From: Epithemia pelagica
Taxonomy: Eukaryota; Protista; Bacillariophyta
Direction of reading: 5' to 3'
Length of the DNA stretch: 64,000 nucleotides
Assembly (NCBI GenBank): GCA_946965045.2
Contig: OX337238.1
Location: 124,001 to 188,000 of the forward strand
Shown here: one piece after another, positions 1 to 64,000 of the stretch
Position numbering within the stretch: position 1 is the first letter of the stretch
Layout of the letters: every line of letters begins with the position of its first letter
Program-made: the position numbers and the translations under genes
The notes under the pieces: generated by a model
Database searches by the model: none
What the model was told of the DNA's origin: nothing
Seen by the model: only the letters and a program-made list of their open reading frames with translations

Positions 1-495
1 TGTGCCGAAGATGTGGCCGGCAAAGTCTTGGCCATTTGGTTTCCCATTTCTGGCTTTATTTTGATTGGCTTGGAGCACGTGATTGCCAATCAATTCTTGA
101 TTCCCACCGGTATGATGTATGCCGGTGCGGCCGGCAAGATTTCCGTCGGTCAATTGTTGTGTGCCCTTTCCGCCGCCACCTTGGGCAATATGGTGGGCGG
201 TGGCCTACTCGTCGGGGCCGTGTACTGGTATATCAATGACTCCATGGCCACATCCGCCAGTTCCAGTGACCCGCCTCAACCCTTGGGCGTGCGATTGCGT
301 CAAGCCATGATTGCCTTTTCCAAAAGCAGTTCCAATCGTGGTGGTGGTGAATCCTCTTCGGCGGCTGCGGCTGCCCGCAAGGGCGAAAAGGTGACGTTGG
401 AAGATGTCAATGAAGAAACGGAACCCTTGGCTCCGGCTTCGGGAGAAGGAGGGTCCAGCAAACCCGCGGCCGCGACGGTGGATCGTATTGTCTAA
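1..495 (+). CDS. Formate/nitrite transporter (FNT/NAR1-like), C-terminal part; gene begins upstream of the window
   Basis: Open frame from base 1. FNT C-terminal motifs AIWFPISGF, GLEHVIAN and TLGNMVGG are recognisable. Confidence 0.9.
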   Translation, partial: CAEDVAGKVLAIWFPISGFILIGLEHVIANQFLIPTGMMYAGAAGKISVGQLLCALSAATLGNMVGGGLLVGAVYWYINDSMATSASSSDPPQPLGVRLRQAMIAFSKSSSNRGGGESSSAAAAARKGEKVTLEDVNEETEPLAPASGEGGSSKPAAATVDRIV

Positions 496-1322
496 ACGAC
501 AAATCGTCGACCGACAAACACGCACACACACGTTCAAAAACACACGCACACACCCACACAACCTGTACCCAGTATGGGTATGGACAGTGTTGGCATACAG
601 TTAGTATTATTATTATTATGATTCTATCCGTTGGGGAAACTGAGGACCACAAGAGACCAGAAAAAAATCACAAAAAATAAACGACAAACACATTTGCATG
701 TATACGCACACACCACCAAGAAGAAGAAGAAGATACGATCCATGGAACAGCCCACAGGACAAACACACACTGACACGAACCAAAACGAATCGACGGTGTT
801 CCAATAAAACCTTTCCAAAAACATGAAGATGAAGAATGCAAAACCAAAACGTAGTAGTATGATGAATCACAGTATTTGTGGAATCGCACGAAATGCTTGT
901 TCTCTACTAGGTCTAGACAAATGGAAGTAGGTGTCATCGTTGGGGAACTGCCAACGGTCAAGATGATTCGCCCTCCTCCTCCCATGGTCCAAACCAAGGA
1001 AGGCTAGCAACAATAGAGGTTTTCCAGTCTGTCCTTCCATCTCACTGCGTCTGCCCGTGCTTCTTACAGTTCACAATTCGATGCCGTCGGTCCATCGTAC
1101 GTCATTCGGAGTTCGGACAGACAGTGGCCCAACAAGCAACGGCATAAATGAATTATGGACGGTCCCATTCCACATTTCCCATGTGTTTTCGGATTGGGCG
1201 CTGTTGGAACCAAGTCGTTTGTCGATTACTCGTGGACCAAGAACCGACCAGTCGACGTCTTCCGTCATTCTCGTCCTCACTCGAAAGCGACGACGAAGGT
1301 CCGCATGCCCGAGACACATTGA

Positions 1323-1517
1323 CCAAATCTTGGTCTCCCTCAAGGTCTCGTGGAAGGTTTCTCTCCATCCGCATTGCCTCTTATGCAGCAACATGCGATT
1401 CCCCATGGTGCTGGTGCAACAGAAGGGGGATCGTTGGTGGCCATGTCGTATTTGCATCAATCCAATAATCCAAGGTTTGAAATTGCCGAACGTCAGTACG
1501 ACAATCCACATGTTTAA
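1323..1517 (+). pseudogene. Short open frame ending in a peptide homologous to the C-terminus of the GPCR at 4304-5710
   Basis: 1434-1504 aligns to 5618-5688 and encodes LVA(M/V)SYLHQSNNPRFEIAERQYDN. An in-frame TGA lies at 1320-1322 and no 7TM region is visible upstream. Confidence 0.45.
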
Positions 1518-4303
1518 AACTTTGGTACCAAAAACAACCACATCAACAACAAGCCCTACAGAAGCAAGCACATGGAAAGATAGTCATTTTGTGAGAGGCC
1601 AAGTACGAGGTCACGACCCGATAAACAATTTTAGTTATTACGTACGGATAAACGAACCTCAAATTGTTTGCTAGCTTCAGGAGACACAGCTCGTGCCATT
1701 GCATGGTTCACGAATGACTGCCTTCCATGGAAGAAATACGAGGCTACTACGTGCCATCAGACCTGTAGAGGACCGAGACAAGACCTTCCATTTCACTGTA
1801 ATGCCGGCATTTCCATTTTCACTTGTGATTAACAGAAGGAAAATGCAACGCGTAGGTTTCTGTGGGAAAGGCGTGATTCACTAGCTTCGGAGAGATTCCC
1901 TCTTGGCCTTTTGCTTTCATTTCAATACAATAAGTTTGCAATTCATGCGGGTCGGTATGCCCGTGTCTCTTTCGCGAAAACAGAAAAATGGTGCTCTGTC
2001 GGAATATGCGTCTCACGTGGCGTTTTCACGCGCGGACGAATGAGAAAAGGAGGGGTCGCGGCTGCAGAGTCATCCGGTACTCACTGAAGGACATCTCAAG
2101 TCTCAAGTCGCTACTTAGTCGTTCAATAAGCGCTCTTATTCATACTGTTTCTTGTTGGGGGTGTTCGGATGGACCAGTATCCCTCCGATTGCGGGGGTAC
2201 CTCCCGTCTGCTGTCCATACGGTTATTCTCAAATTTTCCTAAAAAATGTTAAAAATATTTCTGTCAAATTTCTTTCGATTTAGCACATTATTATAACGTC
2301 CAAGCCAACTGTAATAACTGGCTTCGCCCTATTGTGTAGCCGCTTGCGCTCATGCATGATTGTGAGCCGTGAGACTTGACGAGACATGGACAAAGAAATC
2401 TACAAGCCCATTTTATACTCAATAGTCTATTGTTTCAGAAGCGAGTACTCTTTACGCAGTAGTGGATCTAGCTTCACGGAATCATCACACACACACACAC
2501 CAAACCATGAAATATACAAACATGGTGCAATGCACCTCTAGAGGAGTATCAAAACAAGCTCCTGGCACTTTGTCTATGGGAAAGATAGAAGCATAGTCCA
2601 CTACTAGTTTAGGCTTCCTGCTTCATGGGCTTACATACCCCACGATGACGCTGTCAACCAGTGCACTGGTTGATTATTCATTGCACTGGTGGATTGTCAT
2701 GTTTCATGTTGTCATCCTTCCTTTGATGCATTTTACCTTCACTTGTGATCTAGGTGGATGATTTTGACCATAAAGTTGTCACTTTGGTCGTTCGTCCGGC
2801 TGGGTGGTTTTCTTTTGGTTTTTGGTGTGCTCACTGCTCATGGTCGTCTTTTGTGGTGTTGCTCGAAAAGTGAGACGATTCTTGGCCCATGTGCCAGCAA
2901 TACAAGGCGTGACCGGCGCGACGATTTCGAACGATCGAAGGGAGGCTGGCGATATCACCCGGCAGGCGCTTTGGGAAAAAATACGAGACAATTTTTTTCC
3001 ATTCGGATGACGGACGAACAAAGGTACCCCCCCAATCGCACTCTATTGGATAGTACAATGCAATTCTATCTCTACACTCCCTGCCCAGTATCTTTCTTGT
3101 TGCTTTTGTCAATCTCTTTTGCATCCTGGTAGGGTTGCCATTGTCACATATCTCTGACAGGACTACCTCTGTCCAGTGTCCAGGTCATCAAGGATGACAT
3201 GTGACGAAATATTTCTATCTGGAATGATTCTCCCAATAGCCTATAGCAGGTAGGAGAGTTCCGCCGGTGTTTCGACTTTCGACCTTCTATCATTCTGGTG
3301 GTTCTGAAATCTTGGGCAGTCACGACTACCTCGAGAAACTAATCAACCTACGAATTGTCACTGTAAGGGTCGGAGGTGATGACAGAGAGCAGAAGTAAAA
3401 CCTTGTCAAACGACAGCGATCTTAGAGAGAGGATCGGGTAGTCTAGGAGAGTAGATAGAGAAGACTTTGATTGGTCGGTAAGACGTCAGAGATCGTTGAC
3501 CCTTGACCGTCAGTGGCACTGATCATGGACCGATGAAACAGAAGTACACAAGAAATACGCAAAACTTGTGGGTGAGTGTTCGTGATGCGGGCTATACTAG
3601 AGACGCAGAATGCCAACGTCAATCTCCATTAGTTACAAAAGACCCTGCAAAGAGTCAAAGGAGCCATCCATAAATCTCGTTTTCGCCGACCAACTTTTGA
3701 GACGGCTTGAGCCCGGTGAAGCCATTGAGCTTAAATCAGTCGGACACGAAGGACTTAACAGGGAAAGCAACGAACGTCCAAAGCATGGAAAGCAGCAAGC
3801 CTCGGCAAGGTTACAATAACAAGGCATACTCGTAAGTCATCCCGCATAAGTTACTTAGCGTTTTCGCATGGAAACTCTGCAGGGACAAGATCAACAATCA
3901 ATCTGAAAACTATGACTACTATTTGATTATTGATTGCTGATTCCACGCCTTAAATCCAATTTCTGTCATTATGACCAACCATTATCAATTTTGTCGAACG
4001 AGTCGAATTCACCTATAATCTTCTGGAGTGCGACAAACGTCAAACGGTGTTGTTGTTGCACCAGAGTCTAGTCATAAATTCAAAGGTTGTCACTTTCAAC
4101 AAAGCGTCTCTCCTCGCCTCATTGTTCAACTCTGCCTTGATTTCGCAAGTCCTTGTCGCTGCCTTACTGGACACATTCTTGTCGTCACCAAGCTACAAGA
4201 AAAGTCACTCGTTCCAAGTTAATTTCCCATTCGTTGTCTCATTTCAAGTCTCTTGATCGATCCCAACCTCAAGAACACAAGTCTCATCCTCATCCTCATC
4301 ATC

Positions 4304-5710
4304 ATGTCCAACAATACGGAGCAAACAGTCTTGGCCTTGGTCCCCAAGTTTTCCGGTGGTCTGGGATTACCCAGTGGAATGATTCTATCCTATTACATTT
4401 GGCGCGATCAACGCAGTGGCAAGGGCAATCCCATGTTACGAGCCTTGCTCAGTGTCAGCTTTTACGAAATGCTCGATGCCATGGCCTGGTTCTTGTCCAC
4501 GTGGGCGGCTCCCCGCGAAACCGAGTGGGTATGGGCCTCGGGCACCCAAGCCTCGTGTAGCTTTCAAGGATTTTGGTTGCAATTTGTCATTGGAGCGCCC
4601 CTGTCCAGTTGTGCCTTGGCCTTTTACTTTTATTTGGTAGTGATCCATGACAAGACGCCTCAAGATTTGGCCAATGTGGAAGTCATTTTCTTGTCCTGCA
4701 TTTTTGGCTACGCCCTGCTCACCTCCATCCTTATGCTGCTCTTGGAGCAATACAATCACATTGGAGCCGTGTGTTGGGCGCAAGGATCTCCACCGCTGTG
4801 TGGCAATTCAGTCTACAATGCCAATCCCGACATTCCCTGTGATCGAGGCGATTGGGCCTGGGTCTATGGTATGGTCTTGTTTTACATTCCCGTCTGGATC
4901 TGTTATGTCGTCATTTTCTTTTGTAACGTGTCCATTTACCTCAAGATTCGTCATACACCGGAAGGTGCCTGGTTTGCCAAGCAATCCTTTTTGTACGGTC
5001 TGGCCTTTTGTGTGACGTGGGCTCCCTCCACCGTGTGGTCCATTTTGCATTGGAAGGATGGGGGTAGTTTTTGGTTGGATTTGGCTTCGACCATTTTTGA
5101 ACCCCTGGCCGGCTTTTGGAACTTGAGCATTTTCTTGCACAATCGTCCCAAAACGCGACGACAGCTCGTTCATACCATTCAGTCGACGTTGTGTTGCTGT
5201 GGTCTGTTGGACGACCCGAATGTCCATGCCGCCACGAGTGCTGGTGGTGGCGGCGGTGACGCCGATGAGAGTGAAACCGAAGGACAAATGCCTCAAACAC
5301 CTGGTGAAGTCAAGCAACAGCAACAACAACGACTCTTGATGCAACAGCGGCAACAACGACGGGCCAGCAAGAAGAGTCCGAAACGAGCCTCCAACGAACG
5401 TCAGAGTAGTGACATGCCTGAAGCGGCCTTGCCTCGCGAACAAGCGCCGCCCCCCAGTCATGACATGGTGGCCATGACACCGTCGCAATCCATAGTCTAC
5501 GGTCCTCCCGACGAACCATTGGTGGAAGAAGAAACCAAGGAGCAGACGCCATCTTGTCTGCAGGAGACCACCAACGTACACGTTTCCTACCACCACACCA
5601 GTGGAAAACAAGGTCCCTTGGTGGCCGTTTCCTATTTGCATCAATCCAATAATCCTCGGTTTGAAATTGCCGAACGTCAGTACGACAACAACAATGGGAC
5701 CTTGTCTTAA
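4304..5710 (+). CDS. 7TM GPCR-like protein (cAMP receptor/Git3-like class common in diatoms)
   Basis: About seven hydrophobic segments, GTQASCSFQGFWLQF and VCW motifs, and a low-complexity Q-rich tail. Likely start is MSNNTEQ at 4304. Confidence 0.8.
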   Translation: MSNNTEQTVLALVPKFSGGLGLPSGMILSYYIWRDQRSGKGNPMLRALLSVSFYEMLDAMAWFLSTWAAPRETEWVWASGTQASCSFQGFWLQFVIGAPLSSCALAFYFYLVVIHDKTPQDLANVEVIFLSCIFGYALLTSILMLLLEQYNHIGAVCWAQGSPPLCGNSVYNANPDIPCDRGDWAWVYGMVLFYIPVWICYVVIFFCNVSIYLKIRHTPEGAWFAKQSFLYGLAFCVTWAPSTVWSILHWKDGGSFWLDLASTIFEPLAGFWNLSIFLHNRPKTRRQLVHTIQSTLCCCGLLDDPNVHAATSAGGGGGDADESETEGQMPQTPGEVKQQQQQRLLMQQRQQRRASKKSPKRASNERQSSDMPEAALPREQAPPPSHDMVAMTPSQSIVYGPPDEPLVEEETKEQTPSCLQETTNVHVSYHHTSGKQGPLVAVSYLHQSNNPRFEIAERQYDNNNGTLS

Positions 5711-6663
5711 GAAGAAGATGATGATCAGGCGGACACAGGCAAGACCAAGAACGAGGCCGAGCAACCAACAAGAATGACTAGCTAGAGTTCCATCAAGTGG
5801 TTGTCCCTCATAATATAGTGGTAGTGGAGGGAGACAAGCAAGGATTTGTGGGGAGTGAGCAATGAGTGTTGTGGACTACATGTAGTTTTATTTGGGACAT
5901 GCCTCCATGAGCGCGATTTGTGTGAGCCAATGGGTGCTGGTTTGATACGCTTGTTTGGGCGAAAACGAATGGGGTGCTCTGGATCAAGACGACCAACGAC
6001 GGAGCACGACCTGTTCTTGTATTCGATCCATAGATTAAGATAAAACGAGGATATGGCCGTTTGATCGATTGTTGCGGTTGGATGTAACCTGTAGTATGTA
6101 CTGTGTGAATCGGAAACACTTGGAACCATCCGTTTAACTTTGAGTCACGTTTCATCCCTTGTTTGCAGTGTCTCGGTATATGCAAGAGTTTTGGAACTTC
6201 AACAACACCATGATTCTTGTTCCTGTGATGGAGTCACGGGTTCAGGCACAACTACTACCTGTCGTATGGTTGCCAAGGGACAAACGTCTGCGCGATCCAC
6301 GAAGCGACAAATGATGGAATCTTTGTCCTCATGTTGTTTCCTTTGGTTACAATGCAACGGTCTGTCCGATTGGATGGTCCATGGAACCCCAGCAAGAGAA
6401 GCAGCAGAAGTGGAAAATTGGCGATATCGATTGAATGTTGTAGTGAAGACTTCGCCCGGCGATTGCGTGTTGGGCCGGCGTGGGTCGCAGGTTCATTTCT
6501 GGGGCGCGTGGCGACACGCGCCCATTCGTGTTCCCAGAATTCGGAATCCACGCCCCCCGAACAGAACGACCCGTTCTTATGATCCGTCACGTCACGAGTC
6601 ACGACACAACACTGACCAAAAATAGGTAGAGTAGGTAGCTCTCCTATCTAGCTAGAGGGGTAA

Positions 6664-7421
6664 GGCTATCTCCACCCGAGCGCCGCTATGCTGACGTATT
6701 GGGGCTTTCTGATTGGCCTCGCTATCCGGATAGCGGAATAGCGGAGCCAAACGGAAATAAACTCCACGATCTCCGTTAAAAGAACGCCGCTATCTCGCGT
6801 TGCGCGTACGCCCTCTCTTGTTTCGGTTAAAAAGGGGTGCGGCTTGCGGAATTCAAACAAGACAATCAACGAGAGCACAAAGCATAAACCAAAGATGGAG
6901 GACTCGTTGTTCTCCCTCTTTATTGTTGACTGTCATGGTGAATCATGTTGTTGTTCATGGCCAATGTAGATGTAGGTTTTAGTTTGCAGTCCAATCGTCC
7001 TATTGTATTCCCTGTCCCATTTCCGATTGATTGTCTGATAATCGAACATACCAATAGTTTGAATGATGCATTTGTTTGATTGTTGCATTCCTTCCGATCC
7101 GTGATCCTCGAATCATTTTGCTGTGCATGGTTCTTGTCCCATTGTAGGAAGTAGGGAACACAACAATGGAAAAAGAGATGGTAAGCGATCGTCACAAATC
7201 AATACGTGCCATTGCCATGTTTTCGACAAGAGAGGTACTGTTGGCAGCAGACGTTAATTTATTTATGCCGACGGTTATATTTTGCTCCGCTATTTTCCCC
7301 GCTATTCGGGGCCCCAAATAGCGGCAAAAATAGCGGATAGCAGAGCTGTTTAGCGGTTAGAGGAGATGGTGGAGTTCGATAGCAGTTTTTGGACCTTTAG
7401 CGGCCCCGGGTGGAGATAGCC
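6664..7421. mobile_element. 758-bp PIF/Harbinger (Tourist-like) MITE
   Basis: Perfect 15-bp TIR GGCTATCTCCACCCG (6664-6678 and 7407-7421). TAA target-site duplication at 6661-6663 and 7422-7424. Repeated CCGCTA/TAGCGG subterminal motifs and no transposase ORF. Confidence 0.9.
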
Positions 7422-8292
7422 TAAGGTAGCACCATGGAGATTCGTTTCGTGGGAGGATTCTTGAAAGAGGAAGAGATCAATCATAGAGTTCCACTTTATG
7501 AGAGTTGAGAGGCCACACCAGGATGATCTGACATGGGAGCAAATTACTCCTACTCCTGTTTGGTTCGTCCCTATCTCGATGGGATCCCTCTTCTCTCTTT
7601 GGTCAAGGTCCTGTTGACAGTGCGAATTACTGCGTGACCTATCTGGACGCTTTCGACGTCACCTCGACACCCACAAGAACATGATTCATCTTGAGAAAGA
7701 CAGACGCTTGAGTCTCTTCCATGTGGCTGTCTCTCATTCGTCGTTGTGTCCGTCCGTCTGACGGGTGCGGAACAGCCCTTCTTCTCGCCGAGCGAACAGA
7801 CCATGTGTGTCATGGTAGGTGGCATAGTTATAGTTCGAGTCCTACTCAAAAGCAACAACCGCTGAGATGATGTCATAACCGAACAGAGACAGAGACAGTT
7901 CGATGTGAAGCACAAGAGAATTTCTGGATTGTGTGCTGTCCAAGAAACACGAGGGAGAGACTTCTTCTTACAACAACTCAATCACGAGACGATTCATCCT
8001 CCAAGCACAACAAGTACCTAGAGACAAAAAAAGTTGTTGTTGTCTTTTTGATTTTCTCCAACGCGCCATTGTCTCTGGCGAGATTCTTTGGGTTGGCTTT
8101 GATTGCCTAGTAGTAGAATCGAATCGGAGGCCACAACAAAACATTATTCTTGTCTCTCGTCTCTCTCCAAGATAGCCGAGAGAGAAGGATAACTTGCAAC
8201 ACCAATTGAAATCCGAAACACAATTCCAACCCTGGACCGGCCAAGTCCAAATTCCAGAACCGATTCCAATCATCACCATATTATAGAGAAGT

Positions 8293-9168
8293 ATGGTGTA
8301 TCCCCATCATCGTCATTCGCATGCCCGTCCCCATGGTCGATCGGCGCCGCACCACACGACCAAAAAGAAAAAGGGCCGTCCGCATCGTGTGCCACGACAT
8401 GCACATGTGCAACATGAGGCACATTGTACCGGCCTCGAAGTGCAACAGTGGGCCTGGAATGCGACCGAATGGCCTCGCTTGGTCGGTGGATGGCGTCAAC
8501 ATCATGCCAGTCTCACCCTGGAAACGCACCACCATGACAATAGTGGTGGTGATGGTGCCACACAAACGTCAGCGTCCGCACTGGTGGTTTTAGGTGGACA
8601 AGTTCAAGATGGATCCATTACCAATTCTGTCCTGGTATTGCCCATTCACAACAACAACAATAACGCCATCTTGCCCTCCCAACAAGGGCCCTGGCAGTAC
8701 GGACCACCCTTGCACGAACAACGCTATGGCTTGGCCGCCGTGGTAGTGCCCTCTTCTTGTTCCTCACAATCACACTCACAATCACAAGAGGACTGGATTT
8801 TGGCCATTGGCGGACATACGGGGAGTGATATTTTGGATACCATTGAATGCCTTCCCGCGCAGCAACTTTTTCAGGAATCACCACCAACCGCCTCCTGGCA
8901 ACCCTTGAAAACGCGCTTGTCCTCGCCGCGATGGGGCTGTGCGGCCGTCGTGGTATCCTCGTCCAATCATTCTTTTATTTGTGTCATGGGTGGCAATTCC
9001 GGCATGAATCCCTTGGCGACTATGGATTTGTGTCAATTGTCCACCACTACTCCAAGTGGTGATGATTCGGTTCCACGAGCCGTGACCATTACCGTGACTC
9101 CTGGTCCTTCCATGCAAGTGGCTCGATGGTATGGCGGATCGGCCGCCATTCGGCACTCATCCTCATCC

Positions 9169-9211
<43 letters not shown>

Positions 9212-10248
9212 GGACCTCGGTGTACATGGTGGGTGGAGTCGATGAAAATGGAATACGATCCAATACGGTCGAATGTTTGGAATGGAATTTGGACCCATTG
9301 GATGAGAATGAGGAATTATCGGACCACCAGGTCCACCCAGAGAATTTCTCGTCATTCTCTTGGAACTTGTGTCCCGACTTGTCACTACCACATGGCTTGT
9401 CGGGTCATGCCGTCGTGGCCTGTCCGGCTCCCTCGTGTTTGATTGTCGCCGGTGGATACAATGGTCAAGCCGCCTTGGATACCGTCCATGTCGTGGATCC
9501 GACCCGCGCCGTCGTCTGGGCCTTGCCTCCGTTGCAAGTTCCTCGCTATGCCGCTACCTTGGTGTCTTTGTCGAATCAATGGTTGGTCGTCGGTGGTCAT
9601 GGCAATTCCGCCTCGCAATCGGTCGAATCGCTCACGTATTGTCCCCTGGAACATGCGCATCAAATTCCCCCCATTCTCGAACGGGCGCGACAAACCCATG
9701 CCCTGTGGACACAGCAGTTGCACGAGTTGAATCAAGAACTCGTGGGACACGAAGAAGAGGACGAACCAGAACACGAAGAAGACGACGAGGAACAGCAAGC
9801 TAATCATGAAAAAGACAAGGAACAGGGCAAACGTACCATGGATCCTTTGGAACCGCACCACGATTCCTCCACTGGCAACAGTAGTAGCAGTGCCGCCGCC
9901 TTGCTCTTGTCGTCCCGCCGTCGTCGACGACGACGTCGATTGCAACAGCAACACCAATCATCCACGTCCTCATCCACGGCTGGCACCGCCCCTACAACCA
10001 CCACAAGGGTCCCCCACACACTCCCCACATCGCGCAAAGAACGCAAATTGCACTTGCAACAGCAACAACGCGCCAGTTGGGAATGGTATCAACGCTTGCA
10101 AACGCGATTTCATACCCTTGTCTATTATCAGTTACGAACCGGACGACCGCAATTGCACGTGCCACGACAACTCCGTGTGGGATCGTTGTCGTGCCAGTAT
10201 CAACCACAGCCACAAACAGCCGGCACGGCCACCGCAATCGACATCTAA
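8293..10248 (+). CDS. Kelch-repeat (beta-propeller) protein with low-complexity inserts and an acidic/Q-rich C-terminus
   Basis: Repeated Kelch units (PLHEQRYGLAAV..ILAIGG..DTIECL; SPRWGCAAV..VMGG; PSMQVARW..YMVGG..TVECL; LIVAGG..DTVHVVDP; LQVPRYAA..LVVGG). Poly-Thr from an (ACA)n tract. Confidence 0.85.
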
Positions 10249-10321
10249 TATCTCTAAACACTCTTGTACAAACAGCAATGAATGGACCCTGAAAGACGAC
10301 GATGACGACGACGAAGAACCA

Positions 10322-10605
10322 AAGGCTCCTCATGACCACTGCCGCAATTGCATATATATCTATATCGAGTTTCAGGATGAGTAGGATTGGAACAATATGC
10401 TTCCAGTGAGTAGAAGAAGAATAACGAATTCTATATTGTAACAATGCATGTATCAGAGAGGTTCAGTTTGTACCATGGAAACGGTCCAATCGAATGGATG
10501 CACATTCATGGACGCTCTCTCTCGATCTCTCGAACGATCTATTGACAAAACTTTTTTGACTATAGGTGGACTGTTATCCAACAGAAGCATGCGGTTCTGC
10601 TTGCG

Positions 10606-10637
<32 letters not shown>

Positions 10638-10830
10638 AAGAAGAAGAAGGCTCCTCATGACTACTGCCGCAATTCTGCATATACATCTATATCGAGTTTC
10701 AGGATTGGTAGGATGGAAACAATCATATGCTTCCCAACAGCGTAGAAGAAGAATAACAAATTTCTAAAGTGTAACAATGCATGTATAAGAAAGGTTCATT
10801 TTCCATTAAAGGTCCAGTCGAATGGATGTA
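10322..10830. repeat. Diverged ~180-bp direct repeat (10322-10500 and 10647-10830) with a (GAA)n tract at ~10608-10648 between the copies
   Basis: Both copies start AAGGCTCCTCATGAC, share ATCTATATCGAGTTTCAGGAT and TGTAACAATGCATGTAT, and end near GAATGGATG. Confidence 0.8.
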
Positions 10831-10893
10831 CTTCCCGGAAACGCGCGAGCCCATATAGTGTAGCCCTACCTACCTAGCAGCTACTTGTTGTCG

Positions 10894-12450
10894 TTATTGT
10901 TCTTGTGCCACCACATGGTTCGTCTCCCAGTCTTGCAAGGCTTGATACGAGGGTTGCAAATAAGTTTTCGCGGCTCGTCGAATGGCGGCCGAAGCGTGGT
11001 CTTGTTTCGATTGGGCATCGCCCTGAAATTCCCCTCTGGACACTTTGGAGGATTGGTGGGGTACACTTCCCGCCTTGCTATAACTGGTACTGCCCTGCTG
11101 CAAGCGTTGCAACGTCACGACAGGATCCGGTCCCAAGGTCAAATTCCAGTGGTACCACAAGGACTGGGGATCCGTTGCGGGCAAGAGCAAACGGTGGGGC
11201 AAATCGTGATAATTGACGGGCCAGCCCAATTGTCGTTGTTGTGGTTGTTGCAATTCGGAAAGGGCCGCTTGGACCAGCGTGGCCAAATGAGCGGCACAAT
11301 AGTCTTCGACCGACAAGTCGCGGGGGTTGGTGGTCGTCGCATCCGTCGAGTATTGGTGGACCAGGCGACGAATCGCATCGGGAGGATGCCGTTGACTGGC
11401 CACACAATTGGCGCGACGCTTATCGGGGATGGACAAGTGACTCATGAGAACTTCAACCGGATCGCGATAGACAAAGATCCAGGGGGTCGTGGCAAAGACG
11501 GCTCGAAAGGTGGACAGATACAAGGTTCCCATGGATTGGACCTTGAAAAAGACGCGGCGTTTGTGGGTGTTGGCCGACCGTGACATGAGCAACGCCACAT
11601 CCGACAAGACTTGATGGCCCAATGGTGTGTCGTGTTCGTGTTCGGAATTGGCGGCAAATCGAAGCGCGGCCAAAAAGGGTGCCGATTCACTATAGACAAT
11701 ATTTTCCTGGGGATTGTGCCATTGCAACAAATTGGCCACGAGCGTGGAACCACACCGCGATTCGTGAAAGACGACCCCGGCCAAATCCAAGATGCGAACT
11801 GGGTGGCTATCGTTGGTGTCATGATAACGTTTGACGGCTTGTACAACGGTATACAAGTCGAGTTTGTACGAGGTTTCGTGACAATTGGACTGTTGTACGA
11901 CATGGCGAAACATTGGTGATTGAGAAGGATCTTGTTCGTGTTGCGACCAATCCAATTTGCAAAAGGTGCCTTCGATCCACTTGGCATACTTCTTGGCATT
12001 ACTATTTTGTGGTGGTGGCCGTGGGGGTGGATGAATGTCCAAGTCAATCAATTGCAAGCGACCTTGCAAGATTTGCTCCAAAATTTCTTCCTTGTGCAGC
12101 GACGGTTTGTCATCTTGTGCATCGTCGTCCTTTTCTTCTTCTTCTGGTCGTTTCTTCTTGTTGTTGTTGTTGTGGTGGTGCTGTGTTTCGTCCTGGTGAT
12201 TTCGCAGTCCTTGGGCAGACCGTCGCGCTGCCATGGCATTCGTGGCACGGTCAGCCAACTCGGGTGTCGACGAGTGGGGACTACTGGAGGAAAAGACGAG
12301 AGTGACACTGGTATCGACGATATAGACACAGGCGGTAAATCCAACGACCAAGACGACACACAAGCTCGCTCCCACCAACAAGGCATGGCACTGTCGCTTG
12401 CGTTGTCGACGACGCCAGACACGGCCCTGCTGGTTCAACACTTGGACCAT
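10894..12450 (-). CDS. Type II membrane sulfotransferase-like P-loop protein, paralog A
   Basis: N-terminal TM (ALLVGASLCVVLVVGFTACVYIV), 5'-PSB-like FHESRCGSTL motif and 3'-PB-like FVYRDPVEVLMS motif. Likely start MVQVL at 12450. Confidence 0.75.
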   Translation of the reverse strand: MVQVLNQQGRVWRRRQRKRQCHALLVGASLCVVLVVGFTACVYIVDTSVTLVFSSSSPHSSTPELADRATNAMAARRSAQGLRNHQDETQHHHNNNNKKKRPEEEEKDDDAQDDKPSLHKEEILEQILQGRLQLIDLDIHPPPRPPPQNSNAKKYAKWIEGTFCKLDWSQHEQDPSQSPMFRHVVQQSNCHETSYKLDLYTVVQAVKRYHDTNDSHPVRILDLAGVVFHESRCGSTLVANLLQWHNPQENIVYSESAPFLAALRFAANSEHEHDTPLGHQVLSDVALLMSRSANTHKRRVFFKVQSMGTLYLSTFRAVFATTPWIFVYRDPVEVLMSHLSIPDKRRANCVASQRHPPDAIRRLVHQYSTDATTTNPRDLSVEDYCAAHLATLVQAALSELQQPQQRQLGWPVNYHDLPHRLLLPATDPQSLWYHWNLTLGPDPVVTLQRLQQGSTSYSKAGSVPHQSSKVSRGEFQGDAQSKQDHASAAIRRAAKTYLQPSYQALQDWETNHVVAQEQ

Positions 12451-13826
12451 ACTACTGGTTTGGTTTGGTTTGGTTTGGTTTGGTGTTTTGTCTGGTCTTT
12501 TTTCGTCAAAACACACACACGAGGATTGACTCCTACTACAACGGGTTCCTTTTGGGGTATCTGGTTCCGTCTCCTCTTGCGCGACTATGTGTCTGTGTGG
12601 GAGTCCTTCGTCGCTTGACTCTCTCGTTATCTGGTCTGGTTGGTGGTGATCTGCTGCTCTTGTGTTATTATTCTTGCGGTGGCGTCATTGTCGTAACGAG
12701 AGAGCTGCCCTCTATGTATGTTCCGATTTCCAACCGTGGTGCGCACGATAGTCGGATGGCTGGCGTCCATTTCGAGCAGGCCACGCCGTATCGGGGACGG
12801 GCGATCCGACCATCCTCACAAACTCTCTCTCTCTCGTACCACACACAACCAAAGGGCCAAGGCAGCGAGAAGAAGAAGAAGGAGACAATGGGAGAGACAA
12901 CACATGGACACACACAATTGCTTGGAACTGCCACAAAACGATCCCCACGATACTAGTCTGCACAAGACCAATGCGGACTCAGTTTCCATCTCTCTCTGGT
13001 TGGATGCGGCAAACTCATGTTGTACTCTCCGGATATGATAGATCCCCCAGCAGGATTGCAAGGTAGAGATGTGTTTCAGGTAGCAGGAGTACCTGCCTAC
13101 AAATTCGGTGTAAGAATGGAGCCACGTGTCGGTGACGCAAGAGTCGCCCAAATGATTTCCTATTAGTAGATGCTCTAGCTTGCTCTCTACTGCTCTGTTA
13201 CTAGTAGGTTGGAGTAGAGGCGAATGTAGTTAGAATTCATTGCATGTGGACAGGTTCCGGTCGGTAGATCCTTCTTTACCTCCAGAGTAGCTATTTTAGT
13301 AGTAGAGGACCAAAGTGCTCTTGGAGAATGGGTAGACATACCTTCACCGATTGTCCCCATTCATCTTGATCGCGACACAACAATACACACAGAATGGAAA
13401 TTCATGATCCGGTTGTCGAATCTCGACAAGATTGTCCAGATTCCACATCCTCCTTGTTTCTGGTGCGATCCGAGGAGGCATGCCATCAACGGACCAATTT
13501 GTGGGACGTTGCTCGTGTCTTTATGGGCGCATGGAACATGCTTTGTGTATAGGAGTATTGTAGGTACTCCGCTCTGTATTTAGGAGTAGGACCTATCTTT
13601 TGTCCAACAAGATTGGCAGTCGCGCGCAGGCCAAAATTTACACACGAACCACATAACCATGGGTCTCCTCCGCAAAAATGCAAACCAATATTTCGAAAGA
13701 CACACACACGATCGATCGATCGCATCGCATCGCATCGACACAGTCTTTGGACAGCTAGAACCACAACAAGCACAACCACATCCTTGCCATTGTTGCAACA
13801 ACAACAACAACAACAACAACAGAAAA

Positions 13827-16088
13827 ATGGTGAAGGAAAACAATGGTCGTGGTCACGCCCGACGCATGTGGAACCGCATTGGTGCCACGGCCGTCGGTGC
13901 CACTTTGGTGCTGGGCGTACTGACGGTTACCGGTGGATGGGCGTGGTTGTGGGAGACCAGTCCTTCGGCGCAATCGCTCGATCGATGGACGCAAGAACGA
14001 GAATCCGCATCGGAAGAATCAGAAGAAGAAGATCGTCCGGCGCGACGACACAATGGCGGCATGCATGGCCATCGTCGAGGCTTTCGAGGTGCCGACGGCC
14101 ATGGTGGAGGACGACGACATGCTGGCGGCGGCGGCGGCCGTCCGCGCCGACACCGAGTCGAGGAAGACGATGAAGATGAAGATGAAGATGAACAAGAACA
14201 AGAAGGACCGTGGCGTCCTCGGCGTCCTCCGTACAATCCCTATTATAACCAAAATGGAGAGCCCTACAACAATTTTGGCGGCGGTGATCCCTACAATCCC
14301 TATGGTGGAGCTGGAGGTGGTGGCAACCCCTTCAATCCCTTTGGAGGAGCCGGAGGTGGCGGAGGAGATCCCTACAATCCCTATGGTGGTGGTGGCGGTG
14401 GAGGGGATCCTTACAATCCCTATGGAGCAGGCGGTGGAGGAGGTGATCCCTACAATCCCTATGGTGGTGGTGGCGGTGGAGGGGATCCTTACAATCCCTA
14501 TGGAGGAGCCGGAGGAGGAGGTGGTCCGTTCAATCCCTACGGCGGCGCCGGAGGAGGTGGTGGAGGAGATCCCTACAATCCCTATGGAGGAGCAGGAGCC
14601 GGAGGTGGTCCGTTCAACCCCTATGGTGGAGGAGGAGGTGGAGGTCCGTTCAATCCCTATGGTGGAGGTGGTGGAGGTGGAAACTTTCCCGATATGATGA
14701 ACAATTTTGGGGGTGGCAATCCGCAAATGGGTGGTCCCCCACAATACGGACGAGGCATGCAAGAAGAACAAGAGGACGAAGACGATGAGGAGCCCAATGA
14801 CACGGCAAACAAGGAGAACAATGACGAATGGGTCTTGCAACAAATTGTCCAAGGCAAATTGCAATTGGTGGATTTGGAACTCCGTCATGATCGGGTCGAG
14901 TCCATTTTGCAAAAGCAGCAATCGTTGTCATCGTCGTCATTGGACTATACCAAGTTGATTCAGGCCAGTTTTTGTCGCCTCGATTGGTCCTCGCACGAAC
15001 AGGATCCTTCCCAAACACCCATGTTCCGCATGGTGGTCCACCAATCGCCGCAGTGTCGCGACGAAGAGGATTGGTACGATATCGACTTGTATCGCGTCGT
15101 GCAAGCCCTGCAGCAGCAACAAACATTGGCCGCGTCCATTCTCCCCGTGGCCGGGGTCGTCTTTCACGAATCGCGGTGTGGCTCGACGTTGGTGGCCAAT
15201 TTGTTGCAATGGCATAATCCCCAAGAGAATATTGTCTACAGCGAATCAGCACCCATGGGTGCTGCCTTGACCGCCCTGCAAAAGAAACCACACGAAACCT
15301 CCCAACACGACCAACAACACGCCTTGCATTTGCAAGTCTTGCGAGATGTCGTTCGCGTCATGTCCATTGCACCCGCCTCCTCCAACAAGCGTCGCGTCTT
15401 TTTCAAGTTTCAATCCAAGGGCACGACCGCCCTGAATATCTTTCAACAAGCCTTGCCCGACACGCCGTGGATCTTTGTCTATCGCGATCCGGTCGAAGTA
15501 TTAATGAGTCATTTGCATCCGTCCGATCATCCCGACATGCGACCGGAACAAGCCCGTTGTGTCCAATCGCAACAGTGGGGACCCCCCGCGGACGTGAAAC
15601 ACGTTGTCCAACAGTATGCTCCCGCTGCCACGTCGGCCCGTGAGTTGACGTCCACGGACTATTGTGCCGCCCATTTGGCCACCTTGACCGAAGCCGCCAC
15701 ACGGGCCTTGACGTCCAACAGTAGTAGTGGTGGAGTGGCGGTGAATTACCAGGATTTGCCCACTATCTTGATTGAGGATATTTTGCCCAAGGTTTGGAAG
15801 TTGGAGGTCAATGAGGCGGCCCGACACCGTATGGAACAGGGCAGTACCAGTTATAGCAAGGGGGGCATTCATGCCACATCCGACGCGCACGGCAAATTTG
15901 TCAGTGATGTCGCCTCCAAACAAGAACGCGCATCTCCCGCCATTGTGTCGGCCGCACAAACCTATTTGCAACCCTCCTATACCAAACTGCAAGCCTTGGC
16001 CCACCAAGCCCACGAACACCATCACTTTACGACGACAACAAAAACAACAACATCAAAAACAACAAGCACAAGTACGACGACCAAGTAA
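13827..16088 (+). CDS. Type II membrane sulfotransferase-like protein, paralog B, with a Gly/Pro/Tyr/Asn repeat stem
   Basis: TM (AVGATLVLGVLTVTGGWAWLW), about 11 G4-7-(D)P(Y/F)NP(Y/F) repeats, and FHESRCGSTL and FVYRDPVEVLMS motifs. Likely start MVKENN at 13827. Confidence 0.78.
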   Translation: MVKENNGRGHARRMWNRIGATAVGATLVLGVLTVTGGWAWLWETSPSAQSLDRWTQERESASEESEEEDRPARRHNGGMHGHRRGFRGADGHGGGRRHAGGGGGRPRRHRVEEDDEDEDEDEQEQEGPWRPRRPPYNPYYNQNGEPYNNFGGGDPYNPYGGAGGGGNPFNPFGGAGGGGGDPYNPYGGGGGGGDPYNPYGAGGGGGDPYNPYGGGGGGGDPYNPYGGAGGGGGPFNPYGGAGGGGGGDPYNPYGGAGAGGGPFNPYGGGGGGGPFNPYGGGGGGGNFPDMMNNFGGGNPQMGGPPQYGRGMQEEQEDEDDEEPNDTANKENNDEWVLQQIVQGKLQLVDLELRHDRVESILQKQQSLSSSSLDYTKLIQASFCRLDWSSHEQDPSQTPMFRMVVHQSPQCRDEEDWYDIDLYRVVQALQQQQTLAASILPVAGVVFHESRCGSTLVANLLQWHNPQENIVYSESAPMGAALTALQKKPHETSQHDQQHALHLQVLRDVVRVMSIAPASSNKRRVFFKFQSKGTTALNIFQQALPDTPWIFVYRDPVEVLMSHLHPSDHPDMRPEQARCVQSQQWGPPADVKHVVQQYAPAATSARELTSTDYCAAHLATLTEAATRALTSNSSSGGVAVNYQDLPTILIEDILPKVWKLEVNEAARHRMEQGSTSYSKGGIHATSDAHGKFVSDVASKQERASPAIVSAAQTYLQPSYTKLQALAHQAHEHHHFTTTTKTTTSKTTSTSTTTK
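14230..14690 (+). repeat. Coding minisatellite of ~30-39-bp units (GGGGDPYNPYG)
   Basis: Repeated GATCCCTACAATCCCTATGG / CCGTTCAATCCCTA cores separated by GGA/GGT/GGC runs. Confidence 0.9.
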
Positions 16089-16552
16089 CTGCGATATATA
16101 TACATGGAAGTCTGCCGCAAACGGGGGTGTTTCACACATGTTCTCTTACAAAAAAAAACACGAGGGGTGAGTGTGGAATCCACAAAGGACTACTGTATGA
16201 ATTGATTTATAGATCATACGTGTACCGATACGACTCTTCTTTGTCTCTCAAGTATACGGTAGCGTTTCTTGTGATTGTGTGTGTGCGTGTGCGGCAGGAA
16301 CCCAAGAAGGAAACAAGGTTGAAACCGCTCAAGGACGACATCAGGACGAAACGAACAGAACGAGAACCACTCCCGTCGTCACGAGCATATGGTCTAAACG
16401 TATGGGTCGATTTCGAAGACTGTGTGAACTATAGATGGAGGAATCGAAACAAGTCTTCTTTGTGATTGACAATATCAGTTTCTATTTCTGTGTTCGCTTA
16501 TTTATTTTTTCATTATAAAACTCAATGGAGCGGTCTTGGAGATCCACTTGCA

Positions 16553-17947
16553 CTATTTCACCGCAACAAGAACAAACAACATGAAAAGACCAACAAGAAC
16601 AGTGACCATTCCACCTCCGGCACGAGCAAAGGCCGCACTCGTGCCAGTCAAGGAAGTGTCACCTTCCACCGCATCGACCGTGTCCTCCATGACTTGGACC
16701 AATTCCGTATAGGTGCAAGGCAAAAAGACTTGGGTACTGTCCAACGCAGCATCCTCACCATCGACCAAGGTAATGGAAGCGTATTGGAGACAAACGTCCA
16801 TGCTCGTGTCGTCGTCGTCGTCATTTTGGCTTTCGGTCAAGACACGATTGTTATTGTCTGGCCCATCTAGGCTCAGAGTGACGGCCGTTTCTTCGGCCAA
16901 GGGATCGTCCAGAGAAGGAACTGCAGCGGCACAAGAAACATCGCATGTCTCGTCCGTGATATTCGCCACTTGATTGACCAAACAATCCATCAATTCTTCC
17001 AAGGGATCCAAGACGCAGGGAGGACAACACGACACGATCTCACACGTGGGTGCAATGAGCTCGGTTTGAATATCGGCACAGGTTGTCAAGGCGGAGTAAT
17101 TGACGCCCGCAAAGGGATTGTCCAAGGGCAATTGCGCACTGCAATTGGCACGACACGTGGCCGCATTTTCACGACCACATTGATGCAAACTTCGAAGCGC
17201 TTGACGGATGCAAGAACGAGGATGATTCTGACGAGCTTCTTGAATCGTTTCATTCAAACAGTCTGCCACTTCGTCCAAGCAGGGAGCCGTGGCATTGATA
17301 AAGCGTTGGCGGCGTTTTCGGCGTTTTCGGCGGTTCTCGCGACGATTCTGGTATCGTTCAAACAAGTCCGACAAGGGCGTCGTATCTTCTGGTTCTTCCT
17401 CCACCTCGTCCACCAGTTCCGGATCATTCTCTTGAATGCATTCCACCAACTCAGCAAAGGTTGTGCCATTGGAGGACGTCTCGGGATCTCCCTCGGCATC
17501 AGTATCCACAACATTTGTATCATTGCCAAAAATGACACAGTCCTGACGATCCGCGTACCGTTTCACACAGTCGTACAAGTCTTGAGGATCGGTGGTGCGA
17601 AAACAACGAGGCAACCAGAGATAAATGGGATTTTGACTGGCCGCGACCCAAAACTCTCCTGTTTTTTCCGGGCGATCGCTGTCTTGATCTCGGTCCGGAC
17701 CCCAAAAGGGAAAGTTTTGACGAAAGTTGGCTGCCCGGCCACGACGGCCATCACCTTCTTCGGTTCCACTGCCTTGTTCCGTAGTCGAGCCATCACGCGG
17801 ACCACCACCTAGACCAAAGCCTTGAAGGTTTCTTTGAGGACCATTGCCATGACGACCCAGGGCACGAAGTTCTTGAGAGGTGACACCCATCATTCCCACT
17901 GTCCAAAGGACAAAAGTCATTGCGCTAGAACTTGAAACCACCTTCAT
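16553..17947 (-). CDS. Cys-rich secreted protein with C-terminal GPI/TM anchor, copy 1 of 4
   Basis: Signal-like N-terminus, RXL motifs, polybasic linker, Cys-rich domain (CEIVSCCPPC) and hydrophobic C-terminus. Near-identical copies at 34640, 37506 and 42135. Confidence 0.75.
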   Translation of the reverse strand: MKVVSSSSAMTFVLWTVGMMGVTSQELRALGRHGNGPQRNLQGFGLGGGPRDGSTTEQGSGTEEGDGRRGRAANFRQNFPFWGPDRDQDSDRPEKTGEFWVAASQNPIYLWLPRCFRTTDPQDLYDCVKRYADRQDCVIFGNDTNVVDTDAEGDPETSSNGTTFAELVECIQENDPELVDEVEEEPEDTTPLSDLFERYQNRRENRRKRRKRRQRFINATAPCLDEVADCLNETIQEARQNHPRSCIRQALRSLHQCGRENAATCRANCSAQLPLDNPFAGVNYSALTTCADIQTELIAPTCEIVSCCPPCVLDPLEELMDCLVNQVANITDETCDVSCAAAVPSLDDPLAEETAVTLSLDGPDNNNRVLTESQNDDDDDTSMDVCLQYASITLVDGEDAALDSTQVFLPCTYTELVQVMEDTVDAVEGDTSLTGTSAAFARAGGGMVTVLVGLFMLFVLVAVK

Positions 17948-18229
17948 AATGTTTGTTTCTATCCTTGTTGTTCTCTTGACCAGAAGTAAAATTGTGAGCT
18001 TAACGAGGGAGGATGATAGATATCCAATGGACTCTCGAATCCTTGTCCATGTGGTTGCATCTCTAGGTAGGCAACCGTACGAGTGCTACTACTAGAGGCT
18101 TTGAATCTTGTCAAAATTTGATACGATTGCGACAGAATGTCCATCAATCCTACTCGCATCTTTGAATTAATCTGGACTATTGGGTAGATTGAGTCTTTCT
18201 TGATAGCACTCGATTGGGTTTAGAATTCA

Positions 18230-19200
18230 GTCACAGTTCCGAGTCAACGATTACATCATATCGATCCAATAATGAAAATGTACATATGATAATTATATTA
18301 TATTAGATGCGAACAGATTGGTTGTAGAAGACGAAATGACCGGTACTGGGTAGGTTCCGAATAGCTACCCCTTTCAATGAGACTCCGTGATTCAGGAAAT
18401 TGCGTCTCAATGCGGTATCTCTCTCTCGAACTTTTTTGCAAATATAGGCGTTGTACCATTGGATCTATCCCGTACGAATGGAGGACAAACAATACCAGAG
18501 CACGCCGCAGCAACATTGATCTACCAGTAGTATCCACCTCATGGATTCAATCGTTTCAAATCTTACCGATATACTAGACTCTTGTCGTCCGTAATCGCAT
18601 GGATGATCCATCTCCAATCTCGACATGCCAGAGTTCGCTTCTCGGCAAACGGCCAATCCTCCATGGGCCGTGTCCCGGCATTCCCTCGGCGAGGTGCCAA
18701 GCGAGCGTGCCCATCAAGCACCATCGCAACCACTATTGGTTCCACAACAAGAAGCGGTTCGGCCGGGGTCCCCCGAAACGACCCACAGAAGGACAATGGC
18801 ACACAATAGTATAAGACCATGGACACCGGACAAGAAGAACACGAATGGATTTTTCGGCGAGGATTTGGATGACAGGAACCAAAACGACAACAAGAACCCA
18901 ACTCCTACTACTGTGTTGTCTCTCAAGAAGAGCAAGAACAAGACGAAGTGGTTCCATTGGTCCAGTGTTCTTGTAGAGACGACCCCCTCGTTACACCAGT
19001 CGTTCATGCTTACCGTTGGAGTCGTATGGCGTACGTCGTTATTGTCCACGATACCCCCACCATCCTTCTTTTGCTTTCTTGTTGTACAAGGTAGCAAGTC
19101 AACTTGTGTTTTTTCCCCTCTGGGTTCCTCCCTGTACAGGATCCAAAGCGGTTGTTTTCTTTCTTGAGGACTGGATTCCATGTACGACGACTCGTAGAAC
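18230..19200. repeat. Intergenic repeat R, copy 1, left part; continues at 25373-26226 and 32307-32450, interrupted by the two Copia elements
   Basis: Collinear with 39170-41230 and 43800-45634 once the two elements are removed. Confidence 0.85.
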
Positions 19201-19438
19201 TGTTGAAACTTCTAACAAGCCGTGCCGTAAAAGCAACTCTTTATAGGCTTATCGAACTACGTATTCTCCATTGAATGAGCGTTGGCTCTCTTGTTCGTTC
19301 TTTCGTTGCTTTTGCCACGTCTACAAACCAATGTCCATGATTCCGCATCTTGCGAATGGCCTATATCTTGCGAATGGCCAGTCGCACCAGTCGCACCTTG
19401 GTCCTCTATATTCACCGGTTGCTCTGCTATCCTCAACA
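19201..19438 (-). repeat. 3' LTR of Copia element 1
   Basis: Identical to 25135-25372 by direct comparison; ends TGTTG..CAACA. Confidence 0.97.
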
Positions 19439-22400
19439 CACTCCTTTGTGCCGAGGAATGATATTTACTATCCGATGGTACATTCATGATGATATCACGC
19501 AATTGGTAGAAGATGCGACCTTGTAATGGCTTGGTAAAAAAATCGGCGACCATCTCTTCAGTCGGACAGAATGCAATATCCATCTCTTTGCGCTTGATGC
19601 AGTCCGTGATATAAAAGTAGCGAAGGTTGATATGTTTGGTTCGCTTCGAACTGGATAGCCGTCCATTTTTCGCCAATAGAATACTACTCTGATTGTCTTG
19701 ATGTAGGGTTACGTCCTTGATCTCATGGCCTTGGGCCTGTATGAAATTCTTGGTCCAGATGATAGACGGGAGTACATCGTGTATCCCAATAAGTTCACAT
19801 TCAGTTGAACTACGGGCCACGAGTTTTTGTTTCGATGAAGCCGTCACCACTGCTCCTTTTCCCATGGTCATGAAACCCCCAGTGTGTCCTTTTAGATCGG
19901 GGTGAGTCGCATAAGATGCGTCAACCCACCACCACAGATGCATCATTGGGTCACCTTCTAGACGCAGGATCAAATCGCGTGTGGATTGTAAATACTTCAG
20001 AACCCGTCCGAGTTTGCGGTAGTCATCATCATCAGGAGCCATGACACGGGTGCTGAGAAAAGTTACGGCAGTCCGTATATCAGGGCGACCACGTTGTGCC
20101 ATATAAGCGAGTTGCATGGTCACACTGTGGAACCGGTCTGATTTTGTTTCATCCAGCTTGTGAGCCTTTGGGTTCACATGATAAAGGTGTTTGGCTGCGG
20201 GACTACGGGCTCGCCCAATCCATTCTTTTGGTAAGTCAAGTAGGATGGTCTCAAGATACGATCTCATATCCACTTGAACCACACCATCTTCCCCATAGTC
20301 GAGGAACATGCCAAGGTAATCGTGTCGAGTACCCTCAGACACTGAGATCTCGCCCAACTGTCCGAACTCCGCTCGTAGGTCATCCAAAAATTGATGAACT
20401 ACCTTGCCATCAACGTGCGAGACTTTTAAATCGTCAATATGCCACGTCACAGTGAGCTGTCGATCGTTTACTTGTTTGTTTGCAACACACGAGTCATATG
20501 GATTGATAACAAATCCCCAACTCTTGAGCACGGCGGTAAGCTTCTCCCAAAACAAACGAGCGGCACGAAGCGTGCCGTAAAGAGCTTTCAGCATCTCCAC
20601 ATAAATCACCGGTTGACCCTTCTCATAGGTCAAGAAAGGAGCGTAGGTGTCATAATCCACTTCCAGCAATAGCTCAGCCATCAACCCATCTAGTCGCATA
20701 TATACGTCGGGGTCCATGTCGGAGTGCATGAATGCCCCTGGTATATCAGCTACTGCAACCACGCGTCGTTCTAGAGCGTCAATCACGGCAGTGATGAAAA
20801 CGGATTCAGTAGCAACTGTGGGTGATGCCGATTCGGGTTTGTCAATATAAGCTCTTTGCTTTCTCCCGTCAGCGCAGCCTCTTCCTTTGATTTTGCCACA
20901 GCGCTTGCGTTTTAGGAACATCAAGTATCCTAACGCTTCTTGCACTTGGTTCCAAGTTAGATCAGTTTTATGAACAGCCCGTAGAACACCGCGGTCGTGT
21001 AACTGCTGTATCTCCACTTTCACAGCAGCCACGCCTTTATCACCGAACAACTTGATGCCTTTTTTCATGGGCATTTGTGGTGTGGCCATATTGATTTCCG
21101 TTGACACCAAATACAGGATTCCATCTCGCAAATAGCCATCGTAACGTCCATGCTGAAGCTTGTCCACTGCGGCATAAGAATGTCCGTAACGGTGGGCATA
21201 GCTTCTTTGTCGATTCGGCCGTAAATTGTATCGGGGTTCATTTTCGGGTTGGTTGTTGTTCTCCTGTTCAGGATCTACATCCATCCCTAAGTCCTCCTCT
21301 GTGAGAGATGCTTCTTCTTCGTTCTCCTCCTCTACTCCACCGGCTAGCTCCCTTCCCTCATCCTCCTCATCAGCATCCATATCCATCACAACATCCTCCA
21401 AAGCATCATCATAGGTCGAATCGTTACTGTCTTGTTCGTGCGCATCATGATATTGTTCATTGTCTACTGGGTCAGGCAGATTGGCTTCTGCCCCCACTCC
21501 TTGGATTTCCAACGGTTCAAGATTCAAATTGTCCAACGGCTGGTTGGGCTCTGGCTCGTTTATGACATTTTCAACATCAGGCACGTCATCTTCAGCTAAT
21601 TCATCCTCAACTAGATCATCGTCATACCGCAGATCCTCATCCATGTCCTGTACATCTTCATAGGACTCGTCATCATCATCAAACAGTTCATTGTTCTCGT
21701 CTAGGAACAAGATTCTGTTGTCACGATTGCCGAACGCTAGTCCCGGTTGCATTTCCTGACTTTGTGCCAACTGATGTACTCGTTGAATGACTTCTGCTGG
21801 CATAGGTAAAGCGGTGGCGTGATTCCTTGTGATTACTCTGCCGCTAGTGAGGCTAAGGAAGTAATAACTACCTTGCCTGTTACCGGTTGGCCTCAATGCG
21901 ATAGCTCCGATGGTTCTTGGGGCCATGGTGTTATCGTGCTGCTCATGGCACTGTACGTATTGGCCAAATTCATACCGACAATGTTTGTTGAAATCGACAT
22001 GCTCACCGGTCACGAGTAGACGTGGACTTTGTGTTTTGGAAATGCCGGTGTGATGTGGGAAGCAGTTTAACCAAAACGTGGCAAATTTGGCCAGTTCTAT
22101 CAACATGACCTTCGGTAGGGCATCGAAAGGAAGCGTGTTATAAACACAGCGCATCCTCTCCTTCACAGTCCTGATGTAACGTTCCACATCACCTACATGC
22201 TCGTCCCTGGCAGTGGAATTGATGGTGATGCCGAGGAGTTGAAGACTGGCTTGCATATCATCACTTGTAAATGCACCATCAGCCAACACAATCCTCGGTC
22301 TAATCCCGCCACGTCGGTAAACTGCCACAGTCTTCTTCAGGGATTGTACGATATTGGTGTCAGTGGTTGATTGTATGGCGTCTATCGTCCCGAAATGTAT

Positions 22401-24377
22401 TTTCCTTGACGTGGTGACAAGGAATGGTACATTGTTCACGTGCATGACGTCAATGGTCAATGTGACATCCTTGTGCTTCTCAGCAATACGAGGTGGTACT
22501 GTCGTGGACGTGTCGACAAATGGGGACTTACGTCTCGTTGTCTTGCCTTTGAGCGTTCCCAAATCTGGTCCGTAGATCTTCTCGGCCCTGTATACATCGT
22601 CAGTAGTGATGTTAGCGTTTGGTAGTAGGTTGTGCCTTAGGATATGAAGATAATCCTTGGTAGAAGGCCGTCCTATCTTCGCTAGGAGTGATCTGGCCAG
22701 CTTGGCTCTACGAATTTCTTCCGGGGAGTAGGAATCTTCGTTTTCGCTAACAGTTGTTACGAAGCTACTCTGTAACGTCGATGTATCCAGGTAGAATAAA
22801 CCTTCTGGGCTTGGATTGAACTTGTGTTTTAGCCTACCAGTGGCTCGGTCATGTAAGGCAAATGAATTTCCACGGTCGCTGTCATATTTGATGTGAAATC
22901 TTGTGTGTGCGTTGTTTAGGGAGATGATGTTGGCTGGACCCTCAGGATCATGCCATACGATGCCATATCCAGGCAGGAGTCCTCGCAACTGAAGAGTCCT
23001 CTGTCCGGCATGACTCTGAATGACGATGGGAGTCTCAGACGAGTGAATATTTTTTAATAAGGATGGATCTTTGATGATGTCAACGGTGGACTGATTGTCC
23101 AGTAACAGCCATTGAGGGGGAATGCTAGCCTGCATGGTAGAGGAAGAGAAAACATAATCAGGTGAGTCGCAGTTGACGGTTGAGCCCCTGTTTGATGAGG
23201 TTAGCACACCTCGATTGGATTCATTGTTACCCTCGGCTTGTGAGTTGGTTCGATTTGAGCGACTCTGTGTTGTCGATGCTTGGGAGCCACTTGCATGTGC
23301 TCCTGTTGCAGTTGTTGCATTGGAGTGGCCTGTCATGGTGGAATCGGGCAAACTCGTCTCTCCACTTGTTACATACGCCACACCGGTGGCGTTGTCGGGC
23401 TGACCGTTGCTCTGACCAGGATTGTTCTTTGGTTTTCCTGTCATTCGATTGTCCAGGATCGCACGAGCATTGGCAAGCGTCTTGGGGTATACATTCTGTC
23501 CATCCAAGAACATATTTTGCAAATGTGCTTCGTACTCCTTGTTGCCACAAGATCGGATGAATCGAATGGCAATACAACGATTTTGGGCGTCCTCGTGGTC
23601 GTCGGAAGAAGGTGTTGTGTGTTTCTTTTCCTGCGCCACTCGTTCCAACATGTCCTTATCGTACAGGACAATCCCTGCTTCATTCATGACCTTGACTTTG
23701 GCTCGGAATACCTCGTAATATGAATGGAGGCTTTGATTATTTCGTCGCCTCAGACTATAGAAATCCTCCTTGAGCTTATCTCGGGCGACAAGAGTGAATA
23801 TGCGTCCGGAATCAAAGGTGAATGTGATTTGCTTGATGAGTTTCAAGAGATCCACACCGTCACGCATCTTCTTGATCTCTCCAAAGGTCTCGTGGGCCTG
23901 TAGCTTATCCTTGAGTAGCGGAGTACACTGTCCCATAATCAAGCTGTATAGAGCTGCCCGAAAGTTTTTGTAGAGGACCATTTGATCTTGGCGTGCTTTG
24001 TACGCCATCTTCCACTCTTCCACTTGGATCATATCTGTGGGGTCTTTTGGTTTTGTTGCTTCTTCTGGGTCGGGTAGTTCCAATGCTTCGAGTGCTTGTT
24101 GGAACTCTTGATTGTGTCGATCAAAATTACTACCGACGTAGCCGATCAATAACTCGACGTTTCGTAGATAGCGCTTCGATTGCGGGTCCTCACTGTAGTC
24201 GAATATGCATTCTTTAAGCGACGGTTCTTGGCCTTGAAATCTAGGCGAGTTGGATTGTTGAGCCTGATTCTGCCATCCTCGTCCTCTTCCTCGTCCGCCT
24301 CTGCCTTGACGTTGTCCACTCGACCGGGAGCTAGACTCAACCGTGTCTGGACGATTTGCGTTGTCTTGTTGAGACAT
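19257..24377 (-). CDS. gag-pol: Gag-Pol polyprotein, 1706 aa, Copia order
   Basis: Protease WLLLDNQST; integrase TIDVMH, LADGAF, VERYIRTVKE; RT KGRGCADG and WHIDDLK; RNase H WVDASYA, STECE, QDNQS, ADFFTKPL. Confidence 0.97.
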   Translation of the reverse strand: MSQQDNANRPDTVESSSRSSGQRQGRGGRGRGRGWQNQAQQSNSPRFQGQEPSLKECIFDYSEDPQSKRYLRNVELLIGYVGSNFDRHNQEFQQALEALELPDPEEATKPKDPTDMIQVEEWKMAYKARQDQMVLYKNFRAALYSLIMGQCTPLLKDKLQAHETFGEIKKMRDGVDLLKLIKQITFTFDSGRIFTLVARDKLKEDFYSLRRRNNQSLHSYYEVFRAKVKVMNEAGIVLYDKDMLERVAQEKKHTTPSSDDHEDAQNRCIAIRFIRSCGNKEYEAHLQNMFLDGQNVYPKTLANARAILDNRMTGKPKNNPGQSNGQPDNATGVAYVTSGETSLPDSTMTGHSNATTATGAHASGSQASTTQSRSNRTNSQAEGNNESNRGVLTSSNRGSTVNCDSPDYVFSSSTMQASIPPQWLLLDNQSTVDIIKDPSLLKNIHSSETPIVIQSHAGQRTLQLRGLLPGYGIVWHDPEGPANIISLNNAHTRFHIKYDSDRGNSFALHDRATGRLKHKFNPSPEGLFYLDTSTLQSSFVTTVSENEDSYSPEEIRRAKLARSLLAKIGRPSTKDYLHILRHNLLPNANITTDDVYRAEKIYGPDLGTLKGKTTRRKSPFVDTSTTVPPRIAEKHKDVTLTIDVMHVNNVPFLVTTSRKIHFGTIDAIQSTTDTNIVQSLKKTVAVYRRGGIRPRIVLADGAFTSDDMQASLQLLGITINSTARDEHVGDVERYIRTVKERMRCVYNTLPFDALPKVMLIELAKFATFWLNCFPHHTGISKTQSPRLLVTGEHVDFNKHCRYEFGQYVQCHEQHDNTMAPRTIGAIALRPTGNRQGSYYFLSLTSGRVITRNHATALPMPAEVIQRVHQLAQSQEMQPGLAFGNRDNRILFLDENNELFDDDDESYEDVQDMDEDLRYDDDLVEDELAEDDVPDVENVINEPEPNQPLDNLNLEPLEIQGVGAEANLPDPVDNEQYHDAHEQDSNDSTYDDALEDVVMDMDADEEDEGRELAGGVEEENEEEASLTEEDLGMDVDPEQENNNQPENEPRYNLRPNRQRSYAHRYGHSYAAVDKLQHGRYDGYLRDGILYLVSTEINMATPQMPMKKGIKLFGDKGVAAVKVEIQQLHDRGVLRAVHKTDLTWNQVQEALGYLMFLKRKRCGKIKGRGCADGRKQRAYIDKPESASPTVATESVFITAVIDALERRVVAVADIPGAFMHSDMDPDVYMRLDGLMAELLLEVDYDTYAPFLTYEKGQPVIYVEMLKALYGTLRAARLFWEKLTAVLKSWGFVINPYDSCVANKQVNDRQLTVTWHIDDLKVSHVDGKVVHQFLDDLRAEFGQLGEISVSEGTRHDYLGMFLDYGEDGVVQVDMRSYLETILLDLPKEWIGRARSPAAKHLYHVNPKAHKLDETKSDRFHSVTMQLAYMAQRGRPDIRTAVTFLSTRVMAPDDDDYRKLGRVLKYLQSTRDLILRLEGDPMMHLWWWVDASYATHPDLKGHTGGFMTMGKGAVVTASSKQKLVARSSTECELIGIHDVLPSIIWTKNFIQAQGHEIKDVTLHQDNQSSILLAKNGRLSSSKRTKHINLRYFYITDCIKRKEMDIAFCPTEEMVADFFTKPLQGRIFYQLRDIIMNVPSDSKYHSSAQRSVLRIAEQPVNIEDQGATGATGHSQDIGHSQDAESWTLVCRRGKSNERTNKRANAHSMENT

Positions 24378-24382
24378 CTCGT

Positions 24383-25075
24383 TTAAACAATCGCAATGCT
24401 GTCACGATGGCGGCGGTGTTCTTCTGTATCTTTGGTGATGGGATTCCAAATCTTGATAAAGTGATATAATGTGCCGTGGCGCGACACTGTGCCTTGGAGA
24501 TGTGTTCGTCCCACTGTTTCCTTCAACTTGAGAGTATTCAATACCCAAACGCGAGTTCCAATTGGAATCCACCGTGGGAGTACGCCTCTTTGTGGTGGAA
24601 TATCGGGGATGATTGTTTCTGTTTCGATTTCACCGTCCGGTGTTTCTGGGCTCAGATCAACGAGAGCGACTGGAGATGCGCGACGATCTTGATTCTCTTC
24701 CGAATTGTTTTCTAGGTTCGGGTTTTCTTGGTTCGGTTCCACTAGATACGCGCTGTGCTCTGGGTATGTAGCCGCGCAGGATGATGGGCCTCGCTCAGCC
24801 CGCTTGATTTTGTCTAGCAACGTGCGTCGCTTTTCCTGTATCTCCTCGAAGATCAGCTGTTTCCGAATCTCCGTTTCCTCGTAATCGTTGTCTCTTTCGA
24901 TTTCTCGTTGTCGCTCCAGTGCAGCGATGGCTTCGCGATGCTGCGCCTCCTTGGTGCGAAAGCGTTGTTGGTAGCGCTGTTCCGCTTCGTGTAAGAGATC
25001 CTCTTGTTCGATAGTGAGTTGGGCCAGTTCCGATAATAAAGATTGTACGCGGTCACTTGTGCCCTCTTCACTCAT
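24383..25075 (-). CDS. Extra ORF1 of Copia element 1 (230 aa): coiled-coil plus small beta-barrel-like C-terminal domain
   Basis: ATG-initiated ORF between the PBS and gag, homologous to ORF1 of element 2 (IGxRVxV..GTVxRH..WNPIT..EE). Confidence 0.8.
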   Translation of the reverse strand: MSEEGTSDRVQSLLSELAQLTIEQEDLLHEAEQRYQQRFRTKEAQHREAIAALERQREIERDNDYEETEIRKQLIFEEIQEKRRTLLDKIKRAERGPSSCAATYPEHSAYLVEPNQENPNLENNSEENQDRRASPVALVDLSPETPDGEIETETIIPDIPPQRGVLPRWIPIGTRVWVLNTLKLKETVGRTHLQGTVSRHGTLYHFIKIWNPITKDTEEHRRHRDSIAIV

Positions 25076-25120
25076 AAGAGTACTTCACGTCAACAACGGA
25101 GGTACTTAGTGTAATGAATT

Positions 25121-25134
25121 TTCAATGGAGAATA
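25121..25134 (-). promoter_or_regulatory. Non-tRNA primer-binding site of element 1 (sense TATTCTCCATTGAA)
   Basis: Abuts the 5' LTR, has no TGG, and is a perfect complement of LTR segment 25196-25209. Confidence 0.85.
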
Positions 25135-25372
25135 TGTTGAAACTTCTAACAAGCCGTGCCGTAAAAGCAACTCTTTATAGGCTTATCGAACTACGTATTC
25201 TCCATTGAATGAGCGTTGGCTCTCTTGTTCGTTCTTTCGTTGCTTTTGCCACGTCTACAAACCAATGTCCATGATTCCGCATCTTGCGAATGGCCTATAT
25301 CTTGCGAATGGCCAGTCGCACCAGTCGCACCTTGGTCCTCTATATTCACCGGTTGCTCTGCTATCCTCAACA
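25135..25372 (-). repeat. 5' LTR of Copia element 1
   Basis: Identical to 19201-19438 and followed by the AGAAC TSD. Confidence 0.97.
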
Positions 25373-26289
25373 AGAACCGTCATCCAGGTCGTTCCGCAAT
25401 GGTCCACACAAGACAAAACGAGAACAAAGACTCCTCAGCTCTAGGTAGTGTCCTGATATTACTATATAGGATGCTGGCGCCAACCAACCAGAAATGAGGT
25501 TTTCTTTGCCATCACGATTGGACCGCAGGGCGACTGTCACCCCGTGCCGCGAGACAACCAGGTTCCATGGGCGTGTCACTACGACTAGAGAGCAATGGGG
25601 AGAACTGAAACTACGACCAGAAACCGGCAAACTGCTGGCAATCCCAAGAGACGTTTGATTGGTGGTATATCCTTTTCCATGCTTCTGCTGCTACTGCTGG
25701 AATCCTGGTTGGTCAGACACAACCAAAAGAATTTGGATTTGAGTAAAGAGAAGAGCACATTCATTTTGTGAGAGACCGTCGTGGCTTGCACCCAAGTCGG
25801 CCCTGCCGGCGCGGGAGTAGGCGACCTCGCGACCGACGAGACCCATTTCGTCTGTCCATCGATGCGACCTTCATCGGAAGAGAGATTCTTCGCGCACGTC
25901 TCGAGTACTTTGGAGCGTTGGGATAATTTTCTACGAACTATATTCTTCGTATCAACATGGTCTGTAGACGCTGTAGGTGTACACGTCTGGAGATGCGACA
26001 TTCTCTGGGATTCTCCCAGCGGGGTTGGTGACACCTTGGACGTGCGTACGTGCGTTGATTTTCTCATTGGAACCCGCTCAGGATTGGACGAGAACTGTGC
26101 CGGAGTGAATGCGAACCCCCAAGTTCTTGGCGCGAACCGAGTTCTCGTTGGATTGGCGTAGTTCGGTTTGGTGTCACGAGGTAGAACGCAAGAGAAGACC
26201 CCAAGGGATCATTCCTTATTCGACACTGTTGAAACCAGTCAACCGATCGTGCTGTACAGGCAACAAAAGGAAACCAATTTACTTCTATT

Positions 26290-29200
26290 TTAAAAAGAAT
26301 GAGCGTTTTGTTGCGTCTCCTCCGGTTTGTAATGACTGCACCTCTTACGTGGTTGCACCACTTGCCATTCGGCTTCCTTTGGGTTCGTCATCCTCTGTAC
26401 TCTCTTGGGAGTCGCGGTTTGGTCCTGTGTTTCCTTGGGCGTGCTATCTTGTCTCAACACACTCCTTCGCGAGGAATGATAGATATCAGTGCTCGGGATA
26501 TTCATGATAAGATCACGGAACTTGTAAAACAAGTTACCTTGAAGCGGTTTCGTATGGAAATCGGCGATCATTTCTTCCGTGGGACAATGTTCAATTGTCA
26601 GTTCCTTGTTATCGACTCGATCTTTAATGAAGAAATATCGAATGTCGATATGTTTGGTACGTTTGCTGCTGGAGGCTCGTCCGTTTTTCTCCAACAACAT
26701 TGCACTCATGTTATCTTGGAATAATTTCATCTCCTTGACTTGATAACCTTGTGCGATCAGGAATTGCCGACACCAAAGCATATTTGGCATGGCATCATGG
26801 ACACCGATGAGCTCGCTCTCGGTGGAACTACGAGCTACCAACTTCTGTTTTGATGAGATGCTCATCGCGGCTCCTTTTCCCATCATCATTACGCCCCCGG
26901 TATGCCCGCGCATGTTAGGATGGACGGCATAGGATGCGTCCACCCACCATCGAAGAATTCCGGTCCCATCACAATTTAACCGAAGAAGCAAGTCGGGTGT
27001 TGTTTGGAGGTATTTCATCACACGCGACAACTTACGCCAATCATCCTTGGTTGGTTCTTTCACTCGGGTACTGAGGAAAGCTACGGCCGCTCGGATGTCA
27101 GGTCGTCCACGTTGGGCAATATACATCAGCCTCATGGTGAAACTGTGAAACTGGTCTGCCTGGTCGCTATCCAACTGCTCGGCTCCATCTTGCAGATGGA
27201 AAAGATGAGAGGCTGCTGGGGTTTGTGCCACCCCTTTGAACTCCTTTGGTACATCATCGATGATACTCTGTATGGCGGTCCTCATGTCAACAATCAACTG
27301 CCCTGGCTCGCTATAATCAAGGTACATGCCCAAATAGTCATGGCGTTTCCCTCTTGAGATCGAAAGCTCACCTTGTTGACCGAATGTGGCTTGTATTTGT
27401 TCTATGATACTGCTGACCACGCTTTCTTCCTTGTGTGATATTTTGAGGTCGTCAATGTGCCATGTGATGGTGCATTGCGACCCATCGATTGTTTTGTTAG
27501 CCACACAACTGTCATATGGGTTCACAATGAAACCCCACTCCTTGATGACGGCAGTTAACTTCTCCCAAAACAGTCTTGCCGCTCGCAAGGTGCCGTACAG
27601 GGCACGAAGCAATTCAACGTAGATGACGGGCTCGCCTTTCTCGACCACAACGAATGGTCTGTACATTTTCTCATCAATTTCAAGCAACAATTCAACCATG
27701 AGCCCGGTGATTCTCATGTGCACCCCAGGGTCCATCATGGCCTGCATAAAGGCCCCTGGAATATCCACTACTGCCACGGCCCTTCGTTCCATTGCATCAA
27801 TGATTGCACTTAGGAAGACGGCCTCTGTTGCGACTGTGGGAGAAGATGCATCTTCTTTGTTTATGTATTCGCGTTGTTTACGGCCATCTGCGCAGCCCCG
27901 TCCTTTAATTTTCCCGGTTCTCTTTCTCTTCAAGAACATCAAGTATCCAAGCGCTTGTCGGATTTGTTGTTTGGTCAATGAGCTTTTCATAATGGCTCGC
28001 ATTACTTCCCGGTCATGCAACTGCAGGACTTCCTTTTTCACTGCGGCCACGCCTGCATCACCAAACAATCGCACTCCTTGTTTCATTCCCATTTGGGGTG
28101 TCGACACGTCTTGCGCCACTTCGGCAGTAACATAAATGTCATTGTTGTATCGATGGGCATAGTTCCGTTCTCGATTCGTCCGTAGATTATATCTAGGGTG
28201 AATGGGTGCTGCCACAGCATCACCGCCGCCGCCAACAATTCCACCGCCAACACCATGGATGTTGGGTTGTTGCATGGGTGGTTGCTCGGGTTGTGGGCCC
28301 ACTCCTTGATTTGGCACGGGTGCCACTCCTTGATTTGCCTCCACTCCTTGATTTGCCTCGATTAGTTCTTGATCTGCAACAGCCTGCTCCACATAGTCAG
28401 CATGTAGTTGTTCCTCATGAGCATCAATGTCGACTCCTTCCTGTACTCCATCATCGTTTCCTCCTCCTTCTACGACTCCATCCACTGGACCATTAAGATC
28501 CAAACCAAGGCCCACGTTATCTCCATCCTCGGGGCCATCCTCGGGACCATCCAACTCCTGATCCTCTCCTATCGCTTGATCATTAAGATCGTAATCGTTC
28601 TCATTTCCCACTTCTTCCATGACCAACTCCTCCACCGGGTCCTCGTTCACCGTCGCCAACTCATTATCGACGATATCCTCATCATACCTCAATACATCAT
28701 CCTCGTCGTCCACATCATACTCATAATCTTCATCATTTCCTTCGTCAAAATCATCGTATTCCAAAGCCAAGATGCGGTTGTCCCTATCCCCAAAAGCAAG
28801 ATTCGGATATGCCTCCTGGGCAACAGCCAATTGGTACACTCGCTGGAGGGCAATATCAGGCATAGGAACAATCGTGGCATGGTTCCGATTGATGACACGA
28901 CCGGATAACAAGTTCAAGAAATAATGGCCACCCTGTTGGTTGCCAGTTGGGCGAAGGGCCAGTGCTCCTTGGGTTCTTGGCTCCATGGAATTGTCGTGTG
29001 GCTCATGGGTCTGGACGTATTGTCCAAACTCATACTTGCAGTGACGGTTATAATCCAGTTGTTGGCCGGTGACGAGGGTCTTTGGGCTCTGCTCGTCCGA
29101 TATTCCATTGGCAGCTGGGAAGGCATTCAGCCAATAGACGGCGGCTTTTGCCATTTCAATCACCAACACTTTTGGCATGTGTTTGAATGGGAGTGTATTA

Positions 29201-29967
29201 TACATACACCTCATTCTTTCCTTTATGGTACGAATGTACCGTTCGATGTCGCCGACATGTTCATCTCGGGATGTCGGGTTCAAGCTCATGCCAATCCCAT
29301 GGAGAAATTCATTCATGGGTTCATTATCAAATGCCCCGTCGGCGAGAAGAATTCGAGGGCGCAAGTTGCCACGACGATAGATCGATACTACTTGTTTGAT
29401 TGCCGTGAAAAGTGTTGGTCCATTGAGTGCCTTCAATGCGGTAATCGTCCCGAACTTGATGAAGCGAGAGATCGTCGCTAGGAATGGGATCCCGTTGACA
29501 TGAAGTACGTCCATGCAAAGGACAACATCGTGATATTTCTTTGGTATTGGGACATCGATCATGAGAGAGGCGTCAACTTGCATGGGACGCTTTCGAACCG
29601 TCTTGCCTTTCAAGGTACCTATGTCGGGCCCCAGCATCTTTGCGGCTAATTTGACATCCTTGCTAGTGAAAGGACAATTGGGTAGCAACCGCTTGTCCAG
29701 GATTGAGCTGAATTCTCTGTCACTTGGTCGACCTATTTTAATCTGCAATGATCTAACTCCTTGTGCTCTAGCGACGTCATTTGCTGTGTACTTAGCTTTA
29801 TTTGTAGCTATCGTAGTGACCAGTCCAAATTCAGTTGCGGCAGATCGGGAGGACCAATCAGAGTAATAGAGACCTTGGGGACTTGCGCGGAATATGTCAA
29901 TGAGTGCGCCTGTGCGGGATCGAACATGAAATGAGTGCGCCTGTGCGGGATCGAACATGAAATTCAT
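26290..29967 (-). CDS. pol: Pol part (IN-RT-RNase H) of element 2
   Basis: LCMDVLH, LADGAF, IERYIRTIKE, KGRGCADG, WHIDDLK, WVDASYA and ADFHTKPL motifs. Out of frame with gag because of the 29900-29961 duplication. Confidence 0.93.
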   Translation of the reverse strand: MNFMFDPAQAHSFHVRSRTGALIDIFRASPQGLYYSDWSSRSAATEFGLVTTIATNKAKYTANDVARAQGVRSLQIKIGRPSDREFSSILDKRLLPNCPFTSKDVKLAAKMLGPDIGTLKGKTVRKRPMQVDASLMIDVPIPKKYHDVVLCMDVLHVNGIPFLATISRFIKFGTITALKALNGPTLFTAIKQVVSIYRRGNLRPRILLADGAFDNEPMNEFLHGIGMSLNPTSRDEHVGDIERYIRTIKERMRCMYNTLPFKHMPKVLVIEMAKAAVYWLNAFPAANGISDEQSPKTLVTGQQLDYNRHCKYEFGQYVQTHEPHDNSMEPRTQGALALRPTGNQQGGHYFLNLLSGRVINRNHATIVPMPDIALQRVYQLAVAQEAYPNLAFGDRDNRILALEYDDFDEGNDEDYEYDVDDEDDVLRYDEDIVDNELATVNEDPVEELVMEEVGNENDYDLNDQAIGEDQELDGPEDGPEDGDNVGLGLDLNGPVDGVVEGGGNDDGVQEGVDIDAHEEQLHADYVEQAVADQELIEANQGVEANQGVAPVPNQGVGPQPEQPPMQQPNIHGVGGGIVGGGGDAVAAPIHPRYNLRTNRERNYAHRYNNDIYVTAEVAQDVSTPQMGMKQGVRLFGDAGVAAVKKEVLQLHDREVMRAIMKSSLTKQQIRQALGYLMFLKRKRTGKIKGRGCADGRKQREYINKEDASSPTVATEAVFLSAIIDAMERRAVAVVDIPGAFMQAMMDPGVHMRITGLMVELLLEIDEKMYRPFVVVEKGEPVIYVELLRALYGTLRAARLFWEKLTAVIKEWGFIVNPYDSCVANKTIDGSQCTITWHIDDLKISHKEESVVSSIIEQIQATFGQQGELSISRGKRHDYLGMYLDYSEPGQLIVDMRTAIQSIIDDVPKEFKGVAQTPAASHLFHLQDGAEQLDSDQADQFHSFTMRLMYIAQRGRPDIRAAVAFLSTRVKEPTKDDWRKLSRVMKYLQTTPDLLLRLNCDGTGILRWWVDASYAVHPNMRGHTGGVMMMGKGAAMSISSKQKLVARSSTESELIGVHDAMPNMLWCRQFLIAQGYQVKEMKLFQDNMSAMLLEKNGRASSSKRTKHIDIRYFFIKDRVDNKELTIEHCPTEEMIADFHTKPLQGNLFYKFRDLIMNIPSTDIYHSSRRSVLRQDSTPKETQDQTATPKRVQRMTNPKEAEWQVVQPRKRCSHYKPEETQQNAHSF

Positions 29968-31369
29968 CGTTGTTGGCTTGGTATGAGATGCTGTACTGTT
30001 GCTTTACTTGATGGAATGATAGTATGTTGACCCAGCCGCTCTCATAGAACCATACGGCTCCATAATCTCGGACTTGGGCTGTTTGTGATGTGGTGATTGT
30101 TCCACCATGCCCCTTGATTCTCATGGTTTCTTGGCTAGGCTTCGGTGGACTGACGAGTAATGATGTGTTGGAAAAGATGTGAATGGTGGCCTGGTTATCC
30201 AGGAGGACCCATGTTGGTGGAATGTTAGTCTGTGAAAGCGTGGCAATAGAAAGACAAAGTGAGTCTGAGGCATTTTCAGATACACAACAATCAGCGGAGT
30301 TCGAACCTCGGTTGGTATCACTATGCTGTGACTCGTTGGCTGTTTCGCCAGTAGTTGGATAAGCAAGACCTGTATTGTCTGAGCCTTGCGCTTGCGAGCC
30401 ACTGTTTGATTCATTCTGGTTGTTGTTGTTGTTGCTGTTGAGCTCACGACGCCCCATGCGTGCATCGATAATTGCACGGGCATCAGCGAGATTTGATGGG
30501 TAGATGATGTGCCCATCCAAGAAGTTGTTGTGTAGATGCACTTCGTAGTCTTTTTGGCCGCAAGCACGAATAAATCGATTCGCTATCATGCGGTCCTGCG
30601 CTTCCTCGTTATCAGCCATTGACGGTGCACCTGGTCGGCCATTCTTTGCGGCGATTTCTTGGACATAGGCCTGATCGAAGAGGAGAATTCCTACCTCATT
30701 GATTACCTTGACCTTCGCCCGAAATGCCTCATAGAAACTATGGACAGACTGTCCGGGGTGTCGTTTCATCCCATAGAAATCGGCACGGATCTTATCCATC
30801 GCCATTCCAGTGTAGACCCTGTCGCTATCAAAAGTAAATGTCGTAGCCTTGATCAACTTCAACAACTCGATGCCGTCTCGATGAGCTTGTATGGAGGGGA
30901 AGGAACTATGGGCCTTGAGCTTGTCCTTCATTAGGTCCGTTGATTGACCAAGAAGAACACTATAGAGCGATGAGCGGAATCCTTCAGTAGCCACGCGCTT
31001 CTCGTCAATTGCTTTGTACTGAAACTCCCATTCTTTTATTTCAATAGGACTAGCAGTGTCGGATGGACGTGGTGGACGAGGAGGTGTAGGCAAAGATAGA
31101 TTTTCAACGGCACGCTGGAAGTCCATATTGTACTTCGGGAACTTGATGCCGATATATCCAATCAGCAGTTCCACGTTCCGAATGTATTTTTTGGCTTGGG
31201 CGTCTTGTGTATAATCAAACACGCATCCCTTCAACAAGGGTTCCTGCCCTTCAAACTTGCTCTGGCCATTGTTGTTTCTACCTCCACGTCCCCCACGACC
31301 TCGACCACGGTTATTGCCTCGTCCTCCTCTGCCACCACCGGAATTAACATTGTCTGGTGACTGACTCAT
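29897..31369 (-). CDS. gag: Gag-protease part of element 2
   Basis: RGG-rich N-terminus, collinear with element 1 Gag (FxGQEPxLKxCxFDY) and protease motif WVLLDNQAT. Confidence 0.9.
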   Translation of the reverse strand: MSQSPDNVNSGGGRGGRGNNRGRGRGGRGGRNNNGQSKFEGQEPLLKGCVFDYTQDAQAKKYIRNVELLIGYIGIKFPKYNMDFQRAVENLSLPTPPRPPRPSDTASPIEIKEWEFQYKAIDEKRVATEGFRSSLYSVLLGQSTDLMKDKLKAHSSFPSIQAHRDGIELLKLIKATTFTFDSDRVYTGMAMDKIRADFYGMKRHPGQSVHSFYEAFRAKVKVINEVGILLFDQAYVQEIAAKNGRPGAPSMADNEEAQDRMIANRFIRACGQKDYEVHLHNNFLDGHIIYPSNLADARAIIDARMGRRELNSNNNNNQNESNSGSQAQGSDNTGLAYPTTGETANESQHSDTNRGSNSADCCVSENASDSLCLSIATLSQTNIPPTWVLLDNQATIHIFSNTSLLVSPPKPSQETMRIKGHGGTITTSQTAQVRDYGAVWFYESGWVNILSFHQVKQQYSISYQANNDEFHVRSRTGALISCSIPHRRTH

Positions 31370-32025
31370 TCTTGTAGGATGATGAGATTGACGGGCTTTC
31401 GCTTAAATTCTTCGTTGCGTCTGGTGATAGGGTTCCAGACTTGGATCCACGTGTAAGTATCAGTGTGTCGAAGCACTGTTCCTGTTGCGTTGTGTAAAGG
31501 GTGTCGATGACGTGCGAGGCGAACAGGGGTTTCCACTCGGACTCGTGCTCCAATAGGTGGAAAGATAATGCCTTGTTGATTCTCAACGGCTCGGGCTTGC
31601 ACTTGTATGGCTCTTGGTTCGTTCACTATCTCGAGATTTCGAGGATCTTCGATCACAACTTGAGGTTCTTCAACCGCTTCCAGTTCCACAACTTGAGGGT
31701 TCCCTTCGCCCTGTGCTTGTGTTACTTCTGCCTCTTGTGCAATCCGATATGCCCTATCGCGATCGGCTTCTCGTTGATTACGGTGTTCTTGCAGGGCCCT
31801 TTGATGTCGTTCGTGTTCTTCACCTTGTGCTCGTCGATATCGTTGTTCCAGTTCTGCTGTATCGGCCCAATACTGTCGGTCAATAGCTCTGAGTCTGGTT
31901 TCGTGATCTTCGTTGAGTCGGCTGGCTTGCCCTTCGTGTTGAAGGTTCAACCGCACGAACTCACGGATTAATACGAGTACAGGCGTTTCGTCAGTAGGTA
32001 GGGAGTTTTGATTTTGATCCGACAT
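31366..32025 (-). CDS. Extra ORF1 of Copia element 2 (219 aa from the first ATG)
   Basis: Starts MSDQNQ at 32025, has a coiled-coil and a C-terminal domain homologous to element 1 ORF1. Its stop overlaps the gag ATG (ATGA at 31369-31366). Confidence 0.8.
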   Translation of the reverse strand: MSDQNQNSLPTDETPVLVLIREFVRLNLQHEGQASRLNEDHETRLRAIDRQYWADTAELEQRYRRAQGEEHERHQRALQEHRNQREADRDRAYRIAQEAEVTQAQGEGNPQVVELEAVEEPQVVIEDPRNLEIVNEPRAIQVQARAVENQQGIIFPPIGARVRVETPVRLARHRHPLHNATGTVLRHTDTYTWIQVWNPITRRNEEFKRKPVNLIILQE

Positions 32026-32059
32026 GCACTCAGGCTTTGAGGTGAACAACAGTGTTAAC

Positions 32060-32073
32060 TTCTTTTTAAAATA
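32060..32073 (-). promoter_or_regulatory. Non-tRNA primer-binding site of element 2 (sense TATTTTAAAAAGAA)
   Basis: Abuts the 5' LTR and is a perfect complement of LTR segment 32133-32146. Confidence 0.85.
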
Positions 32074-32451
32074 TGTTGAAACCAGTCAACCGATCGTGCT
32101 GTACAGGCAACAAAAGGAAACCAATTTACTTCTATTTTAAAAAGAATGAGCGTTTTGTTGCGTCTCCTCCGGTTTGTAATGACTGCACCTCTTACGTGGT
32201 TGCACCACTTGCCATTCGGCTTCCTTTGGGTTCGTCATCCTCTGTACTCTCTTGGGAGTCGCGGTTTGGTCCTGTGTTTCCTTGGGCGTGCTATCTTGTC
32301 TCAACAGACACCCTGCACGGGCCCATTCGGCAGTATATCCCCTCATTGATTCTTCCTTTTTGGACGATCTATATTCATAAAATCAGCAACGTTTGAACGC
32401 TCTCCACCAACCAACCAATCCATCCCCTTTCGAGAAAAAGCCAATCCAGCG

Positions 32452-34082
32452 GTGGCAATCCCTATGGTGGACCAGGAGGCGGAGGAGATCCCTACAATCC
32501 CTATGGAGGAGGAGGAGGTGGAGGTCCCTTAAATCCCTACGGAGGAGCCGGTGGAGGTGGCGGTCCGTTCAATCCCTATGGTGGAGGTGGTGGAGGTGGA
32601 AACTTTCCCGACATGATTAACAATTTTGGTGGTGGTGGCAATCAGCAAATGGGAGGTCCCCCGCAATATGGACGAGGCATGCAAGAACAACCAGAGGAGG
32701 AAGACGAAGACGATGAGGAGGATGACAAGCAACAACAGCAGCAGCAGCAACGTCGCGCTGCCGTGAACGAACCAAACAAGCCCAACGACACGGCAAACAA
32801 GAAGGACAATGACGAATGGGTCTTGCAACAAATTGTCCAAGGCAAATTGCAATTGGTGGATTTGGAACTCCGTCACGATCGGGTTGCGTTCATGTTGCAA
32901 AAGCATCAATCGTCATCGTCATTGGACTATGCCAAGTTGATCCAGGCCAGTTTTTGTCCCCTTGATTGGTCCTCGCACGAACAAGATCCTTCCCAAACAC
33001 CCATGTTCCGCATGGTGGTCCACCAATCGCCGCAGTGTCGCGACGAAGAGGATTGGTACGACATTGACTTGTATCGCGTCGTGGAAGCCCTCCAGCAGCA
33101 ATCCAGCACCAAAGCGGCCGCGCCAATTCTCGACGTGGCCGGAGTCGTCTTTCACGAATCGCGCTGTGGATCCACGCTCGTGGCCAATTTGTTGCAATGG
33201 CACAATCCCCAAGAGAATATTGTGTACAGTGAATCGGCACCCATGATTGCTGCCTTGACTGCCTTGCAAAAGAAACCACACGAAACCTCCCAACACGCCA
33301 AAGACCAACAACGCGCCTTGCATTTGCAAGTCTTGAGAGATGTCGTTCGTGTCATGTCCATTGCACCCGCCGCCTCCCACAAGCGTCGCGTCTTTTTCAA
33401 GATTCAATCCAAGGGCACAACGGCCCTGAACATGTTTCAACAAGCCTTTGCGGACACGCCGTGGATCTTTGTCTATCGCGATCCGGTCGAAGTCTTAATG
33501 AGTCATTTGCATCCGTCCGATCATCCCGACATGCGACCGGAACAAGCCCTTTGTGTCAAATCGCAACAGTGGGGACCCCCCGCGGACGTGAAACACGTTG
33601 TCCAACAGTATGCTCCCGCTGCCACGTCGGCCCGTGAGTTGACGCCCACGGACTATTGTGCCGCCCATTTGGCTACCTTGACCGAAGCCGCCACACGGGC
33701 CTTGACGTCCAACAGTAGTAGTGGTGGAGTGGCGGTGAATTACCAGGATTTGCCCACTATCTTGATTGAGGATATTTTGCCCAAGGTGTGGAAGTTGGAA
33801 GTCAATGAGGCGGCCCGACATCGCATGGAACAGGGCAGTACCACTTATAGCAAGGGGGGCATTCATGCCACATCCGACGCGCGCGGCAAATTTGTCAGTG
33901 ATGTCGCCTCCAAACAAGAACGGGCCTCCCCGGCCATTGTTTCGGCGGCACAAACCTATTTGCAACCCTCCTATACCAAACTGCAAGCCTTGGCCCACCA
34001 AGCCCACGAACACCATCACTTTACGACGACAACAAAAACAACAACATCAAAAACAACAAGCACAAGTACTACGACCAAGTAA
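32452..34082 (+). pseudogene. 5'-truncated copy of sulfotransferase-like paralog B (ORF 32613-34082) joined behind the FNT upstream region
   Basis: Highly similar to 14.5-16.1 kb but starts inside the Gly/Tyr repeats and has no TM anchor. The upstream 32307-32450 matches the FNT leader at 41040-41230. Confidence 0.75.
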
Positions 34083-34639
34083 ATGCGATATATATACATG
34101 CAAGTCTGCCGCAAACGGGGGTGTTTCACACATGTTCTCTTACAAAAAAAAACACGAGGGGTGAGTGTGGAATCCACAAAGGACTATTGTTTGAATTGAT
34201 TTATAGATTATACGTGTACCGATACGACTCTTTCTTGTCTCTCAAGTATACGGTAGCGGTTCTTGTGATTGTGTGTGTATGCGGCAGGAACCCAAGAAGG
34301 AAACAAGGTGGGAACCGCCCAACGACGACATCAGGACGAAACGAACAGAACGAGAACGCCCCTCTCTGGCTAGATCAGCCGAAAAATACCTACGTTGGAC
34401 TCCCCCACGAAGAAAAAAAGACTCTTGTTTTTCAATAGGACGACACAACAGTACTCCTGTCGTCGCGAGCATGGTCCAAACGCATTGGTCGATTTCGAGG
34501 ACTGTCTGAACTATGAATGGAGGAATCGAAACAAAAGTCTCCTCTCTGATTGACAATATCAGTTTCTATTTCTGTGTTCGCTTTTTTATTTATTTTCTTA
34601 TAAACTCAATTGAGCGGTCTTGGAGATCCACTTGCACTA

Positions 34640-36019
34640 TTACACCGCAACAAGAACAAACATCATGAAAAGACCAACAAGAACAGTGACCATTCCACCT
34701 CCGGCGCGAGCAAAGGCCGCACTCGTGCCAGTCAAGGAAGTGTCACCTTCCACCGCATCGACCGTGTCCTCCATGACTTGGACCAATTCCGTATAGGTGC
34801 AAGGCAAAAAGACTTGGGTACTGTCCAACGCAGCATCCTCACCATCGACCAAGGCACTGGGAGCGTATTGGAGACAAACGTCCATGCTCGTGTCGTCGTC
34901 ATCATTTTGGCTTTCGGCCAAGACGCGATTGTTATTGTCTGGCCCATCGAGGCTCAGAGTGACGGCCGTTTCTTCGGCCAAGGGATCGTCCAGAGAAGGA
35001 ACTGCAGCGGCACAGGAAACATCGCATGTCTCGTCCGTGATATTCGCCACTTGATTGACCAAACAATCCATCAATTCTTCCAAGGGATCCAAGACGCAGG
35101 GAGGACAACACGACACAATTTCACACGTGGGTGCAATGAGCTCGGTTTGAATGTCGGCACAGGTTGTCAAGGCGGAGTAATTGACGCCCGCAAAGGGATT
35201 GCCCAAGGGCAATTGCGCACTGCAATTGGCACGACAAGTGGCCGCGTTTTCACGACCACATTGATGCAAACTTCGAAGCGCTTGACGGATGCAAGAACGA
35301 GGATGATTCTGACGAGCTTCTTGAATCGTTTCATTCAAACAGTCTGCCACTTCGTCCAAACAGAGAGCCGTGGCATTGATAAAGCGTTGGCGGCGTTTTC
35401 GGCGGTTCTCGCGACGATTCTGGTATCGTTCAAACAAGTCCGACAAGGGCGTCGTATCTTCTGGTTCTTCCTCCACCTCGTCCACCAGTTCCGGATCATT
35501 CTCTTGAATGCATTCCACCAACTCAGCAAAGGTTGTGCCATTGGAGGACGTCTCGGGATCTCCCTCGGCATCAGTATCCACAACATTTGTATCATTGCCA
35601 AAAATGACACAGTCCTGACGATCCGCGTACCGTTTCACACAGTCGTACAAGTCTTGAGGATCGGTGGTGCGAAAACAACGAGGCAACCAGAGATAAATGG
35701 GATTTTGACTGGCCGCGTCCCAAAACTCTCCTGTTTTTTCCGGGCGATCGCTGTCTTGATCTCGGTCCGGACCCCAAAAGGGAAAGTTTTGACGAAAGTT
35801 GGCTGCCCGGCCACGACGGCCATCACCTTCTTCGGTTCCACTGCCTTGTTCCGTAGTCGAGCCATCACGCGGACCACCACCTAGACCAAAGCCTTGAAGG
35901 TTTCTTTGAGGACCATTGCCATGACGACCCAGGGCACGAAGTTCTTGAGAGGTGACACCCATCATTCCCACTGTCCAAAGGACAAAAGTCATTGCGCTAG
36001 AACTTGAAACCACCTTCAT
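34640..36019 (-). CDS. Cys-rich secreted/anchored protein, copy 2
   Basis: Intact 459-aa ORF nearly identical to copy 1. Confidence 0.75.
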   Translation of the reverse strand: MKVVSSSSAMTFVLWTVGMMGVTSQELRALGRHGNGPQRNLQGFGLGGGPRDGSTTEQGSGTEEGDGRRGRAANFRQNFPFWGPDRDQDSDRPEKTGEFWDAASQNPIYLWLPRCFRTTDPQDLYDCVKRYADRQDCVIFGNDTNVVDTDAEGDPETSSNGTTFAELVECIQENDPELVDEVEEEPEDTTPLSDLFERYQNRRENRRKRRQRFINATALCLDEVADCLNETIQEARQNHPRSCIRQALRSLHQCGRENAATCRANCSAQLPLGNPFAGVNYSALTTCADIQTELIAPTCEIVSCCPPCVLDPLEELMDCLVNQVANITDETCDVSCAAAVPSLDDPLAEETAVTLSLDGPDNNNRVLAESQNDDDDTSMDVCLQYAPSALVDGEDAALDSTQVFLPCTYTELVQVMEDTVDAVEGDTSLTGTSAAFARAGGGMVTVLVGLFMMFVLVAV

Positions 36020-36267
36020 AATGTTTGTTTCTATCCTTGTTGTTCTCTTGACCAGAAGTTAAATTGTGAGCTTAACGAGGGAGGATGATAGATGTCCAAT
36101 AGACTCTCGAATCCTTGTCCATGTGGTTGCATCTCTAGGTAGGCAACCGTACGAGTGCTACTACTAGAGGCTTTGAATCTTGACAAAATTTGATACGATT
36201 GCGACAGAATGTCAATCAATCCTACTCGCAACTTTGAATTAATCTGGACTATTGGGTAGTATTAATA

Positions 36268-36427
36268 CTTCCCGGTGTCGAGTCCTTTCAAGGAGGGACC
36301 GCCCGGCGCGGAGGGTAGAATGACGAGGAGGGCAATGGTCGAGGAGGGCGCACGCCCGACAAGACAATTGCCCGTCGAGTCATTCTCCCGACAAGCCGGG
36401 CGCGCCCGACGGCGAGACACAGGGAAG
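36268..36427. mobile_element. 160-bp GC-rich MITE-like element with TA flanks (Tc1/mariner-type signature)
   Basis: TIR CTTCCC(G/T)GTGTC, with TA on both sides (36266-36267 and 36428-36429). Absent from the homologous position in array copies 1, 3 and 4. Confidence 0.6.
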
Positions 36428-36438
36428 TAGTAAACTTA

Positions 36439-36631
36439 CTCCCTATCAAGCTGTGTAGGTAGTGAGGATTTCCTGGAAGCCATGTCACACAAGTGTCACA
36501 CAAGTGTCACACAATTGTCACACACGAGAGGGAAACCGCGCGACTCGCACGAAACTACTTTCCGGTCGTACAAAAATTCTTACTGTAGTATAAAAATGTG
36601 AGACGAACTACCTACACAGTCTGGTATGGAG
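36439..36631. mobile_element. 193-bp MITE-like element with TTA flanks
   Basis: 25-bp TIRs matching at 21/25 positions (36439-36463 and 36607-36631). TTA on both sides, internal GTCACACAA tandem repeats, and absent in the other array copies. Confidence 0.65.
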
Positions 36632-36896
36632 TTAGATTGAGTCTTTCTTGATGGCACTCGATTGGGTTTAGAATTCAGTCACAGTTCCGAATCAAGAAAA
36701 TCCGACTTCTGCATCATATCGATCCAATAATGAACAGGTACATATTATTGGTATATTAGATTAGATGCGAACTGATTGGTTGTAGAAGACGAAATGACCG
36801 GTACTGGGTAGGTTCCGAATAGCTACCCCTTCCAATGAGACTCCGTGATTCAGGAAATTACGTCTCAATGCGGTATCTCTCTCTCGAACTTTTTTG

Positions 36897-36953
36897 CATC
36901 ACTTTACCACGACAACAACAACAAAAACAACAAGCACCACCACGACCAAGTAA
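36897..36953 (+). pseudogene. Last ~18 codons of the sulfotransferase-like gene joined to truncated repeat R
   Basis: CATCACTTTAC..ACGACCAAGTAA matches 16020-16088, followed by the same 3' flank. The junction has 2-bp CA microhomology. Confidence 0.8.
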
Positions 36954-37505
36954 ATGCGGTATATATACATGCAAGTCTGCAGCAAACGGGTGTGTTTCAC
37001 ACATGTTCTCTTACCAAAAGACACGAGGGGTGAGTGTGGCATGGAGAAACAACTACTGTATGAATTGATTTATAGATGATTCTACATGTACCGATACGAC
37101 TCTTCTTTGTCTCAAGTATACGGTAGCGTTTCTTGTGATTGTGTGTGTGTGTGTGTGCGGCAGGAACCCAAGAAGAAAACAAGGATGGAACCGCCCAACC
37201 ACGACATCAGGACGAAACGAACAGAACGAGAAAAACCCACTCTGACTCCATCAACCAAAAAATACCTACACGTTGGACTCCCCACGAAGATAGTCTTGTC
37301 TTTTTATCGGACGACATCACAGCGCTCCCGTCGTCACGAGCATGATCAAACGCAGTTGTGGTCGATTTCGAAGACTGTGAACTATAGATGGAGGAATCGA
37401 AACAAGTCTTCTTTGTGATTGACAATATCAGTTTCTATTTCTGTGTTCGCTTATTTATTTTTTCATTATAAAACTCAATGGAGCGGTCTTGGAGATCCAC
37501 TTGCA

Positions 37506-38888
37506 CTATTTCACCGCAACAAGAACAAACAACATGAAAAGACCAACAAGAACAGTGACCATTCCACCTCCGGCGCGAGCAAAGGCCGCACTCGTGCCAG
37601 TCAAGGAAGTGTCACCTTCCACCGCATCGACCGTGTCCTCCATGACTTGGACCAATTCCGTATAGGTGCAAGGCAAAAAGACTTGGGTACTGTCCAACGC
37701 AGCATCCTCACCATCGACCAAGGCACTGGGAGCGTATTGGAGACAAACGTCCATGCTCGTGTCGTCGTCATCATTTTGGCTTTCGGCCAAGACGCGATTG
37801 TTATTGTCTGGCCCGTCGAGGCTCAGAGTGACGGCCGTTTCTTCGGCCAAGGGATCGTCCAGAGAAGGAACTGCAGCGGCACAGGAAACATCGCATGTCT
37901 CGTCCGTGATATTCGCCACTTGATTGACCAAACAATCCATCAATTCCTCCAAGGGATCCAAGGCACAGGGAGGACAACACGACACAATTTCACACGTGGG
38001 TGCAATGAGCTCGGTTTGAATGTCGGCACAGGTTGTCAAGGCGGAGTAATTGACGCCCGCAAAGGGATTGTCCAAGGGCAATTGCGCACTGCAATTGGCA
38101 CGACAAGTGGCCGCATTTTCACGACCACATTGATGCAAACTTCGAAGCGCTTGACGGATGCAAGAACGAGGATGATTCTGACGAGCTTCTTGAATCGTTT
38201 CATTCAAACAGTCTGCCACTTCGTCCAAACAGGGAGCCGTGGCATTGATAAAGCGTTTTCGGCGTTTTCGGCGGTTCTCGCGACGATTCTGGTATCGTTC
38301 AAACAAGTCCGACAAGGGCGTCGTATCTTCTGGTTCTTCCTCCACCTCGTCCACCAGTTCCAGATCATTCTCTTGAATGCATTCCACCAACTCAGCAAAG
38401 GTTGTGCCATTGGAGGACGTCTCGGGATCTCCCTCGGCATCAGTATCCACAACATTTGTATCATTGCCAAAAATGACACAGTCCTGACGATCCGCGTACC
38501 GTTTCACACAGTCGTACAAGTCTTGAGGATCGGTGGTGCGAAAACAACGAGGCAACCAGAGATAAATGGGATTTTGACTGGCCGCGTCCCAAAACTCTCC
38601 TGTTTTTTCCGGGCGATCGCTGTCTTGATCTCGGTCCGGACCCCAAAAGGGAAAGTTTTGACGAAAGTTGGCTGCCCGGCCACGACGGCCATCACCTTCT
38701 TCGGTTCCACTGCCTTGTTCCGTAGTCGAGCCATCACGCGGACCACCACCTAGACCAAAGCCTTGAAGGTTTCCTTGAGGACCATTGCCATGACGACCCA
38801 GGGCACGAAGTTCTTGAGAGGTGACACCAATCATTACCACTGTCCAAAGGATAAAAGTCATTGCGCTAGAACTTGAAACCACCTTCAT
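37506..38888 (-). CDS. Cys-rich secreted/anchored protein, copy 3
   Basis: Intact 460-aa ORF nearly identical to copies 1 and 2. Confidence 0.75.
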   Translation of the reverse strand: MKVVSSSSAMTFILWTVVMIGVTSQELRALGRHGNGPQGNLQGFGLGGGPRDGSTTEQGSGTEEGDGRRGRAANFRQNFPFWGPDRDQDSDRPEKTGEFWDAASQNPIYLWLPRCFRTTDPQDLYDCVKRYADRQDCVIFGNDTNVVDTDAEGDPETSSNGTTFAELVECIQENDLELVDEVEEEPEDTTPLSDLFERYQNRRENRRKRRKRFINATAPCLDEVADCLNETIQEARQNHPRSCIRQALRSLHQCGRENAATCRANCSAQLPLDNPFAGVNYSALTTCADIQTELIAPTCEIVSCCPPCALDPLEELMDCLVNQVANITDETCDVSCAAAVPSLDDPLAEETAVTLSLDGPDNNNRVLAESQNDDDDTSMDVCLQYAPSALVDGEDAALDSTQVFLPCTYTELVQVMEDTVDAVEGDTSLTGTSAAFARAGGGMVTVLVGLFMLFVLVAVK

Positions 38889-39169
38889 AATGTTTGTTTT
38901 TATCCTTGTTGTTCTCTTGACCAGAAGTAAAATTGTGAGCTTAAAGAGGGAGGATGATAGATGTCCAATGGACTCTCGAATCCTTGTCCATGTTGTTGCA
39001 TCTCTAGGTAGGCAACCGTACGAGTGCTACTACTAGAGGCTTTGAATCTTGTCAAAATTTGATACGATTGCGACAGAATGTCCATCAATCCTACTCGCAT
39101 CTTTGAATTAATCTGGACTATTAGGTAGATTGAGTCTTTCTTGATAGCACTCGATTGGGTTTAGAATTC

Positions 39170-41230
39170 AGTCACAGTTCCGAGTCAAGAAAATCCGACT
39201 TCTGCATCGTATCGTTCAAATAATGAAAAAGTACATATTATTGGTATATTAGATTAGATGCGAACTGATTGGTTGTAGAAGACGAAATGACCGGTACTGG
39301 GTAGGTTCCGAATAGCTACCCCTTCCAATGAGACTCCGTGATTCAGGAAATTGCGTCTCAATGCGGTATCTCTCTCTCGAACTTTTTTGCCAACTATGGT
39401 CGTTGTACCAACCACACCCCTTTTTGTTGTTTCTATCCCGTACGAATGGAGGACAGACAATACCAGAGCACGCCGCAGTTACATGGATCTACCAGTGGTA
39501 TCCACGCTCATGGATTCAATCGTTTCAAATCTGACCGACCTACTATACTCTTGTGTTGTCCGTAGTACTCGCATGGATGATGGCTTTTTCATCTCGACAC
39601 GACAGAGCTCGCTTTCACTCCATCCAACACGGACGAATCCTCCACGATCATCCTGGAGTGGCATTCTTCCCTCGACGAGGTGTCAGGCGAGCGTGCCCGC
39701 AAAAGCAGCACCCGTCGCAACACCACCATTGGCTCTACTACTACAAGGAGAAGCGGTTCGGCCGGGGTCCCCCGAAAAAGACCCACCGAATGACAATTGC
39801 ACACACCAATACAAGACCATGGCCCGAGACCCACTGGACAAGAACACGAATGGATTTTTCTGCCAGGATTTGGATGAAAGGAACCAAAACAACAACAAGA
39901 ACCCAACTCCTATCTACTACTGTGTTGTCTTTCAACAAGAGCAAGAAGCAAACACAAGACGAAGCGGTTCCATTGGTCCATCGTTCTTGTAGAGACAACC
40001 TCCTCGTTACACGAGTCGTTCATGCTTACCGTTGGAGTCGTACGGCGTACGTCGTTCTTGTTGTCTATGATACTACCACTATACCCCATCTTTTTGCGGT
40101 GTTCTACAAGGTAGCAACTCAACTAGTGTTTTTCCCTCTGGGTTCTTGACTGGATTTCATGTACGACTCGTAGTAGAACCGTCGTCCAGGTCGTTCCGCA
40201 ATGGGTCCATACAACACAAAACGAGAACAAAGACTCCTCAGCTCTACTAGTAGTGTCCTGCTACTATAGGATGCTGGCGCCAACCAACCAGCAACGACAC
40301 CTTGTCTGCCAACACCACGATTGGGCCGAAGGGCGACTGTCACCCCGTGCCGCGAGACAACCAGGTTCCATGGGCGTCACTACTAATAGATCAATGGGGA
40401 GAACTGAAACTACGACCAGAAACCGGCGAACTGCTGGCAACCCCAAGAGACTTTGGATTGTTGTATCCTGTTCCGTGGATCTGTACGGAATAAGGTGCTA
40501 CTGCTGCTACTGCTGCTGGAATCCTGGTTGGTCAGAGACAACCAAAGGAATTTGGATTTAAGGAACGAGAAGCACATTGATTTTGTGAGAGAGCGTCGTG
40601 GCTTGCACCCAAGTCGGCCCTGCCTGCGCGGGAGTAGGCGACCTTGCGACCGACGAGACCCATTTCGTCTGTCCATCGATGCGACCTTCATCGGAAGAGA
40701 GATTCTTCGCGCACGTCTCGAGTACTTCGGAGCGTCGGGATAATTTTCTTGATACTATATTATGGATTACAATGTTCTTGAGACGCTGTAGGTGTACACG
40801 TTTGGAGATGCGACATTCTCTGGGATTCTCCCAGCGGGGTTGGTGACACCTTGGACGTGCGTACTTGCTCGGATTTTCCGATTCGAACCCGCTGAGGATT
40901 GCACGAGAACTGTCCCGCAGTGAATGCGAACCCCCAAGTTCTTGGCGCGAATCGAGTTCTCGTTGGATGGGCGCAGTTCGGTTTGGTGTCAAGAGGTGGA
41001 ACGCAAGAGAAGACCCCAACAATGGATCATTCCTTATTCGACAGCCTGCACGGGCCCATTCGATCCTCATTGATGATTCCTTTTTGGACGATCTATATTC
41101 ATAAAATCAGCAACGTTTGAACGCTCTCCACCAACCAACCAACCAACCAACCAACCAACCAACCAACCAACCAACCAATCCATCCCTCCATCGCCTTTCG
41201 GTGCTTCTTTGAGAAAAAAGCCAATCCAGT
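39170..41230. repeat. Intergenic repeat R, uninterrupted copy, with (CCAA)12 at 41131-41178
   Basis: Contains the empty sites of both Copia insertions (AGAAC at 40175-40179; GACAG at 41040-41044). Confidence 0.85.
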
Positions 41231-41241
41231 TTTGGTACATC

Positions 41242-41934
41242 ATGTCGCCACCATCCACACACGACGGAGATGTCGGACAGGGCGGTTCCTCAACCACCAG
41301 TCCAGAAGAACCGACACTACAACAAGCCGAGGCGGCAACAACAACTACTACTACTCCGCCAAGTCCAGAACAAGCACCACCACCAGCACATCCAGTGGCG
41401 CCGTGGCACGAATATTATTATCCAACGTCCTTGTACGATGAGCCCAGTTCGTTTGGCGCGCATCCTCAGTATCAGCATTCACAGGCCTCTTCGTTGCGTC
41501 ATCGACGAACCTTACCAGCACCACCACCACCGTATTGGGCATCGACTGCCACGCTCATGGGTCCATCCATGCGTTCCATTCCAGCCGCCTTGCCCTGTCC
41601 TCCGCCTCCCACTCCTACTGCCAACGGTCTACCGTACAAACCCACCAAGGCCCCCAAGGAAACCTTGTTGGCCATTTACAAGGCGGGTAAATATAAGGCT
41701 GGATTACCATTGAGTTTGCTCCTGATTCAAAGTTTCATGGCCGGTGTCTACATTGCCATGGCCGGACACTTGTACTTGGCCGTCGGTGGGGGTGTGTTGG
41801 GCGCCGTGCTGTTTCCCACGGGCTTGATTGCCGTTGTCTTGACGTCGGCCGAACTCTTTACGGGCGATGCCCTCGTCTTTGTCGCCTCCACCTTGGGCGG
41901 CCAAGTTCCCGTGCACAAGTTGGTGCGCAATTAG
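41242..41934 (+). pseudogene. FNT transporter, 5' half only (3'-truncated)
   Basis: FNT N-terminal motifs SFMAGVYIAMAG, LFPTGLI and ELFTG. It ends LVRN* where W would be expected and is joined at ~41940 to the 3' flank of the Cys-rich gene. Confidence 0.85.
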
Positions 41935-42134
41935 ACCGTGGTACTCCTGTCGTCGCGAGCATGGTCCAAACGCATTGGTCGATTTCGAGGACTGTCTGAA
42001 CTATGAATGGAGGAATCGAAACAATAGTCTCCTTTCTGATTGACAATACCAGTTTCTAATTTCTGTGTTCGCTTATTTATTTATTTATTTTCTTATAAAC
42101 TCAATTGACTGGTCTTGGAGATCCACTTGCACTA

Positions 42135-43526
42135 TTACACCGCAACAAGAACAAACAACATGAAAAGACCAACAAGAACAGTGACCATTCCACCTCCGGC
42201 GCGAGCAAAGGCCGCACTCGTGCCAGTCAAGGAAGTGTCACCTTCCCCCTAATCGACCGTGTCCTCCATGACTTGGACCAATTCCGTATAGGTGCAAGGC
42301 AAAAAGACTTGGGTACTGTCCAACGCAGCAGCCTCACCATCGACCAAGGCACTGGGAGCGTATTGGAGACAAACGTCCATGCTCGTGTCGTCGTCATCAT
42401 TTTGGCTTTCGGCCAAGACGCGATTGTTATTGTCTGGCCCGTCGAGGCTCAGAGTGACGGCCGTTTCTTCGGCCAAGGGATCGTCCAGAGAAGGAACTGC
42501 AGCGGCACAGGAAACATCGCATGTCTCGTCCGTGATATTCGCCACTTGATTGACCAAACAATCCATCAATTCTTCCAAGGGATCCAAGGCACAGGGAGGA
42601 CAACACGACACAATTTCACACGTGGGTGCAATGAGCTCGGCTTGAATATCGGCACAGGTTGTCAAGGCGGAGTAATTGACGCCCGCAAAGGGATTGTCCA
42701 AGGGCAATTGCGCACTGCAATTGGCACGACAAGTGGCCGCATTTTCACGACCACATTGATGCAAACTTCGAAGCGCTTGACGGATGCAAGAACGAGGATG
42801 ATTCTGACGAGCTTCTTGAATCGTTTCATTCAAACAGTCTGCCACTTCGTCCAAACAGGGAGCCGTGGCATTGATAAAGCGTTGGCGGCGTTTTCGGCGT
42901 TTTCGGCGGTTCTCGCGACGATTCTGGTATCGTTCAAACAAGTCCGACAAGGGCGTCGTATCTTCTGGTTCTTCCTCCACCTCGTCCACCAGTTCCGGAT
43001 CATTCTCTCGAATGCATTCCACCAACTCAGCAAAGGTTGTGCCATTGGAGGACGTCTCGGGATCTCCCTCGGCATCAGTATCCACAACATTTGTATCATT
43101 GCCAAAAATGACACAGTCCTGACGATCCGCGTACCGTTTCACACAGTCGTACAAGTCTTGAGGATCGGTGGTGCGAAAACAACGAGGCAACCAGAGATAA
43201 ATGGGATTTTGACTGGCCGCGTCCCAAAACTCTCCTGTTTTTTCCGGGCGATCGCTGTCTTGATCTCGGTCCGGACCCCAAAAGGGAAAGTTTTGACGAA
43301 AGTTGGCTGCCCGGCCACGACGGCCATCACCTTCTTCGGTTCCACTGCCTTGTTCCGTAGTCGAGCCATCACGCGGACCACCACCTAGACCAAAGCCTTG
43401 AAGGTGGTTTCCTTGAGGACCATTGCCATGACGACCCAGGGCACGAAGTTCTTGAGAGGTGACACCAATCATTACCACTGTCCAAAGGATAAAAGTCATT
43501 GCGCTAGAACTTGAAACCACCTTCAT
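42135..43526 (-). pseudogene. Cys-rich protein copy 4 with a premature stop removing the C-terminal anchor
   Basis: GAT GCG GTG in other copies reads GAT TAG GGG here (stop at 42251-42249). The downstream anchor-coding sequence is still intact to 42135. Confidence 0.75.
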
Positions 43527-43799
43527 AATGTTTGTTTTTATCCTTGTTGTTCTCTTGACCAGAAGTAAAATTGTGAGCTTAAAGAGGGAGGATGATAGAT
43601 GTCCAATGGACTCTCGAATCCTTGTCCATGTTGTTGCATCTCTAGGTAGGCAACCGTACGAGTGCTACTACTAGAGGCTTTGAATCTTGTCAAAATTTGA
43701 TACGATTGCGACAGAATGTCCATCAATCCTACTCGCATCTTTGAATTAATCTGGACTATTAGGTAGATTGAGTCTTTCTTGATAGCACTCGATTGGGTT

Positions 43800-45634
43800 T
43801 AGAATTCAGTCACAGTTCCGAGTCAACGATTACATCATATCGATCCAATAATGAAAAAGTACATATTATTGGTATATTATATTAGATGCGAACTGATTGG
43901 TTGTAGAAGACGAAATGACCGGTACTGGGTAGGTTCCGAATAGCTACCCCTTCCAATGAGACTCCGTGATTCAGGAAATTGCGTCTCAATGCGGTATCTC
44001 TCTCTCGAACTTTTTTGCCAACTATGGTCGTTGTACCAACCACACCCCTTTTTGTTGTTTCTATCCCGTACGAATGGAGGACAGACAATACCAGAGCACG
44101 CCGCAGTTACATGGATCTACCAGTGGTATCCACGCTCATGGATTCAATCGTTTCAAATCTGACCGACCTACTATACTCTTGTGTTGTCCGTAGTACTCGC
44201 ATGGATGATGGCTTTTTCATCTCGACACGACAGAGCTCGCTTTCACTCCATCCAACACGGACGAATCCTCCACGATCATCCTGGAGTGGCATTCTTCCCT
44301 CGACGAGGTGTCAGGCGAGCGTGCCCGCAAAAGCAGCACCCGTCGCAACATCACCATTGGCTCTACTACTACAAGGAGAAGCGGTTCGGCCGGGGTCCCC
44401 CGAAAAAGACCCACCGAATGACAATTGCACACACCAATACAAGACCATGGCCCGAGACCCACTGGACAAGAACACGAATGGATTTTTCTGCCAGGATTTG
44501 GATGAAAGGAACCAAAACAACAACAAGAACCCAACTCCTATCTACTACTGTGTTGTCTTTCAACAAGAGCAAGAAGCAAACACAAGACGAAGCGGTTCCA
44601 TTGGTCCATCGTTCTTGTAGAGACAACCTCCTCGTTACACGAGTCGTTCATGCTTACCGTTGGAGTCGTACGGCGTACGTCGTTCTTGTTGTCTATGATA
44701 CTACCACTATACCCCATCTTTTTGCGGTGTTCTACAAGGTAGCAACTCAACTAGTGTTTTTCCCTCTGGGTTCTTGACTGGATTTCATGTACGACTCGTA
44801 GTAGAACCGTCGTCCAGGTCGTTCCGCAATGGGTCCATACAACACAAAACGAGAACAAAGACTCCTCAGCTCTACTAGTAGTGTCCTGCTACTATAGGAT
44901 GCTGGCGCCAACCAACCAGCAACGACACCTTGTCTGCCAACACCACGATTGGGCCGAAGGGCGACTGTCACCCCGTGCCGCGAGACAACCAGGTTCCATG
45001 GGCGTGACACTACGACTAGAGCAATGGGGAGAACTGAAACTACGACCAGAAACCGGCGAACTGCTGGCAACCCCAAGAGACTTTGGATTGGTGTATCCTT
45101 TTTCATGGATCTGAACGGAATAAGATGCTACTGCAGCTGCTACTGCTACTGCTGGAGTCCTGGTTGGTCAGAGACAACCAATGGAATTTGGAGTTGGAGG
45201 AACGCGAGAAGCACAGTTTTTTCGCTAGAGCACATTGATTTTGTGAGAGAGCGTCGTGGCTTGCACCCAAGTCGGCCCTGCCTGCGCGGGAGTAGGCGAC
45301 CTCGCGACCGACGAGACCCATTTCGTCTGTCCATCGATGCGACCTTCATCGGAAGAGAGATTCTTCGCGCACGTCTCGAGTACTTCGGAGCGTCGGGATA
45401 ATTTTCTTGATACTATATTATGGATTACAATGTTCTTGAGACGCTGTAGGTGTACACGTCTGGAGATGCGACATTCTCTGGGATTCTCCCAGCGGCGTTG
45501 GTGACACCTTGGACGTGCGTACGTGCGTGGATTTTCTCTTTCGAACCCGCTCAGGTTTGCACGAGAACTGTGCCGCAGTGAATGCGAACCCCCAAGTTCT
45601 TGGCGCGAACCGAGTTCTCGTTGGATTGGGCGCA
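43800..45634. repeat. Intergenic repeat R, last copy, truncated at ~45634
   Basis: Near-identical to 39170-40380, then more like copy 1. Homology stops at GGGCGCAGT. Confidence 0.85.
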
Positions 45635-45663
45635 GTAGAAACAAAGAGTAGTGCTGACTTACC

Positions 45664-47043
45664 TGGCCAGAAGTGCATCAACAAGTCAAGAAATGGAAAG
45701 GAGTATTTTTCATTCTCGTGGCTTATTTCACTTTTACTCATCCTTTTGCCGAAGTTGTAGCCAACGATTGCATTCTTCTCATAGTCCGACACTGGATGAT
45801 CCGGCGATGAATCCTCGACTATCTTCCACTCAAATCTTCTTTTGTCCTCTTTCCTTTGTAGCTGTTGACCCGTTGAATCGGTCGCTGGCTCACTCTCTCC
45901 GTCAAAAAGCACAGTCCATAGGTTTCCTCTTGCCACTGGATTCTTCTTCCCGTCGAAAACTGTTCCCCATTGAGCATTGTTGCCATTCTTGTGAACTCGA
46001 TCTCCAATGTCGATTCCTTTTTTCTTGGGAGGCTTGACGACTACGGTCCAGTTGCTTTCAATAAGATGGTCTTTGGTAAGCTTGTATTGCTCCATTTTAT
46101 GCCTGTGACGATCTTTGTCTCTTTCAACCAAAGCCCCGAAAGACAATTGGCGTGCTTGTGCTTGTTCTTGTTCAGCTCCGTCATCCTCGTCATCATAGAC
46201 AAGTTTCACGGGTACATCTTCTTCGAGTTCTTCATCAGCAGCTGCATCTTCATCCTGATCTTCATGTTCGTTATCACTATCTTTATCATCATTTTGCCTG
46301 GTCGTTGGTGGGTTGTTCTGATTGTTCGGAGGTGCATCTTGACCTTGAGCGTTGTCCAGGATCGCCGCTTGTGCCAAAACTTCAATTTCTTCATCGTCGC
46401 TTACATCTGTTAATATCACTCCACCAACAGTGCGAGGAGCCTCTGAAGTCGTTGTCGTTGCTGCGGTCGTTGCAGTGGTCGTTGCAGTGATCGTTGCCGT
46501 GGTCGTTGGTGCAGCAGTCGTTGTCAGTACCGATTGCATTGGTGTGGTTGTTCCTGCTGTCGATGCCGCTGCCGTCGGCCTTGCTGTTGTCTCGACTGGG
46601 GTGTTCGTTGTCGTTGTCACACTCGTTGTCACACTCATTGTCGCGCTCGTTGTCGCGCTCGTTGTCGTTGTCGTGGTTGCCGTTGGCATTGACGTGGATG
46701 TTGCTGTCCTCGATGCCGTTGTCATTGTCCTTGCTGCGGTTTCGGCTGGAACTGGAGTATTTGATACTGTGGTTGTTGTTGAGATCGTAGGTCGAGGTCC
46801 GGCTGCTGCAACTGGATCTGGTTGTCCAGGAAAACCTTCATCTTTCTTGGGGAATCGAAGCTGTGGGGAAGAGCGTTCATTTCTTAGCTCTGTTGGATTT
46901 CCTCTTTCGTCCACTCCAGCGACCATCCACTTATGAAATTCGACTGCTTCAACAATAATGCATGGGATGTCTCCACGCCTCATGAAACATCTCGATCCAA
47001 TCCCCAAACCACATGATTTGGGCCTCGGCGGCGGTGGTTCCAT
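45664..47043 (-). pseudogene. Truncated ORF with Thr-rich region, IGDRV..WGTV..WxVxFD module and HFWPG end; possibly the N-terminus of a piggyBac-like transposase
   Basis: A GTAAGT donor follows ..LLMHFWPG and the sequence runs into repeat R about 30 nt later. The family assignment is recalled motif resemblance only and no catalytic DDE region is present. Confidence 0.4.
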
Positions 47044-47481
47044 TGTTGTATCGTTCTCGTGCGTTTTGGTCTTCTCAAGTTTCTAAGAGGTTATTGAGAA
47101 TTGCTGTTTGTGTGTCCAATCTCCATTAGCGGTCAAAAGCATCTTTTCGACTTGCAAGCAAGCACATGGTTGATTGTTGAATGAACTGTGGAACGATGTT
47201 GGAGGGAAGATGTAGTTTTTGTGGAGCAGTCGCTACAAAAGCACGTGTCCCGCATGCCCGCCCGCCTTAATTAAACGACAAGAATGTTCTAAACATAATG
47301 AACTATCTAACAAAATTTAACGTTTTAACCGTATTCCCGTTGAATCAAAAGCTTTTTTCCAAGTGTGGTCTGATTTGTTTTTTTGTCAAGTGGTCTGCAG
47401 ACCAGGCAATGACGAACGCTCTCTGTCTGAGAAACGCTCGAAAACCCAAGACTCTCTGAGAAACCCCTACTCTACAAAAAG

Positions 47482-48937
47482 ATGGAGAGGAGAACAATGA
47501 AAACACGAAGTCAATCTGAATCGCGTCTTAAGGCGCTTGCTCATGTTGCAGTTGCTGCCTCGGAGGCAGAGTCGGAGCCACATTCACCATCACCTATGGC
47601 AGCAGCAGACGAAGCAACAATGGCAGCAACAGAAGAAGCGAGAGCAAGCCATCGGTTTCTTACAGACGAAGACCTCCATAAGTCAACGAGAAAAAGCATG
47701 CAGACAGTCGTCGTGGCAAGCTAAAGGACGACAATGCATACACGGACTCGGCGTCGGCTTTGAAACAGCGCCTCAGCGAGCAGCGGAAAAAGGATTATGC
47801 GGAGGCTGTCGCTGCAGTAAAGAAAGTCAAGGCCTATGGACGGGATCCATGGGACAATTTCATCCAAGGACTGAAGTTTCTGTCCACTTCGATCAAGGAT
47901 GGCACTGTGCTGATCAACGCATACGGAGTGTTTGTGGCAAAGAAGATTGGCGTCACATTTTTGTTGACAGATGCGCCCATTCGCAAATCAGGCACAGGCA
48001 TCAAGAACTCTAATACGGCCCCCTAGAAAAATGACTACGGACTGGAAGTTGGGGAAGTTGTGCCCAAGTCCGTTGGGATTGGGATCCCAACCAAGCAAAC
48101 TCGGAACAACTCGTGCCTCAAGTTTCGACAGTTCAGCTTCTCCCTCAAGAATGATCCGATCTTCAAGAGCACAAAGTAGGTGAGGTGATTGGTGTGTATG
48201 CAGGGTTGGGTATCACCTCTGGGACCGTCGGTCGGACCGAGTACGCAATTCAGTTTGGAGAGCACGGAGAACGCATCGTTCAAGCCGACAACGAGGATTT
48301 CTTTTTCATGGGGTTTCATTTGATGAATGATCCCCAGTATCACCTCTACGATACAGAAGAAGGACCTGACGAAGCACACAAGGACTACAACGTGCGTATC
48401 GACAAGAATCTGCTAGTTCGTGTGATCAAGGAGATCGCGGAGGGGGACGAGCTGTTTTTATTCTACAACCTTAGCTCGGACACCAAGACGATCGCAGCCT
48501 CAAAGGAAGGCGGTGAGGAGCCTGATGAGGATGTGCAGAAGAAGCGAGGTCGATCCAGCCAGGATGATTCTCCGAAGAAGGTGAAGAAGATGAAGATGGG
48601 TGGTTCTGGTGGTAATGCTCCTGCTCTTGATGTTGCCATTCAACAGCACTACCAACCGCACGACCTTCAACTGCACCATCCTGTTCCCGCCGCTGCTGCT
48701 CCTGATGTTGCCATTCAACAGCACTACCAACCGCACGACCTTCAACTGCACCATCCTGTTCTAGTACAGGAAAATTACCCCCTTTACCGTTTTCCTGTAA
48801 GCCCAAGGAGCTTGTGCTCCTCACTTTCTCATAATTTCTCTTCGAGCAACAAACACACACTCGGCATCTATATCATTGGCCCTGATACAATGAGAAATAT
48901 TCACAAACCCTCTCTTCGCAATCCTTTTGAGGGCTAA
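47482..48937 (+). pseudogene. Fragmented gene with a SET-domain-like segment (~48170-48475)
   Basis: GEVIGVYAG, MNDP and VIKEIAEGDELFLFYN resemble SET motifs. Frames are broken by stops, and a 75-bp-period duplication lies at 48628-48761. Confidence 0.5.
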
Positions 48938-48985
48938 GTGGAGGTGGACAATGACTCGGTCAGTTTGGACAGCGATCACAACAAC

Positions 48986-51900
48986 ATGGACCGTCATGAT
49001 CATGTCGATGATGATGACCTCGATTCGTTGGTGGATAAAATTGTCGTGGATCCCTCGCAATCCGATTTGGATGTCCAAGAACAACACGCGGACGAAACTC
49101 GTCAAGAAATCAAGCAAGTACAACGAATTACGCAACGCGAAACTTTGCGGATTCGGTTATGGAGAATTGTCATTGTCATGATCATGATTGGATCGGGAGC
49201 CTTGGTATCCTGGGGCACCTACAACTATCTTGATGACCAGTTGATGGATCAAACACTCGAGGATGTAAGTCGCAGGGACACAAACAGGAGAAACGGCAAG
49301 TCAGGATGATCTTGCTTTGCATGAACCTCTATTTCTCACATGATTGTTTGCTGGTTTGTTTCTTTCTTGTTTAGTTTGACAACTTTGCCAACACGATCCA
49401 GGATGTTTCGGCCGCTCATTTTGGCAACATGTTTCAGGCCTGTCGTGATTTGGCATCGGCCGTGACGGCCCATGCCAATTTGCACAACATGACCTTTCCC
49501 TACATTCGCACTGACAATTTTGAAGTCTATGCCAATGAAGCACGACGACGAGCCGCCTTGGAATTGATTACCCTCAATCCCTGGTTGCCCGATGCGCCCA
49601 CCGTGCAAGCCTTTAACGCCTATTCGATGCGACACAACATGGCGTGGCAACAAGAAAGCATTCAGGAACATGTGCAACTCAATCCGGCCGTGGCCAATAA
49701 GAGTTTCCCATTCGTCCGATACCCTTTGTGTACGATTTGACCGATTTTACCAAACCGTGGCTCATTGCCCCCGCCGTCGGACCGGCCATGCCCGTGTGGA
49801 CCCAATCGCCACCCTCCCAATCCAATCCAGCAATCATGGTGAATTTGTACAACTTTTGGCGACCCGGTGTTGCTGCCGTCTTTGCCTCGCGAGGTACGTC
49901 AGCAGCAGTTGTCGTTGTCGTTGTTGTTGTTCCTGCAAGTTGCAGGAGCGACGGAGAATTCTCATTTGACACCCATAAATGAAAAGACCAAATTCGCACC
50001 ATGCCGCAATGTGCGCGCATGTGCTCACAACTCACACCATTTTTCTTCTCTCCGTCTTGCGCGTTTTGATGTCATGGCACAGAAATGGTCTTGGGACAAA
50101 TGACTATTAACATGGGACTTTACCATTGGAGAAGAAGCGCACGATGAGTATCATGCGCGATTGCACAATGCAACTCGCACCAATGAATCCTCCACACAAG
50201 CTCATGGCAACTTTTTTGTCCCCGTCTTTACCCATGGCGATACCTCCCAGGCCGAGATTGGTGCCGTCTTGGGAGGCATTTTTGCCCTCGATGCCTTTTT
50301 GGTCAATATATTGCCCAATGGCGTGCGTGGCATTCGTGTCGTCATGGAAAATACCTGCAACAATTCGTATACCTACGAGCTGGAAGGCAACACCATGGTG
50401 CGTACGTGTCCCAACAGACACTAATACCCAAATGACATTCCTTGAAAACCTGTTTCTCACCTCGTCACGTCACTGTCTCTCGTACTTGTTCTTGTTGTTG
50501 TGAACGTATAGCCGGTTCTCATGGGAGAGGGTGATTTGCGGGACCCCCGGTATTCGCACATTCAAAAGGAAATCTTGTTCAATGAGGTCTTGTATGGCAA
50601 TGCCAATTCTCTCGAATGGCCTACGGGCTTTTGCAGTTACAAGTTTGTCGTTTCGCCCACCGCCGTGTACATGAAAGACAATGAATTGAGCCTGCCCCTC
50701 GTGGTGGCCATTCTCATGGCGGTGATTTTTGGAGTCATGGCTCTCATTTTCTTGATTTATGACGTGCAAGTGCAACGACGCAATGCCAAACTCATGGATA
50801 CGGCCGTCCGATCGGGAGCCTTGGTTTCTTCCATCTTTCCCGCCCCAATTCGGGCACGATTGTTTGCCGACCGAGACACGTCGGCACGATCCCAAGATCC
50901 AGACAAGGTAGCAGTGGCATCCGCAGGTGTCACAGTACCATTCATGGCCTTGAAACCACCCACGACTCATCTCAAGGGGTACTTGACGGAACAAAGTGAG
51001 CATGGTGGTGGAACGACGAGTCACGATGATGACTTTACACAGTCAGCATCAGAGGAGGAGATGATATCGAATGGCTCCTGGCCTCCAAGCCCATTGCGGA
51101 TTTGTTCACGGACACAGCCGTCATGTTTGCCGACATTTGGGGATTCAGCGCCTGGAGTTCGGTCCGAGAACCGTCTCAAGTATTTATTCTCTTGGAAACT
51201 ATCTTTCGTGCATTTGATATGTAAGGCTCCAATCCCATGGTCTTGGATGCATTGTGCCATGTTGTTGTATCGGTCGAGCCTCATTCTTAAAGCTTTTTCT
51301 CCATGTATCTATATATTCAGGTGTGCCAAACGACGCGGAGTGTTCAAGGTAGAAACGGTTGGAGATTGTTACGTGGCCGTTTGTGGTCTTCCGGATGTCC
51401 GAAAGGACCATGTGGTAGCCATGGCCCGGTTTGCCCGAGAATGCTCGAATCAAATACTGGATCTCACACGGAAACTGGAGATTAGCTTGGGACCTGGAAC
51501 GGGAGACTTGGGTCTCCGTGTCGGCCTTCACAGCGGACCCGTAACGGCGGGTGTATTGCGAGGGGAACGATCTCGGTTTCAGCTGTTTGGCGATACCATG
51601 AATACCGCATCTCGAATGGAAAGTACCGGAGAAGCCAATCGCATTCACATTTCGGAAGAAACGGCCAAACTCCTAGTTGCAGCCGGGAAAGAGCACTGGA
51701 TCATGCCACGTGACCAAGCCGTTTCGGCCAAAGGCAAAGGGGTTCTCAAAACGTTTTGGTTAAAGCGATCCAACGGAGATGGCATGGAACGATATTCTGA
51801 GTCTGGTGTTTCATCCTCGCATGACACCGCGTCTCTGTCCCTGGAGGAGACCCACAAGGTGTCGAGACTAATCAACTGGTATGCGGAGGTACTGTTTTCA

Positions 51901-53278
51901 CTCTTGAAACAGATTGCCGAACGCCGAAAAAACATTCCGAGCAACAACAACAAGTCAAACCAAACAGAGTTGGATTCCCCAACGCCCGAAAAGCCACCAA
52001 ACCAACAACGTCACCACGCTTTGATGAATCCAAGCTCATTCGATCAATGTCCAATAAAAGCACGACGATTCTGGATGAAGTGGAGGAAGTCATTGGACTC
52101 CCCTTGTGGAATCGAGATCTTGGTACCACCGAACAGGATTCGGATCAAGGCAACCAAAGCAAACAAAGGAAACAGCAAAACGACAATGATGCGGAACTGT
52201 CGTCTACCGTATACGACGAGCTGGTGCTCTACATTACGGAGATTGCCGACATGTATCGCGATCACCCCTTTCACAACTTTCAGCACTCGGCTCACGTGTC
52301 CATGTCGGTTGTGAAACTGCTATCGCGGATTGTCGCCCCTTCGGCAATGGACCTGGAGACACGTGTCAACGACCACAAGAATGGTGATTCCCGAGTAGAG
52401 CACGAAACTAGCAACTCGGAAGATGTTCCACTGTCTGTATTGCATGACCATACCTAATTACTTCTGATCCATTGACACAATTCTCCTGTGTCCTGTCGGC
52501 CTTGATTCACGATGCCGATCACCCTGGTGTCCCCAACGCACAGCTGGTCAAAGAGGGACATGGATTGGCAATCCAATACAAGGGCAAGAGTATGGCCGAG
52601 CAGAATTCAGTCCAAGTTTGCTGGAACAAACTCATGGACCATCGCTTCAAGAACCTTCGTTCCACCATTTATGCAACAGAGGTGGAATTCAAACGATTCC
52701 GACAACTTGTCGTGAACTCTGTCATGGCCACGGATGTGGTGGACAAGGAACTCAAGGCTCTCCGCAATGCTCGTTGGGACAAGGCTTTTCCAAAAACGAG
52801 CCGTCGCAGCTCAAGGCACATCCTTGGTGATGATCGAGCAACAACACATGCGGCATCTGCCATCCCGACGGTACCACCACCCGTCCACGACGACCCAGAC
52901 CCACAAGAGCGTCAAGAGAATGTTAACCGAAAGGCTACAATTGTCATTGAGCACTTGATTCAGGCGTCTGATGTCGCGCATACCATGCAGCATTGGCATG
53001 TTTACCGAAAATGGAACGAGCGCTTCTTCTTGGAATGCTACCAAGCGTTCCAGGCGGGTCGTGCTCATCAAAACCCAGCAGAGTATTGGTACAAGGGAGA
53101 ACTGGGGTTCTTTGATTTCTCCATTATCCCCTTGGCCAAGAAACTCAAGGATTGTGGTGTGTTTGGCGTTTCCAGTGATGAATACTTGAACTATGCCATG
53201 CGGAATCGGGAACAATGGGAATGCTTTGGGGAAGAACTGGTGGCCATGATGGTGGAGCGCCTCACCAAATCACGATAG
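48986..53278 (+). pseudogene. Receptor-type adenylate/guanylate cyclase - HD phosphodiesterase fusion gene, multi-exon, with several frame breaks
   Basis: TM, extracellular region (GVRGIRVVMENTC), TM, cyclase (KPIADLF..FADIxGFSAWS, VETVGDCY, GLHSGPVTAGVL, FGDTMNTASRMES) and PDE (HNFQHSAH, ALIHDAD, IQASDVAH). Frame breaks near 50100, 51000-51050, ~52040 and 52456. Confidence 0.75.
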
Positions 53279-53752
53279 AGGTTTCAACTACCTATAGCCA
53301 CCCAATTTTGCATGTTCTTGTCTTGTCGTGACTACAGATGAGGTTAGGAACCGGACACTGTGCATTTTGAAGCCTTGTCTGAATTTGTGGCAATGTGTAT
53401 GTGTGGTGTGTATGTAAAAAGGTTTGACCGATGTCCCTATCCGTACTCTAAGCATAATGAATGCTCTGCCCTGTACTGCAATCTGGACAATTACGCGTAG
53501 TCCATATAAAACTGTACGCACTAATAAGTATATAGTAAGGTTTCCCTCCATCCGCATGCATCTAAAAGGGACACTACCTTGTTATGCGAGCGCCCTCCCA
53601 CAGAGAGCTTAAATGTCCAAACATTAACAACAGGGATCACGAGACGAATCCCACCACGAGAATAGTCACTGCGTCAACGATCCCACAACACCCCGGAGGA
53701 TTCCAGATGTATGGAACGTCACGGCAGCAATCACCAATATCAAACAGTTTTG

Positions 53753-56419
<2,667 letters not shown>

Positions 56420-57394
56420 GGTAATACTATATATAGTTGAATTGGATCGATCGACTGGTGGAATCTCTCTTTCTCTGTATTATCCAAAGGGGGCAAACGA
56501 ACCGTGTCAGAACAAGAGCAACAACGACAGCAACGACAATCACAACATGGATCCAATGGTGCCTCCCATTCTTGCCGAGAGAGACAGACATGGAGGGCGG
56601 CCAACCAAGACAGACACAGACTCACCGGTCGAACGGCTTGAAGTGGCAAAAGGATTTCTCAAAAAAGGGCTCACAGTTCACAGTATATAAACTATAAACT
56701 GGCGCACTCTTCCTTTACTTTCTCTCCCTTTTTATAAGGCTTTTTATAAGGAAGTGTCTAGTGTCTTTGAGTGGGAGAATGAGAACTGTTTCAATCTGTA
56801 TGTGGATCGGAACAAATACCTTGTGGCTTTTGGCACGGTCAACCGAGCAGATTTTTCAAAAAGTGTGTTTGGTCGTATCTTTCGGTCACATTACTCTCTA
56901 GCGCATCTAAGTAGTCGCGCAAAGTCGCTTTTAATTTGCGAATGATCCCCGTCCTTTACCGACCTCTTTTTCCCCGCTGGAAGTTCCGTGGGAAATTTTC
57001 GGTTGGGGTCGGCGAGGTATCCTCGGAGAATCTCATAATATAGGGATGGGGATGGATCCAGGACACTTTCAGGCCAATCCTTTAGCTCGACAAAACCAAT
57101 CCGTGCGGGGCCGGGCCGGATTTGGTTTTGGAAATTGTGCCTAACGCCGTCCTTACGCAAAACAAATCCAAAAGACCGCGCCTTTTCGAATCCTGTCCCC
57201 CATCCTCCCCCACCCTTCACTTAGAAAAATTGACTACTAAAACTTTTGGGTACTTAGGAAGCGCAAGGATACCGTTTAAGTCGAACGCCCGTCCATCATG
57301 TGTCACGCCCGCCCACCATGTCGAACGCCCGCCTGACATATTCGAAACTGTAGGCAGCCTCTACACTAGCATAAGTAAAACACTATCCCTAATG

Positions 57395-57456
57395 AATTTC
57401 CTGGATTTGTTCGAACAAATCCAGAGTTCTGGATTGGTTGGAACAAATCCGGAAAT
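57395..57456. other. Tandem palindromes in the ABCG bidirectional intergenic region
   Basis: Perfect 24-bp palindrome CTGGATTTGTTCGAACAAATCCAG (57401-57424) and an imperfect copy at 57429-57452. Confidence 0.7.
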
Positions 57457-58616
57457 GCTCTTTTACCCGGATATATGACGTCAACGTGACGCAAAATGCT
57501 GACGTGCACGAAATTTTGATTTGGTTTTGCGAGCTAAAGGATTGGCCTCAACACAACAACATCGAAAAGCGAGAACAGCCAGTTGCTGCGCCGACCTACA
57601 CGTACGGTATGGAGACTACTCGTAGACTATCCTAGCTAGGTTCTACTCCTATAGCTAGAGAATATGACCCTTTCAGAATGCAATGGCTTCGGATTTCATC
57701 TCTCGTCATCCAAATGGTCGATCCGAATCCGACATTTCTCGAATCATGGTTTCGGATGGGCAAGAGAGTTGCTGTGGCGCTCGGGAGATTCGTGGGATAC
57801 CGGGTGTCATGGTACGTGCCCATATTATTAGGTAGTTTTGGACAGAACCTAAAGGGTGGACCATGACACACTCATGTCTACCTAGTTTACGCTTCGCCTC
57901 TCTTGGGACAATGGTGATGCCACATGTCACAACGAGCGAGCGCCCCAAGACCTACAAGAAGGGACCCTTTCACCAACCGATGGAAGCTGGGTAGTGTTTG
58001 GTGCTCCACAAACATAATATACACCATGTGCCTACGTTTCCAGAACTACACCAATGATGCGTTCCCCATCCATGACGAATCACACACCTCCCATTCTTTG
58101 GTCCGACAGCAAAAGTAAGTGTCTCATTGTATAGTTTGTGTCCAATATTATGCACCACTGGCTTGCTGGTTGTCAATGCCACAACACGATACCATACTTC
58201 CAACGCACCATGAGAGAAGCCGGTCGTGCCTTTCACTAGCTCCTAGACTTGCGCGGTCGTTCCAATTTTAGATTTTGTGGGACCAATCGATTGGTCGAGT
58301 CTACTAGGATTACCTACCTACCTACCTACCTACGGATAGGTACTCCCGGCAAGGGTCGATACCGACGACGGACGCACGGACGGAGGGTGTACGCCGAGAC
58401 GTGCAGGCTCTTTGATTTTCGGTCGGTTGAAGTTGCTCCGTCGGTCGCGTTTCGCGGTTGTTGGAATTCGGAAGGGATCGCTCGAATGGCCTCTAGAGCT
58501 GGGATTGCGTTCACTTTTTCGGAGATGCGAACATGCACCATCATTCATCCACAACAAGTCATAAAATTGCAAATCACAGTTCAAGACATTCAAGGCTTCT
58601 CAAATCGTGGTATACC

Positions 58617-60836
58617 ATGACGCAGCTCGAAACAACAAAGGAAACGACGACGGAACAAGGCTTTGCCTACATTCAACGTGTCTCGCCCAAGAAGGCATCG
58701 GATCGGTTGATTTTGTCTCCCATGAAGGTGCATTTTCCCGAATCGGCCATTTCGGCCATTTTGGGACCATCCGGTTCGGGCAAGACCACCATGTTGTCGG
58801 TCGTGACCAATTCCATTCCCTCCAACGTGACGGCCATGGCCGATGTGCGTTTGTCGGGCCTGTCGGCCTTTGTCCCTCAAGACGATCGCTTGCATGGCTT
58901 TTATACCTGTCGGTCGTACATGATGCATTATGCTCGATTGGCTGGCATTCATCGGGAACCCGACATTGAAGAACGCATTGATACCTTGCTCAAGCAATTG
59001 GGATTGTCGGAACAGGCGGACACCATTGTCGGTGACTTGTTTTTCAAGGGTTTGTCCGGTGGTCAACAGCGTCGTCTTTCAGTGGCACTCGAGGCCTTGA
59101 CGGAACCTCAAAATCTCTTTTTGGATGAACCCACGTCGGGCCTGGATGCCGAATCGGCGTTGCAAGTCATGCAATTTCTCAAACTCTATGTTCGCGCCGC
59201 ACAAGGACGTCGAGTCATTTTGACCATTCATCAGCCCAGTAGTTATATTTGGGAACTGATCGATCATACCATTTTACTCAGCAAGGGCAAGCTCATGTAC
59301 GATGGACCCCGGTTCACCATGGAAGACTTTTTTGCTCTCCACGAGTATCCCACACCCGTGGGATGGAATCCGGCCGATCATTATGTCACGGTACGTTTGC
59401 ACAAAAGAGGAGGATCGACAAGGGACAGTCAGTGGTGAATGGCTCGCCATCTCGATTCGATTGTCATTACGATGGATTTTTGGTACGCATCCTGGTCTCT
59501 CACCTTGATCAACAATGTTTGTTCTTTTGCTAGATTGTCAATGACGAATTCCGCAATCACGATTTGACCGTGGATCAATGGGCGGAACGGTACGCCGAAT
59601 ATTGTCAGACTGATTCCCATCATGAAGCCTTGACGACCACTCGCAGCAAATCCATTCAACAAGCAGTCACCTTGAATCGTGTCCCATCCTCACGCCGCAG
59701 TCGCTCTACCGTCATTTTCAAACTGATTCATCGTTACTTTTTGAACATGGCCTTCAATCCCGGTATTCTCATGACCCGTATTGTCATGTATTCGCTCTTG
59801 GCCTTGATGGTCGGTGCCCTCTTTTGGGGCTTGGGTGACGAGTACGACTTTGAAAGTGTCCAATCGCGCACGGCAATCTTGTTTTATTGTGTCGCCTTTT
59901 TCATTTTCATGAGTGTTGCCGTCTTGCCCTTTACCGTCATGGAACGAGCCATTGTCGACAAGGAAGTCATGAATTCGTACTACAATCCTGTCTATTACCA
60001 AATCAGCCAATCCATTTCCAGTCTACCGGGTGCAGCAATTTTGGCCGGTGTCACGACTCTCATTATTGTCACCATGACCAAACTCAATGAACCCGATTGG
60101 TACTTTGCCACAATGTTCTTATCGTTGGTACGTTGCTCCACCGTTCCCGTCAAGTCACTGGAATTCAGCAGCTCACAGTGTGTCCTTTCATTTCTTTCCT
60201 TGGTTGGTCTTTGTGAATACAATAGACGGTCGCCGAAGCCTTTGCCCAATTGATTAGTCATGTGGTACCCCACTTTGTCATTGGCATGGCACTCTTAGCG
60301 GGAATGTACGGATTCTTTATGCTTTTCATGGGCTTTATGTTGATTCCGTCCAACTTTCCTGATTGGTTGCATTGGTGCTACTTTATTGGCTTTCACACGT
60401 ATGTACCACAAAACAGACATCTGTGTCATGGTGTCCTCCGTTTTGGATAACCTTTCATGACTCACACTTGTGCTATTGCGTCTTTTGCTCTCTCTCGATC
60501 TCCCACAGTTATTCGTGGCGTACGTTCATGTACAGTGAGTTTTCTGAAAATGCCACCTTTACGGGCAATGACGCCTTGTCGACGGGAGACCAAATCTTGG
60601 AATTTTATGAAATTGCCGACGTGGATCGCGGTCATGATTTGATTACCTTGTTTGGGTATTACTTGGTCGTCAATGTGGTGGCCTGTGTCGTTCTGGTCTT
60701 GTGGTACAATTTGTTTGCCGGCAAAATTGAATCGCCGATCATTCCGAACCAAGTGACCACCGAACAGAAACCTCCGACAGACGTCGTTGCAGGAGAGGAC
60801 CAGCACTCGAATGGAACCAGCACCGAAAAGAGTTGA
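58617..60836 (+). CDS. ABCG (white-like) half transporter B; exons 58617-59390, 59534-60127, 60226-60398, 60509-60836 (622 aa)
   Basis: Same motifs and the same three intron positions as ABCG A; the spliced frame is open. Confidence 0.92.
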
Positions 60837-61393
60837 ACACGAGCATCGTAGTGATAGAAGAGCCATTCTCAAGTATAGTTGTGATATTCAAACTTTGATC
60901 TTGTCGACTCTTTGAGCCCTTGATTCATCCACGTATATCCTAGAGCTCTGTTTGCAGGAGTAGATGGTCATTGGGATATTATCGCCCATGGTCTCTTTCC
61001 TAATCATGCATCATCAGACCCAACACCAAAGTACCTGCATGGTTCTGGGCACAAATGAATTTATCTTGGGAAGAGGATACGCGCAATTCTCTCTCTGGAG
61101 CGCTCATGAAACGTCCCGCATCGGTGGTTACTCTCATATAATCGTAGGAATGGTTCCACTCAATCCAACGAGTTGTTGAACTAGTGTTGTTGCCTTTGTG
61201 TTTGAACTAGTGTTGTTGCCTTTGTGTTATGCATTTTGTTTTCTATTCGTTATGAACTTTGTGTAGGTGTTTAGTTATGGATGCCTACATGTGTTTTGAA
61301 AAACATACAGGAGAGTGACACGGCAACAGGCGATTGTAAACAATGTACCCGGTTACCATTGTCCCAACAGAGATGATTCGTCTCCCTACCTCA

Positions 61394-63658
61394 CTAGGGG
61401 TCGGCCGCCCATTCTCGAAGAATGAGGGATGTGTCAATGGTACCACTACTGTCGGTATTCGGGCGATGCGTTTGTCGACGAGCCAGAATAGCGGCATCGA
61501 GATGACTGTCGTGAGATAACGAATCGGGAATGGAAATCGCGTCGAGTTCGTCCCGGTCCTTGTCGTGGCAGCTCGTATTGCTACTGCTCGTGCTGGGACA
61601 GGCACCCAGTGCTGGTGTTGTCGTCTTATTGTTCTTGTTGTTCTTCTTGGCTGGAGGATCCTTCTTGCTGTCGTCTTCGGCTGGTCGAGAAGACGAGTTT
61701 AACAAGTCATCCATACACGGATCGGCCCACCAATCGGATCGGGGTGTCATGACACTACTGGCATCGGCGGCCGATTCTTGTTCGGCAATGGTTTCGGTAT
61801 ATCCAAAACGAGTGAGATTGAAAAAGGAGGATCCAATCGAAAAGTTTCCCCAGGATCGTTCCGAGACCGAGGATTTGCTTGTCGACATTTGACGCGGATT
61901 CTCATCCTCCTTTTGAGGATCGTCGCTGCTATCCAATTTGTCCTTGGACGCGGAACGATCATGATTCTTTCGGGGTGCCGTCGAATTGGACGACGATGCA
62001 TGGTCGACACTCATGGCACTGGCACTGGCAGTCTGCGATTGATTGGGACGACGATTGCGACAATCCCAGGGGCGTCGTCCTTGTCCATCATGGTAGTCGC
62101 GATCCCGCTTGTATCGTCGTTGGGTCGTAATCACCAACACGACACCCAACAAACACAAGCCGACCGTGACACTAATCAAAATGGCTATGACCATGACCGA
62201 TTGTCCGTCATCTTCGTCGTCCTTCTTGGAGGTTTGACCCAAGTGCGTAGGATTTTGAAAGGCTGAATTGTCATCGTCCGTTCCAGTCGTCTGGTCGTCC
62301 GTGGTGTCTAGAGTTTCGTCGTCGTGGACCGTTTCGTGAACGACGGCCGACAAGGCCAATTCTTCCAGTATTGTGGGAAGGACCAACTCCACGACGGTTT
62401 CAAAGGCCGTGTCAATGCGCTCCGTCAGCGTTTCGAGAGTCGTGCTGGTTTCCAACTGTCGTTGTCGAGTGCGTCGTCGTACTGTAGTTGGTGGTGGTTG
62501 CACATAGACACGGACTTGAAACTGACCCGCCAGTTCCCAACAGTCATTGTCTCCTGCAGCTGTTGTGGCACAGGGTCCCACGACATAATCGGACGACGAC
62601 GACGATTTGAGCAATTCCAATTGCATCCAGTCTCCTGCTGGAGCATCGTTGGCACACAAGACAGTGGCCACGGCGTGTTGCAGGAGCGCATGTCCCTCAT
62701 GGGCCAAAGTTTGCAAAATGGTCGCCACATCCTCTTGGTTGTCAGTGGTGGGTGAATTCACCCAATAGGCATAGGAAATGGTTTGGTCCTGTCCCAGACT
62801 ATAGTCAGTGCCAATGTCCCGACGACAGGTATGCGAGACGGTAGTCTGGGTATCGGTAGTACTGGTCAAGACGTCAACTCCAAAAGGATCCACAGACGGA
62901 GGCGACGACGACTCGACTTGAGTCGAGGAAGGCGTCGACGACGGAACCGAGGATGGGGTGGCTGTGGGCGCGGCAGTCGGAAGCTGGGATGGTGCTGCAC
63001 TGAACGTAATGGTGGCTCGCGTGCCATCATCATTTGTGGAAGGCGTGGACGACGGGACGGAACTGGTCGGAAGAGCCGTCGTGGGAGTGTCGGTCGAGGG
63101 TGCCTGCGTTGTGGTGGGCATCGCCGACGGTGTGGACGACGGAACGGCTGCAATCGTGGGTGCCGCCGACCGCGTCGTTGTGGGGACCAGAGATGGTGTT
63201 GTCGAGGGACTTGTAGTTGTTGTTGTAGCGGGCAAGGACGGAGGCGTCATTGGCGCCATTGTCGGTGTGGCAGTGGGGGATGCCGTGGGATCCACTACCA
63301 ATGACACGGTCGGACTGGGTGTGGTTGGACTGGGCGTAGTAGGACTGGGTGTTGTTGGACTGGGCGTCGTGGGACCCACGGTTGGATTGGCCGTCGGTGC
63401 GGGTGCTGTAGGTGGTGGAGTCGACGCCACAGGTGCCGGGGTCGGAGGAGAAATGGGTGCAAGAGTCGGAGCAGCAATGGGTGCCGGGGTCGGAGGAGGG
63501 GGACTGGAACTCGGAGATGCCTTCTTTACTTGTGCGTGAGCCGTTTGGATGGATATCATGCCTAGTAGAGCCATCAACAACACCATGGTTGGACGTTGTC
63601 GTTGTCGTCTTGGTCGAACGGTGGAACTTGTTGTAGTGGTTGGGTGGACAGAATTCAT
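61394..63658 (-). CDS. Mucin-like Pro/Thr/Ser-rich single-pass membrane protein
   Basis: Signal-like MVLLMALLGMISIQTAHAQ, PTTPS repeats, small Cys-containing domain, RQL motif, TM VMVIAILISVTVGLCLLGVVLVI and low-complexity tail. Confidence 0.75.
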   Translation of the reverse strand: MNSVHPTTTTSSTVRPRRQRQRPTMVLLMALLGMISIQTAHAQVKKASPSSSPPPPTPAPIAAPTLAPISPPTPAPVASTPPPTAPAPTANPTVGPTTPSPTTPSPTTPSPTTPSPTVSLVVDPTASPTATPTMAPMTPPSLPATTTTTSPSTTPSLVPTTTRSAAPTIAAVPSSTPSAMPTTTQAPSTDTPTTALPTSSVPSSTPSTNDDGTRATITFSAAPSQLPTAAPTATPSSVPSSTPSSTQVESSSPPSVDPFGVDVLTSTTDTQTTVSHTCRRDIGTDYSLGQDQTISYAYWVNSPTTDNQEDVATILQTLAHEGHALLQHAVATVLCANDAPAGDWMQLELLKSSSSSDYVVGPCATTAAGDNDCWELAGQFQVRVYVQPPPTTVRRRTRQRQLETSTTLETLTERIDTAFETVVELVLPTILEELALSAVVHETVHDDETLDTTDDQTTGTDDDNSAFQNPTHLGQTSKKDDEDDGQSVMVIAILISVTVGLCLLGVVLVITTQRRYKRDRDYHDGQGRRPWDCRNRRPNQSQTASASAMSVDHASSSNSTAPRKNHDRSASKDKLDSSDDPQKEDENPRQMSTSKSSVSERSWGNFSIGSSFFNLTRFGYTETIAEQESAADASSVMTPRSDWWADPCMDDLLNSSSRPAEDDSKKDPPAKKNNKNNKTTTPALGACPSTSSSNTSCHDKDRDELDAISIPDSLSHDSHLDAAILARRQTHRPNTDSSGTIDTSLILREWAADP

Positions 63659-64000
63659 CTTGGTTGGAATCGTTTTTTTATGACTTGTGTGTGTGTGTTT
63701 CCTTTCTGGTTTGGCTCGGTTGTTTCTTTCGTTGCGCACCTTTTCGGATGCAATGAATGAGAGTACAAGAGAAGGACTGGTTGGAGATTGGTCCAAAATG
63801 GTAAATTTCGACAACGAGAGGAATGGCGCCAAGTGAGAATCGGCTAGTTTTCAATTGCTTTGGTGCATCCATTCTCTGTCCCACATTGTGTATCGACTCC
63901 TACGTACAAGAATATTGTCCACTTCCCCCATTTTTGGGAGAATTTCCAGTACCATATGTGATTGCACTATAGACATAATTGTACGATGATCCGTTTGCGC

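Follow-up and report, generated by a model that had tools for sequence, protein, structure and literature searches.

The window, i.e. the whole stretch of 64,000 nt of DNA analysed here, carries on its minus strand an intact LTR retrotransposon of 6,172 bp (19201-25372), the features of which are collected in Table 1. The element belongs to the Ty1/Copia group (Pseudoviridae). Its LTRs have TG..CA ends, it is flanked by a target duplication of 5 bp, a polypurine tract precedes the 3′ LTR, and its reverse transcriptase (RT) is of the Copia type, matching RVT_2 with an E-value of 2.9e-13 and a score of 50.4 bits against the curated cut-off of 31.6 (Pfam); the integrase lies upstream of the RT, which gives the domain order of Copia. 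This integrase was recognised by its fold. When pieces of pol were searched against Pfam at E<=1 only RVT_2 was returned, and neither phmmer nor a 14-sequence profile gave any match in the PDB; the AlphaFold model, made from an alignment of 13 homologues, has a mean pLDDT of 80, and the best Foldseek matches of pol residues 560-880 are the retroviral integrases of RSV, MVV and MMTV (E ~1e-9, probability 1.00). As the LTRs are identical and the ORFs intact, the element is young.

Table 1. Features of the Ty1/Copia element in the window (positions are those of the window)
Feature	Position	Strand	Remarks
5′ LTR	25135..25372	-	238 nt, TGTTG...CAACA; direct repeat 100% identical to 19201-19438
3′ LTR	19201..19438	-	preceded by PPT-like AAAGGAG+TG at 19447-19439
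Target-site duplication GTTCT	upstream copy 25373..25377, downstream copy 19196-19200	-	read directly
Conserved U3 box ACGTGGCAAAAGCAAC	25239..25254	-	G-box-like with an ACGT core; 30-45 nt ahead of the predicted start
Initiator-like TCATT	25208..25212	-	predicted transcription start 25209 or 25210, inferred from the sequence
Putative self-primer TTCAATGGAGAATA	25196..25209	-	14 nt with which the mRNA is predicted to begin, at the start of R
Conserved R/U5 core TATAAAGAGTTGCTTTTACGGCA	25157..25179	-	between primer and PBS
Primer-binding site TATTCTCCATTGAA	25121..25134	-	starts at the first base past the 5′ LTR
gag-like ORF	24383..25075	-	230 aa, no Pfam match
pol ORF	19257..24377	-	1706 aa; stop TAG 19259-19257, inside the 3′ LTR
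Integrase	21738..22700	-	pol aa 560-880; recognised by fold
Copia-type reverse transcriptase	20241..20903	-	pol aa 1159-1379; Pfam RVT_2

The gag-like and pol ORFs are in different frames, pol lying at -1 relative to gag. From 24401, about 19 nt ahead of the gag stop codon (24385-24383), the pol frame is open, and a TTTAAAC heptamer (24387-24381) spans this stop codon in a register that is not canonical for -1 slippage from the gag frame. At its other end pol continues across the polypurine tract and all of U3, running 60 codons into the 3′ LTR, and its TAG sits 2 nt past the copy of the primer segment held by that LTR (19262-19275). In the relatives L079, L080, L083, L084, L132 and L133 (see below) pol likewise ends no more than about 30 nt from the primer segment; with pol ending near this segment across lineages, U3 is coding sequence in this clade.

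On the sense strand the 5′ LTR ends in ..TTTCAACA and is followed directly by TATTCTCCATTGAA, at the position of a primer-binding site (PBS). No TGG is present in these 14 nt after the 5′ LTR, which are instead the exact reverse complement (14/14) of TTCAATGGAGAATA, a segment of the LTR itself that directly follows AACGCTCA and is separated from the PBS by 61 nt. This arrangement had been described in the earlier note on this DNA, and the 14-nt PBS, the sequences and coordinates, the LTR partner, the 61-nt spacing and the absent TGG all proved correct on re-reading. By our own arithmetic, the chance that the exact complement of a fixed 14-mer occurs in an LTR of 238 nt is ~225/4^14, i.e. ~1e-6. 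When the 60.5-Mb genome was searched for this pattern, all 32 exact copies of the 14-mer were located within copies of the window element, in the LTR or the PBS, with none outside them, for example in a tRNA gene; a control pattern consisting of the 14-mer in reverse order had no match in the genome.

Relatives within the genome were collected by LTR search (76-96% identity), and the conserved 23-nt R/U5 core TATAAAGAGTTGCTTTTACGGCA was used as a probe in a genome 23-mer search, which finds 64 LTRs (63 exact copies and one with a single mismatch). Alignment of the junctions between 5′ LTR and PBS revealed four haplotypes, designated subfamilies A, B, C and E, in each of which the pair is perfect (Table 2). 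The subfamilies differ at positions 4, 6, 11 and 12 of the 14, and each time the difference is matched on both sides. Over the 16 distinct 5′ LTR-PBS segments, standard pairs occupy 99.6% of cells and both-side changes are seen in 4 of the 14 pairs. The covariation score was reached by none of 500 shuffles, and pairing falls to 38-53% when the partner is slid by 1-3 columns. Fresh one-sided mutations are seen in single copies, L061 having a G.U pair and L063 a C in place of A as the last base of the primer, and look as should be expected for decay after insertion. A candidate fifth PBS variant was rejected: it is a loose end in DNA contigs, with a consensus agreement of 0.87, and is absent from this assembly.

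Two loci of the family have an unusual arrangement. At L064 (G000:C9:2574761-2575381; subfamily E) the 5′ LTR upstream of ..GAGAATACGTAG is swapped for unrelated sequence, the copy having lost its own primer segment and kept its PBS; the partner LTR is 14 kb away, and this copy has probably undergone rearrangement or received a nested insertion. At L039/L040 (G000:C9:2865109-2865569) two family LTRs are arranged head to tail without an intervening internal region; the second is without its first 16 nt, and both end in TAAC, not CAAC.

Table 2. LTR segments and the primer-binding sites paired with them in the subfamilies of the window element and in more distant lineages
Subfamily or lineage	LTR segment	PBS	Length
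Subfamily A	TTCAATGGAGAATA	TATTCTCCATTGAA	14 nt
Subfamily B	TTCTAAGGAGATTA	TAATCTCCTTAGAA	14 nt
Subfamily C	TTCAATGGAGTTTA	TAAACTCCATTGAA	14 nt
Subfamily E	TTCTAAGGAGAATA	TATTCTCCTTAGAA	14 nt
L079	TTCTATTGGAAATA	TATTTCCAATAGAA	14 nt
L080	ATTCGATGAGTAAAA	TTTTACTCATCGAAT	15 nt
L082	AACTCGAATTAAATTA	TAATTTAATTCGAGTT	16 nt
L083	AGACTTTTAGATTTA	TAAATCTAAAAGTCT	15 nt
L084	GTTTTAACTTTAGA	TCTAAAGTTAAAAC	14 nt
L085-87	CTCTATTCGATTTA	TAAATCGAATAGAG	14 nt
L132	TAATTTCGTAGAGATTA	complement of the LTR segment	17 nt
L133	CTCTATAGCGAAAA	complement of the LTR segment	14 nt
L134	TTCCGTAAGTTTTA	complement of the LTR segment	14 nt
L135	CTTTGTAGTGAA	complement of the LTR segment	12 nt, or 14 with one G.U

More distant relatives were identified by protein search with the RT region, which yielded hundreds of full-length elements, 120 of which were listed; the nearest named relative among the matches listed is from the diatom Mayamaea pseudoterrestris. 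We compared the DNA around eleven relatives with RT identities of 54-74%, taken from two ENA genome assemblies, three Logan runs, a JGI sample, an ENA metagenome and the NCBI Mayamaea assembly. In 10 of the 11 the PBS begins at the first base past the ..CAACA end of the LTR and is a perfect complement, over 12-17 nt, of a segment located 46-100 nt before the end of the same LTR (Table 2; L134 and L135 are circularly permuted LTR assemblies). These ten lineages have PBS sequences that bear no relation to one another. The exception is L081 (Mayamaea pseudoterrestris, GCA_027923505.1, BROI01000014.1), in which the LTRs are identical and the target duplication is ACCAG; here the match extends over only 7-8 nt (GAGAAAAT/ATTTTCTC), and either a shorter primer is needed or a different priming mode is used in that branch. 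When the leader RNA, beginning at the predicted start and ending a little beyond the PBS, was folded, a stem closing the 5′ end on the PBS was predicted for the window element (z = -4.3) and for seven other lineages (z = -4.4 to -6.4), and the leader of L081 gave no signal (z = 0.15).

For priming, the 3′ end of the annealed primer has to sit on the first base past U5. The earlier note had claimed that the primer's 3′ end abuts U5, and this is upheld by the comparison, the paired site starting at the first base past the LTR in every lineage. Its claim that the PBS pairs with RNA derived from the element's own LTR, and not with a tRNA, is strongly supported by the compensatory changes in four subfamilies and by ten lineages each of which matches itself. 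The PBS adjoins the 5′ LTR and complements sequence within this LTR, and none of the 61 tRNAs compared matches it better than chance.

The position at which transcription begins can be inferred from the sequence as 25209 or 25210. In the four subfamilies and the ten lineages, complementarity begins at the A of (T/C)CA or 1-2 nt later (GCTCA/TTC.., GTCTC/ATTC.., GCTC/AGAC.., TCTCA/CTC.., GCCA/TAA.. and ATCA/TTC.., where the slash marks the start of the match). That pairing ends at (T/C)CA fits an RNA 5′ end at this point, as selection for pairing should stop with the RNA. The classical initiator, YYA(+1), would make A25210 the first base. In diatoms an Inr-like motif, TCAH(+1)W, has been described, according to which +1 would be T25209; this motif is present in 68% of P. 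tricornutum 5′ flanks (PMC4686930) and, being short and common, argues only weakly by itself for a start at the segment. The analogy with an oomycete-type initiator that the earlier note drew is weak, given that the INR+FPR block is reported to be absent from the diatom T. pseudonana (PMC3599244). Since the pol stop codon lies 2 nt past the segment, the transcript runs beyond the segment at its 3′ end, and if transcription also starts at the segment, then the segment would be in R at both ends, as strand transfer requires. The U3 box ACGTGGCAAAAGCAAC is nearly identical in subfamilies A, B and C, the rest of U3 having ~76% identity; subfamily E has an interrupted variant, and a related box, ACGTGGCA, occurs in L079 and L085. 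From its position, this ACGTGGC box is probably a promoter element. The public runs found to contain the element are three in number (X1-X3), belong to one study and consist of DNA contigs, with records of up to 500 kb; compared with the element, they gave neither starts nor ends. Short Logan and JGI contigs were considered as transcripts and rejected, as their ends match neither a start nor a poly(A) site.

We conclude, with a probability of roughly 0.8, that the window element initiates minus-strand DNA by Tf1-like self-priming. In the mechanism that we propose, transcription would start at the TCA/TT initiator in the 5′ LTR (25209/25210) and the first 14 nt of the RNA would fold over the 61-nt R/U5 loop onto the PBS, whereupon the RNase H of the element would cut the RNA after ..GAAUA. 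Extension of the 3′-OH would then copy U5 and R, and the strong-stop product, ~61 nt of DNA attached to a 14-nt RNA primer, would transfer to the 3′ R, which also holds the primer segment. The primer would stay on the minus strand and be copied in plus-strand synthesis, with the result that the PBS of the progeny would be a copy of the primer. In Tf1 the primer is not removed, and the progeny PBS is copied from it. If the PBS is indeed recopied from the primer in each cycle, then each lineage would be expected to have a perfect but private pair, with fast drift, and this agrees with what is seen; such private primer/PBS pairs, if true, could insulate co-resident families from each other. We know of no Copia enzyme for which RNase H cleavage of an RNA duplex has been shown.

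Three other sources of the primer, or roles for the pairing, have to be weighed against this reading. One is that the primer is self-derived and acts in trans or comes from the 3′ end: cleavage of the 3′-end copy or of a second, co-packaged RNA would release it, and the 5′ segment would lie in U3, ahead of the true start. That the segment is transcribed at the 3′ end is certain, as pol stops 2 nt beyond it there, and a TATAAAG at 25179-25173, between the primer and the PBS, counts against a start at the segment if it is a TATA box, as transcription would then start ~30 nt downstream of it, past the primer segment. Such a start would, however, leave an R of no more than ~15 nt, i.e. almost none; TATAAAG is not conserved in distant lineages; and the stop of complementarity at (T/C)CA, in the window family as in the ten lineages, would be otherwise unexplained. 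We therefore regard this explanation as unlikely, and read TATAAAG as part of the conserved R/U5 core and perhaps as a poly(A) signal.

Conserved long-range pairings around the PBS are a property of retroviral and Ty1 leaders, which lends some weight to the view that the pairing reported here is leader structure only (serving packaging or dimerisation, or as an analogue of the U5-leader stem) and that the real primer is another cellular RNA. The GalEa Copia elements, in which a conserved hairpin takes the place of the PBS (PMC5445492), can be cited in the same sense. A role confined to leader structure nevertheless seems improbable to us: it does not account for a paired site placed at exactly the first base past the LTR in every lineage, there is no other conserved candidate PBS downstream, the PBS is unrelated between lineages, so that no shared cellular primer fits, and no tRNA match exceeds chance. 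The last of these points derives from a host tRNA scan for PBS complementarity, put forward as a check in the earlier note and now run, in which the longest uninterrupted match between a PBS haplotype and any of 61 distinct tRNAs of this genome was 7-8 nt, as against 5-9 nt for shuffled 14-mers. The tRNA set is incomplete, with 63 of 1840 candidates scored and many of these organellar, and priming by tRNA halves is known in several Copia lineages (PMC6317226). Even so, we hold it to be very unlikely that a tRNA or an internal tRNA fragment primes the window element, as happens in Drosophila copia, Osser, Bianca and Ty5. Besides the absence of TGG and the restriction of the 14-mer to the element's own copies, the four PBS haplotypes and at least 10 unrelated ones each track their own LTR and not a host gene, and a PBS that differs between co-resident families and follows its own LTR cannot have a host tRNA as its partner. 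A chance inverted repeat without function, in favour of which there is nothing beyond the A/T-rich sequence, is refuted by the comparative data, as a pairing expected at ~1e-6 for one element recurs with differing sequences in 14 haplotypes or lineages and none of the 500 shuffles attained its covariation score.

Returning to self-priming from the 5′ end of the RNA, we incline, by a small margin over even odds, towards the view that it is the shared replication mode of the whole of this highly divergent diatom Copia lineage, on the basis of at least 14 haplotypes or lineages, from this genome and from five other assemblies or environmental samples, with RT identities down to 54%. If so, this would be the first such case in stramenopiles, and it would either have originated independently of Tf1/sushi and of the plant TAR lineage or have been retained from an ancestral self-priming LTR element. 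For sequence data alone the evidence is strong, as the same architecture is found in many lineages that share no primer sequence. The mechanism would thereby reach a third major group of eukaryotes and a branch of Copia that is very divergent, with consequences for the question whether LTR elements inherited self-priming from a common ancestor or gained it repeatedly.

To our knowledge, self-primed reverse transcription has been demonstrated experimentally for Tf1 only. There, the PBS is bound by the first 11 nt of the RNA, and the cut made by RNase H falls between nt 11 and nt 12 (PMC7175516). The window element resembles Tf1 and Tf2 of S. pombe and the other Ty3/Gypsy chromoviruses of the Tf1/sushi group (Tcn1) in having a PBS that adjoins the 5′ LTR and complements the start, here predicted, of its own transcript, and as in Tf1 the leader folds the 5′ end onto the PBS, again by prediction. 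The Tf1 primer is freed by RNase H at the end of the duplex, a step that is only proposed here. Unlike the 11 nt of Tf1, the duplex is of 12-17 nt, with 14 in the window element, and unlike the Tf1/sushi elements the window element has an RVT_2 RT, an integrase ahead of the RT and a diatom-type stramenopile as its host. The Tf1/sushi clade is defined by a Gypsy RT, the order PR-RT-RH-IN and a chromodomain; the window element lacks this combination, and no chromodomain was detected in it. It probably works like Tf1/sushi elements, without being a member of their clade.

The earlier note knew of self-priming only in Tf1/sushi Gypsy elements and not in Copia, and asked for a literature check; this check shows otherwise, as self-priming has been predicted for 89% of 203 elements of the plant Ty1/copia TAR lineage, in a survey that also cites an earlier proposal for Houba and Osr-1 (PMC6317226). 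Outside the Tf1/sushi Gypsy elements, then, self-priming rests on sequence predictions (plant TAR Copia). The TAR elements, including Houba and Osr-1, are like the window element in being of the Copia type and in the in silico nature of the evidence. TAR is a land-plant lineage within the Tork group, and the pol of the window element is very divergent, with only RVT_2 seen by Pfam; compared by description, the two may have an independent origin or a shared ancestry. The fungal GalEa Copia elements, with their ‘Conserved Hairpin Site’, are also without a tRNA-type PBS and have a self-complementary feature at the PBS position (PMC5445492). The feature in GalEa is a local one, a palindrome or hairpin on the downstream side of the LTR, whereas the partner in the window element is inside the LTR, at the predicted start of the RNA; the GalEa authors found no LTR (U5) complement to the hairpin site and rejected the Tf1 model (PMC5445492).

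Among known diatom elements, the CoDi group of Maumus et al. (2009) comprises diatom-specific, highly divergent Ty1/copia-like elements whose LTRs are near-identical and whose gag and pol are separated by one stop or frameshift (PMC2806351). The window element has in common with them a diatom-type host, a divergent Copia sequence, near-identical LTRs and a break of frame between gag and pol, and probably belongs to the same broad lineage. The text of the CoDi paper does not mention a PBS or priming (PMC2806351), and a literature search on self-priming together with diatoms or CoDi found nothing relevant. The mechanism, then, is already known, and its proposed occurrence in a diatom Copia lineage and host appears to be unreported; the support from comparison is unusually clean. 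In practical terms, pipelines for LTR annotation in which a tRNA-type PBS is obligatory will score these abundant diatom elements wrongly. As young elements with identical LTRs and intact ORFs are present, a transformable diatom with relatives of them could become a second experimental system.

The R/U5 core between primer and PBS, which may be a poly(A) signal or a structural element, is itself partly conserved at greater distances. The sequence GTTGC(C/T)TT(T/C)AC(A/G)GCA from this core recurs in the distant lineages L079 and L082, with a looser form in L080. In runs X1-X3, summed word depth over 25146-25179 is ~40,000, compared with ~1,400 in the interior of the element (~30x), and ~400x that of unique flank, from which it follows that the sequences sharing the R/U5 core far outnumber the 64 LTRs that the exact 23-mer located.

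Follow-up and report, generated by a model that had tools for sequence, protein, structure and literature searches.

Judging from their sequences, element 2, a young copy and one of two complete LTR retrotransposons arranged head to tail on the minus strand of the window (the whole 64,000-nucleotide stretch of Epithemia pelagica DNA analysed here), and the diatom Ty1/Copia clade to which it belongs very probably start reverse transcription by Tf1-like self-priming, with the element's own RNA serving as the primer. The 14 nt that directly follow its 5' LTR, at 32073-32060, form the perfect reverse complement of an LTR site at 32146-32133, with 59 nt between the two sites. The first-pass annotation had described this match and placed it right after AACGCTCA, and we confirmed both its letters and its coordinates. 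The same layout was found in element 1, where TATTCTCCATTGAA complements TTCAATGGAGAATA at 14/14 positions. An anchored 14-nt perfect complement at the LTR end would arise by chance at a rate of only ~8e-7 per element, and, as a control, the sequence following the 3' LTRs yielded complements of ≤6 nt.

The two window elements and their LTR-PBS match

The features of element 2, and those of element 1 as its comparator, are as follows:

26227..32306, minus strand: element 2, a complete Ty1/Copia LTR retrotransposon of 6,080 bp, with identical LTRs, a target duplication and an RVT_2 reverse transcriptase (RT)
32307..32311, minus strand, with the other copy at 26222-26226: 5-bp target-site duplication GTGTC of element 2
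32074..32306, minus strand: 5' LTR of element 2, 233 nt, TGTTGAG...TTTCAACA, 233/233 identical to 26227-26459
32147..32154, minus strand: AACGCTCA, ahead of the element 2 self-primer, its last three bases being TCA
32133..32146, minus strand: predicted self-primer of element 2, TTCTTTTTAAAATA, putatively nt 1-14 of the transcript, at the start of R, a perfect complement of the PBS with a homologous site in all relatives
32074..32132, minus strand: spacer of element 2, 59 nt, the rest of R plus U5, from the alignment and the minimum-energy fold
32111->32096, minus strand: conserved hairpin GTTGCCTGTACAGCAC within the spacer of element 2, from the alignment
32060..32073, minus strand: predicted primer binding site (PBS) of element 2, TATTTTAAAAAGAA, adjoining the LTR end
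31366..32049, minus strand: ORF1 of element 2, 227 aa, upstream of gag-pol, no Pfam match
26290..31369, minus strand: gag-pol of element 2 in two overlapping open reading frames, 29897-31369 and 26290-29967, with the RT at residues 682-865 of the second
26460..26468, minus strand: polypurine tract of element 2, GAAGGAGTG, directly upstream of the 3' LTR
26227..26459, minus strand: 3' LTR of element 2, in which the self-primer site recurs at 26299->26286
19201..25372, minus strand: element 1, with identical LTRs of 238 nt (25135-25372 and 19201-19438) and target duplication GTTCT
25209->25196, minus strand: predicted self-primer of element 1, TTCAATGGAGAATA, complementing the element 1 PBS
25134->25121, minus strand: predicted PBS of element 1, TATTCTCCATTGAA, matching the element 1 LTR site

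The LTRs of the window elements are of the TG...CA type (TGTTG...AACA), and the junction between polypurine tract and LTR, AAGGAGTG/TGTTG, is kept across families. Common to both elements is a separate ORF1 between the PBS and gag-pol (227-230 aa; 24383-25075 in element 1, 31366-32049 in element 2), for which no Pfam match was obtained at E values up to 1. The gag-pol frames of element 2 overlap at 29897-29967, a single frame of ~1,700 aa being present in element 1 and in C7:632524, a close relative of element 2. The split may reflect programmed frameshifting, or a mutation that shifted the frame in a copy with as yet identical LTRs.

Upon comparing the two elements, we found that their PBSs differ at positions 5, 7, 8, 10 and 11 and that every one of these five changes is mirrored in the LTR, precisely as had been reported in the earlier annotation. 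Its description of the rest of the LTRs as 'largely unalignable' was overstated, however, as about half of the columns are identical between the LTRs of elements 1 and 2. The identical columns fall into recognisable blocks, namely the TGTTGAG start, AACGCTCATTC, the U5 hairpin (GTTGCYTKTACRGCAC) and the GTTTCAACA end.

Primer and PBS pairs among relatives

Complementarity of the PBS to the element's own LTR was not confined to the window, and we found it to extend throughout the relatives in the same genome. A search of the 60.5-Mb assembly with the element 1 RT returned at least 93 places at 39-100% identity. For 50 RT loci, the regions of the 5' LTR with leader and of the 3' LTR were taken, and the LTR ends were set by comparing the 5' with the 3' LTR. 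The own-genome count refers to the n=40 elements with recovered LTR pairs, both window elements included; eleven loci with one LTR outside the sequence taken (L004, L007, L012, L016, L025 and L026, as well as L028, X12, X14, X15 and X17) are not part of it, and L012, with one LTR unrecovered, still has a primer/PBS pair. A perfect 14-nt duplex was present in 37/40 elements and a 13/14 match in the remaining 3/40. These three are older or degenerate copies: L024 and L019 have diverged LTRs, and the RT of X16 is the most distant (39% identity) in a survey whose RT identities ranged from 39 to 100%. The 3' arm begins at the first base past the LTR in every own-genome case, and the 5' arm is found 46-78 nt upstream of the LTR end, after an A that is usually within CTCA. 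At least 11 different duplexes coexist in the window's genome, with every copy matching its own LTR. At one place (L031 / L009, C6:3385400-3386400), the 3' internal sequence of another copy precedes the 5' LTR, indicating a tandem array that shares an LTR.

Among elements from other records, the duplex was perfect in 9/10. The diatom assembly ERZ25042306 contains four elements with the same architecture in other letters; since neither a 14-mer nor a 17-mer taken from its primer sites had a match in the window's genome, it represents an independent genome. Two ERZ21939226 loci, by contrast, come from the organism of the window itself and do not count as independent. The duplex also occurs in three metagenome contigs (JGI 3300046534, JGI 3300061568 and ENA ERZ27249623). 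Metagenome contigs of 5.9-6.1 kb were considered as full-length transcripts and rejected, as they are assemblies with collapsed LTRs and do not start at the 14-mer. In Mayamaea pseudoterrestris, the element L100 (BROI01000014.1) retains only 7 nt of its PBS beside an internal deletion, and the intact PBS predicted from its LTR, TTTTCTCCAAGAAG, is carried in exactly this form by a second element of that species, L113, which has identical LTRs and the target duplication CAGAT. L100 lost part of its leader and the 3' half of its PBS to the deletion, and the LTRs of this copy are 100% identical and accompanied by a target duplication; either it was mobilised in the deleted state, or the deletion followed insertion.

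In total, 19 distinct primer/PBS pairs were found, with a median difference of 7/14 positions. We quantified their covariation on 21 representative segments, aligned without gaps over both arms. These representatives were extracted with the duplex as the landmark; the 3' arm, however, is positioned by the LTR end irrespective of the duplex, and the survey that supplied them yielded no intact element lacking it. Standard pairs made up 99.7% of the 294 cells in the 21 representatives, and none of the cells held a G-U pair. Double-sided change was seen in 13/14 pairs and one-sided change only in none. The covariation score amounted to 0.83, compared to 0.18 for shuffles and ≤0.24 for slid registers, and RNAalifold, run with no structure supplied, returned exactly the 14-bp helix. 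The covariation first described between two elements is real and extends to this much wider set.

Minimum-energy folds of five families were all closed by the 14-bp stem, with z-scores of -3.2 to -5.3, and the fold of element 2 contains an internal stem-loop inside this closing stem. The U5 hairpin GTTGCYTKTACRGCAC lies in the primer-PBS spacer of most own-genome families (32096-32111 and 25142-25168 in the window), and a (C)GWAGT motif recurs after the 14-mer. Hairpin and motif together may correspond to the additional structure required by Tf1.

Because 19 duplexes were found and 13/14 pairs changed on both sides, the PBS evidently follows the LTR of its own element rather than any fixed cellular RNA. 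The first-pass annotation had read the covariation as selection for base pairing rather than for a fixed tRNA sequence, and this reading is supported. As a refinement, the lack of G-U or one-sided intermediates in the 294 cells suggests that, beyond selection on compensatory mutations, the PBS may be re-copied from the RNA primer in each replication cycle, that is, by templated rewriting.

Placement within Ty1/Copia

Both window elements scored above the 31.6-bit cut-off for PF07727 (RVT_2), with 50.4 and 39.3 bits. As scores in the putatively self-priming clade reach only 39-50 bits, compared to ~160 bits for other Copia lineages of the same genome, the clade constitutes a divergent group. 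For element 1, we modelled polyprotein residues 540-900 (pLDDT 78.6) and obtained a Foldseek match to retroviral integrases at E ~1e-9, with the RT located downstream of the modelled integrase at residues 1159-1379. An integrase fold upstream of the RT corresponds to the Ty1/Copia gene order, and, by homology with element 1, the same fold is predicted upstream of the RT in element 2. Neither Pfam at E values up to 1 nor a profile search of PDB sequences detected integrase, protease or RNase H. Downstream of the RT, the RNase H-like motifs DAS...TESE...D are conserved (alignment A4).

The nearest named homologues of the clade are found in the diatoms Mayamaea pseudoterrestris and Nitzschia sp. 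Nitz4. On the RT tree, the duplex-bearing elements form one clade with 100/100 support, which fits the earlier proposal of a self-priming Copia clade. A long branch separates this clade from two other RVT_2 lineages of the same genome, and, within it, the PBS variants follow the subclades. L115 and L116 offer a weak contrast as outgroups: no LTR-PBS complement of ≥8 nt was found in L115, a different RVT_2 lineage whose LTR end is not cleanly defined, and no LTR pair was found within 8 kb for L116. Other Copia lineages account for at least 150 additional RVT_2 matches in the genome, and several of these have very long open frames (2,700-2,900 aa).

Self-priming, rival primers and known systems

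The sequence ahead of the duplex would fit a transcription start at its first base. The base preceding the duplex is always an A, with TCA in 20/24 rows, and nearly all families have a purine-rich stretch ending in YCA ahead of it. For P. tricornutum, TCAH(+1)W has been put forward as an initiator-like motif, with +1 right after TCA (PMC4686930). The TCA before the duplex fits this motif, in which case +1 would be the first duplex base and the 14-mer would be the 5' end of the RNA; in three families, a G follows the TCA, which is outside the H of the published motif. A search for sequencing runs returned no RNA run, and the four runs that contain the sequence consist of genomic DNA contigs (longest 443-509 kb).

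In LTR reverse transcription, the primer 3' end defines the U5 boundary, and hence the pairing partner of the first bases after the LTR is expected to be the primer. In these elements, that partner is a sequence of their own LTR, and we regard this position as the main argument for self-priming. We propose that transcription would begin in the 5' LTR just past ...CTCA, and that the first 14 nt of the RNA would fold back across the R/U5 spacer of 46-113 nt to pair with the 14 nt after the LTR. RNase H would then cleave between nt 14 and 15, where the duplex ends on its 3' side, and the freed 3' OH would be extended into U5. Following the general scheme of LTR reverse transcription, the primer would remain attached and be copied during plus-strand strong-stop synthesis, with the consequence that the PBS would be rewritten from the R sequence in each cycle, and perfect Watson-Crick pairing would persist even as the letters change. 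One altered base in R could thereby reach the PBS without a second independent mutation. The sequences themselves show the anatomy, the placement of the site, the covariation and no recognisable cellular match for the 14-mers, whereas we infer transcription start, cleavage and PBS rewriting.

Alternatively, the primer might be a cellular RNA. The PBSs start with TA or TT and never with TGG, which makes pairing with a tRNA 3' CCA end impossible, and no tRNA gene is located within the window. A tRNA, half-tRNA or other host RNA might nonetheless pair with the PBS, the LTR match being incidental, as half-tRNA primers such as 1/2 tRNA-Met and 1/2 tRNA-Ile are used in other Copia lineages (PMC6317226). 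We consider this extremely improbable, because one host RNA cannot match all of the 19 different PBSs of closely related elements, which differ from each other at half of their positions in the median (7/14). Furthermore, exact whole-genome matches to the two window 14-mers, at 40 and 32 sites with 0 for the reversed-pattern control, show the spacing of 5' LTR, PBS and 3' LTR, except for a few lone sites that are maybe solo LTRs. Given the absence of a TGG start, the 19 PBS variants and the element-like spacing of the exact, full-length 14-mer matches, tRNA priming was set aside as very improbable.

The duplex itself could also serve another role, as a leader RNA structure for packaging, dimerisation, translation control or stability, with the real primer being another cellular RNA; such a structure would show the same complementarity. 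Many retroelements have stable, covarying leader helices, and the fold, although well supported, is by itself no proof of priming. Yet such a role appears improbable, as in every family the 3' arm starts with the first base past the LTR, where it fills the position of the primer 3' end and leaves no room for a separate PBS, and as neither a TGG-type nor any other conserved site follows it. Moreover, zero G-U pairs in 294 cells is unlike the outcome of selection on RNA structure alone and fits a copying of the primer at the DNA level. The same 14-nt sequence might, on the other hand, prime in trans, with a short RNA from the LTR transcript of another copy, or the partner RNA within the particle, annealing to the PBS in place of an intramolecular fold-back. 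The sequence evidence is the same for cis and trans, and several near-identical copies exist per family, but we regard trans priming as quite improbable: each of the at least 11 duplexes in one genome matches its own LTR, which is simplest if primer and PBS share a molecule, and the conserved spacer length (mostly 55-70 nt) together with the U5 hairpin suggests a defined intramolecular fold.

Returning to self-priming in cis, we lean slightly towards a broader reading, in which self-priming would be ancestral and universal in a deep diatom-specific Copia clade, independent of Tf1/sushi and of plant TAR, with each element's own 5' end rewriting its PBS in every cycle. If so, the primer/PBS pair could drift freely (19 variants, at least 11 of them in one genome, and no wobble intermediates) and would constitute a natural record of information flow from primer to PBS, possibly even a family-specific identity tag.

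Self-priming was demonstrated in Tf1, and the Tf1/sushi group of Gypsy elements is inferred to share it. For Tf1, base pairing with the PBS involves nt 1-11 of the transcript, and the RNase H cut falls between nt 11 and nt 12 (PMC7175516). The diatom elements resemble Tf1 and Tf2 of Schizosaccharomyces pombe, and the Tf1/sushi group, in that a PBS beside the 5' LTR complements the start of the element's own transcript, a putative start in the diatom elements, so that the RNA would fold back and need no tRNA; a structured U5 between the two arms is a further likeness to Tf1. By contrast, the diatom duplex measures 14 nt (up to 17) instead of 11 and has a spacer of 46-113 nt. Furthermore, the diatom elements are Ty1/Copia, with an RVT_2 RT and the integrase before the RT, and not Gypsy chromoviruses; neither the Gypsy RT-RH-IN order nor a Gypsy-type RT was found in them. 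By analogy, they would be elements that work like Tf1 outside the Tf1/sushi clade.

The plant TAR Copia lineage (Houba, Osr-1) has been predicted to self-prime (PMC6317226), and here, too, a Copia PBS is predicted to pair with the element's own RNA and not with a tRNA. The host in our case is a diatom (a stramenopile), and the likeness concerns the priming prediction. In the fungal Copia clade GalEa, a 'conserved hairpin site', a local palindrome for which its authors found no LTR complement, replaces the PBS (PMC5445492). GalEa is similar in lacking a tRNA-type PBS and in having a conserved structure at the PBS position, whereas the pairing partner in the diatom element lies in the LTR, as in Tf1. 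The CoDi elements of P. tricornutum (Blackbeard, Surcouf and others) are likewise diatom-specific Copia-like LTR elements with short LTRs, and their founding paper is silent on PBS or priming (PMC2806351). That paper reports diatom Copia-like elements to be stress-activated and to contribute to genome evolution (PMC2806351). Full-text literature searches found no paper linking diatom elements to self-priming and no description of how reverse transcription starts in diatom Copia-like elements. The mechanism itself is known, and we found no paper on its occurrence in diatoms.

If self-priming is indeed at work, the clade would need no host tRNA and would join Tf1/sushi and plant TAR as a third, probably independent, lineage with this mode of priming. 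With 19 naturally occurring primer/PBS variants, a set of compensatory 'mutants' is at hand for tests of the mechanism. LTR annotation tools that seek tRNA-type PBSs will miss or misjudge these diatom elements, and a rule that the PBS complements the element's own LTR would detect them.

The surroundings of the two elements are themselves repetitive. The DNA to the left of element 1 (14294-19045) recurs to the right of element 2 (32456-37038), with a start-to-start spacing of ~18.0 kb and 94-100% identity in most blocks (61-86% in some), so that a duplicated segment flanks the two-element block on both sides. More copies of this segment are located at ~37.4-39.5 kb and ~42.0-44.1 kb, and a repeat of 39-nt spacing is present at 14294-14680 and 32456-32635.
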